A stretch of 64,000 bases of DNA from an uncultured Clostridia bacterium (GTDB lineage Bacteria; Bacillota; Clostridia; TANB77; CAG-508). The stretch spans positions 3,886 to 67,885 of the forward strand of contig CAKPNI010000001.1 of NCBI GenBank assembly GCA_934168355.1, read 5' to 3'. The notes beneath the pieces were generated by a model. That model saw only the letters and a list, made by a program, of their open reading frames with translations, made no database searches and was not told the DNA's origin. Below, one piece after another: positions 1-64,000 of this stretch. Numbering within the stretch: position 1 is the stretch's first letter; every line of letters starts with the position of its first letter. Both the position numbers and the translations under genes were made by a program.

Positions 1-105
1 TAAAAATAAAAGAAAAAATGCGAAAAAATAAGAAAATGAAAGAAAAATACACGACTGATAGCATAAAAGATGAGAAAAAACAGAATTAATAATAGAAAAT
101 TATTG

Positions 106-134
106 TTGAAAAAATAATGAAATGTAATTATAAT
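106..134 (+). promoter_or_regulatory. Putative sigmaA promoter of ctsR operon (-35 TTGAAA 106-111, 17-nt spacer, -10 TATAAT 129-134)
   Basis: Consensus-like hexamers with 17-nt spacing directly upstream of the CtsR operator. Confidence 0.5.
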
Positions 135-142
135 AGCAATAA

Positions 143-160
143 AGGTCAAAGAAAGTCAAA
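143..160 (+). promoter_or_regulatory. CtsR operator (heptad direct repeat AGGTCAAA-GAA-AGTCAAA)
   Basis: Matches the CtsR box consensus (A/G)GTCAAAnAn(A/G)GTCAAA. Lies just downstream of the -10 and upstream of ctsR, as expected for autoregulation. Confidence 0.8.
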
Positions 161-201
161 AACAAACAAAACTTGAAAGTAAGTGGAAAGAAACTTTTCT
201 G

Positions 202-242
202 ATTGGGGGACGGTTCCTTTGGCGAAAAGAACCGTCCCCAAT
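202..242 (+). repeat. Palindromic repeat element copy R1 (TTGGGGGACGGTTCCTTT-GGCG-AAAAGAACCGTCCCCAAT) in ctsR 5' UTR
   Basis: 18-bp inverted arms seen directly. Member of a family recurring through the window. Followed by AAAGAAAGGAG SD and the ctsR ATG. Confidence 0.85.
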
Positions 243-264
243 ACGAAAAAAGAAAGGAGAACCT

Positions 265-708
265 ATGAGAGTATCAGATATAATAGAAGAATTTATCAAA
301 GAGTTATTCAATGACGAAGAAGAAATAGAAATACAAAGAAACGATTTAGCACAAAAGTTCAACTGTGTACCATCGCAAATAAACTATGTAATCTCAACAA
401 GGTTTAAGCCGTCACAAGGATACTATGTAGAAAGTAGGCGTGGAGGAGGAGGACACATAACAATAAAAAAAGTAAGTAATACAAAATCAGATTATATAAT
501 GCATATAATAGAAAATATAGGAGAAACATTACAAAATAGTGAAGCTGACATTTTAATAAGTGATTTTCTAACATACAATTTAGTAAATGAGAAAGAGGCA
601 CAACTATTAAAAGTTGCGACAAGCGATAACGTTTTAGATATTCCAAAAGAATACCGAGATAAACTGCGAGCAAATATTTTTAAGAATATGTTATTAAATC
701 TTGATTAA
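265..708 (+). CDS. ctsR: Transcriptional repressor CtsR
   Basis: 147 aa with N-terminal HTH and glycine-rich loop (RRGGGGHITIKK) typical of CtsR. Heads the ctsR-mcsA-mcsB-clpC operon. Confidence 0.9.
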   Translation: MRVSDIIEEFIKELFNDEEEIEIQRNDLAQKFNCVPSQINYVISTRFKPSQGYYVESRRGGGGHITIKKVSNTKSDYIMHIIENIGETLQNSEADILISDFLTYNLVNEKEAQLLKVATSDNVLDIPKEYRDKLRANIFKNMLLNLD

Positions 709-710
709 TT

Positions 711-812
711 GTACGAAAAAGAACCGGTCCCAAAAGAACATGTTCATAAAAGAACCGGTCCCAAAAGAGCAAAGAGCAAAATGAACCCAAAAAGAACCGG
801 TCCAAATGGGTC
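711..812 (+). repeat. Three tandem direct half-site copies (AAAAGAACCGGTCCCAAA at 716-738, 748-767, 789-806) of the palindromic repeat family in the ctsR-mcsA intergenic region
   Basis: Direct sequence repeats. The first copy (715-745) is identical over about 31 nt to 4895-4925. Confidence 0.85.
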
Positions 813-840
813 AAAAAAAACAAAGAAAGGAATGATAATT

Positions 841-1413
841 ATGAAATGTGAAAATTGTGGAAAAAATGAGGCAAATGTAAAATATACCCAAATAATAAAT
901 GGAGAAAAAAAGCAAATGTTTTTATGTGAAGAATGTAGTAAAAAACTAGGAATAAGTGACATACACTTTAATATGCCAATAAGTTTTAATAGCTTTTTGG
1001 AAGATTTTTTTGACGACATGAATGATGTAAGTTTTATGCCAACATTAGGAGCAGGAAACAAAGAGTTAAAATGCAGTAAATGTGGCTTAACATGGGATGA
1101 CTTTTTACATACTGGAAATTTAGGATGCAGTAACTGTTATGAAGAATTTGAAGCAAGACTTAATCCAATTTTAAGAAGTTTGCAAGGGGCAACATCACAT
1201 ATTGGAAGACTTGGAGATGTTATAGAGGGAAATGACATAAAACCTAATTTATATGACAAAGAAAATACAAGTGCCATAGAGGAAAGCAAAAATATAAGCA
1301 AAGTAGATGAACTAAAAGAAGAATTAAAACAAGCCATAAAAGAAGAGAGATATGAAGAGGCTGCAAAACTTCGTGACGAGATTAAAAATTTAGAAAACGG
1401 ACAGGAGGAATAG
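841..1413 (+). CDS. mcsA: McsA-like protein arginine kinase activator (zinc-finger plus UvrB/C motif)
   Basis: CxxC pairs (CENCGK, CEECSK, CSKCG, CSNC) and C-terminal UVR motif EEAAKLRDEIKNLE. Position between ctsR and mcsB. Start placed at ATG 841 after SD AAAGAAAGGA; the 709 ORF start lies inside the repeats. Confidence 0.8.
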   Translation: MKCENCGKNEANVKYTQIINGEKKQMFLCEECSKKLGISDIHFNMPISFNSFLEDFFDDMNDVSFMPTLGAGNKELKCSKCGLTWDDFLHTGNLGCSNCYEEFEARLNPILRSLQGATSHIGRLGDVIEGNDIKPNLYDKENTSAIEESKNISKVDELKEELKQAIKEERYEEAAKLRDEIKNLENGQEE

Positions 1414-1416
1414 TAT

Positions 1417-2421
1417 ATGAATTGGTATTTACAAAGAGGAAAAGATAGTGATGTTGTAGTAAACTGTAAAATTATGTTTTCTAGAAATTTAAGAAATCAT
1501 AGGTTTAATACCAGAAGTCTACCAGAAATTCAAGAGATAGAAAATGAAGTTAAATCAAAATTACAAGGAATAGGATATAATCTAAAATTTATAAAAATAA
1601 AAGATTTTGATGAATTAACCAAAAGGTCTATGGTAGAAAAAGGCTTGATAGATGAAGCAACTATCAAAAATGAAAATACATCAATTTTAATAAATGATGA
1701 CGAAAATATTTGTATTGTACTTAATTCTCAAGACCATATAGAAATCCAAGTTTTTAATGCAGGAATGGAACTTGAAAGTACATTTAATTTAGCAAAAGAA
1801 ATTGACAACAAAATTGATAAAATTTTTGATATTGCAAAAAGTAAAAAATACGGATATCTAACTTCATCCCCATTAGATGTAGGAACAGGATTAAAAGCAG
1901 AAGTTACAATTCATTTACCGGGACTTACAATGACCGGAAATATGAGAAAAGTAGCCATTGCCATGAATAATTTAGGAGTAAGCTTTAGTAGCAAATATAT
2001 TAACGGCCAAGAAAATATAGGAGATATCTACAAGATGAAAAATAAGCAAACATTAGGAATTTCAGAGGATACAATTATTAATAATTTAAAGGCTATTAGT
2101 GAAAAAATGATAGAGCAAGAAAGAGCTGCAAGAAGCATACTGGGAAAAAATCAGATTGAGCTTGAAGATATGGTGTATAGAGATTTTGGAACATTAGTTA
2201 ATGCAAGAAAATTGAGATGGCAAGAAGCAATTAAACTTATGTCAAATGTAAAAATGGGTGTTGATATGGGAGTAATTAAGGAACTAAGTGATAATGATAT
2301 TGCTAAAATTTACTTTTATATAGAACCAGCAAGTCTTCAGAAATATTTTAATCAAAATTTGGATGGATATGACAGAGATATCAAACGCGGAGAGATGATT
2401 AGAAATATTGTAAAAAAATAA
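1417..2421 (+). CDS. mcsB: Protein arginine kinase McsB
   Basis: 334 aa phosphagen-kinase-like protein. Operon context between mcsA and clpC. Confidence 0.85.
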   Translation: MNWYLQRGKDSDVVVNCKIMFSRNLRNHRFNTRSLPEIQEIENEVKSKLQGIGYNLKFIKIKDFDELTKRSMVEKGLIDEATIKNENTSILINDDENICIVLNSQDHIEIQVFNAGMELESTFNLAKEIDNKIDKIFDIAKSKKYGYLTSSPLDVGTGLKAEVTIHLPGLTMTGNMRKVAIAMNNLGVSFSSKYINGQENIGDIYKMKNKQTLGISEDTIINNLKAISEKMIEQERAARSILGKNQIELEDMVYRDFGTLVNARKLRWQEAIKLMSNVKMGVDMGVIKELSDNDIAKIYFYIEPASLQKYFNQNLDGYDRDIKRGEMIRNIVKK

Positions 2422-2437
2422 GAGAGGAGTAAATAAT

Positions 2438-4891
2438 ATGATATATAAATTTACATCAAGAGCCAAAAAGGCAATTGAGGTTGCACAGGATGAAGCAATT
2501 TCTCTTGGACACAACTATATAGGAACTGAACATGTTTTATATGGTTTGATAAAAGAGGGGGCAGGAGTTGCAAGTAGAGTTTTACAAAATCAAGGAATAA
2601 CTGCTGAAGATATAGAAGCAAAAATCATTGAAATGATAGGCAAAGAAGTAATTACAGAAACTGACACACTGGGTTTTACCCCAAGAACCAAAAGGGTTAT
2701 AGAAAATAGTTTTATAGAGGCTAGAAAACTCGGATATGACTACATAGGAACAGAACATCTTTTAATGGGAATTTTAAGAGAGGGAGATAGTATTGCTGTT
2801 AGAATTTTACTTGATTTAGATGTTGAATTACCTAAGTTGTACAACGAAATTGTACATGTTATAAATGAAGCAGAAGATGTATCAAGAGAAAGTAAATCAA
2901 ATGATAAACAAAATGGAAGTTTTAATTCAACTCCAACTTTAAACCAATTTGGAGAAGATTTAACAAAAAAGGCTAAAGATGGAAGGCTAGACCCAGTAGT
3001 TGGTAGAAGTAAAGAGATTGAAAGAGTTATTCAAATTTTATCAAGAAGAACAAAAAATAATCCATGTTTAATAGGAGAGCCGGGTGTTGGTAAAACTGCA
3101 ATTGTAGAGGGCTTGGCACAAAAAATTAATTTGGGAGATGTACCTGAAATTCTTAAAAATAAAAGAGTTGTAAGTATGGATATTTCAGGAATGGTTGCAG
3201 GTGCAAAGTACAGAGGCGATTTTGAAGAAAGAATTAAAAAGGCTTTAGGAGAAGTAAAAAAAGCAGGAGATGTAATATTATTTATTGATGAAATTCATAC
3301 AATAGTTGGTGCAGGTTCTGCAGAGGGTGCGATTGATGCTGCAAATATTTTAAAACCTATGCTTGCAAGAGGTGAAATTCAGTTAGTTGGTGCAACTACA
3401 ATTGGAGAGTATAGAAAATATATAGAAAAAGATACAGCATTAGAGCGTAGATTTAGCCCTGTTACCGTAAATGAGCCAACTGAAAAGGATACTATTACAA
3501 TCTTAAAAGGAATAAGAGATAAATATGAAGCTCATCATAATGTAAAGATTACAGACGAAGCAATAGAAGCAGCTGTTACATTATCTGAAAGATATATTAA
3601 TGATAGATTTTTACCAGATAAAGCAATAGATTTAATTGATGAGGCATCTTCAAAAGCTAGACTTCAGACTTACACAGAGCCAGAAAGTTTGAAAGATATG
3701 CAAGAAGAAATTGACAAAATATCAAAAGACAAAGAAGAAGCGGTTCGTGGTCAAAAGTTTGAGAAAGCGGCATCACTTAGAGATGAGGAAAAGGCTTTAA
3801 GAGAAAAATATGAAAAAGAGGAGAAAAAGTGGAAAAATCAAAATACTAAAAAAGTCGTTACAATAACAGAAGAAAATATTGCAGATGTAATTTCACTTTG
3901 GACAGGAATTCCAGCTAAAAAGATATCAGAAGACGAAAATGAAAGACTTCGTAACTTAGAAAAAACATTACACGAAAGAGTAATCGGTCAAAATGAAGCA
4001 GTAGAAGCAGTAAGCAAGGCAATAAGAAGAGGAAGAGTAGGTCTAAAAGACCCAAATAGGCCAATAGGTTCATTCCTATTTTTAGGTCCAACAGGTGTAG
4101 GAAAAACAGAGTTATCAAAAGCATTAGCAGAAAGCCTATTTGGAGATGAATCTGCAATGATAAGAATTGATATGTCTGAATATATGGAAGCACATTCGGT
4201 ATCAAAGCTTATAGGATCTCCTCCGGGATATGTAGGATTTGAAGAAGGAGGCCAGTTAACTGAAAAGATTAGAAGAAAACCATATTCTGTAATTTTGTTT
4301 GATGAGATTGAAAAAGCACACCCTGATGTAATGAATATGCTTCTTCAAATACTTGATGATGGAAGACTTACAGATTCCAATGGTAGAACAGTTAATTTCA
4401 AAAACACTGTAATTATTATGACATCTAATATTGGTGCAAGAATTATTACAGATAAAAGAACTTTAGGTTTCTCAAACGAAACAAAAAATGGTGACAAAAA
4501 TAAAGATGAACAAAAAGAATATGAAAATATCAAAAAAGAAGTAATGGCTGAATTAAAACGAGAGTTTAGACCAGAGTTTATAAACCGTATTGATGAGATA
4601 ATTGTATTCCATAAGTTGAATGATGATGAAATTTCTAAAATTATTGAGTTAATGCTTAATGAGGTTAAAAATAGAATGAAAACTCAAAAATACGTGATTG
4701 AATTTTCGCCTAAAGTTAATGAATTAATTTCTAAACAAGGTATTGACAAAGCTTTTGGTGCAAGACCTCTTAAAAGAACTATTCAGAATTTAGTTGAAGA
4801 TAAAATTGCTGAAGCTATTTTGGACGGTGTTGTTAAAAAAGGTAAAGAGGCAAGTGTTGATTGTGATGGAGAAGAGATAGTAATTAGGTAA
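2438..4891 (+). CDS. clpC: ATP-dependent Clp protease ATP-binding subunit ClpC
   Basis: 817 aa with two Clp N-repeats, two AAA+ modules (GEPGVGKT, GPTGVGKT) and UVR linker. Confidence 0.95.
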   Translation: MIYKFTSRAKKAIEVAQDEAISLGHNYIGTEHVLYGLIKEGAGVASRVLQNQGITAEDIEAKIIEMIGKEVITETDTLGFTPRTKRVIENSFIEARKLGYDYIGTEHLLMGILREGDSIAVRILLDLDVELPKLYNEIVHVINEAEDVSRESKSNDKQNGSFNSTPTLNQFGEDLTKKAKDGRLDPVVGRSKEIERVIQILSRRTKNNPCLIGEPGVGKTAIVEGLAQKINLGDVPEILKNKRVVSMDISGMVAGAKYRGDFEERIKKALGEVKKAGDVILFIDEIHTIVGAGSAEGAIDAANILKPMLARGEIQLVGATTIGEYRKYIEKDTALERRFSPVTVNEPTEKDTITILKGIRDKYEAHHNVKITDEAIEAAVTLSERYINDRFLPDKAIDLIDEASSKARLQTYTEPESLKDMQEEIDKISKDKEEAVRGQKFEKAASLRDEEKALREKYEKEEKKWKNQNTKKVVTITEENIADVISLWTGIPAKKISEDENERLRNLEKTLHERVIGQNEAVEAVSKAIRRGRVGLKDPNRPIGSFLFLGPTGVGKTELSKALAESLFGDESAMIRIDMSEYMEAHSVSKLIGSPPGYVGFEEGGQLTEKIRRKPYSVILFDEIEKAHPDVMNMLLQILDDGRLTDSNGRTVNFKNTVIIMTSNIGARIITDKRTLGFSNETKNGDKNKDEQKEYENIKKEVMAELKREFRPEFINRIDEIIVFHKLNDDEISKIIELMLNEVKNRMKTQKYVIEFSPKVNELISKQGIDKAFGARPLKRTIQNLVEDKIAEAILDGVVKKGKEASVDCDGEEIVIR

Positions 4892-4899
4892 TTTGTACG

Positions 4900-4949
4900 A
4901 AAAAGAACCGGTCCCAAAAGAACATTGTTCGTTTGGGACCGGTTCTTTT
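4900..4949. terminator. Palindromic repeat element copy R3 (about 24-bp stem, TTG loop) between convergent clpC and CDF genes; probable bidirectional terminator
   Basis: AAAAAGAACCGGTCCCAAAAGAACA-TTG-TTCGTTTGGGACCGGTTCTTTT. Followed by TTTTG on the + strand and preceded by A-run. Flanked by convergent stops at 4891 and 4957. Confidence 0.7.
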
Positions 4950-4956
4950 GTGAACA

Positions 4957-5820
4957 TTATACAGGCTCAACATGCACAATAGTCTTATAAACATTATCAA
5001 GTTTACTAACACTTCTCTCAACACTATCTGCCAAAGAATGGCTATCAAAAGTAGACATATTACCATCAACACAAATGACGATAACAATTACATATTTATA
5101 TCCAACGGGAGAAGAGCTAATACTTTGAACTTCCTTAATATCTTGATAAGAATTTACAATATCTAAGATTAAATCTTTAGTTTTATCATCAACAGAAATA
5201 TCCATTAAAACATTATAACTTTCGATAAAAAATGAAAAACCAGTAAATCCGATCCAAATAGAAATTCCAATACCAGTTAAACTATCAAACCAATAGATAC
5301 CTTTTAAAGTAAGTAAAACAGAAATTAAAGTAAAAGTTGTTACAATACAGTCATTTCTATGGTCATTCATATTAGCATTAAGTAAGATATTGTCATATTT
5401 TTTTGCAGCTGTTCTAGTATATAAATATAAGAAAAGTTTTACACCAATAGTAATAAAGCAAGTTACCACAAGAAGCCATGAAAATTTTAATTCGCTTCCA
5501 AATATAAGTGTTTTTATTGAATCATACAATAATTTAAAACTAACCACAATCATTGATATTCCAATAAACATAGAGAAGATGTATTCTGCTTTACCATGTC
5601 CAAAATTATGGTCATCATCTTTTGGTGCACTTGAAATTTTGTTGCCAATAAAAGTCAGAAGTGATGCAAAAATATCACCAGCTGAATTTATACTGTCTGC
5701 AATCATGGCTTGACTTTTGGTAGCAAAACCAATTGTTCCTTTTATAATTAATAAAAATATATTACCTAAAATACCTAAAATTCCAACTTTCTTGGTTTGA
5801 GAAAAACGATTATCATCCAT
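4957..5820 (-). CDS. Cation diffusion facilitator family transporter
   Basis: 287 aa, six TM helices, CDF-type HxxxD motifs, C-terminal cytoplasmic domain. Confidence 0.8.
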   Translation of the reverse strand: MDDNRFSQTKKVGILGILGNIFLLIIKGTIGFATKSQAMIADSINSAGDIFASLLTFIGNKISSAPKDDDHNFGHGKAEYIFSMFIGISMIVVSFKLLYDSIKTLIFGSELKFSWLLVVTCFITIGVKLFLYLYTRTAAKKYDNILLNANMNDHRNDCIVTTFTLISVLLTLKGIYWFDSLTGIGISIWIGFTGFSFFIESYNVLMDISVDDKTKDLILDIVNSYQDIKEVQSISSSPVGYKYVIVIVICVDGNMSTFDSHSLADSVERSVSKLDNVYKTIVHVEPV

Positions 5821-5954
5821 TAATTAGCCACATCCTTTATACAATTTTTATGAAAATATAATCTTAAGTATATCACATTTAGGTTAAAAAGTTAATAAAA
5901 ACAGTAAAAATTACAGAAATATTACATTATTGTTACAAAAATATTACAAAAGTG

Positions 5955-5983
5955 TTGCATAATTTTTACAAAAGTGATATAAT
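5955..5983 (+). promoter_or_regulatory. Putative sigmaA promoter (TTGCAT, 17 nt, TGnTATAAT)
   Basis: Extended -10 consensus upstream of the 6020 ORF. Confidence 0.45.
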
Positions 5984-6019
5984 TGATATGTACAAAGGAA
6001 ATTTTGTGAGGTGATTAAG

Positions 6020-6355
6020 ATGAAAGGTATTGGAATTTTAATATATATTTTAATATTTATAATAGTAGCTTTAATTGGATATGCGGTAGTTCAAATTAAA
6101 GCATTTGGAATGAATGTAAAAGATTTTTGGAGCTTTATAGAAGCAAACCAAACTTTAGATAGATTGTATGCTTTTTCAAAAAAATATGAAAAACTAAGTG
6201 TACAAGAACAATTGATATACTTAAAAGAAGCAGAAGAAATATTTAATGCTTTTGATAAAGTGCCTAATGCATTATGGGAAGATGAATATGAAAAATATAA
6301 CACAGTACTAGAAAAGTACAAAGATATCAAAATGCTAAGATGGGCAAATAATTAA
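6020..6355 (+). CDS. Hypothetical small membrane protein
   Basis: N-terminal TM helix. ATG at 6020 after GTGAGGTGA SD. Confidence 0.5.
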   Translation: MKGIGILIYILIFIIVALIGYAVVQIKAFGMNVKDFWSFIEANQTLDRLYAFSKKYEKLSVQEQLIYLKEAEEIFNAFDKVPNALWEDEYEKYNTVLEKYKDIKMLRWANN

Positions 6356-6451
6356 TTAAGCTTAACATAATAATTCCTAAATATATAGATGATAGCTAGG
6401 TCATAGGACTTAGCTATTTTTTTAGGATTTTTTATTGACAAAAATAAACAT

Positions 6452-6988
6452 TTGTTCTATAATAAAGCAAATGAAATCGAAAAAGTAAAGATTGGAGCAA
6501 ATAAATTGAAAAAAATTGGATTTACAATAGGCAAATATGCACCATATCATATAGGTCATAAATTTTTAATAGAAACAGCATTAAAAGATATGGATGAATT
6601 TTATGTGGTGGTTTATGATACACCAGAGTTAAATATAAAAATAGAAGATAAAATTAAATGGATACAAAGTGATTTTCCGTATGTGAAGATTTTAAAGGCT
6701 TATAATAGTCCAAAGCAATATGGTTTGGATGAAGAAAGTGTGAAAATGCAGATGGAATATTTGTGCAAAATAATTGGAGATGTTAAATTTACTCATTTTT
6801 ATAGTAGTGAAGAGTATGGAAGATGCGTTGCAGATTATCTAGGAATCCAAAATGTTGAGGTGGATAAGGAAAGAAAGATTTTTAATGTGAGAGCAAGTGA
6901 TATAAGGGGTGATGTGGAGAAGTTTAAAATGTATTTGAATGATGAGGTTTATAGGGATTTGAGTGAAAAAAAAATTCTAAAAGCTTGA
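6452..6988 (+). CDS. Cytidylyltransferase-like (HxGH) nucleotidyltransferase, NMNAT/TagD-like
   Basis: GKYAPYHIGH motif resembling the (T/H)xGH nucleotidyltransferase signature. Start uncertain (possible TTG 6507). Confidence 0.55.
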   Translation: MFYNKANEIEKVKIGANKLKKIGFTIGKYAPYHIGHKFLIETALKDMDEFYVVVYDTPELNIKIEDKIKWIQSDFPYVKILKAYNSPKQYGLDEESVKMQMEYLCKIIGDVKFTHFYSSEEYGRCVADYLGIQNVEVDKERKIFNVRASDIRGDVEKFKMYLNDEVYRDLSEKKILKA

Positions 6989-7057
6989 CAAGGTTCATGA
7001 TATAGTATAAAATGCAAACAAAAGTTCTTGAACTCGAAATAAAGGGAGTGATTAAAA

Positions 7058-8095
7058 TTGAATAATATAGAGAATTTAAAAGATTTAATTATTTACCAAA
7101 GCCAAAATAATGAAAATATATCGGTGGAAGTTTTATATAATGAAGAAGATTTTTGGTTAACACAAAAATCAATGTCTAAGTTATTTAATGTAGCAGAAAA
7201 CAATATTACATATCATTTACAGAATATATTTAAAACAGAGGAACTAAAGAAAGAAGCAGTTACTCAAAAAATTAGAGTAACTGCTTCAGACGGAAAAAAA
7301 TACAATACAAATTTTTATAGCCTTGATGCAATTATAGCCGTAGGATACAGAGTAAATTCAAAAGAAGCAACAGATTTTAGAATATGGGCAACAAAAACAT
7401 TAAAAGAATACATAAAAAAAGGTTTTGTTGTTAATGGTGAAATGTTGAAAAATGGACCTAAATTCGGTAAAGATTACTTTGATGAATTATTAGCTAAAAT
7501 AAAAGAAATTAGGGCTAGTGAAAGAAGATTTTATCAAAAAATAACAGATATATATAAAGAATGTAGTTTTGATTATGACAAAAAAAGTCAAACAACACAA
7601 GAATTTTATAAAAATGTTCAAAATAAGTTACATTATGCAATTACTGGAATGACTGCTCCTGAAATAATTAAATATGATATATATACAGATGCTAGCTTTG
7701 ACAATCAAAGTAAAATTGCAACATATGCAAAGAAAAATAGTAACTTTATATTAAAATGGATTTCACGCAATTTAAATAAGGTTGCACATAAACAAACATA
7801 TAATATGTTAAAAAGAGTCAGAAAAATTAAAAACGTAGGAAATATAAAAGAGGATTTATTAATAAGTAAAAATGTTTTTTGTAGTCTTTTATCGAATTAC
7901 GATAAAAATAGATATTTAATTCTAGTGTATTTAGTAGATATTTTAGATGGAGAAAGTTTAATCAAAATAACTCAGAAAGAGGTTTCAGAAAAGCTAAAGA
8001 TAAATTTAGGTATAGTAAATAAGAGTTTTGGACAACTTATTGAAATGAAAATTTTAGAAAAGGTAAAGAATGGAATATATATGTTATTGATATAA
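7058..8095 (+). CDS. RhuM-family (virulence protein RhuM) protein
   Basis: Strong similarity over the N-terminal 150 aa to the RhuM family (LFNVAENNITYHLQNIFKTEEL, NTNFYSLDAIIAVGYRVNSKEATDFRIWATKTLKEYIKKGF). TTG start after AAAGGGAGTG SD. Confidence 0.8.
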   Translation: MNNIENLKDLIIYQSQNNENISVEVLYNEEDFWLTQKSMSKLFNVAENNITYHLQNIFKTEELKKEAVTQKIRVTASDGKKYNTNFYSLDAIIAVGYRVNSKEATDFRIWATKTLKEYIKKGFVVNGEMLKNGPKFGKDYFDELLAKIKEIRASERRFYQKITDIYKECSFDYDKKSQTTQEFYKNVQNKLHYAITGMTAPEIIKYDIYTDASFDNQSKIATYAKKNSNFILKWISRNLNKVAHKQTYNMLKRVRKIKNVGNIKEDLLISKNVFCSLLSNYDKNRYLILVYLVDILDGESLIKITQKEVSEKLKINLGIVNKSFGQLIEMKILEKVKNGIYMLLI

Positions 8096-8132
8096 ATTAA
8101 AACAAGAATTCATATATTAAATTATTCTAAAA

Positions 8133-8147
8133 GCATTGTGTGACCAT
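8133..8147 (+). repeat. 15-bp direct repeat GCATTGTGTGACCAT (copy 1)
   Basis: Exact 15-mer recurs at 11925-11939. Both copies lie in intergenic regions. Confidence 0.7.
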
Positions 8148-8245
8148 AGCTCTTTAAACCAAATTATTAAAAATATAAAATATTAAAGAATGGAAAAAAG
8201 TAAAAGAGAGAATTATATGCCAAATGGAGATAGGAGGAAATAAAT

Positions 8246-9301
8246 ATGCAAAATAGAAAAAATAGCATTTCAGAAAAAATAAGTGATAACTATAATTTAA
8301 TTAATTCTAAGGCGATATCCAATTATTGTAGAAAAATAAAACATAAATTTAATACAGAAGAATTAGCTGTTTTAGTATACAGAAATAATAGAATGAGTAT
8401 AGAAGAAAAAATAGAAAAATATACAGAATTAGTAAACAATTATCCTGATATGGAAGTAATAAAAAGAATTAATTGCAAACATTATGATAGTGTAAAAACT
8501 ATGATAAAAAATGAAATTCAAAGGCTACAAAATCTATACAAAAAGTTAAAAGAAGAAGATAAAGATAGCATTTGTGTTTGGACAGAATATAATAAATCAA
8601 CATTAAGATATGACCATAATAGTGATACAAAAAATACATTTAGAACTTACAAAGAAGCATATAAAGATATACAAGAATATATTGAAGAATATGATGATAC
8701 AATATCTTTTGATATTAAGAAAAAATATTTTGATAAAGAAAAAAGAGATATTTTTGCAACATATATTGTAGAAAATAAAAAAATAAAATTAACAAATTTA
8801 CATGAATGTAATGATGAGTTGATAGATATAGACCAAATATTTTTAAATATACCAACATCGTTTAAAAAAGGAGATATACTTGTTTCAAAAAATAGCTCAA
8901 TATTTAATTGCGGAGATTATAGTGAAATTTTTGTTTTAGATTATTTATGCACATGGAATGAAGATTTAGAACAAAAATTAATAAAAGGGTATTGGGATTC
9001 TTCAGATATGATTGGATACGGATATTATTTATACGGGGAAGATTCCACAGATTTTGTATTAGACCACAAATGGAGTTATGATTGTTTTGAGTACTATGAT
9101 GGAGAATTTACCGGAAAAAATAGAATTTTAAAAGATATAAGTAGCTTTATAAAAGGTAAAATTAATTTAGAATTATTTGTCCATGCATATGATTATTACA
9201 AAAATGATTTTAATTATAACTTGTCAGACTTTTATACTGATGAGGGTTTAAAATTAGCTGGAATGAGTGAAGAAGATATTAAAAAAATAAATTATAAATA
9301 A
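8246..9301 (+). CDS. Hypothetical protein (351 aa, Tyr/Asp-rich C-terminal half)
   Basis: ORF with SD GGAGG upstream. No recognisable domain. Confidence 0.5.
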   Translation: MQNRKNSISEKISDNYNLINSKAISNYCRKIKHKFNTEELAVLVYRNNRMSIEEKIEKYTELVNNYPDMEVIKRINCKHYDSVKTMIKNEIQRLQNLYKKLKEEDKDSICVWTEYNKSTLRYDHNSDTKNTFRTYKEAYKDIQEYIEEYDDTISFDIKKKYFDKEKRDIFATYIVENKKIKLTNLHECNDELIDIDQIFLNIPTSFKKGDILVSKNSSIFNCGDYSEIFVLDYLCTWNEDLEQKLIKGYWDSSDMIGYGYYLYGEDSTDFVLDHKWSYDCFEYYDGEFTGKNRILKDISSFIKGKINLELFVHAYDYYKNDFNYNLSDFYTDEGLKLAGMSEEDIKKINYK

Positions 9302-9421
9302 TAAAAAGTGAATTTTATTAAAAAATATATAGTGAAAGATATATTGTAAAATTTAATTTGTTATGCTATTATTGATTTGACGGTAAAACGACAATAAAAT
9401 AAGGAGTAAAAGGAAAAAATT

Positions 9422-10906
9422 ATGGGTAAAATTTGTTTATCAAAATCAAAATATTGCAAAGCTATTCAATGTAACAAATTATTATGGCTAGACAAATATA
9501 AACCAGAAGTTGCAGTTCCAACTGCAAGAGATATGGTTTTAGAAAATGGAACAAAAGTAGGAGAACTTGCCAGAGGTCTATTTGGAGATTACATAAACAT
9601 TGACTTTAACAAAGATTTAAATGTTATGATTGAAGAAACCTTGAAATCATTAAAAAATAAACCCAATATAATTACAGAAGCTTCATTTAACTATGAAAAC
9701 AATTTTTGCAGTGTTGATATTCTAAAAAACGACGTAGATGGTATAGAAATATATGAAGTTAAAAGCTCGACATATATACATAATATCTATTTAGATGATG
9801 CATCATATCAATATTATGTACTAAGAAATTTAGGATTAAATGTAAAAAGTGTAAATATAGTCTATTTAAATAAGGAATATTATAGAAGCGGAGAATTAGA
9901 GATAAACAAATTATTCAACATAAAAAATATTACGGATATAGCAATACAAAAGCAAAATGAAATAAAAAATAAAATAGAAGAAGTCAATAAATACATGTTA
10001 GAAAATAATGAAAAAGAGCCTGAAAAAGACATTGATATTTATTGTTTTAAACCATACGAATGTCAATATTGGCCATATTGTAGTAGACATTTGCCAAAAA
10101 ATAATATATTTGACATTAGAATAATGCACAAGGACAAAAAGTTTGAACTTTATAAAAAAGGAATAATTAACTTTGAAGATGTAGCAAATGAGAATATCAA
10201 TCAAAAATACTTAGAACAAGTGATTTTTGAGTTAAATAATAAACCACCTAAAATAGAAAAAGAGAAAATAAAAGAATTTATGGGACAACTTACGTATCCA
10301 TTATATTTTTTAGATTTTGAAACATTTCAGCTGGCTATTCCGGAATTTGATGGAACAAACCCATATATGCAAATACCATTTCAGTATTCTCTTCATTATG
10401 TGGATGATATAAATGGAAAATTACATCATAAGGAATTTTTAGCAAAAAGCGGAATTGACCCAAGAAGAGAATTAGCAGAAAGGTTAGTAGAAGATATACC
10501 AAAAGATGTATGTGTACTTGCATACAATATGAGTTTTGAAAAAACAGTAATAAAGAAATTGGCAAATTATTACCAAGATTTGCATGATGATTTAATGAAA
10601 ATACATGATAATATAAAAGACCTAATGATACCTTTTTATAACAGAAATTATTATGTTAAAGAAATGAAGGGGTCATATTCGATAAAATATGTGTTACCAG
10701 CACTTTTTCCAGATGACCCAGAGCTAGATTATCACAATTTGCCGGTTGTTCATAATGGTGGAGAAGCATCTGATGCGTTTTTATCATTAGCGAGTTTGTC
10801 AAAAGAAGAACAAGAAAAAATAAGAGAAGGCTTATTAGTATATTGTAAATTAGATACTTTTGCAATGGTCAAAATTTGGGAAAAACTAAAGGAAGTCATA
10901 AGCTAA
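9422..10906 (+). CDS. DUF2779-family protein: N-terminal Cas4/RecB-like PD-(D/E)xK nuclease with Fe-S cysteines plus C-terminal FLDFET/PFQYS module
   Basis: N-terminal SKSKYCKAIQCNKLLWL and CFKPYECQYWPYC cysteine cluster. C-terminal FLDFETF...IPFQYSLH motifs characteristic of DUF2779. Confidence 0.7.
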   Translation: MGKICLSKSKYCKAIQCNKLLWLDKYKPEVAVPTARDMVLENGTKVGELARGLFGDYINIDFNKDLNVMIEETLKSLKNKPNIITEASFNYENNFCSVDILKNDVDGIEIYEVKSSTYIHNIYLDDASYQYYVLRNLGLNVKSVNIVYLNKEYYRSGELEINKLFNIKNITDIAIQKQNEIKNKIEEVNKYMLENNEKEPEKDIDIYCFKPYECQYWPYCSRHLPKNNIFDIRIMHKDKKFELYKKGIINFEDVANENINQKYLEQVIFELNNKPPKIEKEKIKEFMGQLTYPLYFLDFETFQLAIPEFDGTNPYMQIPFQYSLHYVDDINGKLHHKEFLAKSGIDPRRELAERLVEDIPKDVCVLAYNMSFEKTVIKKLANYYQDLHDDLMKIHDNIKDLMIPFYNRNYYVKEMKGSYSIKYVLPALFPDDPELDYHNLPVVHNGGEASDAFLSLASLSKEEQEKIREGLLVYCKLDTFAMVKIWEKLKEVIS

Positions 10907-10913
10907 AGGGAGA

Positions 10914-11915
10914 ATGAAAATGGATTTATATGAGAAAAATGGGAATATTTTATACATACTAAATGTATTAAAAAAATATAGTGATGAAGAACATATGCTT
11001 TCTGCTGCAGATATGCAAAGGAAAATCAAGAAGATATATGATGTTGAAATAGACACAAGAACAATAAGAAGAAATATTAACCTGCTAAAATATAAACTTG
11101 ATTATGATATAAGTACTAGAGAAGAAAATGGAAAAGGATATTATCTAAATAGAGACCCGGAAACAGACTTTGAACAGGGAGAAGTTAGAGCTATAATTGA
11201 TAATTTTAGTTATGCAAATTACATTGTTCCAAGTGTTGCAAAGCAAATTATAAAAAAATGTAAAAATATGCAAACTGTATATGAAAATGAAAAATTAAAA
11301 GATTACCAAATATATTCAGTAAATAGTAAAACAGAAAATGCAGAAGTAATAAAAAATATAGAAGATATTTCTAATAGTATTTATAATAACAATAAAATAA
11401 AATTTGAATATTGGAAATATGAAATAACAAATAAATTAGAAAAGAAAATAGTAAGCATACCAACTGTTTCGCCTTTTGCAATTGTATATAATAAACAGGA
11501 ATTTTATTTTATAGGGATAAAAGATGGACAAGATAAATTTTATCACTATAGATTAGATAGAATGAAAAATGTAAAAGAATTAAATGAAAAAATAACTATT
11601 AAAAAAACTAAAACTCAAATTAAAGAATTTGCAGAATCTACGGTAGAAATGTTTGGTGGACCAAAAGAAGAGATTGAGGCAATCTGTAACAGACTTCTTT
11701 TAAATTCTATATTTGACGTTTTTGGTAAAAATGTTACTATTGAAAAAATTTCGGGAGATGAAGAGAATATTAAATTAATAGTCGATTCAAATCCAATGGG
11801 CTTTAGGATGTGGGCTATGAGAAATATTGATATGGTTGAGGTAATTAAGCCTGAAAAACTAAGAAATGAAATGAAAGAAATTGTCCAAAAAGCAATGGAA
11901 AAATATAAGATATAA
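10914..11915 (+). CDS. WYL-domain transcriptional regulator (HTH plus WYL)
   Basis: N-terminal wHTH (ILYILNVLKKYSDEEHMLSAADM) and WYL signature FYHYRLDRMKNV. C-terminal WCTD-like region. Confidence 0.75.
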   Translation: MKMDLYEKNGNILYILNVLKKYSDEEHMLSAADMQRKIKKIYDVEIDTRTIRRNINLLKYKLDYDISTREENGKGYYLNRDPETDFEQGEVRAIIDNFSYANYIVPSVAKQIIKKCKNMQTVYENEKLKDYQIYSVNSKTENAEVIKNIEDISNSIYNNNKIKFEYWKYEITNKLEKKIVSIPTVSPFAIVYNKQEFYFIGIKDGQDKFYHYRLDRMKNVKELNEKITIKKTKTQIKEFAESTVEMFGGPKEEIEAICNRLLLNSIFDVFGKNVTIEKISGDEENIKLIVDSNPMGFRMWAMRNIDMVEVIKPEKLRNEMKEIVQKAMEKYKI

Positions 11916-11924
11916 TAATGCATT

Positions 11925-11939
11925 GTGTGACCATGTATA
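11925..11939 (+). repeat. 15-bp direct repeat GCATTGTGTGACCAT (copy 2)
   Basis: Identical to 8133-8147. Confidence 0.7.
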
Positions 11940-12035
11940 TTCAAATCTTCTTTATTTTAATGTATAATATGTGCATGAAATATGGGGGGAGTTTATATTA
12001 ATTAATACCCAAAATTTATTAAGGAGGAATATAAA

Positions 12036-13634
12036 TTGGTCAAAAAGTATCTATTAGATGCAGAAGATGAAGAAATAATAGAAGAGCTAGATGATTTGTG
12101 TGGAGTTGCGCAAAATAAAGAAGTGTTAAGAGATATAATACTTTATATAAAATTAAGGCAGAACAATGAATTGGACTTGGGAAATTACAATATAATTGTA
12201 AGAAATAGTTCATCTTATAATTTACTAAATGATTTACTAAAAGTTTGCGCAAAGGTTTTCCTAAAATATAATATCATAGAAAATGAAAAAATATGTTATT
12301 TTGATAAAATTGTAAATAATAGAAGAGACTGTTTATTTGATAGAATTGCCGGAATTGAAGATTCTATAATTGTTATTAATGATAGGAAATTAAGAATTAA
12401 TTATAATGATGAGCTAGAAAATTTAAATAGAATTATTAGGCAGTATAAAAACAAAATTTTTATATTTGAAGATTCTAATTTCTGTGAGGGAGAAACAGAT
12501 AGCGAACTTGGGGAAGTTGCAGCATTTAGAATGAAAATAAATAAAATTTCATTAGATGATAAAATTATGTATTGTAAAAATAAATTTGATGCACAAAATT
12601 TAAGGTACAAAAAACAAGATTTAAGGGCATATGCTGATGTTCCTTTTTGGATTTTGAAAAATATGGTTATAAAATTAATAATAGAATGCAAGAGTAAAAA
12701 ATTAGATTTTATAGATTCAAAAATGCTAAAAAATAATAAGAAATTTTATACTGATAAGAATGAACCTGAAAGAAGAAATGAAAGAAAAAACTCAAAACAA
12801 AAAATTACAGCAAATGAAGAACTAAATAATTTGATTGGTTTAGATGAAATAAAAAAGCAAGTAGAAAAAATACTTAATTATATAAAAATAAATAAAGAAA
12901 GAGGCCAAATGCCATCATTACATATGTGTTTTACAGGAAATCCGGGAACAGGAAAGACAAGTATTGCAAGAATTATAGGAAAGATATTTGAAGAGGAAAG
13001 CATATTAAGTGGTAGTGGAGATTTTGTGGAAATTCATGGTAGGGATTTGGTTGACAAATATGTTGGATGGACTGCCCAAAGGGTACATAATACAGTTGAA
13101 AAAGCTATTGGTGGAGTTTTATTTATTGATGAAGCATATAGTCTGGTAACAAATACAAGGGGAAGCTTTGAAGATGAAGCAATTGCAACATTAATAAAAG
13201 AAATGGAAGACCACAGAAACGAGGTTTGCATTATACTTGCAGGTTATACTAAAGAAATGAAAAATCTTATAAAACTTAATCCGGGATTTGAAAGCAGAAT
13301 TCAATTTACTATTAATTTTCCAAATTATAATGAAGAAGAGTTATTGGAAATTTTTAGTGGATTGTGCAAAAAAGAAAAATATAGGTTAGCTAGTAATTGC
13401 AAAGATATTTTAATTGATAATTTTAAAAAGGCTAAAAATCAAGAGAATTTTGGGAATGGTAGATATGCTAGAAATTTATTTGAAAAGGTGAAATTTGAAC
13501 AGGCTGATAGAATTGTTCAAACTAATAGTAAAGCTATAAATTCAATAGTTAAGAATGATATAGAAAAAGCTATTGATGGAATGGCAGTACATGAGGTAAA
13601 AAAGGTTAAGAAAATTGGTTTTGGTACAAATTAA
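12036..13634 (+). CDS. AAA+ ATPase, SpoVK/CbbX family, with about 280-aa N-terminal extension
   Basis: Walker A GNPGTGKTSIARIIG, Walker B VLFIDEAYSL. SpoVK-like C-terminal helical region. TTG start 8 nt after AAGGAGG. Confidence 0.8.
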   Translation: MVKKYLLDAEDEEIIEELDDLCGVAQNKEVLRDIILYIKLRQNNELDLGNYNIIVRNSSSYNLLNDLLKVCAKVFLKYNIIENEKICYFDKIVNNRRDCLFDRIAGIEDSIIVINDRKLRINYNDELENLNRIIRQYKNKIFIFEDSNFCEGETDSELGEVAAFRMKINKISLDDKIMYCKNKFDAQNLRYKKQDLRAYADVPFWILKNMVIKLIIECKSKKLDFIDSKMLKNNKKFYTDKNEPERRNERKNSKQKITANEELNNLIGLDEIKKQVEKILNYIKINKERGQMPSLHMCFTGNPGTGKTSIARIIGKIFEEESILSGSGDFVEIHGRDLVDKYVGWTAQRVHNTVEKAIGGVLFIDEAYSLVTNTRGSFEDEAIATLIKEMEDHRNEVCIILAGYTKEMKNLIKLNPGFESRIQFTINFPNYNEEELLEIFSGLCKKEKYRLASNCKDILIDNFKKAKNQENFGNGRYARNLFEKVKFEQADRIVQTNSKAINSIVKNDIEKAIDGMAVHEVKKVKKIGFGTN

Positions 13635-13744
13635 TTGGAAATATATTATTACTAGTTAATAAAAATAATTGTTTTTTGGAATAGAACCATATAAAGTGAA
13701 CCCAAATTATTAGAAAAAGTTTAATAATTTGAGTTCATTTTCAT

Positions 13745-15592
13745 TTAAATCTCAATTCTAGGACTATACTCTTCAAGCCACATATTTACCTGACACAAAT
13801 AGGCCATAAGTTGAGGTCCTGTCATCAACTGTCCAAACCAAGGACGAGTAAAAGCCTTGCCATCAGTATTCAAAATATCCAAAATAAAATCACGGTTAAG
13901 CAAATAATTAATAGGTCTAGAGCTATCTTTCATAATTTCAGTAAGCATACTCTTAACTGCTACCAAATAAGTAGGGTTAAAAGTCTTAGGATAAGGAGAT
14001 TTCTTTCTATCTACAATTTCATCAGGCAAAACACCTTTCATAATATGCCTTAAAAGGCCTTTTTCTCTGCCTTTATAAGCTTTCATTTCCCAAGGTACAT
14101 TATACATATACTGAGCTAACCTGTAATCGCAAAAAGGAACACGAACTTCAAAACCATTTGCCATACTCATTCTATCTGCACGTTCTAAAAGAGTTTGCAT
14201 AAACCATGTAATTGTAAGATAAGAAATTTTACGTTTTTCGGCAGTATCAAAAGAATCGGTATCTAAAATTTCAACATTAGATAAACTTTGATTATATCTA
14301 AAATCTATATAATCTGTTAAATTTACTTTACTTGAAATAGATGGATTTAAAAGTTTAGTTCTTTCAAGTTTTGCAATAGACCAAGGAAAAGTACCTGAAT
14401 TTAAACTATCTTCACGGAAAAACCATGGATATCCACCAAAAATTTCATCTGCACATTCTCCCATTAAAGTAACGGTTTTTTCCTTTTTTACTTCTTTACA
14501 AAATAGATATAAAGAAGAATCTACATCTGCCATTCCGGGCATATCACGAGTTATCATTGCTTCTTTTAAACTTGACGCAAGCTCAGGTGTATCTAACATT
14601 ACAGTATGATGTTTAGAGTAAGTTGATTTATTCATTAAATCTATATAATAATTATCTGAATTAGGCTGAAAATCAGATTTAACAAAGTTTTTATCATTAT
14701 CTACATAATCTACCGAATAAGTATCTAATGGTGCCATATCTTTTTTTTGCATATAATCAGAGGTAAATTTAGTAATTATGCTAGAGTCTAAACCTCCTGA
14801 TAAAAATGTACAAATAGGCATATCTGAAACCAATTGTCTTGAAATGGCATCTTTTAATAAAGAATCTAAATGATTACAAGTTTCATCAAAATCTTCCAAA
14901 TGACGTTTAGATTTTAGTTCCCAATATTGTTCAATATGAAGACCAGACTTGTTATATACTGCAAAATGGGCAGGTTTAATTTCATATACATTTTTATAAA
15001 TAGTAAAGCCGGGAGTATGGCTAGGGCCAATTCCAAACAATTCAGAAATTCCTTGAGAGTCAATAATTTTTTCAAAATTAGGATACTTAAAAATTGCTTT
15101 CAATTCAGAAGCAAATAGAAGTCCACCATCAAATTCAGTATAAAATAAAGGTTTAACTCCAAAATGGTCTCTTGCCATAAAAAGCTCCTGAGTCTTGGTG
15201 TTCCAAATAGCAAAACTAAAAATTCCATTTAAGTGGTTTACTACATCTTTACCATAATATATGTAGCTTTTTAAAAGAACTTCAGTATCACAATGACCAT
15301 AAAATGTAAAGCCATTTTCAGTTAAAGTTTTCCTTAGTTCTTTTGTATTATAAATTTGCCCATTATAAACAATCACATATTCACCTTGGTTAAAACGTTG
15401 AACCATAGGTTGTTTGCCACCTTCTGGGTCAATAACAATAAGTCTTTTATGACCAAGAGCAACATTATTATTTAGGTAAAGACCTTCTTCATCAGGTCCA
15501 CGATTACTTAACGATTGGGTCATAGTATTTATGACATTTTTCTTATTAGGTAATTCTTTTTTATAATTTACCAAACCAACAATTCCACACAT
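13745..15592 (-). CDS. asnB: Asparagine synthase (glutamine-hydrolysing)
   Basis: 615 aa, N-terminal MCGIVG Ntn-amidotransferase, synthetase domain SGGLDSS. Confidence 0.9.
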   Translation of the reverse strand: MCGIVGLVNYKKELPNKKNVINTMTQSLSNRGPDEEGLYLNNNVALGHKRLIVIDPEGGKQPMVQRFNQGEYVIVYNGQIYNTKELRKTLTENGFTFYGHCDTEVLLKSYIYYGKDVVNHLNGIFSFAIWNTKTQELFMARDHFGVKPLFYTEFDGGLLFASELKAIFKYPNFEKIIDSQGISELFGIGPSHTPGFTIYKNVYEIKPAHFAVYNKSGLHIEQYWELKSKRHLEDFDETCNHLDSLLKDAISRQLVSDMPICTFLSGGLDSSIITKFTSDYMQKKDMAPLDTYSVDYVDNDKNFVKSDFQPNSDNYYIDLMNKSTYSKHHTVMLDTPELASSLKEAMITRDMPGMADVDSSLYLFCKEVKKEKTVTLMGECADEIFGGYPWFFREDSLNSGTFPWSIAKLERTKLLNPSISSKVNLTDYIDFRYNQSLSNVEILDTDSFDTAEKRKISYLTITWFMQTLLERADRMSMANGFEVRVPFCDYRLAQYMYNVPWEMKAYKGREKGLLRHIMKGVLPDEIVDRKKSPYPKTFNPTYLVAVKSMLTEIMKDSSRPINYLLNRDFILDILNTDGKAFTRPWFGQLMTGPQLMAYLCQVNMWLEEYSPRIEI

Positions 15593-15682
15593 AAAACTTA
15601 TCCTTTCTATATAATAAAAATTTATTCAATACCAGTATATGAAAGGGTTTCAAAAAATGTGAAAATAAATTGGCTACAATAG

Positions 15683-15711
15683 TTGACAAATGCGAAAAAA
15701 AAATGTATAAT
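15683..15711 (+). promoter_or_regulatory. SigmaA promoter (TTGACA, 17 nt, TATAAT) upstream of rpmF
   Basis: Perfect consensus hexamers and spacing. Confidence 0.7.
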
Positions 15712-15782
15712 CTTATGGTATTGATAAAAGTGAAAATATGGTATAACACATATATATCGATTAACAAGAGGAGGGAATAAAA

Positions 15783-15971
15783 ATGGCACAACCAAAAAGA
15801 AGATGGTCAAAAGCTAGAACACATAGCAAAAGATCAACATGGAAATTAGAAACACCAAAATTTGCAAAATGTTCAAATTGTGGAGAACCAGTATTACCAC
15901 ACACATTATGTTCAAACTGTGGATACTATGATGGAAAACAAATCGTAGTAAAAAAAGATAATAATGAATAA
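15783..15971 (+). CDS. rpmF: 50S ribosomal protein L32
   Basis: 62 aa, MAQPKRRWSKARTHSKRS and CxxC...CxxC zinc ribbon. Confidence 0.9.
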   Translation: MAQPKRRWSKARTHSKRSTWKLETPKFAKCSNCGEPVLPHTLCSNCGYYDGKQIVVKKDNNE

Positions 15972-15998
15972 TTTAAATCCATCAGGGAGGAAAAATAA

Positions 15999-16247
15999 AT
16001 GCAAATAGTAAAAGGTATAGTTATAGGAATTTATTTTATAGTTTGTTTAGCTTTAGTAATCCTTGCAATGGTACAATCTAAAGAAGATGCAGGTTTGTCA
16101 TCTACAATAACTGGGACATCGGCTAATAACTTCTTTGAGAAAAATAAAGGAAATACCAAAGAAGGAAAACAGAAGAAGTGGACAGTTATTTTAGGTATTA
16201 TACTTGTAGTACTTTGCATTGTTTTAGGAGCTATATATTCAATTTAA
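15999..16247 (+). CDS. secG: Preprotein translocase subunit SecG-like small membrane protein
   Basis: 82 aa, two TM helices flanking a Gly/Ser-rich loop, similar in layout and sequence to Bacillus SecG. Confidence 0.6.
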   Translation: MQIVKGIVIGIYFIVCLALVILAMVQSKEDAGLSSTITGTSANNFFEKNKGNTKEGKQKKWTVILGIILVVLCIVLGAIYSI

Positions 16248-16399
16248 CAATGAGAATTAAAGAGTAGTTTGAAGGCTATTCTTTTTTTTGTTGGAAAAAA
16301 TTTGTTGAAAAAGTTTGTTATTTTTGATTATGGATTCTTTCCAAATCTTTCATTTGAAAAGTTCTTTAATATATGTTAACATAATTTCAAAGAACTAAA

Positions 16400-16693
16400 A
16401 TGAAAGGTCTTGATACTATGGACAAAATTAAAAATATAATAAAATTAAATTATTTAAAAGATTTATTAGCAAATTTAGACAAAACAGATTTAAAAATTAT
16501 GAAATATGGACTCAAGATATGTTTTGGCATTCTATTGTTTTCTGTAATGCTTTTATCATTTTATCTAACTGCTACTCATAATGTTTTCTTGTATGAGCTT
16601 GGAATCACTATTTTTAGAGTTAGTACATATATTGCGGTTGAATTTGTGGTTTGTGGAATTGTGGTGGATACGATAAAGAAGGGGACAACATAA
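16400..16693 (+). CDS. Hypothetical membrane protein
   Basis: 97 aa, two predicted TM helices. Confidence 0.4.
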   Translation: MKGLDTMDKIKNIIKLNYLKDLLANLDKTDLKIMKYGLKICFGILLFSVMLLSFYLTATHNVFLYELGITIFRVSTYIAVEFVVCGIVVDTIKKGTT

Positions 16694-16870
16694 TTCCGCA
16701 AATTTCGACAATAGTATAGACAAATGGATTAAATCTATAACATATAGGAAAAATAGGTTCATTTTTTATGCAAAAAAAGATGCAAAAAATGAACCTAAAA
16801 AGAAAAACGAAAAACTTGCATAATTATTACTATAGTGATAAAATTAGAAAAAAATTCAAGGAGGTAAAAA

Positions 16871-17875
16871 ATGGCAATATTATTACCAGGAGGAGCAGGA
16901 TATATAGGAAGTCATACTGCTGTAGAATTATTAAAACAAGGAAAAGATATAGTTATAGTAGACAATTTTTCAAATAGTAATCAAAAAGCGTTAGATGCAA
17001 TAAAAGAATTAACAGGAAAAGATTTTAAATTCTATGAAATAGACTATATGGATAGAGAAAAATTAGAAAAAGTTTTTGAGGAAAATGAAATAGAAGCGGT
17101 TATAAATTTTGCAGGATTTAAAGCTGTTGGAGAATCTGTAAGAGAACCACTAAAATATTATTATGATAATGTATCAGGAGCAATAATATTACTTCAAACA
17201 ATGGCAAAATATGGAGTAAAAGAATTTGTATTTAGCTCATCAGCTACAATATATGGAGAACAAAGTGAGCCAAGATATGTAGAAACAATGGAAAGAAAAA
17301 CAGCTTCAAGTCCTTATGGAACTACAAAAATAATGATAGAAAAAATATTAGAAGATTTATATGCTGCAGATAATAGTTGGAAAATATCAATACTTAGATA
17401 CTTTAACCCAGTTGGTGCACACGAATCTGGATTACTTGGAGAAAATCCAAATGGAATACCAAATAATTTAATGCCTTATGTTCAAAAAGTAGCAGTTGGA
17501 GAATTAAAAGAATTAACAATATTTGGAAATGATTACAACACAAAAGATGGAACTTGTGAAAGAGATTTCTTACATGTTGTAGATTTAGCTATTGGACATA
17601 TAAAAGCTTTAGAAAAGTTAGATACAGTTCAAAATGGAATTTATTACTATAATTTAGGAACAGGAAAACCAGTAAGTGTATTAGAACTAGTAAATGCATT
17701 TATGAAGGTCAATAATGTAGAAATACCATTCAAATTTGGACCAAGAAGAGCAGGAGATTTAGCAGCTTTTTGCGCTGACCCAACTAAAGCTGAAACAGAA
17801 TTAGGATGGAAGGCTCAAAGAACGATTGAAGATATGTGTAGAGATTCTTGGAATTATATACAGAAAAATAAATAA
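16871..17875 (+). CDS. galE: UDP-glucose 4-epimerase
   Basis: 334 aa, GGAGYIGSH Rossmann motif, SSSATIYG, YxxxK. Confidence 0.9.
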   Translation: MAILLPGGAGYIGSHTAVELLKQGKDIVIVDNFSNSNQKALDAIKELTGKDFKFYEIDYMDREKLEKVFEENEIEAVINFAGFKAVGESVREPLKYYYDNVSGAIILLQTMAKYGVKEFVFSSSATIYGEQSEPRYVETMERKTASSPYGTTKIMIEKILEDLYAADNSWKISILRYFNPVGAHESGLLGENPNGIPNNLMPYVQKVAVGELKELTIFGNDYNTKDGTCERDFLHVVDLAIGHIKALEKLDTVQNGIYYYNLGTGKPVSVLELVNAFMKVNNVEIPFKFGPRRAGDLAAFCADPTKAETELGWKAQRTIEDMCRDSWNYIQKNK

Positions 17876-17892
17876 TTTTTACTGAAAAAAGG

Positions 17893-18387
17893 ATGCGAAA
17901 AATGAATAAAAAAATAAATATATTAAGAGCAATATTAATTATATTACTTTTAATAATGTTTGGAACAATATTTAATTTTTCAAATCAAAATGGTGATAAA
18001 TCTGGAAGCTTAAGTAGAGAAGTTACAGAGAAAGTAACCCAGAATATAAATTCAATACAAAAACTAGAAAAAAGTGAGAAAGAAAAGGTTCTAAATAAAA
18101 TTGAACATCATATAAGAAAGTTAGCTCATTTCTCACTTTATTTCACGGTTGGAATTTTAGCAATGAGCCTAATGAGTACATTTGATTTGAAAAATATAAA
18201 AAGAGCAAGAATAAGCTTAGGAATAAGTGCTTTATATGCAGTAACAGATGAATTTCACCAGTTGTTTATTCAAGATAGGACATCGTCAGTTTTTGATGTT
18301 TTGATTGATTCTAGTGGGGCTTTAACAGGAATTATTTTAACATTTTTAGTTATTCGTTTAGCTAAAAAAATACTAAAGAAAAGTTAA
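17893..18387 (+). CDS. VanZ-family membrane protein
   Basis: 164 aa with VanZ-like motifs (HFSLYF, DEFHQLF..RTSSVFD). Confidence 0.7.
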   Translation: MRKMNKKINILRAILIILLLIMFGTIFNFSNQNGDKSGSLSREVTEKVTQNINSIQKLEKSEKEKVLNKIEHHIRKLAHFSLYFTVGILAMSLMSTFDLKNIKRARISLGISALYAVTDEFHQLFIQDRTSSVFDVLIDSSGALTGIILTFLVIRLAKKILKKS

Positions 18388-18519
18388 AATTATTATTTGA
18401 TATTGAAAAATTTATGTAAACTAACATAATTGCGTGAAATTTGTTGTGATGTGTCGAATTTTGTGCTATAATAAAAAAGACAATTTTGTGATTAGAAAAT
18501 TTATTGGGGGTAAATTTTG

Positions 18520-19242
18520 ATGAAAATTAAAACAGGTGATTTAGAATATGTTACAAATGTTGAAGCAACAACAGCTTTAGTGCCATACAAAGATGTTTCT
18601 ATATACAAAAGTAAAATAAAAAGAAAATTTGAAAGTATTGTAAAAAGAACAGTTGATATATTTGGCGGAATTGTTGGTGCAATTGCATTAATTCCATTAA
18701 CATTAATAATCTGGATTGCTAATTTTATTTCTGGCGATAGAGGACCTCTATTTTATTCACAGGAAAGAATTGGAAAAGATGGCAAAAAATTTAAAATGTA
18801 TAAGTTTCGTTCTATGGTTATAGGAGCAGACGAAAAATTAAAAAAATATTTAGAAGAAAATGAAGAAGCAAGATTAGAATATAAAAAATATAAGAAAATG
18901 AAAGACGATCCTAGAGTTACTAAAATAGGAAAATTTATTAGAAAAACAAGTTTAGACGAGTTTCCTCAATTTATAAATGTTCTTAAAGGAGATATGAGCT
19001 TGGTTGGACCAAGACCTTATTTGGAAAGAGAAAAAGAAGATATGACATATTTTTATAAGTACATAGTTTCTTGCAAACCTGGTGTTACAGGTCTTTGGCA
19101 AGTTAGTGGTAGAAGTAATGTTACTTTTGAGGATAGAATGAGAATGGATATGGAGTATTTTAGAAGGAATGGTTTACGAGTTGATGTGAAGATTTTAAGA
19201 AAAACGGTTGAAAAACTACTAAGAAAAGAAGGGGCTGTATAG
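18520..19242 (+). CDS. Undecaprenyl-phosphate sugar phosphotransferase (bacterial sugar transferase family); initiating enzyme of the polysaccharide locus
   Basis: Single TM plus Bac_transf domain (DEFPQFINVLKGDMSLVGPRP). Confidence 0.85.
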   Translation: MKIKTGDLEYVTNVEATTALVPYKDVSIYKSKIKRKFESIVKRTVDIFGGIVGAIALIPLTLIIWIANFISGDRGPLFYSQERIGKDGKKFKMYKFRSMVIGADEKLKKYLEENEEARLEYKKYKKMKDDPRVTKIGKFIRKTSLDEFPQFINVLKGDMSLVGPRPYLEREKEDMTYFYKYIVSCKPGVTGLWQVSGRSNVTFEDRMRMDMEYFRRNGLRVDVKILRKTVEKLLRKEGAV

Positions 19243-19247
19243 TATTT

Positions 19248-20357
19248 ATGAGAATTGCAATGTTAGGACATAAAAGGATTCCATCGAGGGAAGGTGGAGT
19301 TGAAATTGTTGTTGAAGAGCTAGCAACTAGACTTGTAAATAAAGGATACGAAGTAGATGTATACAACAGAAAAGGAAATAATGTTTCGGATAAAAATATA
19401 AAAACTAAGAAGATAAAAGAATATAAAGGCGTAAATATAAAAACTGTATTTACAATAAATAAAAAAGGAATAGATGCTTTAATTTATTCTTTTTTAGCGA
19501 GTATAAGAGTAGCACTTGGAAAATATGATTGCATTCATTATCACGCAGAAGGAAGTTGTGCAATGATATGGATTCCACATTTTATGAAAAAAAGAACAGT
19601 AGTAACAATTCATGGCTTAGATTGGCAAAGAGCTAAATGGGGTGGTTTTGCTACCAAGTATATAAAATTTGGAGAAAAGTGTGCAGCAAAATATGCGGAT
19701 GAAATTATAGTATTATCCAAAAATGTTCAAAAATATTTTAAAGATACATACAATAGAGATACAATTTTTATTGAAAATGGAGTAAATAAACCAGTATTAA
19801 AATCGGCAGATATAATTACAGAAAAATATGGCTTAAATGGTGATGATTATATATTATATCTTGCTAGAATTGTACCTGAAAAAAGACTAGATTTATTAAT
19901 AGAGGCATTTAGGAAAACAAATACAAATAAAAAACTAGTTATTGCTGGTGGAGCAAGTCATACAAATGACTTTATGCAAAAAATAGAAGAACTAGCAAAA
20001 CAAGATGAAAGAATTATAATGACAGGATTTGTTCAAGGCAAAGAATTAGAGGAACTTTTTAGCAATGCTTATTTATATTGTTTGCCAAGTGATGTTGAAG
20101 GAATGCCAATTAGCCTAATGGAAGCTATGAGCTATGGTAGAAATTGCTTAATAAGTGATATTGAAGAGAATGTTCAAGTGTGTGGAGAATATGGAATGAC
20201 GTTTAAGAAATCTGATTTGGATGACTTGACAAACAAATTAAATTTATGTTTGAATGGTAAGAGTAGGTTTGAAGAAAATGCTATTTCTAATTATATTTTG
20301 AATAGGTATAATTGGGATGATGTTGTAGAGAAAACTGAGAAATTGTATAGAAAATAA
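19248..20357 (+). CDS. Glycosyltransferase family 4
   Basis: GT-B fold, EX7E motif (SDVEGMPISLMEAMSYG). Confidence 0.8.
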   Translation: MRIAMLGHKRIPSREGGVEIVVEELATRLVNKGYEVDVYNRKGNNVSDKNIKTKKIKEYKGVNIKTVFTINKKGIDALIYSFLASIRVALGKYDCIHYHAEGSCAMIWIPHFMKKRTVVTIHGLDWQRAKWGGFATKYIKFGEKCAAKYADEIIVLSKNVQKYFKDTYNRDTIFIENGVNKPVLKSADIITEKYGLNGDDYILYLARIVPEKRLDLLIEAFRKTNTNKKLVIAGGASHTNDFMQKIEELAKQDERIIMTGFVQGKELEELFSNAYLYCLPSDVEGMPISLMEAMSYGRNCLISDIEENVQVCGEYGMTFKKSDLDDLTNKLNLCLNGKSRFEENAISNYILNRYNWDDVVEKTEKLYRK

Positions 20358-20366
20358 TTGGAGTGA

Positions 20367-21620
20367 GTGAAATTGAGAATATTACTTGTGAATAAATTCC
20401 ACTATTTAAATGGTGGAAGTGAGAAATACTATTTTGAATTAGGAAAGCTGTTGAAAAAAAACGGGAATGAAGTTGCTTATTTTTCAATGCGTGATGACAG
20501 AAATATAAAAACAGGAGATAAAGAATATTTCGTAGAAAAAATTGACTTAAATACAGGAAGCAAATTAAAAGCTTTAGATGTAATATATTCTAAGGAAAAT
20601 TATAAAAAAATGCAAGAAGCAATAGATGATTTTAAACCAGATATAGTACATTTGAATAATTTCCAAAGGCAATTGTCAGAGTCAATAGTTGAATGTTGTA
20701 AAAAAAACAAAATTCCGATGGTGTTTACAGCACATGATGTACAAGCAATATGTCCAGCGATTAGTATGTTGGATGGAGAAAGAAATATTTGCGAAAAATG
20801 TATGAGTGGAAAATATTTAAATTGTTTTAAGAAAAAATGTATTAAAAATTCGACGCTAAAAAGTTTGCTTGGAGCATATGAAGGTAAATATTATAAAAAT
20901 AAAAAAGTTTATACAGAAAAAATCGGACATATAATAACACCTTCAGTATTTTATAAAAACAAATTTATAGAAGACGGAGTGAAATCAGATAAAATAGATG
21001 CAATTCATAATTTTATTGAACTAGAAGATTATAATTTGCAAGTTGAAAATGATGGATATGCATTATATTCAGGAAGGTTAGCAAAAGAAAAAGGAATATT
21101 AAATTTAGTGGAAGCTTTTACAAATTTAATAAAAAATAGTAAAGGTAATGAAAAACTAAATGGTATTAGACTTTATATAGCTGGTGATGGACCAGAAAGA
21201 GAAAATATAGAAAAGAAAATTAAAAATAGTAAATTAGAAAACAGAATAGTTCTTTTAGGGTATTTGAATCAAAAGGATTTGAGAGAATTTACAAGAAAGT
21301 GTAGTTTCTTAGTAATACCATCGATTTGGTATGAAAATGGACCATATTCTGTTATTGAAACACAAGCAATTGGAAAAGCTATAATAGGAGCTAATATTGG
21401 AGGCATTCCTGAAATGGTACAAGATAATGTAAATGGCTTAATATATGAATACGATGATATAAATAAACTTGAAGATAAGATGAAAAACTTGTTTGAATCT
21501 CCAGAATTAGCAGATCATTTTGGAAAGTCGGCAAAGAATTTTGCTTTAAAGGAATATAGACCAGAAAAATATTATGAAAAGATAGAAAAAATTTATAAAA
21601 ATGTATTAGGAGAGATTTAA
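20367..21620 (+). CDS. Glycosyltransferase family 4
   Basis: PSIWYENGPYSVIETQAIGKAIIGANIGGIPE EX7E region. GTG start. Confidence 0.8.
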   Translation: MKLRILLVNKFHYLNGGSEKYYFELGKLLKKNGNEVAYFSMRDDRNIKTGDKEYFVEKIDLNTGSKLKALDVIYSKENYKKMQEAIDDFKPDIVHLNNFQRQLSESIVECCKKNKIPMVFTAHDVQAICPAISMLDGERNICEKCMSGKYLNCFKKKCIKNSTLKSLLGAYEGKYYKNKKVYTEKIGHIITPSVFYKNKFIEDGVKSDKIDAIHNFIELEDYNLQVENDGYALYSGRLAKEKGILNLVEAFTNLIKNSKGNEKLNGIRLYIAGDGPERENIEKKIKNSKLENRIVLLGYLNQKDLREFTRKCSFLVIPSIWYENGPYSVIETQAIGKAIIGANIGGIPEMVQDNVNGLIYEYDDINKLEDKMKNLFESPELADHFGKSAKNFALKEYRPEKYYEKIEKIYKNVLGEI

Positions 21621-21621
21621 A

Positions 21622-22800
21622 ATGGCTGAAAAAAAATTAAATGGTACAGTTATTGTTACATATAGATGTAACGCAAGATGTACAATGTGCAATAGATACA
21701 AAGCACCATCAAGACCTGATGAAGAAATAAGTATAGAAACAATAAAAAAATTACCTAAAATGTATTTTACAAATATAACTGGAGGAGAACCTTTTATTAG
21801 AGAAGATTTGCCAGATATTGTGAGAGAACTATACAAAAAATCTGATAGAATTGTTATTTCAACAAATGGATTTTTTACAGATAGAATAATAAAACTATGT
21901 GAAGAATTTCCAAATGTTGGAATAAGAATATCAATCGAAGGTTTAGAACAAACCAATAACGAAATCAGAGGACTAAATGACGGATTTAATAGAGGATTTT
22001 CAACATTAAAAAAATTAGTTGAAATGAAACATCCAGATGTTGGATTTGGTATGACCGTTCAAGATAAAAATGCAAAGGATTTAGTAGCACTATACGATTT
22101 ATCTAATGAAATGGGAATGGAATTTGCTACGGCATCATTGCATAATAGTTTTTATTTTGTAGAAGCAAAAAATATTATTCATGACAGACCAATGGTAGCA
22201 AAGGAATTTGAAAAATTAATAAATAAACTTTTAGAATCAAAATCACCTAAAAAATGGTTTAGAGCGTATTTTAATCATGGTTTAATTAATTATATATATG
22301 GCCAAAAAAGATTATTACCATGTGATATGGCTTTTGATACGTTTTTTATAGATCCATATGGGGATGTTATGCCATGCAATGGAACAAAATGTAAAGAAGT
22401 AATGGGTAATTTAAATGAGCAATCTTGGGACGAATTATGGAATTCTGAAAAAGCAGAGAAAGTAAGAAATGTTGTAAGACATTGTTCAAGAAACTGCTGG
22501 ATGATAGGTTCTGTTTCTCCAGCTATGCATAAATATATATGGAAACCAGCTTGGTGGGTAATTAAACACAAAGTTAAATTTTGGACAAAGAAAAAATATT
22601 CAATGTATGAGTTACCAATTGTAAGACAATATAAAGAAGGTAAAGTATCAAAAGAAGAATTGGATAAACTTTCTACTTGTGATTTAAATGCTGTTATTGA
22701 TAATGGATTATCTGATGCCTCTAAAGAGCAGTTGAGGTATAAGACTGGAGAAGAGATTGTTAATGCAGATATTAAAAATCAATTAAATAAAAATAAGTAA
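21622..22800 (+). CDS. Radical SAM / SPASM-domain protein
   Basis: CNARCTMC (CX3CX2C) near N-terminus. C-terminal cysteine-rich SPASM-like region (PCDMAFDTFFIDPYGDVMPCNGTKC...CSRNC). Confidence 0.75.
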   Translation: MAEKKLNGTVIVTYRCNARCTMCNRYKAPSRPDEEISIETIKKLPKMYFTNITGGEPFIREDLPDIVRELYKKSDRIVISTNGFFTDRIIKLCEEFPNVGIRISIEGLEQTNNEIRGLNDGFNRGFSTLKKLVEMKHPDVGFGMTVQDKNAKDLVALYDLSNEMGMEFATASLHNSFYFVEAKNIIHDRPMVAKEFEKLINKLLESKSPKKWFRAYFNHGLINYIYGQKRLLPCDMAFDTFFIDPYGDVMPCNGTKCKEVMGNLNEQSWDELWNSEKAEKVRNVVRHCSRNCWMIGSVSPAMHKYIWKPAWWVIKHKVKFWTKKKYSMYELPIVRQYKEGKVSKEELDKLSTCDLNAVIDNGLSDASKEQLRYKTGEEIVNADIKNQLNKNK

Positions 22801-22840
22801 ATATATTAAGTTACAATATATTGTGATAGTAGGGGATGAA

Positions 22841-23866
22841 ATGAAATTAGAAAAAAATATTATTATAACCGATAATTCAGTAGATGATATGAATGAGTTT
22901 AAAAATGGAATAAGAGAAACATCCAATATTGAATTTAAGACTTACGCAATGAATGCCAACAAAGGGAGAGGCAATAAGTTAAAGAATTTTATAAGATATT
23001 TAAAATATTTTTATTTTCCTTTTATTATTTTTTTGAATAGAAGAAAAGTGGAAAGAATAATTGCTTGGCAACAATTTTATGGTTTAATATATGCTTTTTA
23101 TTGTAAAATATTTAACGTAAAAAAAAGAAATTATTTATATATAAATGTTTTTATTTATCGAGAGAAGAAGGGAATTATAGGAAAAATTTATTATAAATTT
23201 ATGAAATACATAGTTACTAGCGAATATATAGATAAAATGTCAACAACTTCAAAGAACGAATGTGAATTGTATAGCAAAATATTTGATGTAAATAAAGAAA
23301 AATTTGTATTTACGCCTTTTGGAGTTAATAGTATAGAGGAAGCGGTTAAAGATATTGAAGAGGATAAAGATAAATTTATTTTATCATTAGGAAGATCGAA
23401 TAGGGATTTTGATTTTTTAATTGAAACTTTAAAAGATACTGAGTATAATGTAAAAATAATATGTGACGAATTTAGAACTAATATAAAATATGATAATGTT
23501 GAAATTATTAATAATGTGTATGGCAAAAAATCTTGGGAATATATAAAAAGATGTTTTTGCATGGTAATACCAATAAAAAATCCAGAGATTTCAGCAGGAC
23601 AAACAGTATTGTTAAATTCGATGCAATTAAGGAAACCAATAATAATAACTGAATCCAAAGGACTTACTGATGACTACATAGAAAGTGGCAAAACGGGTAT
23701 TATAATAAAGAAAAAGAGAGAGGAACTATTAAATGCTCTTAACAGTTTGTTTGAAAATCAAGAATTTTATGATGAAATTGCGGATAATGAATACGAACTT
23801 TATAAAGAGAAGTTTTCAATAAAGGTTTTAGGAAGGTTAGTAGGAGATATTATAAAGGAAAGGTGA
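22841..23866 (+). CDS. Glycosyltransferase (GT-B, GT1/GT4-like C-terminal domain)
   Basis: C-terminal GT-B signature around KPIIITESKGLTDDYIESGKTG. Start at ATG 22841 after AGGGGATGA SD. Confidence 0.55.
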   Translation: MKLEKNIIITDNSVDDMNEFKNGIRETSNIEFKTYAMNANKGRGNKLKNFIRYLKYFYFPFIIFLNRRKVERIIAWQQFYGLIYAFYCKIFNVKKRNYLYINVFIYREKKGIIGKIYYKFMKYIVTSEYIDKMSTTSKNECELYSKIFDVNKEKFVFTPFGVNSIEEAVKDIEEDKDKFILSLGRSNRDFDFLIETLKDTEYNVKIICDEFRTNIKYDNVEIINNVYGKKSWEYIKRCFCMVIPIKNPEISAGQTVLLNSMQLRKPIIITESKGLTDDYIESGKTGIIIKKKREELLNALNSLFENQEFYDEIADNEYELYKEKFSIKVLGRLVGDIIKER

Positions 23867-23869
23867 AAT

Positions 23870-26161
23870 ATGAAAGTAGATATAATTACTAGACATTCGG
23901 TTCCTAATTATGGTTCATTATTACAATCGTATGCAACACAAAAAACCATAGAGGAAATGGGATTTGAATCTGAAATTATTAATTATACCAGATATGAAGA
24001 AAGATACAGAAATTTAGTTAACTCTTTGATTAAGGGAAAAAAATGGGATAAAAATATTATAACAAGAGCAATTTATAAGATTATCCAAACCCCAAATTAT
24101 GCTAAAATGTATAAGAAATTTGAAAAGTATAGAAAAAATTTTTTAAAGGAAAGCAATTTAGTGTATGGTAATATTCAAGAGTTGAAAGATAATGTTCCGG
24201 AAGCAGATGTATATTGCTCTGGAAGTGATCAAATATGGGGAAAAATAGGAACTTTGGAATATGATGAGGCATATTTCTTGAAATTTATTGAAAATAAACA
24301 GAAAAAATGTATTTCATATTCATCAAGTTTTGGAAAAGAAAAAATAGATGGAAATTTAGAAAAAAATATAGAAGAATTATTAAAAAATTATAGTGATATA
24401 TTTGTGCGAGAAGATACTGCTAAAGAAATATTAGAGAAACATGGTTTTGAAAATGTGGAACAGGTTCTTGATCCAACATTATTATTAAATAAAGAACAAT
24501 GGGAAAAACTTGCTAATAAGGTTAAGCTAAAGTATAATAAATATGTATTGGTATATCAATTACATGATAATAAGAAATTTGATCAATACGCAAAAGAATT
24601 TGCGAAGAAAGCAGGATTAAAACTTCTAAGGATTAGCCCATCAATCTATCATATTACCAGAAGCGGTAAACTTATTTATTTGCCAGATCAATATGAATTT
24701 TTATCATTATTTCAAAATGCCGAATATATATTAACCGATTCTTTTCATGCAACAGTATTTTCTATTATATTTAATAAAAAATTTGTTGATATTTTGCCAG
24801 GAAAAACTAGTACTAGAATAGTAAGTATATTAAATTTAACAGGATTACAAAAACAGATATTAGAGAAATATGATGATTTTTCTTTTATAAATAAGGATGT
24901 AGATTTTACGGAATGCAATAAAGTTATTGAAAAAGAAAGAGAAAAATCAATAGCGTTATTAAGAAATGCTATTATAGGTAAAGACAATAGAACTATAGAT
25001 TTATTGAATAAGAATTATAAATGTACTGGTTGTAAAACGTGTGAGCAAATATGCCCTGTAAAGGCAATAGATATGATGGAAGACGAAGAGGGATTTTATA
25101 AACCAAGAATAAATAAAGAGAAATGTATAAAATGCGAAAAATGTTATAAAAATTGTCCACAGCTAAATTGTATTGAAACTAACAAAGAATTTAATCAATT
25201 AAATGTATATGCAATAAAAAACAAAAATAAAACAGAACAAAAGACAAGTTCATCTGGCGGAGTATTTTCAGCATTGGCTCAATATGTTTTGAGCAATTGT
25301 GGAATTGTTTATGGAGCTAGTTTTTATGAAAATTTTAAATTGAAACAGACAAGAATAGATAAACTAGATGAATTATATAGACTCAAGGGATCGAAATATT
25401 TGCAAAGTGATACAAGTGAAATTTTTGGACTTGTAAAAGAGGATCTTCTTAATAATAAGTTAGTTTTATACATTGGAACACCGTGTCAAATTGGAGGATT
25501 AAAAAATTATCTTGGAAAAGACTATAATAACTTATTATTAGTTGATTTATTATGCCATGGGGTTCCAAGTCAAAGGTTGTTTAATGAATATATAAATTGG
25601 TTGGAAAAAAGAGAAAAATCGAAAGTAAAAAAGTATGATTTTAGAAATAAAGAAAAATCTATTTGGGAATTAGGATATATTCCTAAGGTTAGTTTTGAAA
25701 ATGGTAGAGATAAGTATCTATATGGAGATACAGATATATATATAAAATCATTTTTAAGAGGAAATACATTAATGGAAGCTTGTTATAGTTGTAAATATAC
25801 AAAAATGGAAAGAATTTCAGATATTACAATTGGAGACTTATGGGGAGTAGGTAAAGCATATCCAGAATTATATGATGAAAATGGGGTTTCTTTAGTATTG
25901 ATTAATACAACAAATGGAAAAGAAGCGATGAATGAAATAAAAGATAATTTGTGTATAAAAGAAATTAAAATAAATGAGATTATAAAATATACCCAACCGT
26001 TGTGCAAACCTACAAAACGACCTAATGATAGATCTCATTATGTCATAAATTTAATTAAAAAGTTAAAAAATAATAAAGTAAAGAATGTTATAAGCATAAA
26101 AGACATAATAAAGCAGTGTACACCAATGAGTATAAGAAAAAAAATTAGGAAAATTAATTAA
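23870..26161 (+). CDS. Polysaccharide pyruvyl transferase fused to 2x[4Fe-4S] ferredoxin and F420-hydrogenase beta (FrhB/FdhB)-like C-terminal domain
   Basis: N-terminal PS_pyruv_trans-like region. Two CxxCxxCxxxCP motifs (CTGCKTCEQICP, CIKCEKCYKNCP). C-terminal FrhB_FdhB-like region. Confidence 0.7.
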   Translation: MKVDIITRHSVPNYGSLLQSYATQKTIEEMGFESEIINYTRYEERYRNLVNSLIKGKKWDKNIITRAIYKIIQTPNYAKMYKKFEKYRKNFLKESNLVYGNIQELKDNVPEADVYCSGSDQIWGKIGTLEYDEAYFLKFIENKQKKCISYSSSFGKEKIDGNLEKNIEELLKNYSDIFVREDTAKEILEKHGFENVEQVLDPTLLLNKEQWEKLANKVKLKYNKYVLVYQLHDNKKFDQYAKEFAKKAGLKLLRISPSIYHITRSGKLIYLPDQYEFLSLFQNAEYILTDSFHATVFSIIFNKKFVDILPGKTSTRIVSILNLTGLQKQILEKYDDFSFINKDVDFTECNKVIEKEREKSIALLRNAIIGKDNRTIDLLNKNYKCTGCKTCEQICPVKAIDMMEDEEGFYKPRINKEKCIKCEKCYKNCPQLNCIETNKEFNQLNVYAIKNKNKTEQKTSSSGGVFSALAQYVLSNCGIVYGASFYENFKLKQTRIDKLDELYRLKGSKYLQSDTSEIFGLVKEDLLNNKLVLYIGTPCQIGGLKNYLGKDYNNLLLVDLLCHGVPSQRLFNEYINWLEKREKSKVKKYDFRNKEKSIWELGYIPKVSFENGRDKYLYGDTDIYIKSFLRGNTLMEACYSCKYTKMERISDITIGDLWGVGKAYPELYDENGVSLVLINTTNGKEAMNEIKDNLCIKEIKINEIIKYTQPLCKPTKRPNDRSHYVINLIKKLKNNKVKNVISIKDIIKQCTPMSIRKKIRKIN

Positions 26162-26184
26162 GACAATTTTGAGAGGAAAAAAAT

Positions 26185-27300
26185 ATGAAAGTACTACATT
26201 TACTTGCAACAGGAGGAACGGGCGGAATTGAAGTTTTATGTAAGGATATATTCCTAAGGTCGAATTTTGACAACAGAATATGTTGCTTATTTGATGAAGG
26301 GGAAATTTTTAAAAGCTTAAGTGAAGAAAATGAAAAAATATTTTCGCTAAAAAAATACAATAAAAACATAAATAAAATAGTTAAGTACCTAGTTAAGTAT
26401 TGTATTAATGAAAAAATAGAAATTATAACAGTACATCATGGTGGCTTAAGTTGTAATCTAATTTATATAATGCTAAAAAAAAGATTACCAAATCTGAAAT
26501 ATGTAAGGTATTTACATGCTTGTTTTGATCAATATGCTTTTGGTAATGACAAGGGAATATTTAATAGAATATTAATAAGGACGATGATGCAAAAAGCATT
26601 TAATTGTTCTGATTTATTAATATTTATTTCGAGAGCAGTAGAAAAAAGTTTTGATATAAAATTTAATATAAAAAATAAAAGTAGATCTATTATATATAAT
26701 GGGATAGATGAAAAATTCTTTAGTCAAAAAAAATCAATAAGAAATGAAAAAAAAGAAATAAATATAACCTTTGTTGGGAGATTATCTTATGTTAAGGGTG
26801 TAGATTTATTGATTAGAGCTTTTTCAGATGTAAGAAAAGAAAATAAAAATGCGTATTTGGTAATTGTTGGAGATGGAGAAGAAAAAGAAAAACTTATAAA
26901 TTTGTCTACTGAATTAAATTTAAGTAATAGAATTAGATTTGTTGGACGACAATCTAATGTAATTGAATGGCTTGATTTAGCGGATATTTTTGTGTACCCT
27001 TCCATTTGGGAAGAAGGTTTTGGAATATCAGTTGTGGAGGCGATGGCTAGAGGATGTATACCTATTACATTTAAAAGAGGAGGGTTACCAGAAATTATAG
27101 ATAACAATCAAAATGGTATTTTGGTAGATGATGTAAACGTTAAAAATTTGGTCAAAGCTATAAAACAAATTATAATGTTGGATGAATATAAAAAAAATAA
27201 AATAATAGATTATGCACAATCTACAGCGAAAAGGTTTACAATAGAAAATACAATAAGGAGTTTGGAATCTGAATATGTAAAATTACTAAATGAAAAATAG
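26185..27300 (+). CDS. Glycosyltransferase family 4
   Basis: PSIWEEGFGISVVEAMARGCIPI EX7E motif. Confidence 0.8.
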   Translation: MKVLHLLATGGTGGIEVLCKDIFLRSNFDNRICCLFDEGEIFKSLSEENEKIFSLKKYNKNINKIVKYLVKYCINEKIEIITVHHGGLSCNLIYIMLKKRLPNLKYVRYLHACFDQYAFGNDKGIFNRILIRTMMQKAFNCSDLLIFISRAVEKSFDIKFNIKNKSRSIIYNGIDEKFFSQKKSIRNEKKEINITFVGRLSYVKGVDLLIRAFSDVRKENKNAYLVIVGDGEEKEKLINLSTELNLSNRIRFVGRQSNVIEWLDLADIFVYPSIWEEGFGISVVEAMARGCIPITFKRGGLPEIIDNNQNGILVDDVNVKNLVKAIKQIIMLDEYKKNKIIDYAQSTAKRFTIENTIRSLESEYVKLLNEK

Positions 27301-27413
27301 TACTTATCGGAAATATTTTTTTAGAAAATTTCAGCAAGTACTATATAGAAAAACATGCAGGTTCAAAGTATTTATTATTGTGTTTTTTATGAATGGATTA
27401 GGAAGGAATTTTT

Positions 27414-28370
27414 ATGAAAAAAAATATATGTATATTAATAGTTACATTTAATAGAAAAAAAAATTTAGAAAAATTATTAGATAGCTTAATTTGTCTAAAG
27501 GAACAAATTTCTGGAATATTTATTTTTGATAATAACAGCACAGATGGCACAGCTGACATATTGAAGGAAATGAATATTATAGATTATATAGTAAAAGATG
27601 AAGTTATAATGAAAAAAAATAATAGTATAGATTATTATTATTATAAAAATAACCAGAATGAAGGAGGCGCAAAGGGATTTCATGAAGGGTTAAGAATGAT
27701 AAATTCTATGAAAGAATTTGAGTATGTGTGGGTTATGGATGATGATGTTTTACCAGAACCTGATTGCTTAGAAAATTTAATGAAATATCAAAGTGAAAAT
27801 GCTATGATTACTATACCAAATAGAACAGATGAAAATTTTAACGATAAAGTTTGTATAAAAATAGATAGAAAAAATCCTTTTAAAATTTTTATGCATAAAA
27901 AAAAGATTCTTTATAATAATGAAATAAATGACAAAGATTATGTAGATGTGGTGGATATGCCGTTTGAAGGACCATTAATAAATTGCAAATTGATTGATAA
28001 AATAGGACTGCCAGATGAAACATATTTTATTCAATTTGATGATACAGACTACGCAACGAGAGCGGTTAAATTCACTAAAATAAAATTTATAAAGAATGCA
28101 ACTTTACATAAACAAATTATTCCTACAAATGATAAAAAAAGACAAATGAATTGGAAAGACTATTATGCATATAGGAATGATATTTTGTATTGTAGAAAAT
28201 ACGGCGAAAATATTTTTGTAAAATATTTAACTCCTATTTTATTATATATTAATTTAATGGGAAAAGCTATTATAAAGAGAAAAGGAAAAAACATTAAAGT
28301 TATAAGTAGAGCTTTCTATGATGGATACACTGAGAAAAAAGGAAAAACTGTAGAACCAGGAGAATTTTAA
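27414..28370 (+). CDS. Glycosyltransferase family 2
   Basis: ICILIVTFNR...FDNNSTDGT and DDD motif (WVMDDDV). Confidence 0.8.
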   Translation: MKKNICILIVTFNRKKNLEKLLDSLICLKEQISGIFIFDNNSTDGTADILKEMNIIDYIVKDEVIMKKNNSIDYYYYKNNQNEGGAKGFHEGLRMINSMKEFEYVWVMDDDVLPEPDCLENLMKYQSENAMITIPNRTDENFNDKVCIKIDRKNPFKIFMHKKKILYNNEINDKDYVDVVDMPFEGPLINCKLIDKIGLPDETYFIQFDDTDYATRAVKFTKIKFIKNATLHKQIIPTNDKKRQMNWKDYYAYRNDILYCRKYGENIFVKYLTPILLYINLMGKAIIKRKGKNIKVISRAFYDGYTEKKGKTVEPGEF

Positions 28371-28371
28371 T

Positions 28372-29769
28372 ATGTTGTTAGAAAGAAAAAGAAAAAAAGA
28401 TATAAACAAGATGACACTAGTGACAATTTTTGTATTAATATTAATAAGTTTCTTTTCAGAAAAAATGGAAAGTATAAAAGTAATATTGTATGTTGCTTGC
28501 GCACTGGTTGGTTTTTTTTCCACTAGATATACATTTGTAATAATTATGTTGGCATACACAAATGCCTTCTCACTGTTTAATGGGTTAGAAATGCAAGGAG
28601 GTTTAACGGATTTTGGACTAATTGCTGGATTGGTATGTTGTGGAATGGAAACGATAAGATATATAAAAGAAAAAAAATATAAAATTTCTAAAAAGTGTAT
28701 TGGCATTGTTGCATATGTTTTAAGTATTTTATTGCTATTATCTTTTAGTATTATGGTAGCGAAGCTAAGATATGATCAACCTATTATTAGGGGGATATAT
28801 TCATTTAGATATATATTGGTTATTATGTATGTTTTTCCTTTTATTAGATTCTTAAAGAAGGATAGACAAGAAAAAATAGTAATTATGGAATACCTGTCTA
28901 GAATCATTACAATTTCAATAATAATAATTATTATACAAGAATTAATAAAGGATAAAGTTGAAATATTAAAATTGTTAAGAACAGCAAGATTAGGTAAAGA
29001 TAGAATTTTGCTACATGCGGCTTCACCATTATATATAATGGTTTTTGCATATAACCTTTATAAAATATTAAAGGATAAAAAGGATGTATTATATGGAATA
29101 TTACCAATAATATTAATCTTAATAGCAGTTTTTATAATTTCACAGACCAGAATTTTTATGGCATGTATTTTGTCAGTTGCAATTTTAGAAGTATTGGTAT
29201 TTAGCAAAATAAAGATAGTAAATAAAATAGCTTTGGCTATAATAGGGTTGGGTATAATTGGAATTGCCTTTGAAACTAATATAGTGAATCAAATGTTAGG
29301 AAATTTATTTGAGGATGTGAATAAAGATGGAGATTCATATATAAGAAATGAAGGAAGAAGATATTATATGGCTCTTATTGACGATGAATTTTTTTTTATG
29401 GGAGGAGGAATTACTAACGAAAAATATTTAGAGTCTCCAATAAATGCTGCAAGTGAATATAATTATTATTTGGTGGATATAGGAATTTATGGCTTTTTCT
29501 TTGAGTATGGAAGTCTAGGTATAATTGCCATAGGAATTTTAACAATAGATATTTTTAGAAAAAGTTTCTATATTAAAGATAAATCAATATCAAATTTACT
29601 AAAAATGTTTTGTGCGATGATTATTACAATGTTATATACGGTTTCACCTCTTTCCTCAAGTGTATGGATTTTGTATGTTGTAATGATTGCTTTTATAGAA
29701 TCAGAAATAAATTTAAATTGTTTTGAGAAAATAGACAGGAAAGAAATAAATAGGAAACATATGTATTAA
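28372..29769 (+). CDS. wzy: Wzy-type polysaccharide polymerase / O-antigen ligase-like membrane protein
   Basis: 465 aa, about 10-12 TM helices with large periplasmic loop. Position in Wzx/Wzy-type locus. Confidence 0.6.
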   Translation: MLLERKRKKDINKMTLVTIFVLILISFFSEKMESIKVILYVACALVGFFSTRYTFVIIMLAYTNAFSLFNGLEMQGGLTDFGLIAGLVCCGMETIRYIKEKKYKISKKCIGIVAYVLSILLLLSFSIMVAKLRYDQPIIRGIYSFRYILVIMYVFPFIRFLKKDRQEKIVIMEYLSRIITISIIIIIIQELIKDKVEILKLLRTARLGKDRILLHAASPLYIMVFAYNLYKILKDKKDVLYGILPIILILIAVFIISQTRIFMACILSVAILEVLVFSKIKIVNKIALAIIGLGIIGIAFETNIVNQMLGNLFEDVNKDGDSYIRNEGRRYYMALIDDEFFFMGGGITNEKYLESPINAASEYNYYLVDIGIYGFFFEYGSLGIIAIGILTIDIFRKSFYIKDKSISNLLKMFCAMIITMLYTVSPLSSSVWILYVVMIAFIESEINLNCFEKIDRKEINRKHMY

Positions 29770-29799
29770 TATTTATAGTAAAGTAAAGGAGAGATGGAT

Positions 29800-30903
29800 A
29801 TGAAATATGATTATTTAATTGTTGGTTCAGGCCTATTTGGTTCAGTATTTGCATATGAAGCAAATAAAAAAGGAAAAAAATGTTTAGTAATAGATAAACG
29901 TTCACACATAGCTGGAAATATATACACAGAAAGTATAGAAGACATAAATGTTCATAAATATGGAGCACATATATTTCACACAAATAGTAAAGAAATTTGG
30001 AATTATATAAACCAATTTGCTGAGTTTAATAGATACACGAATTCTCCAATCGCAAGATATAAGGAAGAATTATACAATCTGCCATTTAATATGAATACAT
30101 TTAGCAAATTATGGAATGTGTATACACCTAAAGAGGCAATGAATAGAATTGAAAAAGAGAAAGAAGAAGCAGGAATAATAGAGCCTAAAAATTTAGAAGA
30201 ACAAGCTATAAGTTTAGTAGGAAGAACAATTTATGAAAAACTAGTAAAAGGATATACAGAAAAGCAATGGGGACAAAAGGCAACTGAATTACCAAGCTTT
30301 ATAATAAAAAGATTACCTGTACGATTTACATATGACAATAATTATTTTAATGATAAATATCAAGGAATTCCTATTGGAGGATATACTCAAATAGTTAATA
30401 CAATGTTAAAAGGAATAGATGTAAGATTAAATTGCGATTTTTTTGAGAATAGAGAAGAATTAGAAAAGATAGCTAATAAAATAATATTTACAGGACCAAT
30501 AGACAAATTTTACGATTATAAGTTTGGAGAACTTGAATACAGAAGCTTAAGGTTTGAAACAAAAGTTTTAAATGAATCAAATTATCAAGGAAATGCTGTG
30601 GTAAATTATACAGAATATGAAGTTCCATATACAAGAATAATAGAACATAAACATTTTGAATATGGAACACAATCTAAAACTGTAATTACAAAAGAATATC
30701 CAGATAAGTGGACAAAAGAAAAAGAACCATATTATCCAGTAAATAATGAAAAAAATAATTCTTTATACGGAAAATATAAAGAGTATTCAAATAAAGATAA
30801 AAATATTGTATTTGGCGGAAGACTAGGACAATATAAATATTACGATATGGATAAAGTTATAGAGCAAGCACTTGAATGTGTAAAAGGAGAATTAAATGGC
30901 TAA
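29800..30903 (+). CDS. glf: UDP-galactopyranose mutase
   Basis: N-terminal FAD motif YDYLIVGSGLFGSVFA and conserved Glf core. Confidence 0.9.
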   Translation: MKYDYLIVGSGLFGSVFAYEANKKGKKCLVIDKRSHIAGNIYTESIEDINVHKYGAHIFHTNSKEIWNYINQFAEFNRYTNSPIARYKEELYNLPFNMNTFSKLWNVYTPKEAMNRIEKEKEEAGIIEPKNLEEQAISLVGRTIYEKLVKGYTEKQWGQKATELPSFIIKRLPVRFTYDNNYFNDKYQGIPIGGYTQIVNTMLKGIDVRLNCDFFENREELEKIANKIIFTGPIDKFYDYKFGELEYRSLRFETKVLNESNYQGNAVVNYTEYEVPYTRIIEHKHFEYGTQSKTVITKEYPDKWTKEKEPYYPVNNEKNNSLYGKYKEYSNKDKNIVFGGRLGQYKYYDMDKVIEQALECVKGELNG

Positions 30904-32353
30904 GAAAAGCATAGCAAAAAACTATATATATAATTTAGCGTATCAGATATTAATAATATTATTACCAATAATAACAACTCCATATTTATCAAGAGTATTA
31001 GGTGCTGAAAATATAGGAATATATAGTTATACACTATCAATTGTAACGTATTTTATACTATTTGGATCTTTAGGCATATCAATGTATGCACAAAGAGAAA
31101 TAGCATATGTTCAAGAGAATAAGCAAAAAAGAAGTAAAATATTTTTGGAAGTGTTAATATTAAGGTTTATTACATTATCGATTTCTATGATAATATATTA
31201 TTTTGTATATGTAAATGGAACGCAATATCAGATGTATTACAGAATACTATTAATCGAAATTATAGCAACAGGTTTGGATATATCGTGGTATTTTCAAGGA
31301 ATGGAAGATTTCAGAAAAACAGTATTTAGAAATACATTGGTGAAACTTGTAAGTATCGCTTTGATTTTTTTATTAGTTAAAAAACAAGAAGATTTAGCAA
31401 AATATTTTATAATTTATGTTATATCTAATTTTATAGGAAATTTATCCTTGTGGTTATATATACCTAGATCTTTAGACAGAATAAGAGTTAAAGAACTACA
31501 GCCATTAAAACATTTTAAGGCAACAATTGGTTTATTTATACCACAAATAGCCATACAGATATATACATTACTAGATAAAGTTATGATTGGAGTAATAATT
31601 AATGATAAATCTGAAGTGGGCTATTATGACCAAGCACAAAAAATTATAAAAATATTATTAACAATTGTAACATCCTTAGGAACGGTAATGATACCAAGAA
31701 TGGCAAACACATTTGCAAATGGGGATATGAAACAAATAAAAGAATATATGAAGAAATCTTTTAGATTTGTATATATTATTTCAATACCAATGATATTTGG
31801 AATTATTGCAGTTTCAGATAAATTTGTACCTGTATTTTTTGGGGATGGATATGAAAAAGTTTCGATCATTATGAAAGTTATAAGCCCAATATTATTAATA
31901 ATAGGGTTAAGCAATGTAATAGGTTCGCAATATTTATTACCAACCAAAAGACAAAAAGAATTTACAATATCAGTTACGTGTGGTGCAATTACTAACTTTA
32001 TAGTCAATTCTATAGTTATAAGGAAGCTGGGAGCAGTTGGGGCTTCTGTAGGTACCGTAATAGCGGAAAGCATTGTTACAGCAATACAGATTTATTTTGT
32101 AAGAAAAGACATAAATTTAAAAGAATGTATAAATATATCAAAAAAATATATTATAGTTGGATTGACTATGTTTATAGTAGTTACATTTATAGGAATATTT
32201 ATAAAAAATAATTTTGTTTCTATAGTTGTACAAGGATTGGTTGGTACATGTATATATATAATTGGTTTATACATTACAAAAGATGAATTTTTTATAAATT
32301 TATTACAAAATGTAAAAAATAAAATAAAAAATAAAAATGTTACAGAAATTTAA
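30896..32353 (+). CDS. wzx: Oligosaccharide flippase (Wzx, MOP superfamily)
   Basis: 485 aa, 12-14 TM helices, polysaccharide biosynthesis protein family. Confidence 0.8.
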   Translation: MAKKSIAKNYIYNLAYQILIILLPIITTPYLSRVLGAENIGIYSYTLSIVTYFILFGSLGISMYAQREIAYVQENKQKRSKIFLEVLILRFITLSISMIIYYFVYVNGTQYQMYYRILLIEIIATGLDISWYFQGMEDFRKTVFRNTLVKLVSIALIFLLVKKQEDLAKYFIIYVISNFIGNLSLWLYIPRSLDRIRVKELQPLKHFKATIGLFIPQIAIQIYTLLDKVMIGVIINDKSEVGYYDQAQKIIKILLTIVTSLGTVMIPRMANTFANGDMKQIKEYMKKSFRFVYIISIPMIFGIIAVSDKFVPVFFGDGYEKVSIIMKVISPILLIIGLSNVIGSQYLLPTKRQKEFTISVTCGAITNFIVNSIVIRKLGAVGASVGTVIAESIVTAIQIYFVRKDINLKECINISKKYIIVGLTMFIVVTFIGIFIKNNFVSIVVQGLVGTCIYIIGLYITKDEFFINLLQNVKNKIKNKNVTEI

Positions 32354-32373
32354 CTTTTCTGTAACATTTTTGA
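32336..32373 (+). terminator. Rho-independent terminator after wzx
   Basis: AAATGTTACAGAAA-loop-TTCTGTAACATTT followed by TTTG. Confidence 0.6.
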
Positions 32374-32438
32374 TATAGACATTTACAAAAAGAAAAGGTT
32401 GTAATATACTATAAGCATAAAATATAAGAGAGGAAAAT

Positions 32439-35400
32439 ATGAATAAAAAAGTCGAAAGATATGAGAAAAAGGCAAAAAAATTAATAAATACAATAAAACT
32501 GATTGGTATTTGCACTTTTGTGCTTGGGATAGTTATATCAATTTCGCAGTATATAGTAAACAATTTGGATAGCAAATTTGAAAAAAACGAAGGAAGCGAA
32601 ACAATTAAACAAGAAGAATTTAATGAATCAGGAACAGGAACGACGTATTATATTTCTAGAGATGGAACCTCGAGTGATGGAACTAATATTAATGATCCAA
32701 TGTCTTTAAGTGAAGCAAATAAAAAAAATTTTGAAGGTAATGATAGAGTGCTATTTAAGAGCGGAGATATATTTTATGGAATAATAAGTTTTTCTGTGAA
32801 TAAAAGTGACAACTCATTATTTTATATTGGAAGCTATGGTGATGGTGAAAAACCTATTATAAGTGGGGCTAATATATTAAAAAATAGAGATTGTTGGGAA
32901 TATAAAGATGGATTATACCAAATAGACTTATCGAAGAATGGAAATTTTTATGGTATAGGAAATTTTGGGAATATAACATATAATATTGGTTTTTTAGAGA
33001 GTGAAAATGGAACGATATATGGCGCTAGAAAAAAAAGCAAAGACTTATTAATAGATGAGTATGACTTTTATTGTGAAGATAGTAAATTGTATATAAAATG
33101 TAATCAGAATCCAACAGATAAATTGGGACAAATTAAATTGGCTAGTAGAATAGATTTGGTTAGATTATCATCTAATACTTTAATAGAAAATATAGATGTT
33201 CAATGTACGGGTGCACACGGAATTGTAAAAAAGAATAGTGAGGTGATTTCTAATGTCATTGTTAGAAACTGTATAATACAAAATATAGGCGGAAGTGTAC
33301 AAATAGCAAGTTCTTTTACAAGATATGGAAATGGATTAGAGTTTTGGGATAATGCAGAAAATACTCTTGTAGAAAAATGTATTTTTAAAAATATATATGA
33401 TGCGGGATATACTATGCAGGGAAATGGAAATAATAGTGGATTTGAAAATAATGTGTGTAGAGATAATATCTTTATAAACTGTACATATACATACGAAACA
33501 TTCTGTAGAGATCAACAGTATACTTACAAGGGGATTTTTTTAAGGTTTCAAAAATTCTTAAATAATCTTTCGATAAACCAAGGAAGAGGATGGGGATATG
33601 ACGTAAGAGTTGATAAAGAAAAATCGGGTGAAATGGTGTTATGGGCAATTCCTGTTAACGATACGGACATAGAAATAAGTAATAATATATTTTATAACTC
33701 AAGAAGGATAAAATACAAGACTACATATACAAAAATCACAGATAGTGAGTATAAAAAATGTATATTATCCGATAATAATAAGTTATATTTGAGCAATGAT
33801 ACAAAATTACTAAATGATGACGGAGATTATTACAATAGAGAATGCTTTAACAAATTGAAATTTGAAGTAAATTCGGATTGGAATATTTTGAATGAAGCAG
33901 AAATGGATAATATTGAAAACAAAAATGTTTTTAAATCAAATAACTATGAATTTATAAAAAAATACTATGAACTATTCGAAGATGCAGAATATAATAAAAA
34001 GATAGAATTAGGAGATACAACCGCAAATATATATACAAAAAATGAACAAAAAATAGCATTAGTATATAACAATTCTAAAAAAAGTTACATACCTTACACA
34101 AATTACAAAGCAACTGACATATATGGCAACGAAATAGAAAACAATGGAACATTAGAAATATCTCAGGAGCCAATATTAATATATAATTTAAAAGAGGACG
34201 AATTATATAATAATATTTACAAAAATATAGAAGAAAAAAGTGACTATTTTATTGAAAAATATAAAACAAAATTGGATTCTAAAAATTTAGAGGAAATTAG
34301 AAAAAAGACAGAACAAATAAAAGAAGAATCAAAGAAAATACTAGAACTAAAAGAACCTGTAACAAATCAATATACTATTAATTTAATAGAAAAAATTTAT
34401 CAAAATGGCGAAAGTATAACAAATGTATATAAAGAAAACAATAATTTGATAAATAATGAAGAAGTTGTACAAATGCTTTCTGATATATTAGATATTAGTG
34501 TTCAAGCTGAGAAGTTATTAAGTACATCTAAAGGCGAAGTAATTAATTATAATAAAAAAACAGATATTGAAAAAAATATAAAAGAATTTGAGAAGATAGG
34601 ACAATTTTATAATGAAACCGAAGCAAGTTCAATTTATAAATTAGAAAATGAAGGAAAGGAATATTATAAAAAAATTACACCAGATGTTTCTAATGAAAAT
34701 GATTTTAATAATATAAAAGCATATTATGAAACATTATGGGCATATCAATTAATGAAACAATATGATATCGAATACATCAAAAACAACCCAGTAACAATCG
34801 ACTACTCAGAAACAAACCCAACAAACCAAAACGTAACAGCAACACTAAGAACAAATGCACAAATAACAATAAACAACAACTCAAACAGCAAAGCCTACAC
34901 CTTCACACAAAACGGAACCTTCACCTTCGACTACACAATAAAAGGACAAACATTCCAACAAACAGCAACAGTAAACAACATAGACAAAACAGCACCAACA
35001 ATAGAAGGAGTAGAAAACAATAGACTATACTTATCAGAAGTAACACCAAAGGCAAGTGATACAAATCTAAAAGAAGTACTATTATACAAAGACAACAATC
35101 AAGTGCAAAACTATCAACAAAATACCAAAATCACAGAAGATGGGCATTACAAACTAGTTGCCAAAGATTCAGCAGAAAATCAAACATCAGTAGAATTTGA
35201 CATCTCAAGAAATCCTGCAATAATAGATTACTCGGAAGTAAATCTAACAAATCAAGATGTAGTAGCAACAGTAAATTCAAATTTTGATGTAAACGTAAAA
35301 AATAATTCAAATCAAAAATCGTATACATTTAAGGAAAATGGAGAATTTACATTTGAATTAAACATAAAAGGTGCGGAATTACAGCTAACAGCAAAGGTTG

Positions 35401-36032
35401 ACAATATAGATAAAACACCTCCAACTATTACAGATGTGGAAGATGGAAAACAATATATAGAAAAAGTAACACCTAAAATATCTGATGATAACCTAAATGA
35501 GGTTAAACTATATTTCGATTCAGAAGAAGTACAAGGATATACACTAAATTCAGAAATAACAGGAGAAGGATTCTACAAATTAGTTGCGAAAGACTTAGCT
35601 GGAAACGAAACATCAGTTGAATTTACAATAATTGAAAATCCAGATGAGAAATATCAAATAAAAGATGGAAATATATTAAATATTAAAAACAATACTAATC
35701 AAGATACCTTCAGAAAGAAATTAAAAATGTCTGGAGAATATAGTATTTACAGAAATAATACTTTAATTTCAGATAATGATAAAATTGCAACAGGAGATAA
35801 ATTAAGAAAATCTACTGGTGAGGAGTATACATTAATTGTTAGTGGTGACATTAATAATGATGGTGATGTAAATATTAAAGATATAGTTATGCTTAGAAAG
35901 TATTTACTTGAAAGAAATAACTTAGATGAAAATAGCTTACTTGCTGCCGATTGTAATTTAGATGGTAAAGATATTAGTATTAAGGATTTAATTAGAATGA
36001 GGCTTATAGCCTTAGAAAGAGATGTAAACTAG
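32439..36032 (+). CDS. Large surface protein: N-terminal signal anchor, right-handed beta-helix (pectate-lyase-like) domain, two tandem about 140-aa Ig-like repeats, C-terminal type-I dockerin
   Basis: PbH1-like repeats (NCIIQNIGGS). Tandem repeats at about 34785-35210 and 35211-35640. Dockerin duplicated Ca-binding segments DINNDGDVNIKD and DCNLDGKDISIKD. Confidence 0.75.
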   Translation: MNKKVERYEKKAKKLINTIKLIGICTFVLGIVISISQYIVNNLDSKFEKNEGSETIKQEEFNESGTGTTYYISRDGTSSDGTNINDPMSLSEANKKNFEGNDRVLFKSGDIFYGIISFSVNKSDNSLFYIGSYGDGEKPIISGANILKNRDCWEYKDGLYQIDLSKNGNFYGIGNFGNITYNIGFLESENGTIYGARKKSKDLLIDEYDFYCEDSKLYIKCNQNPTDKLGQIKLASRIDLVRLSSNTLIENIDVQCTGAHGIVKKNSEVISNVIVRNCIIQNIGGSVQIASSFTRYGNGLEFWDNAENTLVEKCIFKNIYDAGYTMQGNGNNSGFENNVCRDNIFINCTYTYETFCRDQQYTYKGIFLRFQKFLNNLSINQGRGWGYDVRVDKEKSGEMVLWAIPVNDTDIEISNNIFYNSRRIKYKTTYTKITDSEYKKCILSDNNKLYLSNDTKLLNDDGDYYNRECFNKLKFEVNSDWNILNEAEMDNIENKNVFKSNNYEFIKKYYELFEDAEYNKKIELGDTTANIYTKNEQKIALVYNNSKKSYIPYTNYKATDIYGNEIENNGTLEISQEPILIYNLKEDELYNNIYKNIEEKSDYFIEKYKTKLDSKNLEEIRKKTEQIKEESKKILELKEPVTNQYTINLIEKIYQNGESITNVYKENNNLINNEEVVQMLSDILDISVQAEKLLSTSKGEVINYNKKTDIEKNIKEFEKIGQFYNETEASSIYKLENEGKEYYKKITPDVSNENDFNNIKAYYETLWAYQLMKQYDIEYIKNNPVTIDYSETNPTNQNVTATLRTNAQITINNNSNSKAYTFTQNGTFTFDYTIKGQTFQQTATVNNIDKTAPTIEGVENNRLYLSEVTPKASDTNLKEVLLYKDNNQVQNYQQNTKITEDGHYKLVAKDSAENQTSVEFDISRNPAIIDYSEVNLTNQDVVATVNSNFDVNVKNNSNQKSYTFKENGEFTFELNIKGAELQLTAKVDNIDKTPPTITDVEDGKQYIEKVTPKISDDNLNEVKLYFDSEEVQGYTLNSEITGEGFYKLVAKDLAGNETSVEFTIIENPDEKYQIKDGNILNIKNNTNQDTFRKKLKMSGEYSIYRNNTLISDNDKIATGDKLRKSTGEEYTLIVSGDINNDGDVNIKDIVMLRKYLLERNNLDENSLLAADCNLDGKDISIKDLIRMRLIALERDVN

Positions 36033-36053
36033 AAGAGTTTGCATCTTTTCATA

Positions 36054-36084
36054 GCAGAGTAGATTTAAGCTCTGCTTTTATATT
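36054..36084 (+). terminator. Rho-independent terminator
   Basis: AGCAGAG-loop-CTCTGCT followed by TTTATATT. Confidence 0.55.
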
Positions 36085-36349
36085 ATCTAAAATAATATAA
36101 ATAGTAAATATCAAATAATCATTAAATTAAAAATAAATTATTAATATTATAAAAAATGAATATAATGATATTATAAGTTTTTATAAATATGATATAGGTG
36201 CGTATAAAATAATTTGTTAAATATTTTTTATAGCATAAAGTACGATACAAAAAAGCCAAATAAATAAAAAGTTTTTGTAGCACAATACAAAAACTTTACT
36301 TTTGCACTGAAATGATGTATAATTTAAATAGAAAAAGGAGGTACTTTTT

Positions 36350-37555
36350 ATGATAAGTAGAGATGAATACTTAAATGTATTAAAGAGATTTAAAGATAAA
36401 GCATTGATAAAAGTTATAACAGGAATAAGAAGATGTGGGAAATCTACTATACTTGAAATGTTTCAAGATTATTTAAAAGAAAATGGAGTAGAAGAAGGTC
36501 AAATAATAAGTATCAATTTAGAAGATTTAGAGTATAACTTTATAACAGATTATATGACTTTATATAAATATATCAATGATAAATTAAAAGAAAAGAAAAA
36601 ATATTATATATTTATAGATGAAGTTCAAAAAATAAATGAATTCCAAAAAGCAGTGGACAGCTTATATATAAAGAAAAATGTTGATTTGTATATAACAGGC
36701 TCAAATGCGAATCTATTATCAAGTGAACTTGCAACACTTTTATCTGGAAGATATATAGAAGTTAAAATGTTACCATTATCTTTTAAAGAATATAAAGAAG
36801 CCTATAAAGATTTAAATAATGAAGATCTATATCAAAAATATATTTCATTAGGTTCTCTTCCATATATTACATCACTAGATACTGAAGATGATGTGAGTAT
36901 GTATTTAAGTAGTGTATATAATGATATAATAATAAAAGATGTTATGACAAGAAAGAAAATACAAGATGAAACTATGCTCAGAAATGTTGCCAATTTTGCT
37001 ATGGATAATATAGGAAGTCTTGTATCTACAAATAATATAGCAAATACTATGATAAGTGATGGTAAAGATATAAATGTAAGAACAGTTGAAAGATATCTAG
37101 AAGGATTCACAGAAAGTTTCTTTTTATATAAAGCTTCAAGATATGATATAAAAGGAAAAGAATATTTAAAGACTCAAGGAAAATATTATGTTTCTGATTT
37201 AGGCTTTAGGTACTTTATGCTAGGAAGAAAAATAGGAGATTTTGGTCATATATTAGAAAATGTGGTTTATTTTGAACTTTTAAGAAGAGGTTATGATGTA
37301 TATATAGGAAAAATAGATGAATATGAAGTGGACTTTGTAGCAATAAATAATGAAGGAAGATTATATGTCCAAGTTACTGATACTTTAAAAGGAATTGATG
37401 AGAATGACACAAAAATATTAGATAGAGAATTACGATCTTTAAGGAAAATAAATGATAATTATGAAAAAATAATATTAACTTCAGATAAAATACCTGTTTC
37501 TAATGAAGATGGAATAAAAATAAAAAATGTTTTAGAATGGTTGCTTGATAAATAA
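36350..37555 (+). CDS. AAA-family ATPase with DUF4143
   Basis: Walker A GIRRCGKST and DUF4143-type C-terminal region. Confidence 0.7.
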   Translation: MISRDEYLNVLKRFKDKALIKVITGIRRCGKSTILEMFQDYLKENGVEEGQIISINLEDLEYNFITDYMTLYKYINDKLKEKKKYYIFIDEVQKINEFQKAVDSLYIKKNVDLYITGSNANLLSSELATLLSGRYIEVKMLPLSFKEYKEAYKDLNNEDLYQKYISLGSLPYITSLDTEDDVSMYLSSVYNDIIIKDVMTRKKIQDETMLRNVANFAMDNIGSLVSTNNIANTMISDGKDINVRTVERYLEGFTESFFLYKASRYDIKGKEYLKTQGKYYVSDLGFRYFMLGRKIGDFGHILENVVYFELLRRGYDVYIGKIDEYEVDFVAINNEGRLYVQVTDTLKGIDENDTKILDRELRSLRKINDNYEKIILTSDKIPVSNEDGIKIKNVLEWLLDK

Positions 37556-37708
37556 GAATATAAAGCAAGAAAATAGTAGAAATAAAAAAATGTAATAAAG
37601 TTGTAACAAAACTGTAACAAAAAAGAAAAATAAATAATCTTGTCATAACCCTCAAACAATGTTAAAATAAAAACAGGTATATAAAAAGAGAGGGAGGAAA
37701 ACAAAAGA

Positions 37709-38488
37709 ATGAAAAAAATAGTAACAAGTTTTATTATATTAATAATAGCAATACTTATGTACCAAACAGTATATGCCGCAGAAAATAGTACAGGAGCAAG
37801 TGTAGTATTTAACTTTTCTGGAGATAGCAAAGTAACACAAGGAACCAAAACAGTAACATATACAATATCATTAGGAAACTTTGTAGGAATTCCAGAAAAT
37901 GCAATGATGGGATATGAAGCAGTTCTTGAGTATGATAGTAATGTGTTTAATTCAGCTACAATAGAAGGATTAAATGATTGGACAGCACAATACACAGAAT
38001 CAACAAAAAGATTGATAGGAGAAACAAGAACAAAAGGAGAATCAAATAAGGAAATTGCAAAAATAACATTAACTTTAAAAGATGATGCTCCAGTAGGAAA
38101 CACAACAGTAAAATTAAATAATGTTTTACTAACTGCAAATGGCAACCAAGAATTCTCGTACACAAAAGAAGCAACATTGCAAATAGAAGCAAAAGCTGAA
38201 GAACCAAAAAATGATGACAAAAATAATACTACAGAAAACACAAACACAACCCAAACTGCTACACAAAATGAAAGTAAAAATCAAACAAATAGCAATATAC
38301 AAAATCCAGTACCAAACAATACTTCAAATGAATATAAAAGCATTAAAAAAAATGGTACAAGCAATAATTCAAAAGCAGCATCAGTTTTACCTAAGACAGG
38401 AACAGGAAGAATTGCACTAGCTGTATTTATGATTTTAATTATAGGAATTGGTTGTTTAATAAGATACAAATCAATTCAAACAAAATAA
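37709..38488 (+). CDS. Cell-wall-anchored (LPKTG) protein with cohesin-like N-terminal domain and Asn/Thr-rich linker
   Basis: Signal peptide (cleavage after VYA). Cohesin-like beta-sandwich sequence features. C-terminal LPKTGTG plus TM plus basic tail. Confidence 0.6.
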   Translation: MKKIVTSFIILIIAILMYQTVYAAENSTGASVVFNFSGDSKVTQGTKTVTYTISLGNFVGIPENAMMGYEAVLEYDSNVFNSATIEGLNDWTAQYTESTKRLIGETRTKGESNKEIAKITLTLKDDAPVGNTTVKLNNVLLTANGNQEFSYTKEATLQIEAKAEEPKNDDKNNTTENTNTTQTATQNESKNQTNSNIQNPVPNNTSNEYKSIKKNGTSNNSKAASVLPKTGTGRIALAVFMILIIGIGCLIRYKSIQTK

Positions 38489-38512
38489 TAAAAAAAGCAT
38501 AAAAAATATCGA

Positions 38513-38540
38513 AAAAACTATTGCCTAAAAAGAGCAAAAA
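38513..38540 (+). promoter_or_regulatory. Putative sigmaA promoter (TTGCCT, 16 nt, TATAAT)
   Basis: Hexamers upstream of the 38581 ORF. Confidence 0.4.
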
Positions 38541-38580
38541 TGATATAATGAATGCATAATAAAAAAGGGAGGATTTAATT

Positions 38581-39099
38581 ATGAAAAAACTATTAACAAT
38601 TTCAATTTTAGCAATTGCTTTAGTATTAATGGCCGTAACAGGAGTTAATGCAACAACAAACGACAATTTAGCTGAAACACTATACAATATAGGAGCTAAA
38701 TATGGTATGACAAAAGCTGATAAAGTAAAAATTGAAAGATACTTAGCTGATTATCCAGTTACAGAATCAGAAGCTAATGCAATAGTTGCAAAAGCTAATG
38801 AAGCTGCAAAAGTAATGGATAATGCTGGAGTAACAGACTTCAATAAATTATCAAAAGAACAAAAAGCTGAAATAAAATCAATTGCTAATCAAGCTGCAAG
38901 TATTGTTGGTGTTACTTTAACATACAAATCTGGTTCTGTTGAAATATACAAAAACGGAAAATTAATTGAAACAGTTACTAATAACAATGGAAAACTTGCT
39001 TACACAGGAAATAATAATATGGTTTTAGTTGTTTCTTCAATAGCAGTTATAGCCCTAGCTTCAGTAGCAGTTGCTAGAAAGAAATTAGCTAATGCATAA
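38581..39099 (+). CDS. Secreted protein with non-canonical LAYTG sorting signal
   Basis: Signal peptide. C-terminal LAYTG, then hydrophobic segment, then RKK. Overlaps start of the adjacent sortase gene. Confidence 0.6.
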   Translation: MKKLLTISILAIALVLMAVTGVNATTNDNLAETLYNIGAKYGMTKADKVKIERYLADYPVTESEANAIVAKANEAAKVMDNAGVTDFNKLSKEQKAEIKSIANQAASIVGVTLTYKSGSVEIYKNGKLIETVTNNNGKLAYTGNNNMVLVVSSIAVIALASVAVARKKLANA

Positions 39100-39712
39100 T
39101 TTAGCAAGAAATGCAATAAAAGCAACTATTATAGAATTAATAGTTGCTTTATTTATTACTGCACTTTTGATAGGTATAGGATATATTCTATTTGGGGCTA
39201 AAATAGAAGAAAATATGTCATTAATAAGCAAAGTATCAATTGGAGTCAGTAACGGAAATGAAGTTGTTGAAACAGTGGTAGATGATAATGATAAATTAAA
39301 AAATTATCCAGAATATGGAACAAAATACGCAAATATAAAAATACCAAAAATAGATGTAGATCTTCCTGTATATTACGGTGATAGTTTAGATGTTCTAAAA
39401 AAAGGAGTAGGACATTCAAGTGGAAGCTATTTTCCAGGAGAAGGTGGCTCAATAATATATATGGGGCATAACTCAAAAAAAATGTTTAGAAGATTTTCAG
39501 AATTACAAAAAGGGAATGAGATAGAGGTTACCACTAATTATGGAGATTTTAAATACAAAATATATGATATGCAATTAATAAAAGAAACTGATGTGGATAA
39601 ACTTCCAATTCAAAAAGACAAAGAAATTTTAATGGTATATACGTGTTATCCATTTAACAATATAGGATATGCAACACAAAGATATGTAGTATATGCGGAA
39701 TTAGAAAATTAG
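39092..39712 (+). CDS. Sortase (transpeptidase)
   Basis: N-terminal TM, catalytic His (YMGHNS), TLxTC-like MVYTCYP, conserved Arg (QRYVVYAEL). Confidence 0.75.
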   Translation: MHNLARNAIKATIIELIVALFITALLIGIGYILFGAKIEENMSLISKVSIGVSNGNEVVETVVDDNDKLKNYPEYGTKYANIKIPKIDVDLPVYYGDSLDVLKKGVGHSSGSYFPGEGGSIIYMGHNSKKMFRRFSELQKGNEIEVTTNYGDFKYKIYDMQLIKETDVDKLPIQKDKEILMVYTCYPFNNIGYATQRYVVYAELEN

Positions 39713-39724
39713 GAGGAAAGAATA

Positions 39725-40579
39725 GTGGCAAAGAAAATAATACAATATATAGTGGCTACAATATTAGCATTGGCTATACTTGGATTAGTTGTAATAAATA
39801 TACTTTCAACTTCTATCTTAAATAAGGGGTATATAATATCTAAATTACAAACTCAACAGTATTATGATAAAATATATGAAGAAACTGAATCAAATTTTGA
39901 AAATTATATACATCAATCAGGTCTTGATGAAGATGTATTAAAAGACATAGTATCAAAAGAAAAAATAGAAAAAGATACCAAAATAATTTTAAACAATATA
40001 TATAATGGTATGGATGAAAAGATAGATACAAAAGAAATTAAAGAAAAATTAAATGAAAATATAAATAATTCTTTGAATGGAAAAATTTCTAGTTCAGAAC
40101 AAAAATCTATAGACACTTTTGTTGATACAATTTGTAAAGAATATGAAACAACAATTTTACATACCAATTATGAAAAAAAGATACATGAAACAATAGAAAA
40201 AATAAATAAATATATCGATTTATCCAAAAAAGCAATGATGATAATTATAGGTGTTTCAGTTATATTATTAATTTTATTAACAATAAGAAGAATTTATAGA
40301 ATTATTTCAAAAATTGGTGTGGCATTTATAATTGATGGTTTGATTTTGGTATTAGCAAAAAAATATATTGGTTCCAACATAAAAGTAGATACAATAAAGT
40401 TGCTAAATAACGGGATATCTGATGTATTGCAAAGTATTTTAAATGAAATGATAGGAAAAGTATTAAAAACTGGTAGTATATTATTGGCTTTGGGAATTAC
40501 AATGATAATAATTTATGGAATAATAAAAAGCATTCGTAAAGCAAAAAGAGAAAAAGACCAATATACACCAGAAAATTAA
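39725..40579 (+). CDS. Hypothetical membrane protein
   Basis: TM helices at both ends. GTG start after AGGAGGA. Confidence 0.45.
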   Translation: MAKKIIQYIVATILALAILGLVVINILSTSILNKGYIISKLQTQQYYDKIYEETESNFENYIHQSGLDEDVLKDIVSKEKIEKDTKIILNNIYNGMDEKIDTKEIKEKLNENINNSLNGKISSSEQKSIDTFVDTICKEYETTILHTNYEKKIHETIEKINKYIDLSKKAMMIIIGVSVILLILLTIRRIYRIISKIGVAFIIDGLILVLAKKYIGSNIKVDTIKLLNNGISDVLQSILNEMIGKVLKTGSILLALGITMIIIYGIIKSIRKAKREKDQYTPEN

Positions 40580-40595
40580 TTAGGGGAGAAATTTA

Positions 40596-41309
40596 ATGGA
40601 AGAATTAGATTTAAAAGAATTATTAAGCTTATTTTGGAGCAAAATTTTTCAAATAATAGTAATTGTACTTATAGTAACAGGAGTAGGAGTAATTTATACA
40701 TATGGCTTTACCACTCCTAAATATAGTTCATCAACAACACTTGTACTTACAGGTTCAGAGCCATCAACAAGCTCAGATGCCACAAATTCAATAACAACAA
40801 CAGATATAACTTTAAACTCAAAATTAGTATCAACATATAGTGAACTTGTAAAAAGTAGTAAAGTTTTAAGACAGGTTATATCAAATTTAGGAATAGATGT
40901 AAATGAAGATGAATTAAGAAAAAATGTAACAGTAAAATCTGTTGAAGATACAGAAGTAATAAAAATTACTGTAACAAATGCAAATGCTGCATATTCAGCA
41001 AAAATAGCAAATGAAATAGCCAAAATATTTTCAGGAATGGTTTCAGATATCTATAATATAAATAATATATATATAGTAGATGAGGCAGAAGTATCAAATA
41101 CGCCATCAAATATACATCATAGTAAGGACATAATGATATTTGGATTTTTAGGACTAGTAATATCTATAATGTATGTTTTAATTGCTAATATGTTAGATAC
41201 AACAGTAAAAACACCAGAAGATGTTGAAAAAGGAGTAGGTTTACCAGTACTTGTAACTATTCCATATATAGAAAACTTTGGAAACGAAAAAGGAGGTAAA
41301 AGAAAATGA
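40596..41309 (+). CDS. Capsular polysaccharide chain-length determinant (Wzz/CpsC-like)
   Basis: Two TM helices flanking an extracellular domain. Directly upstream of the tyrosine kinase. Confidence 0.75.
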   Translation: MEELDLKELLSLFWSKIFQIIVIVLIVTGVGVIYTYGFTTPKYSSSTTLVLTGSEPSTSSDATNSITTTDITLNSKLVSTYSELVKSSKVLRQVISNLGIDVNEDELRKNVTVKSVEDTEVIKITVTNANAAYSAKIANEIAKIFSGMVSDIYNINNIYIVDEAEVSNTPSNIHHSKDIMIFGFLGLVISIMYVLIANMLDTTVKTPEDVEKGVGLPVLVTIPYIENFGNEKGGKRK

Positions 41310-42286
41310 AAAAAGAAGTAATAGCACATAAAAATCCTAAATCTCCTATTTCAGAAGTTTTTAGAACACTAAGAACAAATATACAATTTATGGATGTAAA
41401 CAAAAAAATGAAAGTATTGACAGTTACATCAACTTTCCCAGGAGAGGGAAAAAGTTGGGTTGCATCAAACTTAGCAGTTACATTTGCCCAAGCGGGAAAA
41501 AAGGTTGTTTTAATAGATGCAGACATGAGAAAAGGAAGACAGTATGCAATATTTGGACTTTCTCCAAAACCAGGACTTTCAAACTTTTTATCACAGGTTG
41601 AAATGGATAATAATGGTAGATTGTCAGAAAATGTAGCAGACTATATTCAACCAACAGAAGTTGAAAATTTATTTGTCATTACAGCAGGAAATGTACCACC
41701 AAATCCATCAGAGCTTTTAGTATCAACTCAAATGATAGGTTTATTGGATGCATTAAGAAATTCTTGTGATATGATAATAATAGATGGAACACCAAGCGAG
41801 CTAGTTACAGATGCTGTTATCTTATCGAGAATATCTGATTCTACAGTAATAGTAACTGCACACAAGATTACAAAAAAAGATGCATTAGAAAGAGTAGTAA
41901 AAAATATACAAAATGTTGGTGGAAAAATTGCTGGAGTTATAATAAACAAAGTTCCGATATCAGCAAAACGCTATGGTGAAAAGTATTACTATTATGGAGA
42001 AGATAGAATTTTATCTGGAAAATCGAAAAAAGTTGCTAATATATCAAAAGCACAATCTACAAGAGAAAATTTTTCATTTGGAAATAATCAAGTAGATAAA
42101 AATCCATATCAAGATGATATGGATGAAATGGAAAGTAAAGACTTTTTAAGAGAAGATTCAGAGCCTTTATTTATTCGTAAAAACGAAGAAATAGTAAATC
42201 AAAATGAAGAAGTATCATTAGACAAAACAAATGATATATTAAAACAAATTAACGAATATTTAGATAACGAAAAAAAGAAACTATAA
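41306..42286 (+). CDS. Polysaccharide biosynthesis tyrosine autokinase (CpsD/CapB-like)
   Basis: Walker A TSTFPGEGKSW, C-terminal tyrosine cluster YGEKYYYYGED. Confidence 0.85.
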   Translation: MKKEVIAHKNPKSPISEVFRTLRTNIQFMDVNKKMKVLTVTSTFPGEGKSWVASNLAVTFAQAGKKVVLIDADMRKGRQYAIFGLSPKPGLSNFLSQVEMDNNGRLSENVADYIQPTEVENLFVITAGNVPPNPSELLVSTQMIGLLDALRNSCDMIIIDGTPSELVTDAVILSRISDSTVIVTAHKITKKDALERVVKNIQNVGGKIAGVIINKVPISAKRYGEKYYYYGEDRILSGKSKKVANISKAQSTRENFSFGNNQVDKNPYQDDMDEMESKDFLREDSEPLFIRKNEEIVNQNEEVSLDKTNDILKQINEYLDNEKKKL

Positions 42287-42305
42287 AAGCTTAAAAAGGA
42301 GAATA

Positions 42306-43085
42306 ATGAAAATGATTGATTTTCATTCACATGTTCTTCCAAATGTTGATGATGGTTCAAAAAGCGTTGAGGAAACGTTTAAATTACTAGAAGAGGCAAA
42401 AGAGGCAGGATTCGATGGAGTAATATCAACCTCTCATTATATGGAAGAATATTATGAAGTAAATGTAGCTGAAAGAAAAGTATGGATAAATGCACTATCA
42501 GAAAATTTATATCAGAAAAATATAGATTTAAAGCTATATTTAGGTAACGAAATTTATATATCCAAAAATATCATTGATTTTTTAGAAACTGGGAAAGCAA
42601 CAAGTATTAATAATTCCAATTACGTACTTTTTGAATTCCCTATGAATTCTAAACCAATGGATATGTATGATATTATATATGATATGTTAGAATATAAATT
42701 GGTACCAGTCTTAGCTCATCCTGAGAGATATTCGTTTGTACAAAAAGAGCCTAATTTGGTATACGACTTAATTCAAAAAGGGGTTCTTATGCAATCAAAT
42801 TATGGTAGTATCTTAGGAATGTATGGCGAAAAAGCGCAAATTATTGTTAGGAAATTATTAGAAAATAATATGGTACATTTTTTAGGTAGTGATGTACATA
42901 GGGCTAATTCTATTTATTCTAAAATTCAAAGTAGTTTAGGAGAGATTGAAGCGATAGTGGGAGAGGAGAAACTAAAAGAGATTAGTTCGGTCAATCCAAA
43001 ATTGGTTGTGGATAACAAGAGAATTGATATTGATGAGCCAAGGGAAATTAAGTTATCTTTAAAGGAAAAGATGAAGCTCTTATAA
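42306..43085 (+). CDS. Tyrosine-protein phosphatase CpsB/CapC (PHP family)
   Basis: MIDFHSHVLPNVDDGS metal-binding motif. Confidence 0.85.
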   Translation: MKMIDFHSHVLPNVDDGSKSVEETFKLLEEAKEAGFDGVISTSHYMEEYYEVNVAERKVWINALSENLYQKNIDLKLYLGNEIYISKNIIDFLETGKATSINNSNYVLFEFPMNSKPMDMYDIIYDMLEYKLVPVLAHPERYSFVQKEPNLVYDLIQKGVLMQSNYGSILGMYGEKAQIIVRKLLENNMVHFLGSDVHRANSIYSKIQSSLGEIEAIVGEEKLKEISSVNPKLVVDNKRIDIDEPREIKLSLKEKMKLL

Positions 43086-43604
43086 ATTATCATCTCCAAT
43101 ACTTAAAATTTTTTTGTAAAACTTTCCTAAAGTTTTGTTTAAAGTATAAATTTTGTAATTTATGCTTTAAGAATTGTGCGGTAGTACAAATTCATGGCTT
43201 GCTTTATACACAAAAGCAAGGATTGTACTACCACACACCAGAGTTGTTTTTACTTCAAAATGCTCATAAATTTTTTGATATTTTTTGGAACTTTTTAGAA
43301 CTGCTTCAAAGCACATTTTAAATTGGCATTTTTGCCGAAATTACACAAAAAAATACAGGTTAGAAATTTGTTTCCTAACCTGATATTATGGTGCCGTTGG
43401 CGTAGTTATCTACAACTCTTTTCGGCTCTCGTGACAATTGATACAAATATCAATCAATTTATTAAAGTATATCATATTTATAATAAATTGCAATAGTAGA
43501 ATTAAGATTTATTTAAAAACTAATATATTCAAATTACAATAAACAATTGGATGCACATAATTGCACATCCAATTGTAATGCAAAAATATTTTTTGCTGGC
43601 GATT

Positions 43605-44663
43605 TTAAAGCAAATATAGAAAATATCTACATGAGCTATATTCGTATCCAACAAGTTTTCCAAAATCCTTTTGATAATAGTCCCAAATGTAGACACCAGA
43701 AGACTCAACCACATAGACAACACCAGATTCTTCCAAAAAACTAATCAATGTTTGGTATGGCTTGTAAGCCATAATCATACGTTTCGATGCTCTGCACTCT
43801 AAATATTTCATTTTACCAGAGTCAATTTCATTTTCTGTTTTATCAATTATTGCCTTTCTCTGTTCTGGATTGAGTTCAACTTTTAGTTTATCATTGAAAG
43901 AACTGTGATAATCACTTTCAATATCACATTGTCCAGATCCAGTAAGCATTGGTACAGAATTTTGATTATCAAAGTAGAAATTCCAGATGTTTTTTAGCCC
44001 ATCAAGTAATCTTAGATATAAATTTGAACATCCGTTATTATACTTTTCAATTGAATTCTTACTCATAATGGCAAACTGCATATCACCACATCTGTCATCA
44101 CCAAAATGGAAAGGCCAGAAGCCAATGATGATGTCCTTGCATATTCTAATATTGTCTTCGTAAACATCAGAATAAACACGATAAAAAGCACCATCTTTGG
44201 TTGTCTGTTTTTTAAAACGAATTTTATATAAATGGTAGTTTAATGCTGTTTGATAGGTACTTCCAAAAATTGCATATAAGATACCAAGGTCATTAATCAT
44301 TTCTACCTCTGACCGAGTATCCTCATAGTAATTTTTGTCATCTTCAAAATGAACATTCCATTTAAAATTTTGGTTTGGATTCCATTCATTTTCATTATGA
44401 TATGATTGACTACTATAGCTATATGCTTTTTTATCCCCAAATGAATCCTCAAAGTCAAAACTAGTTGTACTATAATCTTCTGTATGTTGCTTAAGAATCT
44501 CATGAGTTTCTTCATAAACTTTGAGCTTTTTTTCAACTTTAGCTAAAAGCCGTTTAGCCGTTTCTTGCTCTGGACCAAAATCAAGTTTAACACGTAATTG
44601 AAGTGCTTCGACCCTATGCTTTAACTTGGTGTATTCTTCTGGATTAAACTGTTGTTTTTTCAT
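43605..44663 (-). CDS. Hypothetical protein (352 aa) in GC-richer segment
   Basis: Long ORF. Local base composition clearly less AT-rich than surroundings. Confidence 0.5.
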   Translation of the reverse strand: MKKQQFNPEEYTKLKHRVEALQLRVKLDFGPEQETAKRLLAKVEKKLKVYEETHEILKQHTEDYSTTSFDFEDSFGDKKAYSYSSQSYHNENEWNPNQNFKWNVHFEDDKNYYEDTRSEVEMINDLGILYAIFGSTYQTALNYHLYKIRFKKQTTKDGAFYRVYSDVYEDNIRICKDIIIGFWPFHFGDDRCGDMQFAIMSKNSIEKYNNGCSNLYLRLLDGLKNIWNFYFDNQNSVPMLTGSGQCDIESDYHSSFNDKLKVELNPEQRKAIIDKTENEIDSGKMKYLECRASKRMIMAYKPYQTLISFLEESGVVYVVESSGVYIWDYYQKDFGKLVGYEYSSCRYFLYLL

Positions 44664-45266
44664 TATATTGCCCTCCTAAAATTTTTAGTAAGTACTTACT
44701 TACATATTTACAGTATAGCACATTTCACATAAAATAACAAGTTATTGTTTGTTAGAGTATGAAAGAATATGATTCATTTATGATAATGTCTTAAATGAAA
44801 AAAATATGATATAAGTAAATCTGATAAAAATATCGGCATTGCTTATGTTTTAGGAATAGATGTTAATGATTTAAGAAAAAAATTCTAAAATTGACCATTA
44901 TTTTTAATCTGTTTTATTTTTGTTTCTAGTTTTACTTTACCATTTGTTATTGTATAATTCATTTCATTATCTTTTAATAAATCCACCAATATTAAGTCCA
45001 TTTTGCTGAATATATACACTAAGATATGCCTATGCAGATATAGAAAATAAAAAGGCATCTACAAACATAATCGAAAATAAACTTGCATTGGATACAAAAG
45101 ATATAAAAAAAGAACAAATTACAAAACTCGCTATTTAGGTAATCTGTCTTAAAAAATACATTTCTAACTTTTTATAAAAATTCTAATTTTGGAAAAGTGT
45201 TAGAACTTTGTACATTTTTATAAATAAAAACCTCAAGCATCTATTACGAACTACTTGAGGTTCTTA

Positions 45267-45355
45267 TGGTGCAGATGGCCGGAATCGAACCGGCACGGTT
45301 TATTCAACCGCAGGATTTTAAGTCCTGTGCGTCTACCAGTTCCGCCACATCTGCA
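45267..45355 (-). tRNA. tRNA-Leu (anticodon TAA), with encoded CCA
   Basis: Reverse complement folds as class II tRNA: acceptor stem TGCAGAT/ATCTGCA, anticodon loop CTTAAAA, long variable arm, T-arm GGTTCGATTCC. Confidence 0.85.
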
Positions 45356-45740
45356 TATATAAAACTGGTATATGTCCTAACGACAATGTTTATTATATTA
45401 TTAAATTATATATTTGTCAATATCTATTTCAAAATTTTTCAAAATTTTTGAACAAATGGTTACAATTTAGGAAAAACATATACTTTGAATGAAATATTGT
45501 CGGAAATTAATGAGTAAAAATCCCCAAATAGAGAGAATATTAAAATTAATCCCCTCTATTTGAGGTGCCTTTCATTTTGTGGGCTGTGAATTGTAACAGG
45601 ATACTTGGAAATATGGATTTTTTATAAAAACAAAATTGCAATATAATATAAAATGTGATAAAATATATAAAGCAAACTCATTGCAATATTTTCCAAGTTT
45701 TGGAAAATAAATTATTAATTCAGAAGGAGGAATATCAACA

Positions 45741-46136
45741 ATGATTATTAACAACAGGATAGGGGGAAATGTTCTGAATGAAAGATGTGTTGCCTTTGCA
45801 GTTAATGTAGAGGGACTAAACACAGAAGGTTTTGCAAGAAAAATTGCCCGGAAGTATTGGCCAGAATTAGTCAATATAGGCAAATGCAAAATTGGAACAG
45901 TATTAACAAAAGAAATGAAAGGAATAACATTTTATGGTTTAGTTTGTTATTCTATTGAAAAAGGTTGGATAGAACAATCAAATACAATATGTGAATGTTT
46001 GAATTCTATAAAAACCAACGAACCGATTGCAGTAGTTGCTATTGGAAAAGAACCACTTGAAATTCGTAGAGGAGCAAATTTATCTGAAATACAAAGTGGT
46101 ATGGAAAAATCTGAAAGAAAAATAATTTTATACTAA
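45741..46136 (+). CDS. Macro-domain-like protein (short)
   Basis: CVAFAVNVEGLNTEGFARKIARKYWPEL aligns with macro-domain ADP-ribose-binding core ([28 protein letters not shown]). Confidence 0.5.
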   Translation: MIINNRIGGNVLNERCVAFAVNVEGLNTEGFARKIARKYWPELVNIGKCKIGTVLTKEMKGITFYGLVCYSIEKGWIEQSNTICECLNSIKTNEPIAVVAIGKEPLEIRRGANLSEIQSGMEKSERKIILY

Positions 46137-46152
46137 TGTAATCGGAGGAAAA

Positions 46153-46189
46153 AACAAGTCTAGTAAATGAGCTAGACTTGTTTTTTTTA
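46153..46189 (+). terminator. Rho-independent terminator
   Basis: AACAAGTCTAG-loop-CTAGACTTGTT plus T8. Confidence 0.8.
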
Positions 46190-46288
46190 TGTTATAAAAA
46201 ATAGGTATTTACAAATAAAAGATATAAATATATAATGGAAATATAAAAAATAAATATAAAGGTCATACCTTTAGGAAAAGAGGAAAAA

Positions 46289-47374
46289 ATGAAAAAAATA
46301 ATACCAATTCTTATTTTTATTTTTATAATAATTGCAATAGTTTGCGTAAAATTAAACAAAAACAGTAACAATAAAGAGGAAAATAAAACAATCAGATATA
46401 CAACTATCACTACAACCGAAGGAATAATAACTACGCCATCATTAGAAGATGAAATACAAACAAATACAATATGGTGTGGAACATTTCAGTTAATATGGAA
46501 TGACTTAAAAAATGACATAGCAAAACAAGACATAGTATTTAATCCACAATCAAAAATTGTAGAAAATTTAAACAAAGAAACGTTTAGTGTAAAAGATATA
46601 TCTGATAAATACTATTATAAAAAAATTGGAACACCAACAACTGCGTTAAAACAAGAAATTGAAAAAGCGATACAAGACAAATTTAATGAAAAAAGCGATA
46701 TTTTAGACAATTTTGATTGGAACGGAAAAACAGAAGAAGACTACTTTTTATATGCAATGCTAAAAAAGGAATTTCAATTTGAGAAAGTATTTGATGAGTT
46801 TGAAAATGGAAAATTTGGACAATATGATGATATAAAATATTTTGGCATAAAAACAGGTGAAAATGAAGAAGTAAGAAATCAAGTAACTGTATTATATTAT
46901 GATTCTGCTAATAATTTTGCAATAAAATTAAAGACAAAACAAGAAGATGAAGTTATATTGTGCAAAAATCCGGAAGGAAAAACATTTAATGAAATTTATA
47001 AAAATATAGAGGAAAAAGAAAAGAATTTTAAAGGAAATAAGGGCATAGCAGAAAAGGAAGTTGTGAAAATTCCTAATATAAAATTAAATGAAAAAGCAGA
47101 ATTTAGTGAGCTTGAAAATAAACCATTTTTGTTTTCAAATGGTAATTCGTATTTGATTGAAAAAGCTATCCAAACAATTCAGTTTGAATTAGATAAAACA
47201 GGAGGAAAAATAAAAAGTGAAGCAGGAATGATGGTATCTAAGACATCTCTTGAAAGACCTGAGGAAAAAAGAACATTTGTGTTAGATGATACTTTTGCGA
47301 TATTTTTGAAAGAAGATGGAAAAGATAATCCGTATTTTGCTGGGAAGATAAGTGATATAACTAAATTTCAGTAA
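46289..47374 (+). CDS. Hypothetical secreted/membrane-anchored protein
   Basis: N-terminal signal/anchor MKKIIPILIFIFIIIAIVC. No recognisable domain. Confidence 0.5.
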   Translation: MKKIIPILIFIFIIIAIVCVKLNKNSNNKEENKTIRYTTITTTEGIITTPSLEDEIQTNTIWCGTFQLIWNDLKNDIAKQDIVFNPQSKIVENLNKETFSVKDISDKYYYKKIGTPTTALKQEIEKAIQDKFNEKSDILDNFDWNGKTEEDYFLYAMLKKEFQFEKVFDEFENGKFGQYDDIKYFGIKTGENEEVRNQVTVLYYDSANNFAIKLKTKQEDEVILCKNPEGKTFNEIYKNIEEKEKNFKGNKGIAEKEVVKIPNIKLNEKAEFSELENKPFLFSNGNSYLIEKAIQTIQFELDKTGGKIKSEAGMMVSKTSLERPEEKRTFVLDDTFAIFLKEDGKDNPYFAGKISDITKFQ

Positions 47375-47382
47375 TTTTTCTG

Positions 47383-47424
47383 ATTTGGGACGGTTCCTTT
47401 TCCGAAAAGGAACCGTCCCAAATC
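47383..47424 (+). repeat. Palindromic repeat element copy R4 (20-bp stem) in priA 5' UTR
   Basis: ATTTGGGACGGTTCCTTTTC-C-GAAAAGGAACCGTCCCAAAT. Followed by AAAAAGAAAGGA SD and the priA ATG. Confidence 0.85.
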
Positions 47425-47443
47425 CAAAAAGAAAGGAATTTAA

Positions 47444-49666
47444 ATGATAGCAGAAATAATAATAGATAGCAAAGCAAAAAGCCTAAACAGAAAATTTGAC
47501 TATGAAATACCGCAAGAGTTAGAAGACATAGTAGATGTAGGAAGTAGAGTTCTAGTACCATTTGGAAACTTCAAAACACTAGAACAAGGCTATATTATAA
47601 AAATAAAAGAAAAAACAGAATATAAAGTAAAGTCAATAGCTGGACTAGAAGAAAATTTGCCATCAGAAAAAATAAAATTAGCAAGATGGATGGCAAGAAA
47701 ATATTTTTGTAATGTTTCAGAATGTATAAAATTAATGTTAACACCGGGAACAAGAGCTAAAAATAAAGAAGATAGAGTGCAAGATAAAAATATAAATTTT
47801 GTATATTTAAATATTCCATATGAAGAGATAAATATAGATGAATTAAAAGGAGAAAAACAAAAAAAGTTAGTAGAATTTATAAAAAATAATGAAGGCTTAA
47901 CAATACCAGAAATAGAAAATTTTGCTGATATTTCAAGGAGTACGGTTAATTCTTTAGTAAAAAAAGAAATTTTAAAAATCGTAAATAAAAAGATTGATAG
48001 AAATCCATTGATAAATAAAAAGGTAAATAATAACAAAAAGCTAGAATTTACAGATGAACAGAAACAAGCATATTTAAAAGTGGCACATACGATGGAAGAA
48101 AATAGATTTGAAGAATTTTTGCTATATGGAATAACAGGTTCTGGAAAAACAGAAGTATATTTACAATTAATAGAAAAAGCCTTAAATGAGAATAAATCAT
48201 CAATTTGCTTAGTACCTGAAATATCACTAACTCCACAAATGTTAGATAGATTTATAGGAAGATTTGGAAAAGAAAAAATTGCAGTATTACATAGCAAATT
48301 ATCGATAGGCGAAAGACATGATGAATGGGAAAGAATAAAAAATGATGAAGCCAAAATTGTAATAGGTGCAAGGTCAGCTATATTTGCACCATGCAATAAT
48401 TTAGGATTAATAATAATTGACGAAGAACATGATAGCTCATATAAATCTGAATCAAGTCCAAGATATTCAGCAAAAGAGGTAGCTCACGAAATTGCAAAAG
48501 AAAAGAAAATACCATTAATACTTGGAAGTGCAACACCAGATTTAAGAACTTTTTATAAAGCACAAAATCAAAAAATATCAACATTAAGATTAACAAAAAG
48601 AGCAAATAATTCTAATTTACCAGAAGTTCAAATTGTAGACCTAAAAATGGAACTTGCGACTGGAAATAGGTCGATGATAAGTAATTTGTTATACTCAGAA
48701 ATGGAGAAAAATTTAAAAGAAAAAAGACAAACAATACTGTTTTTAAATAGAAGAGGGTACTCAACATTTATAATGTGTAGAGATTGTGGATATACTCTAA
48801 AATGCCCAAATTGCAATATAAGTTTAACATATCATATAACTAAAAATATATTAAAGTGTCACTATTGTGGGCATACCGAAAGACCGGTAAGCGTTTGCCC
48901 AGAATGTAAAAGCACAAAAATAAGATATTTTGGAACAGGAACACAAAAATTAGAACAAGAAATAAACAAGCTATTTCCAAGTGCTTCTACAATTAGAATG
49001 GATGTGGACACAGTAACTAAAAAGAATTCGCATGAAGAGATTCTAAGAAAATTTAAAGATGAAAATATAGATATTTTAATAGGAACACAAATGGTAGTAA
49101 AAGGACATCATTTTCCGAAAGTTACATTAGTTGGAGTAATTGCAGCAGATGGTTCTTTAAACCAAGATGATTATAGAGCAAATGAAAGAACATTCCAAAT
49201 ACTTACACAGGTTGCAGGTAGAGCAGGACGTGAGAATTTGCCGGGAAAAGTTGTAATACAAACCTATAATCCAGATAGTTTCCCAATTGAATATTCAAAG
49301 ACGCAAGATTATGATTTATTTTATGATACAGAAATCAAACTAAGAAAACAGTTGAAATATCCACCATTTTGCGATATAATATTAATTGGATTTTCGGGAG
49401 ATAGTCAAAAGGAAATTGAAGATGTAAGTTTGTATATGTTTAATATGTTAAAGACCAGCTTAGAAAAATATCAAATAAATGTGTTTCAGCCTATGCCAGC
49501 ACCTATTGATAAAATTCAAAATAAAATTAGATGGAGAATTATTGCAAAAGGTGTTGTAAATGAGGATGTTACAATTATTTTGAATAAATGCTTACAAAAT
49601 GTGTATGGGATGAATTTGAGGCATACTAAGGTTAGTGTGGATGTTAATCCTAATAATATGATGTAG
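47444..49666 (+). CDS. priA: Primosomal protein N' (replication restart helicase PriA)
   Basis: 740 aa, Walker A GITGSGKTEVY, DEEH box, Cys-rich zinc-binding region. Confidence 0.95.
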   Translation: MIAEIIIDSKAKSLNRKFDYEIPQELEDIVDVGSRVLVPFGNFKTLEQGYIIKIKEKTEYKVKSIAGLEENLPSEKIKLARWMARKYFCNVSECIKLMLTPGTRAKNKEDRVQDKNINFVYLNIPYEEINIDELKGEKQKKLVEFIKNNEGLTIPEIENFADISRSTVNSLVKKEILKIVNKKIDRNPLINKKVNNNKKLEFTDEQKQAYLKVAHTMEENRFEEFLLYGITGSGKTEVYLQLIEKALNENKSSICLVPEISLTPQMLDRFIGRFGKEKIAVLHSKLSIGERHDEWERIKNDEAKIVIGARSAIFAPCNNLGLIIIDEEHDSSYKSESSPRYSAKEVAHEIAKEKKIPLILGSATPDLRTFYKAQNQKISTLRLTKRANNSNLPEVQIVDLKMELATGNRSMISNLLYSEMEKNLKEKRQTILFLNRRGYSTFIMCRDCGYTLKCPNCNISLTYHITKNILKCHYCGHTERPVSVCPECKSTKIRYFGTGTQKLEQEINKLFPSASTIRMDVDTVTKKNSHEEILRKFKDENIDILIGTQMVVKGHHFPKVTLVGVIAADGSLNQDDYRANERTFQILTQVAGRAGRENLPGKVVIQTYNPDSFPIEYSKTQDYDLFYDTEIKLRKQLKYPPFCDIILIGFSGDSQKEIEDVSLYMFNMLKTSLEKYQINVFQPMPAPIDKIQNKIRWRIIAKGVVNEDVTIILNKCLQNVYGMNLRHTKVSVDVNPNNMM

Positions 49667-49672
49667 GCAAAA

Positions 49673-49734
49673 ATGTTCTTTTGGGACCGGTTCTTTTAAG
49701 AACATGTCCATAAAAGAACCGGTCCCAAACGAAC
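49673..49734 (+). repeat. Palindromic repeat element copy R5 in def 5' region
   Basis: ATGTTCTTTTGGGACCGGTTCTTTT...AAAAGAACCGGTCCCAAACGAAC. Followed by AAAAAAGAAAGGAAG SD. Confidence 0.85.
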
Positions 49735-49755
49735 AAAAAAGAAAGGAAGATAAGA

Positions 49756-50241
49756 ATGGCACTAAGAAAAATAAGAGAACAAGGAGACGAAATATTAAGA
49801 AAGAAATCAAGAGAAGTAAATATTGATGACATAACAGCAGAAAAAAATCAAAGTTTAATAGATGATATGTTAGAAACGATGTATCATTTTAATGGAGTAG
49901 GCTTAGCTGCTGTTCAAGTTGGAATTTTAAAACAAATTATTGTAATTGATGTAGATGACGATAAAGGTCCATATGTTTTAATAAATCCAAAAATATTAAA
50001 AACAAAAGGTTCTAAAGAATGTGAAGAAGGATGTTTGAGCTTTCCTAATGAATTTGGAAAAGTTGTTAGACCAACTGAAGTTGTTGTTGAGTTTTATGAT
50101 AGAGAAGCCAAAAAGGTTAAATTAAAAGCAAAAGATTTATTGGCACAAGCTGTATGCCATGAGGTAGACCATTTAAATGGAGTTTTATTTGTGGATTTAG
50201 TTGAGCCGGGTACTTTGGAGTATGTTTCTCCAAAAGATTAA
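49756..50241 (+). CDS. def: Peptide deformylase
   Basis: GxGxAAxQ (GVGLAAVQ), EGCLS, HEVDH motifs. Confidence 0.95.
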   Translation: MALRKIREQGDEILRKKSREVNIDDITAEKNQSLIDDMLETMYHFNGVGLAAVQVGILKQIIVIDVDDDKGPYVLINPKILKTKGSKECEEGCLSFPNEFGKVVRPTEVVVEFYDREAKKVKLKAKDLLAQAVCHEVDHLNGVLFVDLVEPGTLEYVSPKD

Positions 50242-50263
50242 AACTTAAACTTGATGCATAATG

Positions 50264-64000: not shown

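What the first reader, a model, noticed from the sequence alone, without database searches (positions are those of the whole stretch)
711..812. Triple direct array of the repeat half-site fills the ctsR-mcsA intergenic region
Three direct copies (716-738, 748-767, 789-806) occupy the 132-nt gap, and a GAACATGTTC mini-palindrome follows copy 1. Unlike the other loci, these are direct rather than inverted copies. The ctsR-mcsA spacer is unusually long; these genes are often overlapping or adjacent in Firmicutes. The last copy ends 15 nt before the mcsA SD. This suggests insertion and expansion of the element inside an operon, possibly uncoupling mcsA-mcsB-clpC translation or stability from ctsR.
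Basis: seen in the sequence. Interest (0 to 1): 0.6.

Follow-up and report, generated by a model that had tools for sequence, protein, structure and literature searches.

The report
Interspersed repeat units inside ctsR operon
The long gap between the stress-regulator genes ctsR and mcsA holds three same-direction copies of a short GC-rich repeat that litters the non-coding DNA of this uncultured gut Clostridia lineage; it is a recent, strain-variable insertion of a REP/STAR-like element, and most likely a tolerated passenger rather than a new regulatory device.

Summary
The 132-nt ctsR-mcsA gap carries three sense-strand copies of AAAAGAACCGGTCC(C/A)AAA (16 family hits in the window against 0.09 expected).

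The repeat is not a half-site. It is a self-contained unit of about 31 nt, TGTTC-N2-core-N-GAACA. Units 1 and 2 (710-740, 741-771) abut head to tail, so the GAACATGTTC "mini-palindrome" is simply their junction. Unit 3 (783-812) belongs to a sister subfamily.

Comparative data show stepwise gain:
- In 79 related species the gap ranges from 11 to 252 nt, and 36 have 25 nt or less.
- The nearest species has one unit.
- Nine of ten conspecific strains have two units, and only one strain shares the window's three.

Direct arrays are common in this family (35 of 91 clusters in metagenomes), so the arrangement is not exceptional.

In the sense orientation the array has no stable RNA fold, terminator or promoter. 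The antisense transcript of the same DNA would form a terminator-like hairpin.

Verdict: this is a new family of a known kind, a REP/STAR-like interspersed repeat. Insertion and expansion are supported. Any effect on mcsA-mcsB-clpC expression is untested, and the mobilising factor is unknown.

The parts
106..134 (+). Sigma-A-type promoter of the ctsR operon (TTGAAA-17-TATAAT)
   Evidence: Best promoter-like match in 1-6000, 11 of 12 positions. The same arrangement is conserved upstream of ctsR in related species.
144..160 (+). CtsR operator GGTCAAAGAAAGTCAAA, directly downstream of the -10 box
   Evidence: Zero mismatches to RGTCAAANANRGTCAAA. Conserved in nearly all of the related loci L001-L080.
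195..250 (.). Inverted (rev-fwd) pair of the GAACCGTCCCC variant of the repeat, in the ctsR 5' leader
   Evidence: Inverted repeat I1. It folds at -26.4 kcal/mol, z = -4.8. It is present only in the closest species; the ancestral leaders lack it.
265..708 (+). ctsR
   Evidence: ORF. Homologues carry Pfam CtsR and CtsR_C.
710..740 (+). Repeat unit 1 (subfamily A): TGTAC-GA-AAAAGAACCGGTCCCAAA-A-GAACA
   Evidence: I18. The stretch 709-741 is identical over 33 nt to the first arm of the hairpin after clpC.
736..745 (.).
   Evidence: The same junction occurs at 4920-4930 and 49700-49709, whatever the orientation of the flanking units (I14, I19).
741..771 (+). Repeat unit 2 (subfamily A): TGTTC-AT-AAAAGAACCGGTCCCAAA-A-GAGCA
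   Evidence: I12; D3 is 87% identical to 49698-49744.
783..812 (+). Repeat unit 3 (subfamily B): GAACCCA-AAAAGAACCGGTCCAAA-TGGGTC. Absent from 9 of 10 conspecific strains.
   Evidence: A 25-nt stretch is identical to the first unit in species L002. It has a weak hairpin, -5.9 kcal/mol, z = -0.4.
825..831 (+). mcsA Shine-Dalgarno (GAAAGGA), within the block GAAAGGAATGATAATTATG
   Evidence: The block is shared with L001-L013, downstream of whatever is inserted in each species.
841..1413 (+). mcsA
   Evidence: ORF with a UVR motif. The gene was called from this ATG as a 190-aa product in all ten conspecific contigs L081-L090.
1417..4891 (+). mcsB (1417-2421) and clpC (2438-4891)
   Evidence: Pfam domains ATP-gua_Ptrans/McsB_C and Clp_N/AAA on the identical gene order in L081-L090.
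4894..4956 (.). Head-to-head (fwd-rev) pair of subfamily A units. This is a strong hairpin followed by a U-run, a bidirectional terminator between the convergent clpC and cation-efflux genes.
   Evidence: Inverted repeat I19. It folds at -36.2 kcal/mol, z = -7.8. Cation_efflux gene on the - strand at 4957-5820.
47373..47430 (.). rev-fwd pair (GAACCGTCCC variant) immediately upstream of the priA SD
49674..49735 (.). rev-fwd pair of subfamily A between priA and def
   Evidence: Inverted repeat I14. It folds at -37.2 kcal/mol, z = -9.0. Gene identities.
50260..50325 (.). rev-fwd pair of subfamily B between def and fmt
   Evidence: It folds at -45.9 kcal/mol, z = -12.1. Gene identities.
51282..51312 (-). 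Single reverse unit (GAACCGTCCCC variant) that supplies the last codons and the stop codon of fmt
   Evidence: The fmt ORF is 50340-51311.
57640..57705 (.). rev-fwd-fwd cluster (GAAACGGTCC variant)
60405..60465 (+). Two forward units (GGCACC and CGTTCCC variants) upstream of the promoter of the class II aminoacyl-tRNA synthetase (tRNA-synt_2) gene

Best explanation
The array consists of three units of a lineage-specific short interspersed repeat. Each unit is about 31 nt: a conserved GC-rich core, AAAAGAACCGGTCCCAAA, between 5-6-nt terminal inverted repeats that covary. The family populates leaders, intercistronic gaps and 3' ends throughout the core genome of this uncultured low-GC gut/rumen Clostridia clade. 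In kind it resembles REP/REPIN elements of proteobacteria and STAR elements of Staphylococcus.

Shown by the data:
- The ctsR-mcsA gap was ancestrally about 11-25 nt.
- It has been colonised repeatedly in different species by their own subfamily of the element.
- In this lineage it grew in steps from 1 to 2 to 3 units. The third unit is present in only a minority haplotype.

Inferred:
- All three units lie in the A-rich sense orientation and head to tail, so the operon mRNA across the gap is essentially unstructured. It has no terminator and no internal promoter, so ctsR-mcsA-mcsB-clpC should stay one transcript.
- The main physical consequence is that the mcsA ribosome-binding site is moved 130 nt away from the ctsR stop codon.
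- The orientation matters. The core is a near-palindrome whose two strands are not equivalent as RNA. Read antisense (GGGACCGGUUCU), two tandem units pair through G·U wobbles into a 12-bp stem followed by U5, which looks like a terminator. Read sense, the same positions are A·C mismatches followed by A-runs.
- The array is therefore most likely a tolerated, near-neutral passenger in the orientation that lacks the terminator-like fold.

How the units are copied is unknown. Candidates are a RAYT-like single-strand transposase, template switching, or slippage.
For: Family membership and non-randomness.

Unit boundaries and junctions: (I12, I14, I18, I19).

Stem covariation: flanks pair at 5.21 of 7 positions against 3.99 ± 0.10 in shuffles. 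There are compensatory GC/TA/CG and TA/CG classes, while the 18-nt core stays identical.

Ancestral short spacer and repeated colonisation: in 79 species the spacer is 11-252 nt. Eighteen of the 40 spacers of 40 nt or more carry a superfamily core motif, against 0 of 39 shorter ones.

Stepwise gain: L001 has 1 unit, 9 of 10 conspecific strains have 2, and the window plus L082 have 3.

Direct arrays are normal for the family: 35 of 91 clusters.

No structure or signals in the sense orientation:
- The spacer folds at -15.7 kcal/mol, z = 0.27.
- Single units fold at 0 to -5.9 kcal/mol.
- No promoter-like or terminator-like site lies in 709-840.
- No Rfam family matches.

Strand asymmetry: units 1+2 fold at -8.2 kcal/mol (z = -1.1) when read sense, and at -18.9 kcal/mol (z = -3.6) followed by UUUUU when read antisense.

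Position in metagenome contigs: same-orientation arrays or single units lying 10 nt or less after a stop codon, with no start codon downstream, are antisense to that gene in 7 of 7 cases.

Near-neutrality: within the species, nucleotide diversity in the cores is 0.014-0.017, against 0.016-0.032 at third codon positions of ctsR and mcsA.

Chromosomal rather than phage-borne: 0 hits in viral contigs. There are no copies in the 5-47 kb polysaccharide region of the window.
Against: - No mobilising enzyme was found, and no target-site duplication or precise empty/filled pair defines an insertion mechanism.
- The exact 18-nt core is conserved across contigs with different stems while the stems covary. 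A purely decaying selfish element would not do this, so a trans-acting factor that reads the core is implied, and its role could be regulatory.
- Direct and single units lie sense-oriented and immediately upstream of an SD far more often than antisense (34 against 6). This could reflect an RNA-level function rather than a selection filter.
- Antisense arrays do occur between co-directional genes (4 cases against 7 sense), so the idea that the antisense orientation is forbidden inside operons is not absolute.
- The strongly structured rev-fwd pair between def and fmt shows that structure as such is tolerated between co-directional genes.
- The diversity comparison rests on only three SNPs.
Confidence: 0.68

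Rival explanations
1. The units are functional RNA leader modules. The conserved core, presented between short covarying stems in the sense strand just upstream of ribosome-binding sites, would be bound by a lineage-specific RNA-binding factor, or would act as a stabiliser or standby site. The number of units would tune the stability or translation of the downstream cistrons, here mcsA-mcsB-clpC relative to ctsR.
For: - There is a sense bias upstream of start codons, 34 against 6.
- The last unit typically ends about 20-45 nt before the start codon, directly against the SD.
- In many clusters a -10 box lies 6-26 nt upstream of the first unit, so the units make up almost the whole 5' leader.
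- The stems covary while the core is invariant.
- A sister subfamily forms a triple direct array in the same spacer in species L003.
Against: - The 34:6 bias is not distinguishable from what co-orientation of genes with replication would give to a strand-biased element (p = 0.29 against an 80% null).
- The unit hairpins are thermodynamically negligible, 0 to -5.9 kcal/mol and no better than shuffles.
- G·U-type stem mismatches (37) are not more frequent than A·C-type mismatches (54) on the sense strand (my count from the pair table).
- Copy number varies among strains with an identical CtsR protein, and the cores carry SNPs at about the synonymous rate.
- The same units occur antisense, upstream of promoters, and fused to a gene end.
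Confidence: 0.18
2. The cores are DNA operators for a dimeric DNA-binding protein. The site GAACCGGTCC is a near-palindrome. Arrays spaced 31 and 42 bp apart, about 3 and 4 helical turns, would place the bound dimers on one face of the helix between ctsR and mcsA, as a roadblock or an internal regulatory site.
For: - The core is 8 of 10 self-complementary as duplex DNA (read directly from the sequence).
- Spacings in this spacer are 31 and 42 bp.
- The position between the -10 box and the SD in many loci is typical of repressor operators.
Against: - Family-wide periods are 29 and 31 bp, which are not helically consistent.
- Units occur after stop codons, between convergent genes and inside a coding end.
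- The flanking stems covary, which a duplex operator does not require.
- The strong excess of rev-fwd pairs over fwd-rev pairs (26 to 0, or 26 to 1 if the one +-+ cluster is counted) has no operator logic.
- Copy number is strain-variable.
Confidence: 0.06
3. Unit 3 together with its flank creates a second CtsR operator (GGTCCAAATGGGTCAAA, 799-815) in front of mcsA, giving CtsR an internal binding site within its own operon.
For: The sequence has two mismatches to RGTCAAANANRGTCAAA. The window has six such matches, against 1.5 expected.
Against: - Two of the six matches are the genuine operator, and the others are A-rich chance hits.
- The site is absent from 9 of 10 conspecific strains, which keep only one GGTCAAA heptad, and from L001 and L002.
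- The middle of the 3-nt spacer is T, not the consensus A.
Confidence: 0.03
4. The spacer is coding. The open frame from TTG 709 runs in frame into mcsA and would add 44 residues to the McsA N-terminus.
For: ORF 709-1413 is open and in frame with mcsA.
Against: - The 103-nt spacer of 9 of 10 conspecific strains is out of frame (103 is not a multiple of 3), and spacers in relatives range from 11 to 252 nt.
- Residue 1 of McsA aligns with an ATG preceded by a conserved SD in all 79 loci.
- Units 1 and 2 are read in different frames because they are 31 nt apart.
- A-rich sequence is simply poor in stop codons.
Confidence: 0.01

Closest known systems
REP / BIME / REPIN elements (Enterobacteria, Pseudomonas), mobilised by RAYT tyrosine transposases (PMC3116915, PMC3337134)
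   Same: - Short (20-40 nt), GC-rich relative to their surroundings, extragenic and high in copy number.
- Occur as singlets, inverted doublets that form long hairpins, and larger clusters.
- Mostly vertically inherited, with lineage-specific subfamilies.
- Absent from phage DNA and from the probable island in the window.
- Can sit between cistrons of an operon. The E. coli malE-malF case is from my own knowledge, not checked here.
   Different: - No conserved 5' GTAG.
- The conserved part is the centre of the unit, not the stem.
- Single units do not form a stable hairpin.
- Head-to-tail arrays are as common as inverted doublets.
- No RAYT gene has been identified.
- The host is a low-GC Clostridia lineage, where REP/RAYT systems have not been described to my knowledge.
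STAR elements of Staphylococcus aureus (PMC3532100)
   Same: - Short GC-rich direct repeats interspersed in the intergenic regions of an AT-rich Firmicute.
- Copy number at a given locus varies between strains.
- Some lie in mRNA leaders.
- Function, origin and propagation mechanism are unknown.
   Different: - Unrelated sequence. The STAR consensus is T(G/A/T)TGTTG(G/T)GGCCC(C/A).
- STAR repeats are separated by at least 40 bp of recurring spacer. Here the period is 29-31 nt and the 'spacer' is the pair of short covarying stems.
- Inverted doublets are a major class in this family.
BOX elements of Streptococcus pneumoniae and Correia/MITE elements of Neisseria (from my own knowledge, not checked in the library)
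   Same: - Modular, non-coding and intergenic, with a variable number of internal modules in tandem (boxB).
- Have terminal inverted repeats.
- Are co-transcribed with neighbouring genes and can alter their expression.
   Different: - Those elements are 100-300 nt composites with defined end modules, and Correia elements have target duplications.
- Here the unit is only about 31 nt, with no distinct end modules and no detectable target duplication.
DNA uptake sequences (DUS/USS), whose inverted pairs double as terminators (from my own knowledge)
   Same: A short, over-represented oligomer in extragenic DNA whose inverted pairs form hairpins. The pair after clpC is a bidirectional terminator.
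   Different: - The terminator-type arrangement (fwd-rev) is almost absent from the family (0-1 of 27 pairs).
- Sequence-specific DNA uptake is not known in Firmicutes.
- Tandem head-to-tail arrays and covarying flanks are not features of DUS.

Membership tests
REP/REPIN-RAYT system | Short extragenic repeat present in many copies per genome | tested here: met
   About 19 units lie in 9 intergenic loci of a 64-kb window. There are 16 hits against 0.09 expected, and more than 120 metagenome stretches carry the exact 18-mer.
REP/REPIN-RAYT system | Each REP is an imperfect palindrome that forms a stem-loop | tested here: inconclusive
   The 5-6-nt terminal inverted repeats covary (5.21 of 7 paired against 3.99 in shuffles). 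However, single units fold at only 0 to -5.9 kcal/mol, no better than shuffles.
REP/REPIN-RAYT system | Inverted doublets (REPINs) in one fixed relative orientation as the predominant replicating form | tested here: inconclusive
   rev-fwd doublets outnumber fwd-rev 26 to 0, or 26 to 1 if the one +-+ cluster is counted. But head-to-tail arrays (35 of 91) and singlets (24 of 91) are equally common.
REP/REPIN-RAYT system | Conserved 5' GTAG tetranucleotide next to the stem (RAYT recognition or cleavage site) | tested here: not met
   Units begin with TGTTC, CGTGCA, GGACA or CCCA. No GTAG is conserved.
REP/REPIN-RAYT system | Single-copy RAYT (Y1/HUH transposase) gene flanked by the repeats | not testable with these tools
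   No complete genome of the lineage could be read. A tblastn search with an IS200 TnpA sequence recalled from memory found nothing in 1.46 Mb of fetched DNA, but that is a weak lead, not a test.
STAR-like interspersed direct repeat | GC-rich short direct repeats in intergenic DNA of an AT-rich Firmicute, with copy number varying between strains | tested here: met
   The window is 27.7% GC. Direct arrays are shown. Strains differ, with 2 or 3 units.
STAR-like interspersed direct repeat | STAR consensus T(G/A/T)TGTTG(G/T)GGCCC(C/A), with at least 40 bp of recurring spacer (PMC3532100) | tested here: not met
   The core is AAAAGAACCGGTCCCAAA and the period is 29-31 nt, or 42 nt for unit 3.
MITE (transposon-derived miniature element) | Terminal inverted repeats plus a target-site duplication, with ends matching an autonomous IS element | tested here: inconclusive
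   Terminal inverted repeats are present, but they differ between subfamilies while the centre is conserved. No duplication is evident at filled sites compared with shorter sites. No parent IS element is known.
Intrinsic terminator | GC-rich hairpin followed by a U-run on the transcribed strand | tested here: not met
   There is no terminator-like site in 709-840. The sense fold has z = 0.27. The feature is met only by the fwd-rev pair at 4894-4956, and hypothetically by the antisense strand of units 1+2.
CRISPR array | Identical repeats of 23-47 nt separated by unique spacers of similar length, usually with cas genes | tested here: not met
   There are three copies only. The intervening segments are 11-24 nt and are themselves repeated elsewhere. 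The array lies inside an operon between ctsR and mcsA.
CtsR operator | Tandem heptads RGTCAAA-NAN-RGTCAAA, conserved in position | tested here: not met
   The sequence at 799-815 has 2 mismatches and is absent from 9 of 10 conspecific strains. The true operator is at 144-160.

The most novel reading that the evidence does not exclude
The invariant 18-nt core is the recognition site of a dedicated trans-acting factor in this uncultured Clostridia clade, either a domesticated single-strand transposase or an RNA-binding protein. Under this reading, sense-oriented arrays placed directly against ribosome-binding sites form a lineage-wide post-transcriptional layer, in which unit number and orientation set leader stability or termination. 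The ctsR-mcsA array would then differentially tune the McsA/McsB/ClpC arm of the heat-shock circuit relative to its repressor CtsR, and strains with 2 or 3 units would differ in stress response.
Probability: 0.12. Interest if true: 0.7.

Novelty: new member of a known kind. Interest (0 to 1): 0.33.

Why it matters
In itself the array is an ordinary consequence of an interspersed repeat colonising permissive non-coding DNA. It should not be read as a new regulatory element of the CtsR regulon.

Its value is as a clean, datable example. The allelic series runs 0, 1, 2, 3 units across species and strains. It shows how such elements expand inside an essential stress operon.

It also points to an undescribed repeat family in abundant but uncultured gut and rumen Clostridia. 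Three properties of that family are worth follow-up:
- A perfectly conserved core sits between covarying stems.
- Inverted pairs have a near-exclusive rev-fwd polarity.
- Strand asymmetry, G·U against A·C, makes one orientation of a tandem array terminator-like and the other inert.

These properties also matter for annotation. The units create spurious ORF extensions (709-1413) and can supply stop codons (fmt), and they cause strain-level length polymorphism useful for typing.

Tried and rejected
- Rfam at gathering score over the whole window found only a tRNA. At E ≤ 10 over 150-900 it gave only chance snoRNA/miRNA hits.
- A literature search for the core sequences found only unrelated primer or oligonucleotide hits.
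- An RNA structure for the sense array was rejected (z = 0.27). Single-unit hairpins are not better than shuffles.
- An internal promoter or terminator in the spacer was not found.
- A phage origin was rejected. There are 0 exact core matches in 2.9 million viral contigs.
- A Y1 transposase was sought by tblastn with an IS200 TnpA sequence recalled from memory, in 1.46 Mb of fetched DNA. Nothing was found, but this is a weak test.
- Purifying selection on the cores within the species was not detectable, although the power is low.
- A second CtsR operator and an N-terminal extension of McsA were considered and rejected, because neither is conserved even among conspecific strains.
- My first stem-covariation script used a wrong register and broke out of its loop. 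It was corrected.
- Replication-strand bias could not be separated from transcription-orientation bias with fragmentary contigs.

Full report
**Context.** The window starts with a canonical class III heat-shock operon on the + strand.
- A TTGAAA-17-TATAAT promoter lies at 106-134.
- A perfect CtsR operator, GGTCAAAGAAAGTCAAA, lies at 144-160.
- The genes are ctsR (265-708), mcsA (841-1413), mcsB (1417-2421) and clpC (2438-4891).
- A convergent cation-efflux gene follows.
- The DNA is 27.7% GC.
- CtsR relatives place the source among uncultured gut and rumen Clostridia known only as MAGs.

**Observation.** The ctsR-mcsA gap is 709-840, or 132 nt. It holds three + strand copies of AAAAGAACCGGTCC(C/A)AAA, with cores at 717-734, 748-765 and 790-806. 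The motif is far from chance. There are 16 matches with up to 2 mismatches in the window, against 0.09 expected. GAACATGTTC is at 736-745.

**Anatomy.** Self-comparison of the window shows that the repeated entity is a 31-nt unit with a 5-nt terminal inverted repeat, TGTTC-N2-AAAAGAACCGGTCCCAAA-N-GAACA. Units occur in adjacent pairs with 0-1 nt between them, in all three possible relative orientations:
- head to tail at 710-740 and 741-771;
- head to head at 4894-4924 and 4926-4956;
- tail to tail at 49674-49704 and 49705-49735.

The junction always reads GAACA|TGTTC, so the "mini-palindrome" is a unit boundary and not a separate feature. The stretch 709-741 is identical over 33 nt to the first arm of the hairpin after clpC.

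Copy 3 (783-812) has a slightly different core (GGTCCAAA) and different flanking complements (CCCA...TGGG). This is the subfamily that also forms the def-fmt pair at 50260-50325, with flanks CACA...TGTG. A third variant, GAACCGTCCCC, forms the pairs in the ctsR leader (195-250) and upstream of priA (47373-47430). It also forms the single unit that supplies the end of fmt.

About 19 units lie in 9 intergenic loci, all within 0-5 kb and 47-61 kb. None lies in the 5-47 kb polysaccharide-type region.

**Evolutionary history of the spacer.** A genome-collection scan with CtsR returned 80 loci from distinct species with 74-97% CtsR identity. In the 79 loci that contain both genes the spacer ranges from 11 to 252 nt, with a median of 50. 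Thirty-six have 25 nt or less, typically just TAGGAGGAATGATTATG, and only nine reach 132 nt. Long spacers are filled with each species' own small repeats:
- The nearest species, L001, has exactly one unit in 55 nt.
- L002 has about three units of mixed subfamily.
- L003 has three direct units of a sister subfamily (GGCACC core).
- Several more distant species have rev-fwd pairs of GGGACGG-type elements.
- L006, L008, L010 and L013 have a long-hairpin insert that brings the spacer to 200-252 nt.

Core-type motifs occur in 18 of 40 spacers of 40 nt or more, and in none of the 39 shorter ones.

Among ten metagenome contigs encoding an identical CtsR protein, nine have a 103-nt spacer. That spacer holds units 1 and 2 followed by AAAAAAGACCAAAAAGGTCAAAATGA. 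Only L082 has the window's 132-nt, three-unit allele. The ctsR leader and the clpC 3' region are polymorphic in the same way.

The proposed refutation, the same long spacer without the repeats, is not observed.

**The family at large.** The low-GC contigs (24-31% GC) carry the identical core between other flanking complements, such as CGTGCA...TGCACG, CGGGCA...TGCCCG and GGACA...TGTCC.

Across 164 distinct units the flanks pair at 5.21 of 7 positions, against 3.99 ± 0.10 when right flanks are shuffled among units. Clear compensatory classes are present. The core therefore appears to be the conserved, presumably recognised, part, and the stems are constrained only to be complementary.

In 91 de-duplicated clusters the arrangements are as follows:

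| Arrangement | Clusters |
|---|---|
| ++ | 29 |
| -+ | 26 |
| + | 24 |
| -++ | 5 |
| +++ | 5 |
| ++++ | 1 |
| +-+ | 1 |

Three points follow:
- Direct arrays are the commonest class, so the arrangement in this spacer is not exceptional.
- Inverted pairs are almost exclusively rev-fwd (26 to 0, or 26 to 1 if the one +-+ cluster is counted; p about 4e-7). This is reminiscent of a fixed REPIN-like doublet. The clpC pair is the rare terminator-type exception.
- Same-orientation clusters (direct arrays and single units) lie sense-oriented and directly upstream of an SD and start codon 34 times, against 6 antisense (p = 8e-6 against 0.5). This is not distinguishable from an 80% gene/replication co-orientation null.

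Many such clusters start 6-26 nt after a -10 box, so they constitute nearly the whole 5' leader. Seven same-orientation clusters (arrays or single units) lie 10 nt or less after a stop codon with no start codon downstream, and all seven are antisense to that gene. The exact core is absent from 2.9 million viral contigs.

**Structure and signals.**
- As sense RNA the spacer is unstructured: -15.7 kcal/mol, z = 0.27.
- Single units fold at 0 to -5.9 kcal/mol, and units 1+2 together at -8.2 kcal/mol, z = -1.1.
- No promoter-like or terminator-like site lies in 709-840, and no Rfam family matches.
- Inverted pairs, by contrast, fold at -26 to -46 kcal/mol, z = -5 to -12.

The two strands are not equivalent as RNA. 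The antisense transcript of units 1+2 forms a 12-bp stem, GGGACCGGUUCU pairing with its neighbour through G·U wobbles. That stem has -18.9 kcal/mol, z = -3.6, and is followed by UUUUU. Natural antisense arrays after stop codons fold at -21.6 to -37.9 kcal/mol.

This offers a reason why the orientation seen in the operon is the harmless one. The rule is not absolute, however, because four antisense arrays sit between co-directional genes, against seven sense arrays.

**Constraint.** Within the species, nucleotide diversity in the cores of units 1-2 is 0.014-0.017, about the same as at third codon positions of ctsR and mcsA (0.016-0.032). Three strains carry core SNPs. No purifying selection is detectable, though the power is low.

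**Interpretation.** The best-supported reading (about 0.68) is as follows. The array is three units of a new REP/STAR-like interspersed repeat family. The units accumulated stepwise in a permissive intercistronic site. They are co-transcribed with the operon and are structurally inert in their sense orientation. Their effect is probably near-neutral, apart from moving the mcsA ribosome-binding site away from the ctsR stop codon. The SD block GAAAGGAATGAT is retained.

How the units are copied is not established. The failed or inconclusive membership features are the lack of a GTAG tetranucleotide, the lack of a known RAYT, and unstable single-unit hairpins. For those reasons I do not file the family as a REPIN/RAYT system. 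I describe it only as working like one.

The main rival (about 0.18) is that sense units are leader modules read by a trans-acting factor. The invariant core with covarying stems and the position against the SD argue for it. Strain variability, the lack of constraint, the lack of a G·U preference and the promiscuous locations argue against it. Readings as a DNA operator, a second CtsR box, or coding sequence are unlikely.

**Comparison with known elements.** STAR elements of S. aureus are the closest Firmicute analogue. They are GC-rich intergenic direct repeats with strain-variable copy number, some lie in leaders, and their function is unknown (PMC3532100). REP/REPIN elements are the closest analogue for the inverted doublets and for vertical persistence (PMC3116915, PMC3337134). 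No paper in the library contains the core sequence.

**Verdict.** This is a new member of a known kind, of modest interest.

Noticed in passing
window 51282-51312 (- strand unit) and the fmt 3' end at 51311: A single reverse-oriented repeat unit (TTCTATTGGGGACGGTTCTTTTTGCTAA) overlaps the end of fmt. It supplies the last roughly nine codons and the TAA stop codon, so the element has been absorbed into a coding end.
   Followed up: partly
window 709-1413: The spacer is open and in frame with mcsA from a TTG at 709, giving a spurious 234-aa ORF. The frame is not conserved, because conspecific strains have a 103-nt spacer. This is an annotation trap created by the A-rich repeat.
   Followed up: yes
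window 799-815: Unit 3 plus its flank reads GGTCCAAATGGGTCAAA, which is 2 mismatches from the CtsR operator consensus. It is not conserved in 9 of 10 strains and is judged coincidental.
   Followed up: yes
window 5000-47000: No repeat units occur in the roughly 42-kb stretch dominated by glycosyltransferase and polysaccharide-type genes (function guessed from ORF translations, not scanned against Pfam), although it has many intergenic gaps. All units lie in the flanking housekeeping regions. This may mark a horizontally acquired island.
   Followed up: no
L006, L008, L010, L013: ctsR-mcsA spacers (200-252 nt): A different, long (roughly 170-nt, my estimate from the sequence) nested inverted repeat (GGATAGTTGTTTT...AATAACTAATCC...GGATTAGTTATT...AACAACTATC) occupies the same spacer in four related species. 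It may be a separate MITE-like element or a structured RNA.
   Followed up: no
L003: ctsR-mcsA spacer (118 nt): Three direct 32-nt units of a sister subfamily (TGCCC-AAAAAAGGAYGGCACC-AAAAGGAAAG) sit at the orthologous site. This could be parallel colonisation, or concerted replacement of an older array by the species' own subfamily.
   Followed up: partly
L081 and L085: 3' of clpC: Two conspecific strains replace the fwd-rev terminator pair after clpC with a rev-fwd pair of another subfamily (GGACAAAAGGGACCGGGTCTTTTTTGTCC ...). The operon's 3' end is therefore polymorphic for which repeat provides the hairpin.
   Followed up: no
Metagenome loci, e.g. L129, L147, L150, L142: There are 'core-less' units, such as CGGGCAAATGCACGG, in which the two stems remain but the 17-18-nt core is missing. 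This is consistent either with slippage deletion between the flanking CAAA repeats or with the core being the mobile part.
   Followed up: no
window 50258-50326: A very stable hairpin (-45.9 kcal/mol) with no U-tail lies between def and fmt, which are usually co-transcribed. This shows that strong structure between co-directional genes is tolerated in this genome.
   Followed up: partly

What the first reader, a model, noticed from the sequence alone, without database searches (positions are those of the whole stretch)
6020..13634. Accessory, defence-like gene cluster between the clpC operon and asnB
In order: an HxGH nucleotidyltransferase, a RhuM-family protein, a 351-aa orphan, a DUF2779 Cas4-like Fe-S nuclease, a WYL-domain regulator, and a SpoVK-like AAA+ ATPase with a large uncharacterised N-terminal domain. 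RhuM, WYL regulators and PD-(D/E)xK nucleases are recurrent components of anti-phage defence islands. WYL proteins frequently act as the sensor/repressor of an adjacent effector operon. The WYL-AAA+ pair, with its tight spacing and strong AAGGAGG SD on the ATPase, is a candidate uncharacterised two-gene module. All genes share one strand and are flanked by conserved housekeeping loci.
Basis: inference. Interest (0 to 1): 0.6.

Follow-up and report, generated by a model that had tools for sequence, protein, structure and literature searches.

The report
WYL-controlled nuclease and AAA+ gene island
An uncultured gut Clostridium carries, in a variable slot next to asnB, a trimmed copy of a little-known gene island in which a WYL-type sensor-regulator appears to switch on a double nuclease, a polymerase-derived protein and an unusual two-ring AAA+ motor through a shared 15-base promoter box; it resembles known DNA-damage and phage-defence circuits but matches none of them.

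Summary
The small membrane protein and the NMNAT-like gene (6020-6988) are conserved backbone. Only 7058-13634 is cargo: sister species have an empty site or other cargo there. The "RhuM" ORF is a dead-looking chimera. The "orphan" belongs to a family of at least 234 proteins and is the C-terminal domain of a roughly 1100-aa PolC-like protein, left here by an in-frame deletion. The ATPase's "uncharacterised" N-terminal half is a degenerate AAA+ domain.

New finding: an exact 15-mer, GCATTGTGTGACCAT, sits 5 nt upstream of a weak -35 before both the orphan-DUF2779-WYL unit and the AAA+ gene. The same box, in the same geometry, precedes orthologues of these genes in many other species. A metagenome scan using the DNA pattern alone landed next to divergent WYL homologues and tandem AAA+ genes.

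Best reading: a WYL-regulated (DriD/PafBC/CapW-like) inducible module, reduced from a roughly 13-kb island that elsewhere also encodes stripped-down PolC, DnaB, DnaA, FtsZ and DnaJ paralogues. No known defence system matches it, and it is not canonical SpoVK. The biological role (defence, damage response or mobile-element relic) remains inferred.

The parts
6020..6355 (+). Small membrane protein (111 aa). Conserved backbone, not cargo. Followed by a terminator hairpin at 6391-6418.
   Evidence: Found next to the CDF gene at 65-99% identity in more than 20 related species. Terminator.
6506..6988 (+). NMNAT/NadR-like HxGH nucleotidyltransferase (160 aa) with its own perfect TTGACA-17-TATAAT promoter at 6435-6463. 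Semi-conserved backbone that marks the left edge of the variable slot.
   Evidence: TIGR01526 E=1e-16 and phrog_3462. Promoter. Present at 75-90% identity in L012, L014, L016 and L025, where it abuts asnB or other cargo.
7058..8095 (+). Chimeric ORF. A RhuM N-terminal part (aa 1-202, nt 7058-7663) is fused to the remnant of an RNase-H-like/winged-helix gene whose core is deleted (aa 203-345). Probably debris from a rearrangement.
   Evidence: Pfam RhuM matches model positions 1-142 of 252 only. Residues 203-224 are 100% identical to aa 4-25 of the L016 243-aa protein; residues 226-345 are 76% identical to its aa 124-243. The L016 protein hits RVT_3/RNase_H.
8133..8147 (+). Box 1: GCATTGTGTGACCAT. 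It lies 5 nt upstream of the promoter-like site TTTAAA-17-TAAAAT (8153-8181).
   Evidence: Exact 15-mer found only twice in the 64-kb window. Promoter. Same geometry at orthologous genes elsewhere.
8246..9301 (+). 'Orphan' (351 aa). It is a free-standing copy of the C-terminal domain of a PolC-like protein and keeps that gene's MxNR start. Conserved Cys/His and acidic residues; no fold match found.
   Evidence: 234 homologues. The domain is fused behind PHP/pol3-alpha/finger domains in L056/L058 (1101 aa) and L062 (1117 aa) at 74-76% identity. Intermediate deletion forms are P0057 and P0061. AF2 model pLDDT 89, pTM 0.85. No Foldseek or profile hit in PDB or BFVD. dN/dS 0.20-0.23.
9422..10906 (+). 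DUF2779 dual nuclease: an N-terminal Cas4-like PD-(D/E)xK domain with cysteine cluster, plus a C-terminal DEDD(y) RNase-H-like 3'-5' exonuclease.
   Evidence: PF11074 E=3e-46. UU173 family, sub-threshold. Domain assignment from PMC3985635 and PMC13621843. Motifs read directly from the sequence: C5/C12/C17, SVD...EVK, CX5CX5C, FLDFE. dN/dS 0.14-0.27.
10920..11915 (+). WYL-family transcription factor (N-terminal HTH, WYL domain, WCX-like C-terminus). Third gene of unit 1, starting 13 nt after the DUF2779 stop.
   Evidence: PF13280 E=2e-8; WCX 18.4 bits, below cut-off. PADLOC WYL profiles E=6e-21. 1146 homologues, with the top 120 at least 86% identical. dN/dS 0.075-0.08.
11920..11934 (+). Box 2: GCATTGTGTGACCAT. 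It starts 4 nt after the WYL stop codon and lies 5 nt upstream of TTCAAA-17-TATAAT (11940-11968).
   Evidence: A box in this position precedes every AAA+ orthologue examined: L007, L009, L010, L044, L056, L059, L062, L063.
12036..13634 (+). Tandem AAA+ protein (532 aa). D1 is a pseudo-ATPase (aa 1-240, no Walker A or B). A Lys/Arg/Asn-rich linker follows. D2 is an active CbbX/SpoVK/EccA-type module with GNPGTGKT, FIDEAY, a KYVG pore loop and an FESR Arg finger. The conserved C-terminal KKIGF tail is at nt 13614-13622. SD AAGGAGG at 12021-12027.
   Evidence: Pfam, NCBIfam and PDB sequence hits for aa 250-505. hhalign of the N-domain profile against the C-domain profile: probability 92%, E=6e-7, 215 collinear columns. 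Foldseek aligns the model over about 500-600 columns with type II AAA+ proteins p97, Pex1/6, NSF and ClpA. The N-domain family has only 57 clusters among 1.84 billion representatives. dN/dS is 0.14 for D1 and 0.08-0.10 for D2.
13693..13741 (.). 20-nt inverted repeat between the convergent AAA+ and asnB genes. Probably a bidirectional terminator; marks the right edge of the cargo.
   Evidence: I17, 90% complementary; sequence. The region is not conserved in sister species, which carry their own hairpins.

Best explanation
Window 7058-13634 is acquired cargo in a hypervariable slot between a conserved NMNAT-like gene and asnB. Its working part (8133-13634) is a WYL-centred regulatory module made of two sigma-A-type transcription units, each preceded at the same distance by the same 15-bp box.

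- Unit 1 encodes a PolC-derived domain protein, a Cas4-like/DEDDy double nuclease (DUF2779) and the WYL regulator itself.
- Unit 2 encodes a two-ring AAA+ motor with a dead D1 ring, a live D2 ring and a conserved C-terminal IGF tail.

Proposed mechanism (inferred, not shown): the WYL protein binds the box just upstream of the weak -35. Like DriD, PafBC, DdaA or CapW, it responds to single-stranded DNA or a nucleotide signal through its WYL domain. This turns on its own operon and the AAA+ gene, so the nuclease and the unfoldase are made only when DNA is damaged or foreign DNA replicates.

Shown here:
- The anatomy of the genes and promoters.
- The shared box and its conservation across species.
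- The association of the box with WYL homologues.
- The accessory status of the block at this locus.
- Purifying selection on all four genes.
- Descent from a larger (roughly 13-kb) island.

Inferred: that WYL is the box-binding factor, the direction of regulation, the inducing signal, and the final role.
For: 1. Two exact copies of GCATTGTGTGACCAT occur in 64 kb. Each lies 5 nt before a -35-like hexamer and 113-116 nt before a start codon, with no other similarity between the two intergenic regions.
2. The composite TGACCA-N27-30-TAnAAT occurs 14 times in 624 kb of related loci, against 2.7 expected. Eleven of these sit upstream of AAA+, orphan/PolC, DUF2779, p292 or p99 genes, and none in the clpC backbones.
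3. A metagenome scan with the DNA pattern alone returned 17 low-GC loci. Thirteen of them hold island genes. Seven have a WYL homologue of only 43-75% identity within about 1 kb of the box. Seven have a tandem AAA+ gene directly downstream.
4. WYL-box-AAA+ adjacency appears in six independent genomic contexts.
5. Promoter architecture resembles WYL activators: a fixed distance to the -10 and poor -35 elements, as described for DriD promoters (PMC13004042).
6. dN/dS is 0.07-0.27 for all four genes, including the dead D1 ring.
7. Empty or differently filled sites in sister species and a drop in G+C.
Against: - No binding, expression or phenotype data exist, and the organism is uncultured.
- The box is not palindromic, unlike BrxR, CapW and DriD sites, which are dyad-like.
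- AAA+ (L007/L008) and orphan (L042) orthologues carry the box with no WYL gene within 10 kb. The factor must therefore act in trans, or another factor binds the box.
- WYL is far more conserved (87-90%) than its proposed targets (60-85%). This could mean it has other, unseen targets.
- Activation versus repression cannot be decided from sequence.
- The -35 and -10 calls come from a consensus scan that is not enriched over shuffles in this AT-rich DNA.
Confidence: 0.55

Rival explanations
1. A new anti-phage defence system. WYL acts as a BrxR/CapW-like repressor that releases a nuclease (DUF2779) and an AAA+ effector on infection.
For: - The slot is variable and low in G+C.
- In four contexts the neighbours are candidate defence-island genes: RhuM/ORF6N (PDC-S05) in the window, L056 and L059; PDC-S02, Fic and MazG-like genes in L044.
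- wHTH-WYL-WCX regulators commonly sit beside defence systems (PMC9122601 and PMC11662680).
- Nuclease plus ATPase is a typical defence-system composition.
Against: - PADLOC has no hit for the orphan or DUF2779, and only weak generic hits for the AAA+ (IetA, E=1e-9, with no IetS partner).
- The box lies upstream of the -35, not over the promoter.
- The fuller island is dominated by replication and division paralogues (PolC, DnaB, DnaA, FtsZ), which are not known defence parts.
- A DUF2779 family member is quasi-essential in a minimal Mycoplasma (PMC13621843).
- No phage data exist.
Confidence: 0.3
2. A decaying relic of an integrated replicon (plasmid- or phage-like). The genes are leftovers of its replication and partition module, and WYL was its regulator.
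For: - The full island encodes a DnaB C-domain helicase, a PolC-like polymerase with intact PDIDLNFS catalytic motif, DnaA domain III and a tubulin/FtsZ-like protein.
- A distant orphan homologue (46% identity) lies among integrases, DUF927, DnaB_C, TraG and ParA genes in L046/L047.
- A deletion series runs from PolC-orphan through P0061/P0057 to the window gene.
- Gene order is shuffled or permuted between species.
- The neighbouring RhuM ORF is chimeric debris.
Against: - No integrase, capsid, conjugation or origin-like repeats lie beside the island in six contexts.
- No att-like repeats are present at the window junctions.
- The orphan has no match in 50,697 phage records or IMG/VR. In 72,556 plasmids only the PolC part matches, at about 34% identity.
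- All four window genes are intact in six same-species contigs and under purifying selection.
- Each cassette keeps its box promoter.
Confidence: 0.25
3. Part of a genome-wide, LexA-independent DNA-damage regulon run by a WYL activator, as with PafBC, DriD or DdaA. The window genes would be repair or tolerance factors.
For: - The WYL protein is highly conserved.
- Box genes also occur singly in housekeeping neighbourhoods (L007 next to purB and the mur genes; L042 next to mutS and tdk).
- The DUF2779 C-domain resembles the repair exonuclease MrfB.
- A PolC-like polymerase with a RecA-fold DnaB_C partner recalls imuA-imuB-dnaE2 cassettes under PafBC. This comparison is from my own knowledge.
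- DdaA shows that a single WYL activator can run both damage-response and defence genes (PMC12392091).
Against: - In 624 kb of related loci, and in the metagenome scan, the box preceded only island genes. It never preceded recA, uvr or other classical repair genes.
- The module is absent from this slot in sister species, and its gene content varies strongly.
Confidence: 0.12
4. The ATPase is simply the sporulation protein SpoVK, and the other genes are unrelated neighbours.
For: TIGR02881 (spore_V_K) is the best NCBIfam hit (E=2e-74). SpoIIID lies near the gene in L009.
Against: - The score of 250 bits is well below the 423-bit cut-off, and CbbX and EccA models score similarly.
- The protein has an extra degenerate AAA+ ring.
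- The promoter is sigma-A-like and shares its box with the neighbouring operon.
- The gene is linked to WYL in six contexts.
Confidence: 0.02

Closest known systems
WYL-domain transcription factors: DriD (Caulobacter), PafBC (mycobacteria), DdaA (Moraxellaceae), and BrxR/CapW (defence-system repressors)
   Same: - Same HTH-WYL-(WCX) architecture.
- The gene lies beside or inside the genes it presumably controls.
- The target site is held at a fixed distance from the -10, and the promoters have poor -35 elements, as reported for DriD.
- The family senses ssDNA and controls damage-response and/or defence genes.
   Different: - The box (WRCATTRYRTGACCA) is not an evident dyad and lies just upstream of, rather than over, the -35 position.
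- The targets (tandem AAA+, DUF2779, PolC-derived domain) are not those of any described WYL regulon.
- Sequence similarity to solved WYL proteins is negligible (best PDB E=0.58).
- The ligand and the sign of regulation are untested.
CbbX / SpoVK / EccA clade of classical AAA+ ATPases
   Same: D2 (aa 250-505) aligns with CbbX at 35-36% identity (E=1e-44 by sequence; Foldseek E=4e-13) and with EccA1. It has the AAA_lid_6 lid, a Tyr pore loop and an Arg finger.
   Different: - It scores below every family cut-off.
- It carries an N-terminal degenerate copy of the same module in place of the TPR domain (EccA) or a short N-terminus (SpoVK, CbbX).
- It has a conserved C-terminal [KR]IGF tail.
- The family is rare: 57 clusters.
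DUF2779 / UU173 family (for example MMSYN1_0389 of JCVI-syn3.0); solo Cas4; MrfB exonuclease
   Same: Same two-domain build: a Cas4-like PD-(D/E)xK domain plus a DEDD(h/y) exonuclease. The window protein keeps the Cys cluster and the acidic catalytic residues.
   Different: No family member has a demonstrated function. Here the gene is part of a WYL-regulated accessory module, not a stand-alone quasi-essential gene. The UU173 model score of 56 is below the cut-off of 225.
RhuM / PDC-S05 candidate defence genes
   Same: The N-terminal 200 aa match RhuM and PDC-S05 strongly. RhuM or ORF6N genes also flank the module in L056 and L059.
   Different: The window copy lacks the C-terminal 110 model positions and is fused to the remnant of another gene. 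It is probably non-functional as RhuM.
imuA-imuB-dnaE2 damage-inducible polymerase cassettes (comparison with the full island only)
   Same: A Pol III alpha paralogue sits with a RecA-fold partner under a damage-type regulator. The comparison is from my own knowledge; NF004225 'error-prone DNA polymerase' gives a partial match.
   Different: The polymerase is PolC-derived, not DnaE2. There is no ImuB. It is fused to the novel 'orphan' domain. In the window the polymerase part has been deleted.

Membership tests
Stage V sporulation protein K (TIGR02881) | Whole-protein score at or above the curated equivalog cut-off (422.95 bits) | tested here: not met
   250.2 bits, matching aa 260-502 only.
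CbbX (TIGR02880) and EccA (TIGR03922) | Score at or above the cut-off, and for EccA an N-terminal TPR domain | tested here: not met
   195.5 bits against a cut-off of 459, and 178.8 against 467. The N-terminus is a degenerate AAA+ module, not TPR.
Type II (tandem) AAA+ architecture | Two AAA+ modules in one chain | tested here: met
   hhalign of the N-domain profile against the C-domain profile gives probability 92% and E=6e-7 over 215 columns. Foldseek aligns about 500-600 columns with p97, Pex1/6, NSF and ClpA. D1 lacks Walker A and B, read directly from the sequence.
wHTH-WYL-WCX regulators | WYL domain (PF13280) above the gathering score | tested here: met
   34.6 bits against a cut-off of 21.8. 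PADLOC WYL profiles give E=6e-21.
wHTH-WYL-WCX regulators | WCX C-terminal domain and N-terminal HTH | tested here: inconclusive
   WCX scores 18.4 bits against a cut-off of 23.9. No Pfam HTH hit, but PADLOC profile PDLC01457 covers aa 29-246.
wHTH-WYL-WCX regulators | Binds a specific operator, and its activity is changed by ssDNA or a nucleotide ligand | not testable with these tools
   Only indirect evidence: the box co-occurs with WYL homologues.
DUF2779 (PF11074) | Pfam domain above threshold, together with an N-terminal Cas4-like nuclease | tested here: met
   157.4 bits against a cut-off of 23.3. The Cys cluster and D...ExK motif are read directly from the sequence. Domain assignments come from PMC3985635 and PMC13621843.
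RhuM (PF13310) | Full-length domain (252 positions) | tested here: not met
   Only positions 1-142 match. The remainder is replaced by a foreign remnant.
Any system in PADLOC-DB v2.0.0 | All required components present and matching system models | tested here: not met
   No hit for the orphan or DUF2779. WYL hits are generic. The AAA+ gives only weak IetA (E=1e-9) and TRIP13 matches, with no partner genes.
Core (universally conserved) genes of the genus at this locus | Same block between the same neighbours in related species | tested here: not met
   The site is empty in L012 and L014, nearly empty in L025, and holds other cargo in L013, L015, L016 and L020.
Prophage, plasmid or ICE | Integrase or recombinase, structural or transfer genes, att repeats | tested here: not met
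   None in the window block. No phage or IMG/VR match for the orphan.

The most novel reading that the evidence does not exclude
The window module may be the minimal form of an undescribed ssDNA-triggered, WYL-activated island. In its full form this island deploys stripped-down paralogues of essential host machines:
- a PolC core fused to a novel-fold domain,
- a DnaB C-domain,
- DnaA domain III,
- an FtsZ fragment beside a Tri1-like ADP-ribosylhydrolase,
- a DnaJ C-terminal fragment.

These sit alongside a double nuclease and a two-ring AAA+ unfoldase whose C-terminal IGF tail might dock on ClpP. The paralogues would act either as decoys or guards for phage inhibitors of replication and division, or as dominant-negative brakes on host replication and division. 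The AAA+/ClpP pair and the nuclease would be the executioners.
Probability: 0.15. Interest if true: 0.85.

Novelty: new variant of a known kind. Interest (0 to 1): 0.64.

Why it matters
WYL regulators are emerging as the common ssDNA-sensing switch for both SOS-independent damage responses and phage defence. Almost all examples come from Proteobacteria and Actinobacteria.

This locus offers a compact, testable WYL circuit from uncultured gut Clostridia. It has a defined 15-bp site, two promoters and three effectors of unknown role. Those effectors give a functional handle on several poorly understood proteins:
- the widespread but uncharacterised DUF2779 nucleases,
- a rare tandem AAA+ family with a pseudo-ATPase ring and a possible protease-docking tail,
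- a well-predicted domain with no detectable structural relative.

The larger island, built from truncated paralogues of PolC, DnaB, DnaA, FtsZ and DnaJ, would be an unusual strategy if it is functional.

Tried and rejected
- **Phage or plasmid origin.** The orphan has no match in INPHARED phages or IMG/VR. The AAA+ gives only D2-level matches to phage SpoVK-like genes. The PolC-orphan protein matches plasmids only over real polC, at about 34% identity.
- **Box pattern in IMG/VR.** Eight hits, none with island genes, so they were treated as chance.
- **Integration scars.** No att-like or target-site repeats flank the cargo, and junction sequences are not conserved between species.
- **RNA elements.** Rfam finds nothing in the block.
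- **The 15-mer as a known operator.** It was considered as a CtsR, LexA, Spo0A, SpoIIID or alternative-sigma element (from my own knowledge of the consensus sequences). None fits. The conserved TATAAT at a fixed distance argues for a sigma-A promoter with an upstream site.
- **Recurrent frameshift at the P-loop.** Database homologues often break frame there. This was rejected as biology. In L007 it is an extra base in a CCWGG site, on a contig that also has split ftsW and murE genes.
- **Assigning WYL orthologues to sister-species assemblies.** The listing of cluster members returned no accession numbers, so this could not be done.
- **Correction to the notebook.** The counts in note 4(f) are slightly off. 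The correct counts are seven loci with an adjacent WYL homologue and seven loci (eight sites) with an AAA+ gene downstream.

Full report
**Observation**

The window is low-GC DNA (about 28%) from an uncultured gut Clostridia bacterium. The same block occurs, 99-100% identical, on six human-gut metagenome contigs.

- a 111-aa membrane protein (6020-6355) with a terminator (6391-6418);
- an NMNAT/NadR-like HxGH nucleotidyltransferase (6506-6988) behind a perfect TTGACA-17-TATAAT promoter;
- a RhuM-like ORF (7058-8095);
- a 351-aa protein with no family hit (8246-9301);
- a DUF2779 protein (9422-10906);
- a WYL regulator (10920-11915);
- a 532-aa AAA+ protein (12036-13634) with an AAGGAGG Shine-Dalgarno and a TTG start.

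The flanks are ctsR-mcsA-mcsB-clpC and a CDF transporter on one side, and asnB-rpmF-secG on the other.

**Accessory or core?**

A scan of one genome per species with the CDF protein returned 30 related loci. I mapped the window proteins onto them.
- The backbone ctsR...clpC-CDF-small TM-(NMNAT)-asnB-rpmF-secG is conserved.
- In L012 and L014 (ClpC 93-96% identical), NMNAT directly abuts asnB, with gaps of 142 and 73 nt.
- L025 has an 0.8-kb filler.
- L013 carries an AAA_14/DUF4143 ATPase, a MYG1-like protein and a metallophosphoesterase.
- L015, L016 and L020 carry GH3 and glucoamylase-like genes. L016 also has an RNase-H-like gene, and L020 has Bro-N and ORF6N genes.

The cargo is therefore 7058-13634, while the membrane protein and NMNAT are backbone. 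G+C falls to 21-22% at 7.5-9.5 kb, against 29-33% in clpC and asnB. No repeats or conserved junctions mark the insertion.

**The RhuM ORF is a chimera**

Pfam matches only positions 1-142 of 252. Residues 203-224 are identical to residues 4-25 of a 243-aa RNase-H-like/winged-helix protein that follows NMNAT in L016. Residues 226-345 match its residues 124-243 at 76% identity. The RNase-H core in between is deleted. This looks like rearrangement debris.

**A shared promoter box**

Reading the intergenic regions, I found GCATTGTGTGACCAT at both 8133 and 11920. These are the only two matches in 64 kb, even allowing three mismatches. Each copy ends 5 nt before a -35-like hexamer with a 17-nt spacer and a good -10:
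- TTTAAA-17-TAAAAT at 8153-8181;
- TTCAAA-17-TATAAT at 11940-11968.

The two intergenic regions share nothing else.

The same element (consensus WRCATTRYRTGACCA), in the same geometry, precedes the following:
- every AAA+ orthologue examined (L007, L009, L010, L044, L056, L059, L062, L063);
- orphan or PolC-orphan operons (L042, L009, L056);
- DUF2779 (L009, L044);
- a few other island genes.

TGACCA-N27-30-TAnAAT occurs 14 times in 624 kb of related DNA, against 2.7 in shuffles, and never in the clpC backbones.

As an unbiased test I scanned public metagenomes with the DNA pattern alone. Higher-GC hits were unrelated repeated sequences. Among the 17 low-GC loci:
- 13 contained island genes;
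- seven had a WYL homologue of only 43-75% identity within about 1 kb of the box (L065, L070, L110, L121, L140, L153, L155);
- seven had a tandem AAA+ gene directly downstream;
- no classical repair gene turned up.

This ties the box to this WYL subfamily and to the AAA+ gene.

**The AAA+ protein**

- D2 (aa 250-505) is of the CbbX/SpoVK/EccA type (PDB 3SYL E=1e-44) but scores below all NCBIfam cut-offs. SpoVK gives 250 bits against a cut-off of 423.
- It has intact Walker A and B motifs, a KYVG pore loop and an Arg finger.
- The N-terminal half has homologues only in this architecture: 55 in the indexed search and 57 clusters among 1.84 billion representatives.
- A profile of the N-domains aligns collinearly with a profile of the D2 domains (hhalign probability 92%, E=6e-7). 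GNYNIIVRN replaces the P-loop, and IIVIND replaces Walker B.
- The AF2 model (N-half pLDDT about 80-90) matches tandem AAA+ proteins over about 500-600 columns.

It is therefore a two-ring AAA+ with a dead D1. D1 is nevertheless under purifying selection (dN/dS 0.14). Family members down to 24% identity end in [KR]IGF plus 1-4 residues. This recalls the ClpP-docking IGF tripeptide. That comparison is from my own knowledge and is untested.

**The 'orphan'**

It has 234 homologues. Some are fused behind DnaB or Pol III fragments. In L056/L058 and L062 it forms the C-terminal 340 residues of an 1101-1117-aa protein. The rest of that protein is a PolC core: PHP, palm with PDIDLNFS, and fingers, covering PolC model positions up to 1365 of 1445. 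The N-terminal, OB and exonuclease domains are missing.

P0061 and P0057 are intermediate deletion forms. The window gene still begins MQNR, compared with MENRVE in the full-length gene. The domain models with high confidence (pLDDT 89, pTM 0.85) but has no Foldseek or profile match in PDB or BFVD. It has no match in phage, IMG/VR or plasmid collections.

**DUF2779**

The literature assigns this family an N-terminal Cas4-like PD-(D/E)xK domain and a C-terminal DEDD(h/y) exonuclease, with no tested function (PMC3985635, PMC13621843). The window protein keeps the cysteine cluster and the catalytic acidic residues, read directly from the sequence.

**The wider island**

The WYL protein has 1146 homologues, and the top 120 are at least 86% identical. 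Their contexts show the family of arrangements:
- L062: DnaJ-C fragment, DnaB-like (426 aa), p257, DnaB C-domain, PolC-orphan, Tri1-like ADP-ribosylhydrolase, FtsZ fragment, DUF2779, WYL, AAA+.
- L056-58: the same left half, then DnaA domain III, WYL, p377, AAA+, ORF6N, asnB. This is again the asnB slot.
- L059-63: PDDEXK_4, WYL, AAA+, DUF2779, p442, RhuM.
- L044: DnaJ-C, DUF2779, p430, WYL, DnaB fragment, p280, orphan, AAA+, then PDC-S02, NUDIX, HIT, Fic and MazG-like genes.

The window order (orphan, DUF2779, WYL, AAA+) is collinear with L062 minus the polymerase part, the hydrolase and the FtsZ fragment. At the DNA level L059 is a permutation of the window order. NCBIfam shows that these partners are domain-level pieces of housekeeping proteins: DnaB 179-432 of 435, DnaA 102-318 of 437, FtsZ 75-144 of 353. 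PADLOC recognises only the neighbouring PDC-S05 and PDC-S02 genes.

AAA+ (L007/8) and orphan (L042) also occur alone, with the box, in housekeeping neighbourhoods.

All four window genes show dN/dS of 0.07-0.27 against L058 and L059.

**Interpretation**

What is shown is a set of cassettes that are co-regulated, conserved and yet positionally mobile. They centre on a WYL regulator and a 15-bp site at a fixed promoter position.

WYL factors of this architecture sense ssDNA. They either activate damage genes from sites at a fixed distance from the -10 on promoters with poor -35 elements (DriD, PafBC, DdaA), or repress defence operons (CapW, BrxR). I therefore infer that the window WYL protein binds the box. 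Most likely it acts as an activator of its own operon and of the AAA+ gene, in response to ssDNA.

Whether the output is defence, damage tolerance or a mobile-element function is not settled.
- Defence is supported only by neighbourhood.
- A mobile-replicon relic is supported by the replication paralogues and the deletion series, but is contradicted by selection and by the lack of mobility genes.
- A general damage regulon is disfavoured, because the box was found only at island genes.
- Canonical SpoVK is excluded.

**Verdict**

The finding is real, and richer than described. The module is a new variant of WYL-controlled circuits, with uncharacterised effectors. Mechanistic claims beyond the anatomy are inferences.

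Noticed in passing
window 5911-5954 (extending to about 5975): Two tandem 22-nt units (TTACAGAAATATTACATTATTG and TTACAAAAATATTACAAAAGTG) plus a partial third copy lie in the divergent intergenic region between the CDF transporter and the small membrane protein. This may be an operator (D20).
   Followed up: no
window 13614-13622 (AAA+ aa 527-529); also L044 11650-13236 and L058 12340-13932: The tandem AAA+ family ends in a conserved [KR]-I-G-F tail, 1-4 residues from the C-terminus, even in members only 24-28% identical in D1. It resembles the ClpP-docking IGF tripeptide of ClpX, but at a terminal position.
   Followed up: partly
L007 10886-10960; proteins P0007, P0009, P0028, P0188, P0198, P0217: Many database homologues of the AAA+ break frame exactly inside the P-loop codons. 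In L007 the DNA has CCACGG where other loci read CCAGG or CCTGG (CCWGG). The same contig has split ftsW and murE genes. This is probably a systematic sequencing or assembly error at a possibly methylated CCWGG site, not pseudogenisation.
   Followed up: partly
L062 222-12739; L058 1529-13932: The full island encodes domain-level pieces of essential proteins: a PolC core without N-terminus, OB or Exo domains; a DnaB C-domain only; DnaA domain III only; an FtsZ fragment next to a Tri1-like ADP-ribosylarginine hydrolase; and a DnaJ C-terminal fragment. All are intact ORFs, conserved at 64-80% identity between two species.
   Followed up: partly
L062 11035-11075; L059 and L063 about 11030-11065: A 10-bp inverted repeat (CTCTAAAGTT...AACTTTAGAG) followed by a T-run straddles the -10 of the AAA+ box promoter. 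It would act as a terminator for the WYL unit overlapping the next promoter. The window copy lacks it.
   Followed up: no
window 4894-4956: A 31-nt inverted repeat (87% complementary, 1-nt loop) lies between the convergent clpC and CDF genes. It is probably a bidirectional terminator (I1).
   Followed up: no
L042 10001-13100; L056 12342-17235; window 12036-15592: In three different species, island genes (orphan, or AAA+ with or without ORF6N) end up convergent with the 3' end of an asnB gene, although the far side of asnB differs (spoIIAA or rpmF). This suggests a preferred insertion site at the asnB 3' end.
   Followed up: partly
L070 3569-3617 and 3736-3783: Two box promoters lie in tandem, 167 nt apart, between a WYL gene (59% identity) and a divergent tandem AAA+ gene.
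   Followed up: no

What the first reader, a model, noticed from the sequence alone, without database searches (positions are those of the whole stretch)
32439..38488. Cohesin-dockerin surface display pair embedded in the capsule locus: dockerin-bearing beta-helix enzyme plus LPXTG-anchored cohesin-like scaffold
The 1197-aa protein ends in a textbook type-I dockerin (DINNDGDVNIKD...DCNLDGKDISIKD). The next surface gene, 37709-38488, encodes a signal-peptide protein with a cohesin-like beta-sandwich and an LPKTG cell-wall sorting signal. Together they predict a non-cellulosomal cohesin-dockerin tether holding a pectate-lyase-fold enzyme on the cell wall. That enzyme may be a polysaccharide lyase/hydrolase or a capsule-modifying depolymerase. 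It sits right after wzx and before the wzz/cpsD/cpsB regulators, which suggests a function coupled to the polysaccharide made by this locus.
Basis: partly seen in the sequence, partly recalled or inferred. Interest (0 to 1): 0.7.

Follow-up and report, generated by a model that had tools for sequence, protein, structure and literature searches.

The report
Capsule-locus glycanase tethered by cohesin–dockerin
In the capsule gene cluster of an uncultured gut Clostridium, a large sugar-chain-cutting enzyme ends in a dockerin plug and lies near a cell-wall-anchored cohesin socket, and this pairing recurs in related gut bacteria with the cutting head swapped between capsule types.

Summary
ORF 32439-36032 (1197 aa) ends in a Pfam-significant type I dockerin. 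ORF 37709-38488 (259 aa) has a signal peptide, a domain whose AlphaFold model matches solved cohesins (best: C. perfringens GH33 cohesin), a low-complexity linker and an LPKTG anchor.

- the enzyme's own N-terminal membrane anchor
- a candidate defence gene inserted between the two genes
- a second small sortase-type substrate (LAYTGN)
- a dedicated class-D-like sortase
- a conserved 284-aa membrane protein.

Across 18 related loci, all capsule-type loci from gut metagenomes and MAGs, 14 carry exactly one dockerin protein plus one cohesin-LPXTG protein. The stalk/X-module/dockerin chassis is conserved, but the catalytic head comes in four types: this beta-helix, a PslG-like TIM barrel, a DUF4832/GH42-like domain and a tail-spike-like domain. 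Swaps occur even between close relatives.

Best reading: a capsule-type-matched, self-polysaccharide-processing glycanase, analogous to PslG or AlgL, tethered to the wall by a one-to-one cohesin-dockerin pair. Binding and substrate are inferred, not shown. A covariation test gave no independent support, and three loci lack the cohesin. I rate it a new variant of known kinds and moderately interesting.

The parts
32439..36032 (+). Gene for the 1197-aa modular dockerin-bearing glycanase (whole ORF)
   Evidence: ORF. The family alignment of 28 homologues and the AF2 model with mean pLDDT 81.9 define the modules listed below.
32478..32561 (+). N-terminal basic region plus a single hydrophobic helix (aa ~14-41): probable uncleaved signal-anchor
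   Evidence: Hydropathy and sequence show a long K/R-rich n-region and no A-x-A site in any of 28 homologues. The cohesin and small proteins, in contrast, have short signal peptides ending VYA|A and VNA|T. AF2 predicts a continuous helix over residues 2-48. That the helix is not cleaved is an inference.
32637..33878 (+). Catalytic head: right-handed beta-helix domain (aa ~67-480)
   Evidence: AF2 strands. Foldseek hits include 3vst XylC, the 7w1c Klebsiella K1 capsule-specific lyase and the 9k4a phage K64-1 depolymerase. A profile of 15 diverse homologues hits 6kqs lacto-N-biosidase (E = 7e-12, N-cap only), alginate lyases 7o84/7o7a (E = 0.0026) and 3jur exo-poly-alpha-D-galacturonosidase (E = 0.074). 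Distant homologues score 21-25 bits on Pfam Beta_helix. It is the best-conserved module, with mean pairwise identity 0.61.
33984..34193 (+). Small beta module (aa ~516-585), present only in the ~1150-1200-aa forms
   Evidence: Alignment and AF2 strands 517-582. It aligns with the segment of the L003/L005 proteins that follows their PslG-like barrel, and that segment aligned to PslG's C-terminal region.
34194..34784 (+). Variable helical bundle (aa ~586-782)
   Evidence: AF2 helices 586-782. It is the least conserved structured module, with mean pairwise identity 0.31.
34785..35636 (+). Ig-like stalk: two tandem copies of a two-domain unit (aa ~783-1066); the 969-aa homologues have one copy
   Evidence: Alignment gap pattern, all-beta AF2 segments, an internal BLAST self-match of 46% over 218 aa, and many Ig-chain Foldseek hits.
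35637..35840 (+). X-like module directly before the dockerin (aa ~1067-1134)
   Evidence: A conserved alpha/beta module. The X-Doc arrangement resembles the XDoc dyads that bind the anchoring cohesin ScaE (PMC5301203).
35841..36029 (+). Type I dockerin module (aa ~1135-1197)
   Evidence: Pfam Dockerin_1 at 35.2 bits against a cut-off of 22.9, PDB dockerin hits, conserved Ca-loop residues and three AF2 helices.
36053..36076 (+). Terminator-like hairpin after the dockerin gene
   Evidence: Consensus scan. This is a pattern match only.
36350..37555 (+). Inserted AAA_14/DUF4143 ATPase gene; a candidate defence gene, not part of the tether
   Evidence: Pfam. PADLOC PDC-S01 at E = 8.4e-154. This position is occupied by different cargo, or by nothing, in other loci.
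37709..38488 (+). Gene for the 259-aa cohesin-LPXTG wall protein (whole ORF)
   Evidence: ORF, family of 24 sequences.
37796..38188 (+). Cohesin domain (aa ~30-160)
   Evidence: AF2 pLDDT above 90. The top 12 Foldseek PDB hits are all cohesins. Pfam Cohesin scores 23.8 bits in this protein and reaches E = 1.6e-11 in family members.
38189..38383 (+). Low-complexity N/T/K/S-rich linker (aa ~161-225), predicted disordered
   Evidence: pLDDT below 50 over residues 166-231. Composition. Length and sequence vary across the family.
38387..38485 (+). LPKTG sorting motif, TM helix and R-Y-K-S-I-x-x-K tail
   Evidence: TIGR01167 at 16.2 bits against a cut-off of 15.9. P228 and G231 are invariant, and L227, T230 and Y253 nearly invariant.
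38581..39099 (+). 172-aa secreted protein with a conserved non-canonical sorting-type signal L-[AV]-Y-T-G-N (LAYTG at nt 38995-39009), then a TM helix and ARKK
   Evidence: Sequences and alignment from 7 loci. It always lies directly upstream of the sortase gene. Its function is unknown.
39092..39712 (+). Dedicated sortase, class-D-like
   Evidence: Pfam Sortase at 102 bits. The NCBIfam class D models score 127 and 120 bits, below their cut-offs of 140 and 165. His (IYMGHNS), Cys (VYTCYP) and Arg (TQRYVV) are visible in the sequence.
39725..40579 (+). 284-aa membrane protein that always accompanies the sortase; function unknown
   Evidence: TM-like segments, no significant Pfam family, and co-occurrence.
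40596..43085 (+). Wzz (CpsC-type), CpsD tyrosine kinase and CpsB phosphatase: the conserved end of the capsule locus
   Evidence: Pfam and NCBIfam.
16871..32353 (+). Variable biosynthetic part of the Wzx/Wzy-type capsule locus: epimerase, VanZ, initiating sugar transferase, glycosyltransferases, radical SAM/SPASM, pyruvyl transferase-FrhB fusion, Wzy-like membrane protein, UDP-galactopyranose mutase and Wzx
   Evidence: Pfam. The Wzy assignment for 28372-29769 rests only on its multi-TM sequence and its position.

Best explanation
The 1197-aa protein is a polysaccharide-cleaving enzyme (hydrolase or lyase; the chemistry is not resolved) that belongs to the capsule/exopolysaccharide locus. It most likely trims, releases or clears the polymer made by that locus. 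This is the role played in Gram-negative systems by PslG, AlgL and PelA.

The protein is inserted in the membrane by an N-terminal signal-anchor, which places the beta-helix head close to the Wzx/Wzy/Wzz machinery. From the head, a helical bundle, four Ig-like domains and an X module lead to a C-terminal dockerin.

The 259-aa protein is secreted and cut at LPKTG by a sortase, either the one encoded three genes downstream or a housekeeping one. It is then linked covalently to peptidoglycan, where it presents a single cohesin on a ~65-residue flexible linker. Ca2+-dependent dockerin-cohesin binding then fixes the distal end of the enzyme to the wall in a one-enzyme, one-socket arrangement.

The chassis and the socket are kept while the catalytic head is exchanged together with the capsule type, so each head is presumably specific for its own locus's polymer.

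Shown here: the modules and folds, the conserved gene neighbourhood, and the head exchange.
Inferred: that this dockerin binds this cohesin, that the N-terminal helix is not cleaved, that the substrate is the cell's own capsule, and the order of events.
For: Modules:
- Dockerin is above the Pfam cut-off.
- Cohesin fold: the top 12 PDB matches are all cohesins.
- LPXTG anchor.
- Beta-helix head with capsule lyase and depolymerase among its structural neighbours.

Neighbourhood:
- Of 18 distinct loci with a dockerin protein of this chassis, 14 have exactly one cohesin-LPXTG gene within 10 kb. All lie in Wzx-type capsule-like loci, and where the sequence held extends that far the pair sits upstream of Wzz/CpsD/CpsB.
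- Starting from six diverged cohesin proteins, a dockerin protein lay upstream in all six.
- The 64-kb window holds only one dockerin and one cohesin.
- The pair stays adjacent even where the sortase trio is absent (L009, L012, L016, L020, L026).

Head exchange on a conserved chassis:
- L003, L005 and L024 carry a barrel whose best solved relative is PslG (E = 6.5e-5, near full length, NEP and TE[YW]G motifs kept; Pfam GH5 28.1 bits against 23.5).
- L025 carries DUF4832 (53.9 bits) plus GH42 (26.2 bits).
- L026 carries a head whose best solved relative is a phage tail-spike protein (E = 1.1e-4).
- L025 is a close relative of the window organism (sortase 88%, Wzz 81%, dockerin 78% identical by BLASTP) yet has a different head.

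Other support:
- The dockerin is at least as conserved as the core locus proteins among close relatives. Against L027 it is 92% identical, compared with Wzz 90%, X 61% and cohesin 81%.
- The two cohesin-less loci L007 and L008 have by far the most diverged dockerins (39-44 bits against 87-104 for most others).

Precedents:
- Glycosyl hydrolase or lyase genes inside EPS clusters, with PslG located at the inner membrane (PMC9075953).
- The LPXTG-anchored single-cohesin protein ScaE, which binds XDoc dyads (PMC5301203).
Against: - No binding data exist, and no complex model could be run.
- Distance-matrix covariation between cohesin and dockerin is no higher than background (rho = 0.34; partial rho about 0 given Wzz).
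- The cohesin domain evolves much faster than the dockerin (27% against 59% identity to L001).
- L007, L008 and L023 have the dockerin protein but no cohesin within 10 kb.
- The beta-helix head is fairly conserved (mean 61%) across loci whose glycosyltransferase sets differ. That fits poorly with strict repeat-unit specificity within that head type.
- No catalytic residues could be assigned. The window head fails every Pfam model. A non-significant local alignment places N282 opposite residue D411 of the lacto-N-biosidase 6kqs. From my memory, D411 is a catalytic residue of that enzyme.
- The window cohesin is 0.3 bits below Pfam's threshold.
Confidence: 0.6

Rival explanations
1. Minimal cellulosome-like foraging device. 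The enzyme degrades a dietary or host glycan (pectin-like, mucin or another bacterium's polymer) for nutrition. It is displayed on the wall as in amylosomes or mucinolysomes, and its place in the capsule locus is incidental.
For: Cohesin-dockerin systems in gut Firmicutes are otherwise known for substrate degradation, including an LPxTG-anchored single-cohesin scaffoldin (PMC12997984; PMC5301203). The heads have CAZyme-type folds.
Against: The gene lies in a capsule-like locus in all 18 loci examined, including very diverged ones. Each locus has one enzyme and one cohesin, not a multi-enzyme set. The protein has a membrane signal-anchor rather than a cleavable signal peptide. The head is exchanged between close relatives, as capsule-type-specific genes are. 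One head type is most similar to PslG, a self-EPS hydrolase.
Confidence: 0.12
2. The two modules are real but are not partners. The cohesin-LPXTG protein is an independent surface protein or adhesin, or binds a dockerin encoded elsewhere. The enzyme's dockerin serves another purpose, such as Ca2+-dependent stabilisation, self-association or binding a different wall component.
For: There is no covariation above background. Three loci have the dockerin protein without a nearby cohesin. The cohesin diverges far faster than the dockerin. The two genes are separated by a terminator-like site, an inserted gene and separate promoter-like sites. Cohesin-like folds also occur in non-docking surface proteins: a CLIPPER adhesin domain (rank 13) and AgI/II C-domains follow the cohesins.
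Against: There is conserved linkage with one of each per locus in 14 of 17 assessable loci, and in 6 of 6 from the cohesin side. The dockerin is strongly conserved, which implies a constrained partner surface. The dockerins are most diverged exactly where the cohesin is missing.
Confidence: 0.18
3. Outward-directed weapon or shield. The enzyme is a surface depolymerase that strips capsules or biofilm matrix of competing bacteria, or it remodels the cell's own capsule specifically to evade capsule-dependent phages.
For: The structural neighbours of the heads include phage capsule depolymerases and a phage tail-spike protein. Defence genes repeatedly insert next to the gene.
Against: A membrane-proximal head, immediately after the TM anchor, is poorly placed to reach other cells. 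Head type changes with the cell's own locus type. The defence genes are variable cargo, not conserved partners.
Confidence: 0.05

Closest known systems
ScaE-type anchoring scaffoldin of Ruminococcus flavefaciens (and cSca5 of Limousia mucinolysomes)
   Same: A small secreted protein with a single cohesin and a C-terminal LPXTG signal, attached to the wall by sortase. It receives proteins that carry a C-terminal X-module-dockerin dyad (PMC5301203; PMC12997984). The window pair has the same layout.
   Different: ScaE and cSca5 anchor whole multi-enzyme complexes for degrading external substrates and are encoded in scaffoldin gene clusters. Here there is one enzyme and one cohesin inside a capsule biosynthesis locus. 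The enzyme also has its own membrane anchor.
Non-cellulosomal cohesin-dockerin modules of Clostridium perfringens glycoside hydrolases
   Same: The best structural match of the window cohesin is the cohesin of the C. perfringens GH33 enzyme (2vo8; TM 0.80). Both are non-cellulolytic uses of the pair in low-GC Clostridia.
   Different: In C. perfringens the cohesins and dockerins sit on secreted enzymes and, to my knowledge, join them to each other. Here the cohesin is on a dedicated wall-anchored carrier, and the system is embedded in a capsule locus.
PslG, AlgL and PelA: degradative enzymes encoded inside exopolysaccharide biosynthesis operons
   Same: A glycan-cleaving enzyme encoded within the cluster that makes the polymer. 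PslG is located mainly at the inner membrane next to the synthesis machinery (PMC9075953). One of the four head types is a sequence relative of PslG with the NEP and TE[YW]G motifs kept.
   Different: Those are Gram-negative periplasmic or inner-membrane proteins without a stalk or docking module. Here a ~700-residue stalk and a cohesin-dockerin link to peptidoglycan are added, and the head is modular. The window's own head is a beta-helix, not a PslG-like barrel.
Beta-helix capsule depolymerases and lyases (e.g. Klebsiella K1-specific lyase 7w1c, phage K64-1 S2-4 9k4a) and beta-helix CAZymes (lacto-N-biosidase 6kqs, alginate lyases 7o84/7o7a, exo-polygalacturonosidase 3jur, XylC 3vst)
   Same: A right-handed parallel beta-helix fold and an N-terminal cap motif.
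   Different: Sequence similarity is confined to the cap (6kqs) or is marginal. No catalytic residues could be matched, so no CAZy family can be assigned.

Membership tests
Type I dockerin (Pfam PF00404) | Profile score above the curated threshold | tested here: met
   35.2 bits against 22.9. Homologues also carry PF00404.
Type I dockerin (Pfam PF00404) | Two duplicated Ca2+-binding loops (Asp/Asn at positions 1, 3, 5 and 12), each followed by a helix | tested here: met
   Loop 1 is canonical. Loop 2 keeps D1171/N1173/D1175/D1183 but is 13 residues long in the window; some homologues have the canonical 12. Helices are seen in AF2.
Type I dockerin (Pfam PF00404) | Ca2+-dependent binding to a cohesin | not testable with these tools
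The covariation surrogate was uninformative.
Cohesin (Pfam PF00963) | Profile score above the curated threshold | tested here: inconclusive
   The window protein scores 23.8 bits against 24.1. 14 of 24 family members match at E < 0.01, the best at 1.6e-11. The family profile hits only cohesins in the PDB, but weakly (E = 0.57 and 0.76).
Cohesin (Pfam PF00963) | Flattened beta-sandwich (jelly-roll) fold superposable on solved cohesins | tested here: met
   pLDDT above 90 for residues 30-160. The top 12 Foldseek PDB hits are all cohesins; the best is 2vo8 with TM 0.80 and rmsd 2.6 A.
Cohesin (Pfam PF00963) | Binds a dockerin | not testable with these tools
   Inferred only from conserved linkage.
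LPXTG sortase substrate | LPXTG motif, hydrophobic helix and positively charged tail at the C-terminus, plus an N-terminal signal peptide | tested here: met
   LPKTG with a TM helix and an RYKSIQTK tail; TIGR01167 16.2 against 15.9. Conserved across the family. Signal peptide ending VYA|A.
Class D sortase | Sortase domain with the catalytic His/Cys/Arg | tested here: met
   Pfam Sortase at 102 bits. His, Cys (VYTC) and Arg are visible in the sequence.
Class D sortase | Score above the NCBIfam class D thresholds | tested here: not met
   NF058671 scores 127.4 against a cut-off of 140, and NF033746 scores 120.1 against 165. Class D is still the best-scoring class. I therefore call it class-D-like rather than a member.
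Right-handed beta-helix carbohydrate-active enzyme | Parallel beta-helix fold | tested here: met
   AF2 model, Foldseek hits, PDB profile hits to a lacto-N-biosidase, alginate lyases and an exo-polygalacturonosidase, and distant homologues at 21-25 bits on Pfam Beta_helix.
Right-handed beta-helix carbohydrate-active enzyme | Assignment to a specific GH or PL family with its catalytic residues | tested here: inconclusive
   No Pfam family matches the window head. The significant match to 6kqs covers only the N-cap. Over diverged homologues, D321 is invariant and E353 and D209 are at least 90% conserved, but their role is unassigned.
EPS-locus-encoded self-polysaccharide glycanase (PslG/AlgL/PelA type) | Encoded within the biosynthetic cluster of the polymer | tested here: met
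   The gene lies between Wzx and Wzz/CpsD/CpsB here, and in a capsule-like locus in all 18 related loci.
EPS-locus-encoded self-polysaccharide glycanase (PslG/AlgL/PelA type) | Cleaves the polymer made by its own locus | not testable with these tools
   Indirect support only: the head type changes between close relatives with different loci, and one head type is a PslG relative.
Cellulosome-like multi-enzyme complex | Several dockerin-bearing enzymes assembled on scaffoldin(s) with multiple cohesins | tested here: not met
   There is one dockerin and one cohesin in the 64-kb window and in each related locus. The rest of the genome could not be examined.

The most novel reading that the evidence does not exclude
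The protein is a trans-wall strut. It would be held in the membrane by its N-terminal helix and in the peptidoglycan by the dockerin-cohesin link. It would span the Gram-positive wall and position a capsule-type-specific cutting head at the Wzy/Wzz export site. Its stalk length (one or two Ig-pair units, with or without the extra beta module) would be tuned to the envelope. It would then act as the chain-releasing or chain-length-setting nuclease of capsule assembly. That would make it a Gram-positive counterpart of envelope-spanning capsule machinery, built from cellulosome parts with a plug-in head that is exchanged at capsule-type switching.
Probability: 0.15. Interest if true: 0.8.

Novelty: new variant of a known kind. 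Interest (0 to 1): 0.6.

Why it matters
Cohesin-dockerin pairs are known as building blocks of extracellular degradative machines: cellulosomes, amylosomes and, recently, mucinolysomes. Degradative enzymes inside exopolysaccharide operons are known mainly from Gram-negative bacteria. This locus joins the two ideas.

It shows a dedicated one-to-one cohesin-dockerin tether inside Wzx/Wzy capsule loci of uncultured, low-GC gut Clostridia from humans, chickens, sheep and rabbits. The catalytic head is exchanged together with the capsule type.

If confirmed, the finding would have three consequences:
- It would give a non-degradative, cell-envelope-assembly role to the cohesin-dockerin system.
- It would provide a Gram-positive model for why capsule clusters carry their own glycanase.
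- It would supply a natural set of capsule-type-specific depolymerases with a common, engineerable display chassis.

I found no paper describing this arrangement in five full-text searches. NCBI's pipeline names the two proteins only by domain.

Tried and rejected
1. Mirror-tree covariation of the cohesin and dockerin modules. With 10 pairs rho was 0.41, lower than Doc-Wzz at 0.72. With 14 pairs rho was 0.34, and partial rho was about 0 given Wzz. Dockerin sequence types do pair with cohesin types (L016/L020, L001/L013, window/L003), but shared ancestry explains that equally well. I rejected it as evidence either way.

3. Homologue search with the stalk-plus-dockerin chassis alone, intended to enumerate heads. 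It returned mostly short fragments and unrelated Ig-repeat proteins, and was uninformative.

4. phmmer of the whole cohesin protein against PDB sequences. The only hits were a designed repeat protein and PTP-delta, both through the low-complexity linker or the anchor. I judged them spurious.

5. NCBIfam on the 1197-aa protein. It gave only a meaningless 17-bit hit.

6. GH136 membership. The significant match to lacto-N-biosidase 6kqs covers only the N-terminal cap. In a non-significant local alignment, N282 lies opposite residue D411 of that enzyme, which from my memory is catalytic. I did not file the head under GH136.

7. Cleavable signal peptide on the enzyme. I considered and rejected this on sequence grounds, but it is not proven.

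8. The idea that the small-protein/sortase/membrane trio is an obligatory part of the tether. I rejected it because L009, L012, L016, L020, L024 and L026 have the cohesin-dockerin pair without the trio, while L007 and L008 have the trio without the cohesin.

Full report
**1. What is in the sequence**

The window is low-GC (about 25-32% in 2-kb windows) chromosomal DNA. ClpC, PriA, Fmt, Ffh and a class II tRNA synthetase flank a long one-strand gene cluster.

From 16871 to 43085 lies a Wzx/Wzy-type capsule or exopolysaccharide locus. It encodes an epimerase, VanZ, an initiating sugar transferase, five group-1 (GT4-type) glycosyltransferases and one family-2 glycosyltransferase, a radical-SAM/SPASM protein, a pyruvyl-transferase/FrhB fusion, a Wzy-like membrane protein, UDP-galactopyranose mutase and Wzx. 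At the far end it encodes Wzz, a CpsD tyrosine kinase and a CpsB phosphatase.

The finding concerns the genes between Wzx and Wzz.

**2. The dockerin protein (32439-36032, 1197 aa)**

Pfam finds Dockerin_1 at 35.2 bits, against a cut-off of 22.9. The only PDB sequence matches are dockerins.

I aligned 28 homologues and built an AlphaFold2 model with mean pLDDT 81.9. Together they define the following modules:

| Residues | Module |
|---|---|
| up to ~45 | Basic N-terminus and one hydrophobic helix |
| ~46-66 | Polar linker |
| ~67-480 | Beta-rich head |
| 516-585 | Small beta module, present only in the long forms |
| 586-782 | Poorly conserved helical bundle |
| 783-1066 | Four Ig-like domains, as two copies of a two-domain unit (969-aa homologues have one copy) |
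| 1067-1134 | X-like module |
| 1135-1197 | Three-helix dockerin |

The Ca2+-loop positions are conserved in both dockerin repeats. The second loop is one residue longer than canonical in the window protein.

The N-terminus differs from the short, A-x-A-terminated signal peptides of the two neighbouring secreted proteins. In all 28 homologues it has a long K/R-rich segment, one ~20-residue hydrophobic helix and no cleavage motif. I read this as an uncleaved signal-anchor. This is an inference.

**3. The head**

Pfam does not recognise the window head. Three lines of evidence agree on a right-handed beta-helix carbohydrate-active enzyme:

- The model's Foldseek neighbours include the beta-xylosidase XylC (3vst), the Klebsiella K1 capsule-specific lyase (7w1c) and a phage K64-1 depolymerase (9k4a).
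- A profile of 15 diverse homologues hits lacto-N-biosidase (6kqs, E = 7e-12, N-terminal cap only), alginate lyases (E = 0.0026) and an exo-polygalacturonosidase (E = 0.074).
- Distant homologues reach 21-25 bits on Pfam Beta_helix.

No family or catalytic residues could be assigned. D321 is invariant, and E353 and D209 are nearly invariant, across diverged homologues. Whether the enzyme is a hydrolase or a lyase is open.

**4. The cohesin protein (37709-38488, 259 aa)**

It has five parts:

- a signal peptide
- a ~130-residue domain
- a ~65-residue N/T/K/S-rich linker predicted to be disordered
- LPKTG
- a TM helix with a conserved R-Y-K-S-I tail.

Pfam Cohesin is 0.3 bits under its threshold. 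However, 14 of 24 family members match, the best at E = 1.6e-11.

The AlphaFold2 domain has pLDDT above 90, and its 12 best PDB matches are all cohesins. The best is the non-cellulosomal cohesin of C. perfringens GH33 (2vo8, TM 0.80, rmsd 2.6 A).

**5.

- A terminator-like hairpin follows the dockerin gene.
- After it comes an AAA_14/DUF4143 gene (36350-37555) that matches PADLOC's candidate defence family PDC-S01 at E = 8e-154.
- After the cohesin gene come three further genes:
  - a 172-aa secreted protein with a conserved non-canonical sorting-type signal L-[AV]-Y-T-G-N plus a TM helix and ARKK
  - a sortase that scores best as class D but below NCBIfam's class thresholds
  - a 284-aa membrane protein of unknown function.

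**6. Related loci**

Near-identical proteins occur in MAGs labelled 'Clostridia bacterium'. NCBI names them only 'cohesin domain-containing protein' and 'dockerin type I repeat-containing protein'.

A scan of one genome per GTDB species found 13 loci encoding relatives of the head. Twelve are labelled MAGs and all 13 are uncultured-organism assemblies; isolate names indicate human, chicken, sheep and rabbit sources for some. Further loci came from look-ups of individual homologues. I annotated all of them with BLAST and with HMMs built here.

Of 18 distinct loci with a dockerin protein of this chassis:

- 14 have exactly one cohesin-LPXTG gene within 10 kb
- three have none (L007, L008, L023)
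- one cannot be judged, because a large insert runs to the end of the sequence held (L021).

From the cohesin side, a dockerin protein lay upstream in 6 of 6 look-ups.

The pair sits in a capsule-type locus in every case. Where the fetched sequence extends far enough, it lies upstream of Wzz/CpsD/CpsB.

The small-protein/sortase/membrane trio is a separable module. It is present in about half of the loci and absent from L009, L012, L016, L020, L024 and L026.

The site next to the dockerin gene repeatedly holds different mobile or defence-type cargo:

- PDC-S01
- AAA_21 plus RloB
- Fic plus DUF4143
- RelA_SpoT
- a toxin/HTH pair
- PDDEXK_2 genes.

**7. Head exchange**

This is the most informative result. 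In L003, L005 and L024 the dockerin protein shares two regions with the window protein:

- the N-terminal anchor, at 46-59% identity (shown for L003 and L005)
- everything from about residue 490-510 onward, at 40-47% identity over ~700 residues, with the dockerin itself 81-84% identical in L003 and L024.

The head, however, is unrelated to the beta-helix. Its best solved relative is PslG (E = 6.5e-5, aligned nearly end to end, with the NEP and TE[YW]G motifs in place). Pfam GH5 scores above its threshold.

L025 carries a third head, with DUF4832 at 53.9 bits and GH42 at 26.2 bits, both above threshold. L026 carries a fourth, whose best solved relative is a phage tail-spike protein (E = 1.1e-4).

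L025 comes from a close relative of the window organism (sortase 88%, Wzz 81%, CpsB 80%, dockerin 78% identical by BLASTP). The head therefore behaves like the capsule-type-specific genes of the locus.

The window's small beta module (516-585) aligns with the segment that follows the PslG-like barrel in L003. The window protein thus looks like a beta-helix head on an L003-type chassis.

**8. Interpretation**

Genes for glycan-cleaving enzymes are a recurrent feature of exopolysaccharide clusters. PslG works at the inner membrane beside the Psl machinery (PMC9075953). An LPXTG-anchored single cohesin that receives X-dockerin dyads is known from ScaE (PMC5301203) and from Limousia cSca5 (PMC12997984).

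The locus here combines the two. A capsule-type-matched glycanase is anchored in the membrane at one end and, most likely, docked to a sortase-anchored cohesin at the other. I put this at about 0.6 overall. The individual steps rate as follows:

| Step | Confidence |
|---|---|
| The modules are real | ~0.95 |
| They bind each other | ~0.7 |
| The substrate is the cell's own polymer | ~0.6 |

**9. Evidence against, stated plainly**

- Binding is not shown.
- A distance-matrix covariation test found nothing beyond shared ancestry.
- The cohesin domain evolves much faster than the dockerin.
- Three loci lack the cohesin. Two of them (L007, L008) have by far the most diverged dockerins, which fits loss of the partner.
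- The beta-helix head is rather conserved (mean 61% pairwise) across loci with different glycosyltransferase sets. This fits recognition of a shared feature better than recognition of a full repeat unit.

**10. Novelty**

Five full-text searches found no description of a cohesin-dockerin pair in a capsule locus. Both ingredients are well known, and the database annotation already names the domains. I therefore rate this as a new variant of known kinds rather than a new category, with interest 0.6.

Noticed in passing
window 36350-37555; same position in L001, L005, L007, L009, L021, L022, L027: The gap between the dockerin gene and the cohesin gene is an insertion hot spot for defence- or mobile-type cargo. 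It holds PDC-S01 (AAA_14/DUF4143) in the window and L009, AAA_21 plus RloB in L001 and L021, Fic plus DUF4143 in L005, RelA_SpoT in L022, a toxin/HTH-peptidase pair in L007 and PDDEXK_2 genes in L027. L003, L012, L016, L020, L024 and L026 have no insert there.
   Followed up: partly
window 38581-39099; L005 10955-11824: The 172-aa protein carries a conserved L-[AV]-Y-T-G-N sorting-type motif. In L005 the whole mature unit is duplicated head to tail (289 aa), with an internal ...GKLVYTG|SKDLADNLY... junction. That junction looks like what a sortase-made head-to-tail ligation product would look like. Whether the dedicated sortase polymerises this protein is unknown.
   Followed up: partly
L024 10893-11915; L009 19623-20714: In L024 and L009 an LCP (LytR-CpsA-Psr) gene sits directly before Wzz, at the place where other loci have the small-protein/sortase/membrane trio. 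No LCP gene was seen among the window ORFs scanned. Other loci have neither, so the two are not strictly alternative.
   Followed up: no
L007 9971-12835; L008 10004-12907: These two loci keep the dockerin protein and the sortase trio but have no cohesin gene within 10 kb. Their dockerins are by far the most diverged of the family (39-44 bits on the family HMM, against 87-104 for most others).
   Followed up: partly
window 7058-13634: Upstream of the capsule locus lies a cluster of defence- or mobile-looking genes: RhuM (7058-8095), DUF2779 (9422-10906), a WYL-domain protein (10914-11915) and an AAA ATPase with weak IetA-like PADLOC hits (12036-13634).
   Followed up: no
window 21622-22800 and 23870-26161: The capsule locus encodes a radical-SAM/SPASM protein and a 763-aa fusion of a polysaccharide pyruvyl transferase with a ferredoxin/FrhB-like domain. 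Pyruvyl-transferase and FrhB-like genes recur in most related loci, which suggests a shared pyruvylated or otherwise modified sugar.
   Followed up: no
window 39119-39150: A perfect 13-bp-stem palindrome lies just inside the start of the sortase gene, where it overlaps the end of the small-protein gene. The scan flagged it as terminator-like on both strands.
   Followed up: no
L011 8954-11695; L014; L015; L017; L018; L019: More distant homologues of the beta-helix head lack the dockerin chassis and carry other modules, for example DUF285 repeats in L011. L017 and L019 have two tandem copies. L019 is from a Muribaculaceae (Bacteroidota) MAG, so the head family extends beyond Clostridia.
   Followed up: partly
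window 43605-44663 (- strand): A 352-aa ORF directly after the capsule locus, on the opposite strand, has no Pfam match.
   Followed up: no

What the first reader, a model, noticed from the sequence alone, without database searches (positions are those of the whole stretch)
38581..39712. Sortase gene overlapping a substrate with a non-canonical LAYTG sorting signal
The 172-aa secreted protein ends LAYTG-hydrophobic-RKK, a classic tripartite sorting-signal layout. Its motif is LAxTG, which is typical of actinobacterial class E sortases rather than the LPxTG used by the neighbouring cohesin-like protein (LPKTG). The sortase gene starts inside the substrate stop codon (ATGCATAA overlap), implying a dedicated enzyme-substrate pair. 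This may be a second, specificity-distinct anchoring pathway on the same cell.
Basis: partly seen in the sequence, partly recalled or inferred. Interest (0 to 1): 0.55.

Follow-up and report, generated by a model that had tools for sequence, protein, structure and literature searches.

The report
Dedicated sortase with LAYTG-signal surface protein
An uncultured gut Clostridia bacterium carries a small secreted protein with an unusual proline-less cell-wall anchoring signal (LAYTG), an overlapping gene for its probable private anchoring enzyme and a third membrane-protein gene; this uncharacterised trio recurs in at least 78 related species, mostly inside capsule or exopolysaccharide loci.

Summary
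ORF 38581-39099 encodes a 172-aa protein with a signal peptide and the ending ...GKLAYTGNNN, a hydrophobic stretch, then RKKLANA. The sortase ORF 39092-39712 overlaps it by 8 nt (ATGCATAA).

The dedicated-pair reading is strongly supported:
- In 78 species-level genomes of uncultured gut Clostridia, LAYTG is invariant despite synonymous codon changes.
- The sortase follows directly in 77 of 78.
- A roughly 280-aa membrane protein of unknown family follows the sortase wherever the contig is long enough.
- cpsC-cpsD-cpsB follow in about 62 loci.

More distant relatives with LVQTG or LKQTG signals keep the same three genes. Family-wide the signal is L-x-[Y/Q]-T-G-[N/S], with proline at the second position in only 7%.

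The class E idea is not supported. The sortase scores best as class D (120-127 bits, against 57 for class E) but falls below every class cut-off. It has Ser where class E enzymes have their signature Tyr.

Not shown here:
- whether a second sortase serves the neighbouring LPKTG cohesin-like protein; one relative does have a second sortase nearby;
- what the anchored domain does; it has no Pfam, NCBIfam or PDB fold match.

Verdict: a new variant of the known "dedicated sortase plus target" kind. Moderately interesting.

The parts
38521..38549 (+). Promoter-like site TTGCCT-17 nt-TATAAT with a TG extension, upstream of the substrate gene
   Evidence: 10 of 12 consensus matches. This is a consensus match only and function is not shown. 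No terminator-like site on the + strand lies between here and cpsB, apart from a hairpin inside the sortase coding sequence.
38567..38572 (+). Ribosome-binding site GGGAGG, 8 nt before the substrate ATG
   Evidence: Read directly from the sequence.
38581..39099 (+). Sortase substrate, 172 aa: signal peptide (aa 1-24), about 118-aa domain of unknown family (aa 25-142), sorting signal
   Evidence: The family has 937 homologues and 336 clusters at 50% identity. No Pfam or NCBIfam hit. The AlphaFold2 model shows 4 helices plus a 3-stranded sheet, with pLDDT about 70-80 in the domain.
38995..39009 (+). LAYTG sorting motif (aa 139-143); predicted cleavage between T142 and G143
   Evidence: Invariant in 78 of 80 homologues from 78 genomes despite synonymous codon changes. 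The cleavage site is inferred from the general sortase mechanism.
39019..39096 (+). Hydrophobic membrane-retention segment (aa 147-165) and basic tail RKKLANA (aa 166-172)
   Evidence: hydropathy segment 144-167. The final Asn-Ala codons AAT GCA contain the sortase start codon.
39092..39712 (+). Sortase, 206 aa, with an N-terminal membrane anchor (about aa 12-35). Catalytic residues: His126 (39467-39469), Cys185 (39644-39646), Arg197 (39680-39682)
   Evidence: Pfam Sortase 102 bits. The catalytic triad is invariant in 20 diverse orthologues. The best class model is class D (127 and 120 bits), below its cut-offs.
39725..40579 (+). Conserved third gene: 284-aa membrane protein with one N-terminal transmembrane segment, an about 150-aa helical loop and about 3 C-terminal transmembrane segments; no known family
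   Evidence: It follows the sortase in every locus long enough to show it. It also follows the sortase in the LVQTG and LKQTG subfamilies (32-33% identity).
40596..41309 (+). CpsC/Wzz-type polysaccharide chain-length determinant
   Evidence: TIGR01006 157 bits (below its cut-off); Pfam Wzz 62.8 bits.
41306..42286 (+). CpsD-type polysaccharide tyrosine autokinase; 4-nt overlap with the previous gene
   Evidence: TIGR01007 200.8 bits against a cut-off of 108.
42306..43085 (+). CpsB-type phosphotyrosine phosphatase
   Evidence: PF19567 198 bits.
37709..38488 (+). Context: cohesin-like surface protein with a canonical LPKTG sorting signal
   Evidence: Its homologues in 17 related loci carry LPKTG, LPKAG, LPSTG or LPATG, never LAYTG.
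32439..36032 (+). Context: 1197-aa protein with a C-terminal type I dockerin, probable partner of the cohesin-like protein
   Evidence: Dockerin_1 35.2 bits against a cut-off of 22.9. It co-occurs with the cohesin gene in related loci.
16871..32353 (+). Context: Wzx/Wzy-type polysaccharide biosynthesis genes. They comprise an epimerase, VanZ, a priming sugar transferase, GT4 and GT2 glycosyltransferases, a radical SAM enzyme, a pyruvyl transferase, UDP-galactopyranose mutase and a flippase.

Best explanation
This is a dedicated sortase-substrate cassette. The proposed mechanism is below, with each step marked as read from the sequence or inferred.

1. The 172-aa precursor is exported through Sec and loses its signal peptide after VNA (read from the sequence; export inferred).
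2. It is held in the membrane by its C-terminal hydrophobic segment and RKK tail (read from the sequence; retention inferred).
3. The membrane-anchored sortase encoded by the overlapping gene attacks the Thr142-Gly143 bond of LAYTG with Cys185, assisted by His126 and Arg197 (inferred from the general sortase mechanism).
4. The sortase then transfers the roughly 118-aa helix-plus-sheet domain to the peptidoglycan precursor, so the domain ends up covalently bound to the cell wall (inferred).

The enzyme belongs to a distinct, class-D-like subfamily of Clostridia. Its cognate signals lack the usual proline at P3: the family consensus is L-x-[Y/Q]-T-G-[N/S], fixed as GKLAYTGN in this clade.

Substrate, sortase and a downstream four-pass membrane protein form one conserved three-gene unit. 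In most genomes, as here, it sits at the head of the cpsC-cpsD-cpsB genes of a surface-polysaccharide locus and is probably co-transcribed with them. I infer that the membrane protein assists or positions the sorting reaction. I also infer that the anchored protein works at the wall together with the polysaccharide layer. Neither role is shown.
For: Anatomy:
- Signal peptide, LAYTG, hydrophobic segment and RKK tail.
- The sortase has an N-terminal transmembrane segment and an invariant His126/Cys185/Arg197 triad.

Pairing:
- Substrate is followed by the sortase in 77 of 78 species-level genomes. The one exception (L069) has a transposase-like ORF there and the contig ends soon after.
- The sortase ATG overlaps the substrate's end by 8 nt in 32 loci and by 11 nt in about 27.

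Selection on the motif:
- LAYTG occurs in 78 of 80 homologues, with synonymous codon turnover.

Depth of the association:
- LKQTG (P0390) and LVQTG (P0395, P0439) relatives are followed by a 47-51% identical sortase and a 32-33% identical membrane protein.
- Among 126 representatives clustered at 50% identity, P3 is A 33%, V 30%, K 8% and P 7%. P2 is Y 55% and Q 25%. P1 is T in 100%, P1' is G in 94%, and P2' is N or S in 79%.

Class:
- NCBIfam class D models score best for all 20 orthologues tested and for the 3 distant ones.
- The C-terminal TCYPFNNIGYATQRYVV resembles B. anthracis SrtD TCYPFDYIGDAPDRYII.

Separate signals:
- Cohesin homologues keep LP[KSA][TA]G.
- L065 carries a second sortase of another type.

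Operon layout:
- Gaps of 12, 16, -4 and 19 nt separate sortase, membrane protein, cpsC, cpsD and cpsB. One promoter-like site lies upstream of the substrate gene.
Against: - No biochemical evidence exists. Cleavage site, nucleophile and specificity are all inferred from the general sortase mechanism.
- Characterised class A, B and D sortases do not process Ala at P3; CpSrtD does not cleave LAETG (PMC4498605, PMC5148588). This enzyme also lacks the class E Tyr at the analogous position (Ser109), so how it would accept Ala, Val or Lys at P3 is unexplained.
- Only one sortase is visible in the 64-kb window, so it could also be the cell's general sortase.
- P3 is occasionally Pro in the family, which argues for tolerance at P3 rather than Ala-specificity.
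- About 9 of the related loci are not in polysaccharide loci (neighbours include ScpA, PBP5 and MutS). The polysaccharide link is therefore frequent but not obligatory.
- The AlphaFold2 models were of low confidence (mean pLDDT 61-63).
Confidence: 0.7

Rival explanations
1. This is the cell's single, general (housekeeping) sortase, which tolerates different residues at P3. It would anchor both the LAYTG protein and the LPKTG cohesin-like protein. The gene overlap would then reflect only that the small protein is its most abundant or oldest client, not a separate pathway.
For: - No other sortase was found in the 64-kb window, or in the roughly 12-kb loci of 77 of 78 relatives.
- The genomes are small: 1.55 and 1.77 Mb chromosomes are listed.
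- P3 varies across the family and includes Pro: LPYTG and LPFTG, 7% of representatives. L069 has LPYTG and LAYTG paralogues side by side.
- The cohesin-LPKTG gene lies directly upstream in about 19 loci.
Against: - L065 has a second sortase of a different type nearby.
- Cohesin signals drift (LPKTG, LPKAG, LPSTG, LPATG) and lack the Tyr/Gln at P2 and the Asn/Ser at P2' that are fixed in the small-protein family.
- The strict adjacency and start/stop overlap, kept down to 47% sortase identity, are typical of single-target sortases.
Confidence: 0.22
2. A pilus-like or polymerising system. The sortase would act like a class C enzyme and join copies of the small protein to one another through a lysine, building a fibre or surface layer rather than anchoring monomers.
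For: - The top PDB sequence and fold matches include C. perfringens sortase C (6ixz, 7d6p; E about 1e-19), level with the class D structures.
- K40 and K138 are conserved within the LAYTG clade.
Against: - No DP[F/W/Y] lid motif and no C-terminal membrane anchor in the sortase.
- The class C HMM scores 89 bits against a cut-off of 160.
- No lysine is conserved across the wider substrate family. The only invariant columns are Met1, Leu, Thr and Gly.
- The predicted substrate fold is a small helical and sheet domain, not an Ig-like pilin.
- There is only one substrate gene per cassette.
Confidence: 0.04
3. A chance resemblance: the C-terminus is just a membrane anchor, and LAYTG is not processed.
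For: - The window protein itself gets no Pfam Gram_pos_anchor hit.
Against: - The motif is invariant under synonymous change in 78 genomes.
- Thr-Gly is invariant across 126 divergent representatives.
- A sortase gene is adjacent in all informative loci.
- 7 of 25 divergent members give weak Gram_pos_anchor hits, and NCBI names a relative an LPXTG anchor protein.
Confidence: 0.01

Closest known systems
Class D sortases with an adjacent dedicated substrate: B. anthracis SrtC/SrtD with BasH and BasI (LPNTA); C. perfringens SrtD with a neighbouring LPQTGS protein (PMC4498605)
   Same: - Best-scoring class by HMM.
- Shared TCYPF-x-x-IG...RY motif around the catalytic Cys and Arg with B. anthracis SrtD.
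- A single N-terminal membrane anchor.
- The gene is clustered with its presumed substrate.
- Found in Firmicutes.
   Different: - Scores of 120-127 bits fall below the curated class D cut-offs of 165 and 140.
- The signal has Ala (or Val or Lys) at P3 and Gly at P1', not LPxTA.
- CpSrtD was shown not to cleave LAETG.
- A conserved third membrane-protein gene and the polysaccharide-locus setting are not described for class D.
- No link to sporulation is evident.
Class E sortases of Actinobacteria (S. coelicolor SrtE1 and SrtE2 with LAxTG chaplins; PMC5148588)
   Same: - Both recognise a sorting signal with Ala instead of Pro at P3.
- Both are N-terminally anchored.
   Different: - The class E HMM scores only 57 bits against a cut-off of 160. 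PDB class E entries match at about 2e-6, against 1e-19 for classes C and D.
- The signature Tyr (SrtE1 Y229) is Ser109 here.
- No long beta6/beta7 insertion appears in the alignments.
- The host is Clostridia.
- Class E enzymes are housekeeping sortases with many substrates, whereas this one has a single adjacent target.
Other single-target sorting cassettes. Examples are the class GN ('marine') sortase with its VWA-domain target and an OmpA-family partner, and the exosortase/PEP-CTERM systems embedded in EPS loci. Both are recalled from my own knowledge of the TIGRFAMs and NCBIfam descriptions, not tested here.
   Same: - The logic matches: one processing enzyme, one (or few) cognate C-terminal signal proteins, and a conserved accessory membrane protein.
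- In the exosortase case the cassette is also associated with exopolysaccharide loci that include chain-length determinant and tyrosine kinase genes.
   Different: - The class GN HMM scores only 54 bits against a cut-off of 158.
- Exosortases are unrelated polytopic membrane proteins of Gram-negative bacteria.
- The target and accessory proteins here have no detectable similarity to those systems.

Membership tests
Sortase superfamily (PF04203 / TIGR01076) | Profile score above the curated cut-off | tested here: met
   Pfam Sortase 102.2 bits against 26.6. TIGR01076 101.7 bits against 39.35.
Sortase superfamily (PF04203 / TIGR01076) | His-Cys-Arg catalytic triad in the conserved order, with the TLxTC-like Cys motif | tested here: met
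   H126 (MGHN), C185 (VYTCYP) and R197 (QRYVV) are invariant in 20 orthologues. They align to the catalytic residues of 2ln7, 4d70 and 6ixz.
Cell-wall sorting signal (LPXTG-type) | N-terminal signal peptide; a C-terminal pentapeptide ending in T-G; a hydrophobic segment; a positively charged tail | tested here: met
   The canonical Pro at P3 is replaced by Ala. The Pfam Gram_pos_anchor model does not hit the window protein, but hits 7 of 25 divergent relatives weakly.
Class E sortase | NCBIfam NF033747 score at or above 160 bits | tested here: not met
   57.3 bits. The best E-value among the 20 orthologues is 9.5e-19.
Class E sortase | Conserved Tyr in the beta3/beta4 loop (SrtE1 Y229; analogous to CpSrtD F92 and SaSrtA A104) | tested here: not met
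   F92 of CpSrtD lies 17 residues before its catalytic His109 (PMC5148588, PMC4498605). In the alignment that column is Ser109 here, conserved in at least 90% of orthologues. An invariant Tyr113-Phe114 lies four residues further along the same loop. Whether it plays an equivalent role was not testable.
Class E sortase | Substrates carry LAxTG | tested here: met
   LAYTG in this clade. Family-wide, however, P3 is A, V, K, T, S or P.
Class D sortase | NCBIfam NF033746 at or above 165 bits, or NF058671 at or above 140 bits | tested here: not met
   120.1 and 127.4 bits. These are the best-scoring class models but fall below their cut-offs. The distant LVQTG and LKQTG-linked sortases score 95-102 bits.
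Class D sortase | LPxTA-type signal (Bacillus) or LPQTGS (C. perfringens) | tested here: not met
   The signal is LAYTGN.
Class D sortase | Gene clustered with its own substrate | tested here: met
   Adjacent in 77 of 78 genomes, usually overlapping.
Class C (pilus) sortase | Lid with a DP[F/W/Y] motif, a C-terminal membrane anchor, and pilin substrates with a conserved Lys | tested here: not met
   No such motif or C-terminal hydrophobic segment. HMM score is 89 bits against 160. No family-wide conserved Lys in the substrate.
Class A / class B sortase | Match to the class-specific profiles or closest similarity to SrtA or SrtB structures | tested here: not met
   No class A or B NCBIfam model appears among hits at E <= 0.01. 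PDB class A chains match only at 1e-5 to 1e-4, and no entry named as a class B sortase is among the listed matches.
Dedicated (single-target) sortase | Another sortase in the same genome handles the remaining LPxTG proteins | not testable with these tools
   Only 64 kb of this genome and about 12 kb of each relative could be read. One relative (L065) does have a second sortase.

The most novel reading that the evidence does not exclude
The three-gene unit (small L-x-[Y/Q]-T-G-[N/S] protein, its own sortase, and a four-pass membrane protein) may be a polysaccharide-associated protein-sorting system of Gram-positive gut Clostridia. That would make it a functional counterpart of the exosortase/PEP-CTERM systems of Gram-negative EPS loci.

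In this reading the wall-anchored protein takes part in assembly, attachment or length control of the capsule or exopolysaccharide, together with CpsC, CpsD and CpsB. It could, for example, serve as a wall-fixed docking or acceptor point. The sortase subfamily would have evolved a proline-independent way of reading P3 that differs from the class E tyrosine mechanism.
Probability: 0.22. Interest if true: 0.75.

Novelty: new variant of a known kind. Interest (0 to 1): 0.55.

Why it matters
- Sorting signals without proline at P3 are attributed to actinobacterial class E sortases; about 90% of known signals have Pro there (PMC5148588). Here a large, uncharacterised family in gut Clostridia has non-proline signals (93% of representatives). 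Each member is paired with a class-D-like sortase that lacks the class E specificity tyrosine. If the pairing is functional, it is an independent solution to reading LAxTG, LVxTG or LKxTG.
- It would also be a source of naturally orthogonal sortase and tag pairs (LAYTGN, LVQTGS, LKQTG) for protein ligation.
- Biologically, it marks a conserved surface component of abundant but uncultured human and animal gut Clostridia.
- It ties a sortase cassette to capsule and exopolysaccharide loci, an association I did not find in the literature searched.

Tried and rejected
- Function of the anchored domain. There were no Pfam or NCBIfam hits. A lenient Pfam scan of 25 divergent members gave only Gram_pos_anchor and insignificant Cu_amine_oxidN1 hits. 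The AlphaFold2 model (mean pLDDT 61.5) had no PDB fold match with E below 0.6. The LTXXQ hit on the 289-aa duplicated versions has no single stretch passing the E-value limit and I discounted it.
- Membrane protein. No family was found in Pfam or NCBIfam, even at lenient thresholds over 15 members.
- Structural classing of the sortase. The AlphaFold2 model was poor (pLDDT 62.7). Foldseek confirmed the sortase fold but could not separate classes A, C and D. No entry named as a class E sortase was in the top 50.
- Metagenome scan with divergent substrate alignments. I replaced it with a profile search plus contig look-ups.
- Literature. LAYTG, LVQTG, LKQTG and LVYTG do not occur as sortase motifs in the searched library. 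Nothing was found on sortase cassettes in clostridial capsule loci.
- Idea that the triad replaces the LCP (CpsA) ligase. The window has no LCP gene, and only 1 of 78 loci has one within 6 kb. However, the LVQTG-type locus L081 has an LCP gene right after the triad. The idea is therefore not supported as stated.
- Pilin-type polymerisation. Rejected for lack of a lid, a C-terminal anchor and a conserved lysine.
Full report
**What is in the window.** The window is AT-rich (27.7% G+C). The + strand carries a tight gene series:
- a 259-aa cohesin-like protein ending LPKTG (37709-38488);
- a 172-aa protein (38581-39099);
- a 206-aa sortase (39092-39712);
- a 284-aa membrane protein (39725-40579);
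- cpsC/wzz (40596-41309), the cpsD tyrosine kinase (41306-42286) and the cpsB phosphatase (42306-43085).

The 172-aa protein starts with a typical signal peptide (MKKLL...VTGVNA|TT). It ends ...GK-LAYTG-NNN-MVLVVSSIAVIALASVAVA-RKKLANA, which is a complete three-part sorting signal. The sortase ATG at 39092 lies in the substrate's last two codons (AAT GCA TAA), an 8-nt overlap. A promoter-like site (38521-38549) and a GGGAGG ribosome-binding site precede the substrate gene. No convincing + strand terminator follows until after cpsB.

Upstream, 16.9-32.4 kb is a Wzx/Wzy-type polysaccharide locus. A 1197-aa dockerin-bearing protein follows it. The window holds no second sortase and no other LAxTG C-terminus.

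**Is the pairing real?**
- The small protein belongs to a large family with no annotation: 937 homologues at 90% clustering and 336 clusters at 50% identity.
- A scan of one genome per species found it in 78 species-level assemblies. Nearly all are metagenome-assembled genomes (MAGs), and all are uncultured Clostridia, mostly from human or other animal guts where the record states a source (for example Candidatus Merdicola and 'Clostridium sp.' UMGS bins).
- In 77 of the 78, the sortase gene follows immediately. The exception (L069) has a transposase-like ORF there, shortly before the contig ends.
- The sortase ATG overlaps the substrate's end by 8 nt in 32 loci and by 11 nt in about 27. Most of the rest have gaps of 2-18 nt. 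This also explains why the substrate's extreme C-terminus (Asn-Ala) is so well conserved.
- LAYTG is present in 78 of 80 homologues, while the proteins are only 41-99% identical. The Leu, Ala and Tyr codons vary synonymously. Selection therefore acts on the peptide.
- The 284-aa membrane protein follows the sortase in every locus long enough to show it. cpsC-cpsD-cpsB follow in about 62 loci.

**How deep does it go?** Among representatives clustered at 50% identity, the signal consensus is L-x-[Y/Q]-T-G-[N/S] (n = 126):

| Position | Residues |
|---|---|
| P4 | Leu 78% |
| P3 | Ala 33%, Val 30%, Lys 8%, Pro 7% |
| P2 | Tyr 55%, Gln 25% |
| P1 | Thr 100% |
| P1' | Gly 94% |
| P2' | Asn or Ser 79% |

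In an alignment of 25 divergent members, the only invariant columns are Met1 and the Leu, Thr and Gly of the motif.

I looked up contigs for three distant members: LKQTG (P0390) and LVQTG (P0395, P0439). Each is followed by a sortase 47-51% identical to the window's, then by a 271-278-aa membrane protein 32-33% identical to the window's. Each again lies beside polysaccharide genes (epimerase, LCP, VanZ, Bac_transf, GT4, pyruvyl transferase). The conserved unit is therefore three genes, and 'LAxTG' is one local state of a proline-poor signal family.

Of the 78 loci, 63 have polysaccharide genes within 6 kb. About nine lie in unrelated surroundings, with neighbours such as ScpA, PBP5 or MutS in those examined. 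The rest are contigs too short to tell.

**What kind of sortase is it?**
- It passes the generic sortase models.
- His126, Cys185 and Arg197 are invariant.
- Among class models it scores class D 127 and 120 bits, class C 89, class E 57, class GN 54 and class F 23. No class A or B model matches. All scores are below the class cut-offs. The ranking is the same for all 20 orthologues tested, and class D also scores best, ahead of class C, for the three distant sortases.
- A profile search of the PDB puts C. perfringens sortase C, B. anthracis SrtD and C. perfringens SrtD on top (1e-19 to 3e-17). Class E structures score only 2e-6.
- The stretch TCYPFNNIGYATQRYVV closely resembles B. anthracis SrtD (TCYPFDYIGDAPDRYII).
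- There is no class C lid motif and no C-terminal anchor.

The literature assigns LAxTG to class E and explains it by a tyrosine in the beta3/beta4 loop. That residue is SrtE1 Y229, analogous to F92 of CpSrtD, and CpSrtD cannot cleave LAETG (PMC5148588, PMC4498605). F92 lies 17 residues before the catalytic His of CpSrtD. The aligned residue here is Ser109. The class E signature is therefore absent. An invariant Tyr113-Phe114 pair sits four residues further along the same loop, where CpSrtD has Ala-Met. Whether it shapes the P3 pocket could not be tested. The AlphaFold2 model was too poor (pLDDT 62.7) to class the enzyme structurally.

**One pathway or two?**
- The cohesin-like neighbour keeps LP[K/S/A][T/A]G in 17 related loci and never adopts the Tyr/Gln at P2 or the Asn/Ser at P2' of the small-protein family.
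- One related genome (L065) has a second, different sortase about 5 kb from the triad. Its best class scores are class C 64 bits and class E 53 bits.

Both facts fit two pathways. However, I could not read whole genomes. These genomes are small, and P3 does tolerate Pro in a few family members. A single, P3-tolerant sortase therefore remains a live rival (about 0.2).

**What the anchored protein does is open.** The mature part (about 118 aa) is predicted as four helices plus a three-stranded sheet at moderate confidence. It has no Pfam, NCBIfam or PDB fold relative. No lysine is conserved family-wide, which argues against pilin-like polymerisation. The membrane partner has one N-terminal transmembrane segment, a helical loop of about 150 aa with conserved NYY and SNFENYIxQSGLDE motifs, and about three C-terminal transmembrane segments. 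It has no known family.

**Comparison with known systems, and verdict.**
- It works like the dedicated class D arrangements (B. anthracis SrtD with BasH and BasI; C. perfringens SrtD with its LPQTGS neighbour). In logic it also resembles other one-enzyme, one-target cassettes.
- It is not a demonstrable member of class D (below cut-off, different signal) and it is not class E.
- No paper in the searched library mentions these motifs or this cassette. Databases call the proteins only 'sortase A' or 'LPXTG cell wall anchor domain-containing protein'.

I rate it a new variant of a known kind, with interest 0.55. The most novel reading not excluded is a polysaccharide-associated sorting system with its own proline-independent recognition (probability about 0.2).

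Noticed in passing
window 32439-36032 and 37709-38488: A dockerin-bearing 1197-aa protein and a sortase-anchored (LPKTG) cohesin-like protein lie side by side within a polysaccharide locus of a small-genome gut Clostridia bacterium. The pair recurs in about 17-19 related loci, where the cohesin signal is LPKTG, LPKAG, LPSTG or LPATG. This looks like a minimal cohesin-dockerin surface display unrelated to cellulosomes.
   Followed up: partly
L065 5997-6674 (- strand): A second, different sortase of 225 aa or more, with LTLITC and AGHN motifs. Its best NCBIfam scores are class C 64 bits and class E 53 bits. It lies about 5 kb from the triad in a rabbit-gut MAG and is the only direct sign of a two-sortase cell in this clade.
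   Followed up: partly
L069 46-426, 1564-2070, 5977-6531: Three paralogues of the small protein sit in one locus, two with LPYTG and one with LAYTG. A transposase-like ORF (6941-7987) lies where the sortase is expected, and the contig ends soon after.
   Followed up: partly
P0001, P0002, P0024, P0028 (289-291 aa proteins): Tandem-duplicated versions of the anchored domain exist, and these carry LVYTG rather than LAYTG.
   Followed up: no
window 39302-39319 (sortase aa 71-76) and 39416-39433 (aa 109-114): An invariant NYPEYG motif lies just before the first strand of the sortase. Ser109, Tyr113 and Phe114 in the beta3/beta4 loop are conserved in the LAYTG, LVQTG and LKQTG subfamilies alike. These are candidate subfamily-specific determinants.
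   Followed up: partly
window 39089-39099: The conserved C-terminal Asn-Ala of the substrate is encoded by AAT GCA TAA, which contains the sortase start codon. The residues may be conserved because of this dual use rather than for the substrate's own function.
   Followed up: yes
window 1-64000; L030 4847-5923; L081 8206-9225: No LytR-CpsA-Psr (LCP) ligase gene is present anywhere in the 64-kb window, despite a complete-looking capsule locus with cpsB, cpsC and cpsD. Only 1 of 78 related loci has one within 6 kb. An LVQTG-type locus has one directly after the triad.
   Followed up: partly
window 21622-22800 and 23870-26161: The polysaccharide locus contains a radical SAM/SPASM enzyme. It also contains a 763-aa fusion of a polysaccharide pyruvyl transferase with 4Fe-4S and FrhB-like (F420 hydrogenase beta) domains. 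The fusion or its parts recur next to the triad in distant loci (L081, L083, L084).
   Followed up: no
window 36350-37555: A 401-aa protein sits between the dockerin and cohesin genes. It had no NCBIfam hit at E <= 0.01 and was not scanned against Pfam. Its N-terminus has a P-loop-like GIRRCGKST motif. Homologues occupy a different position (between cohesin and substrate) in L045 and L050, and one is present in L069, which suggests a mobile or accessory gene.
   Followed up: no
window 7058-13634: A cluster of RhuM-family, DUF2779, WYL-domain and AAA ATPase genes lies upstream of the polysaccharide locus. It may be a defence or mobile island.
   Followed up: no
L012 5528-6149 and 8747-9530: Sortase and cpsB are each split into two ORFs in this one assembly. 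This is probably frameshift or assembly error rather than real pseudogenes.
   Followed up: no
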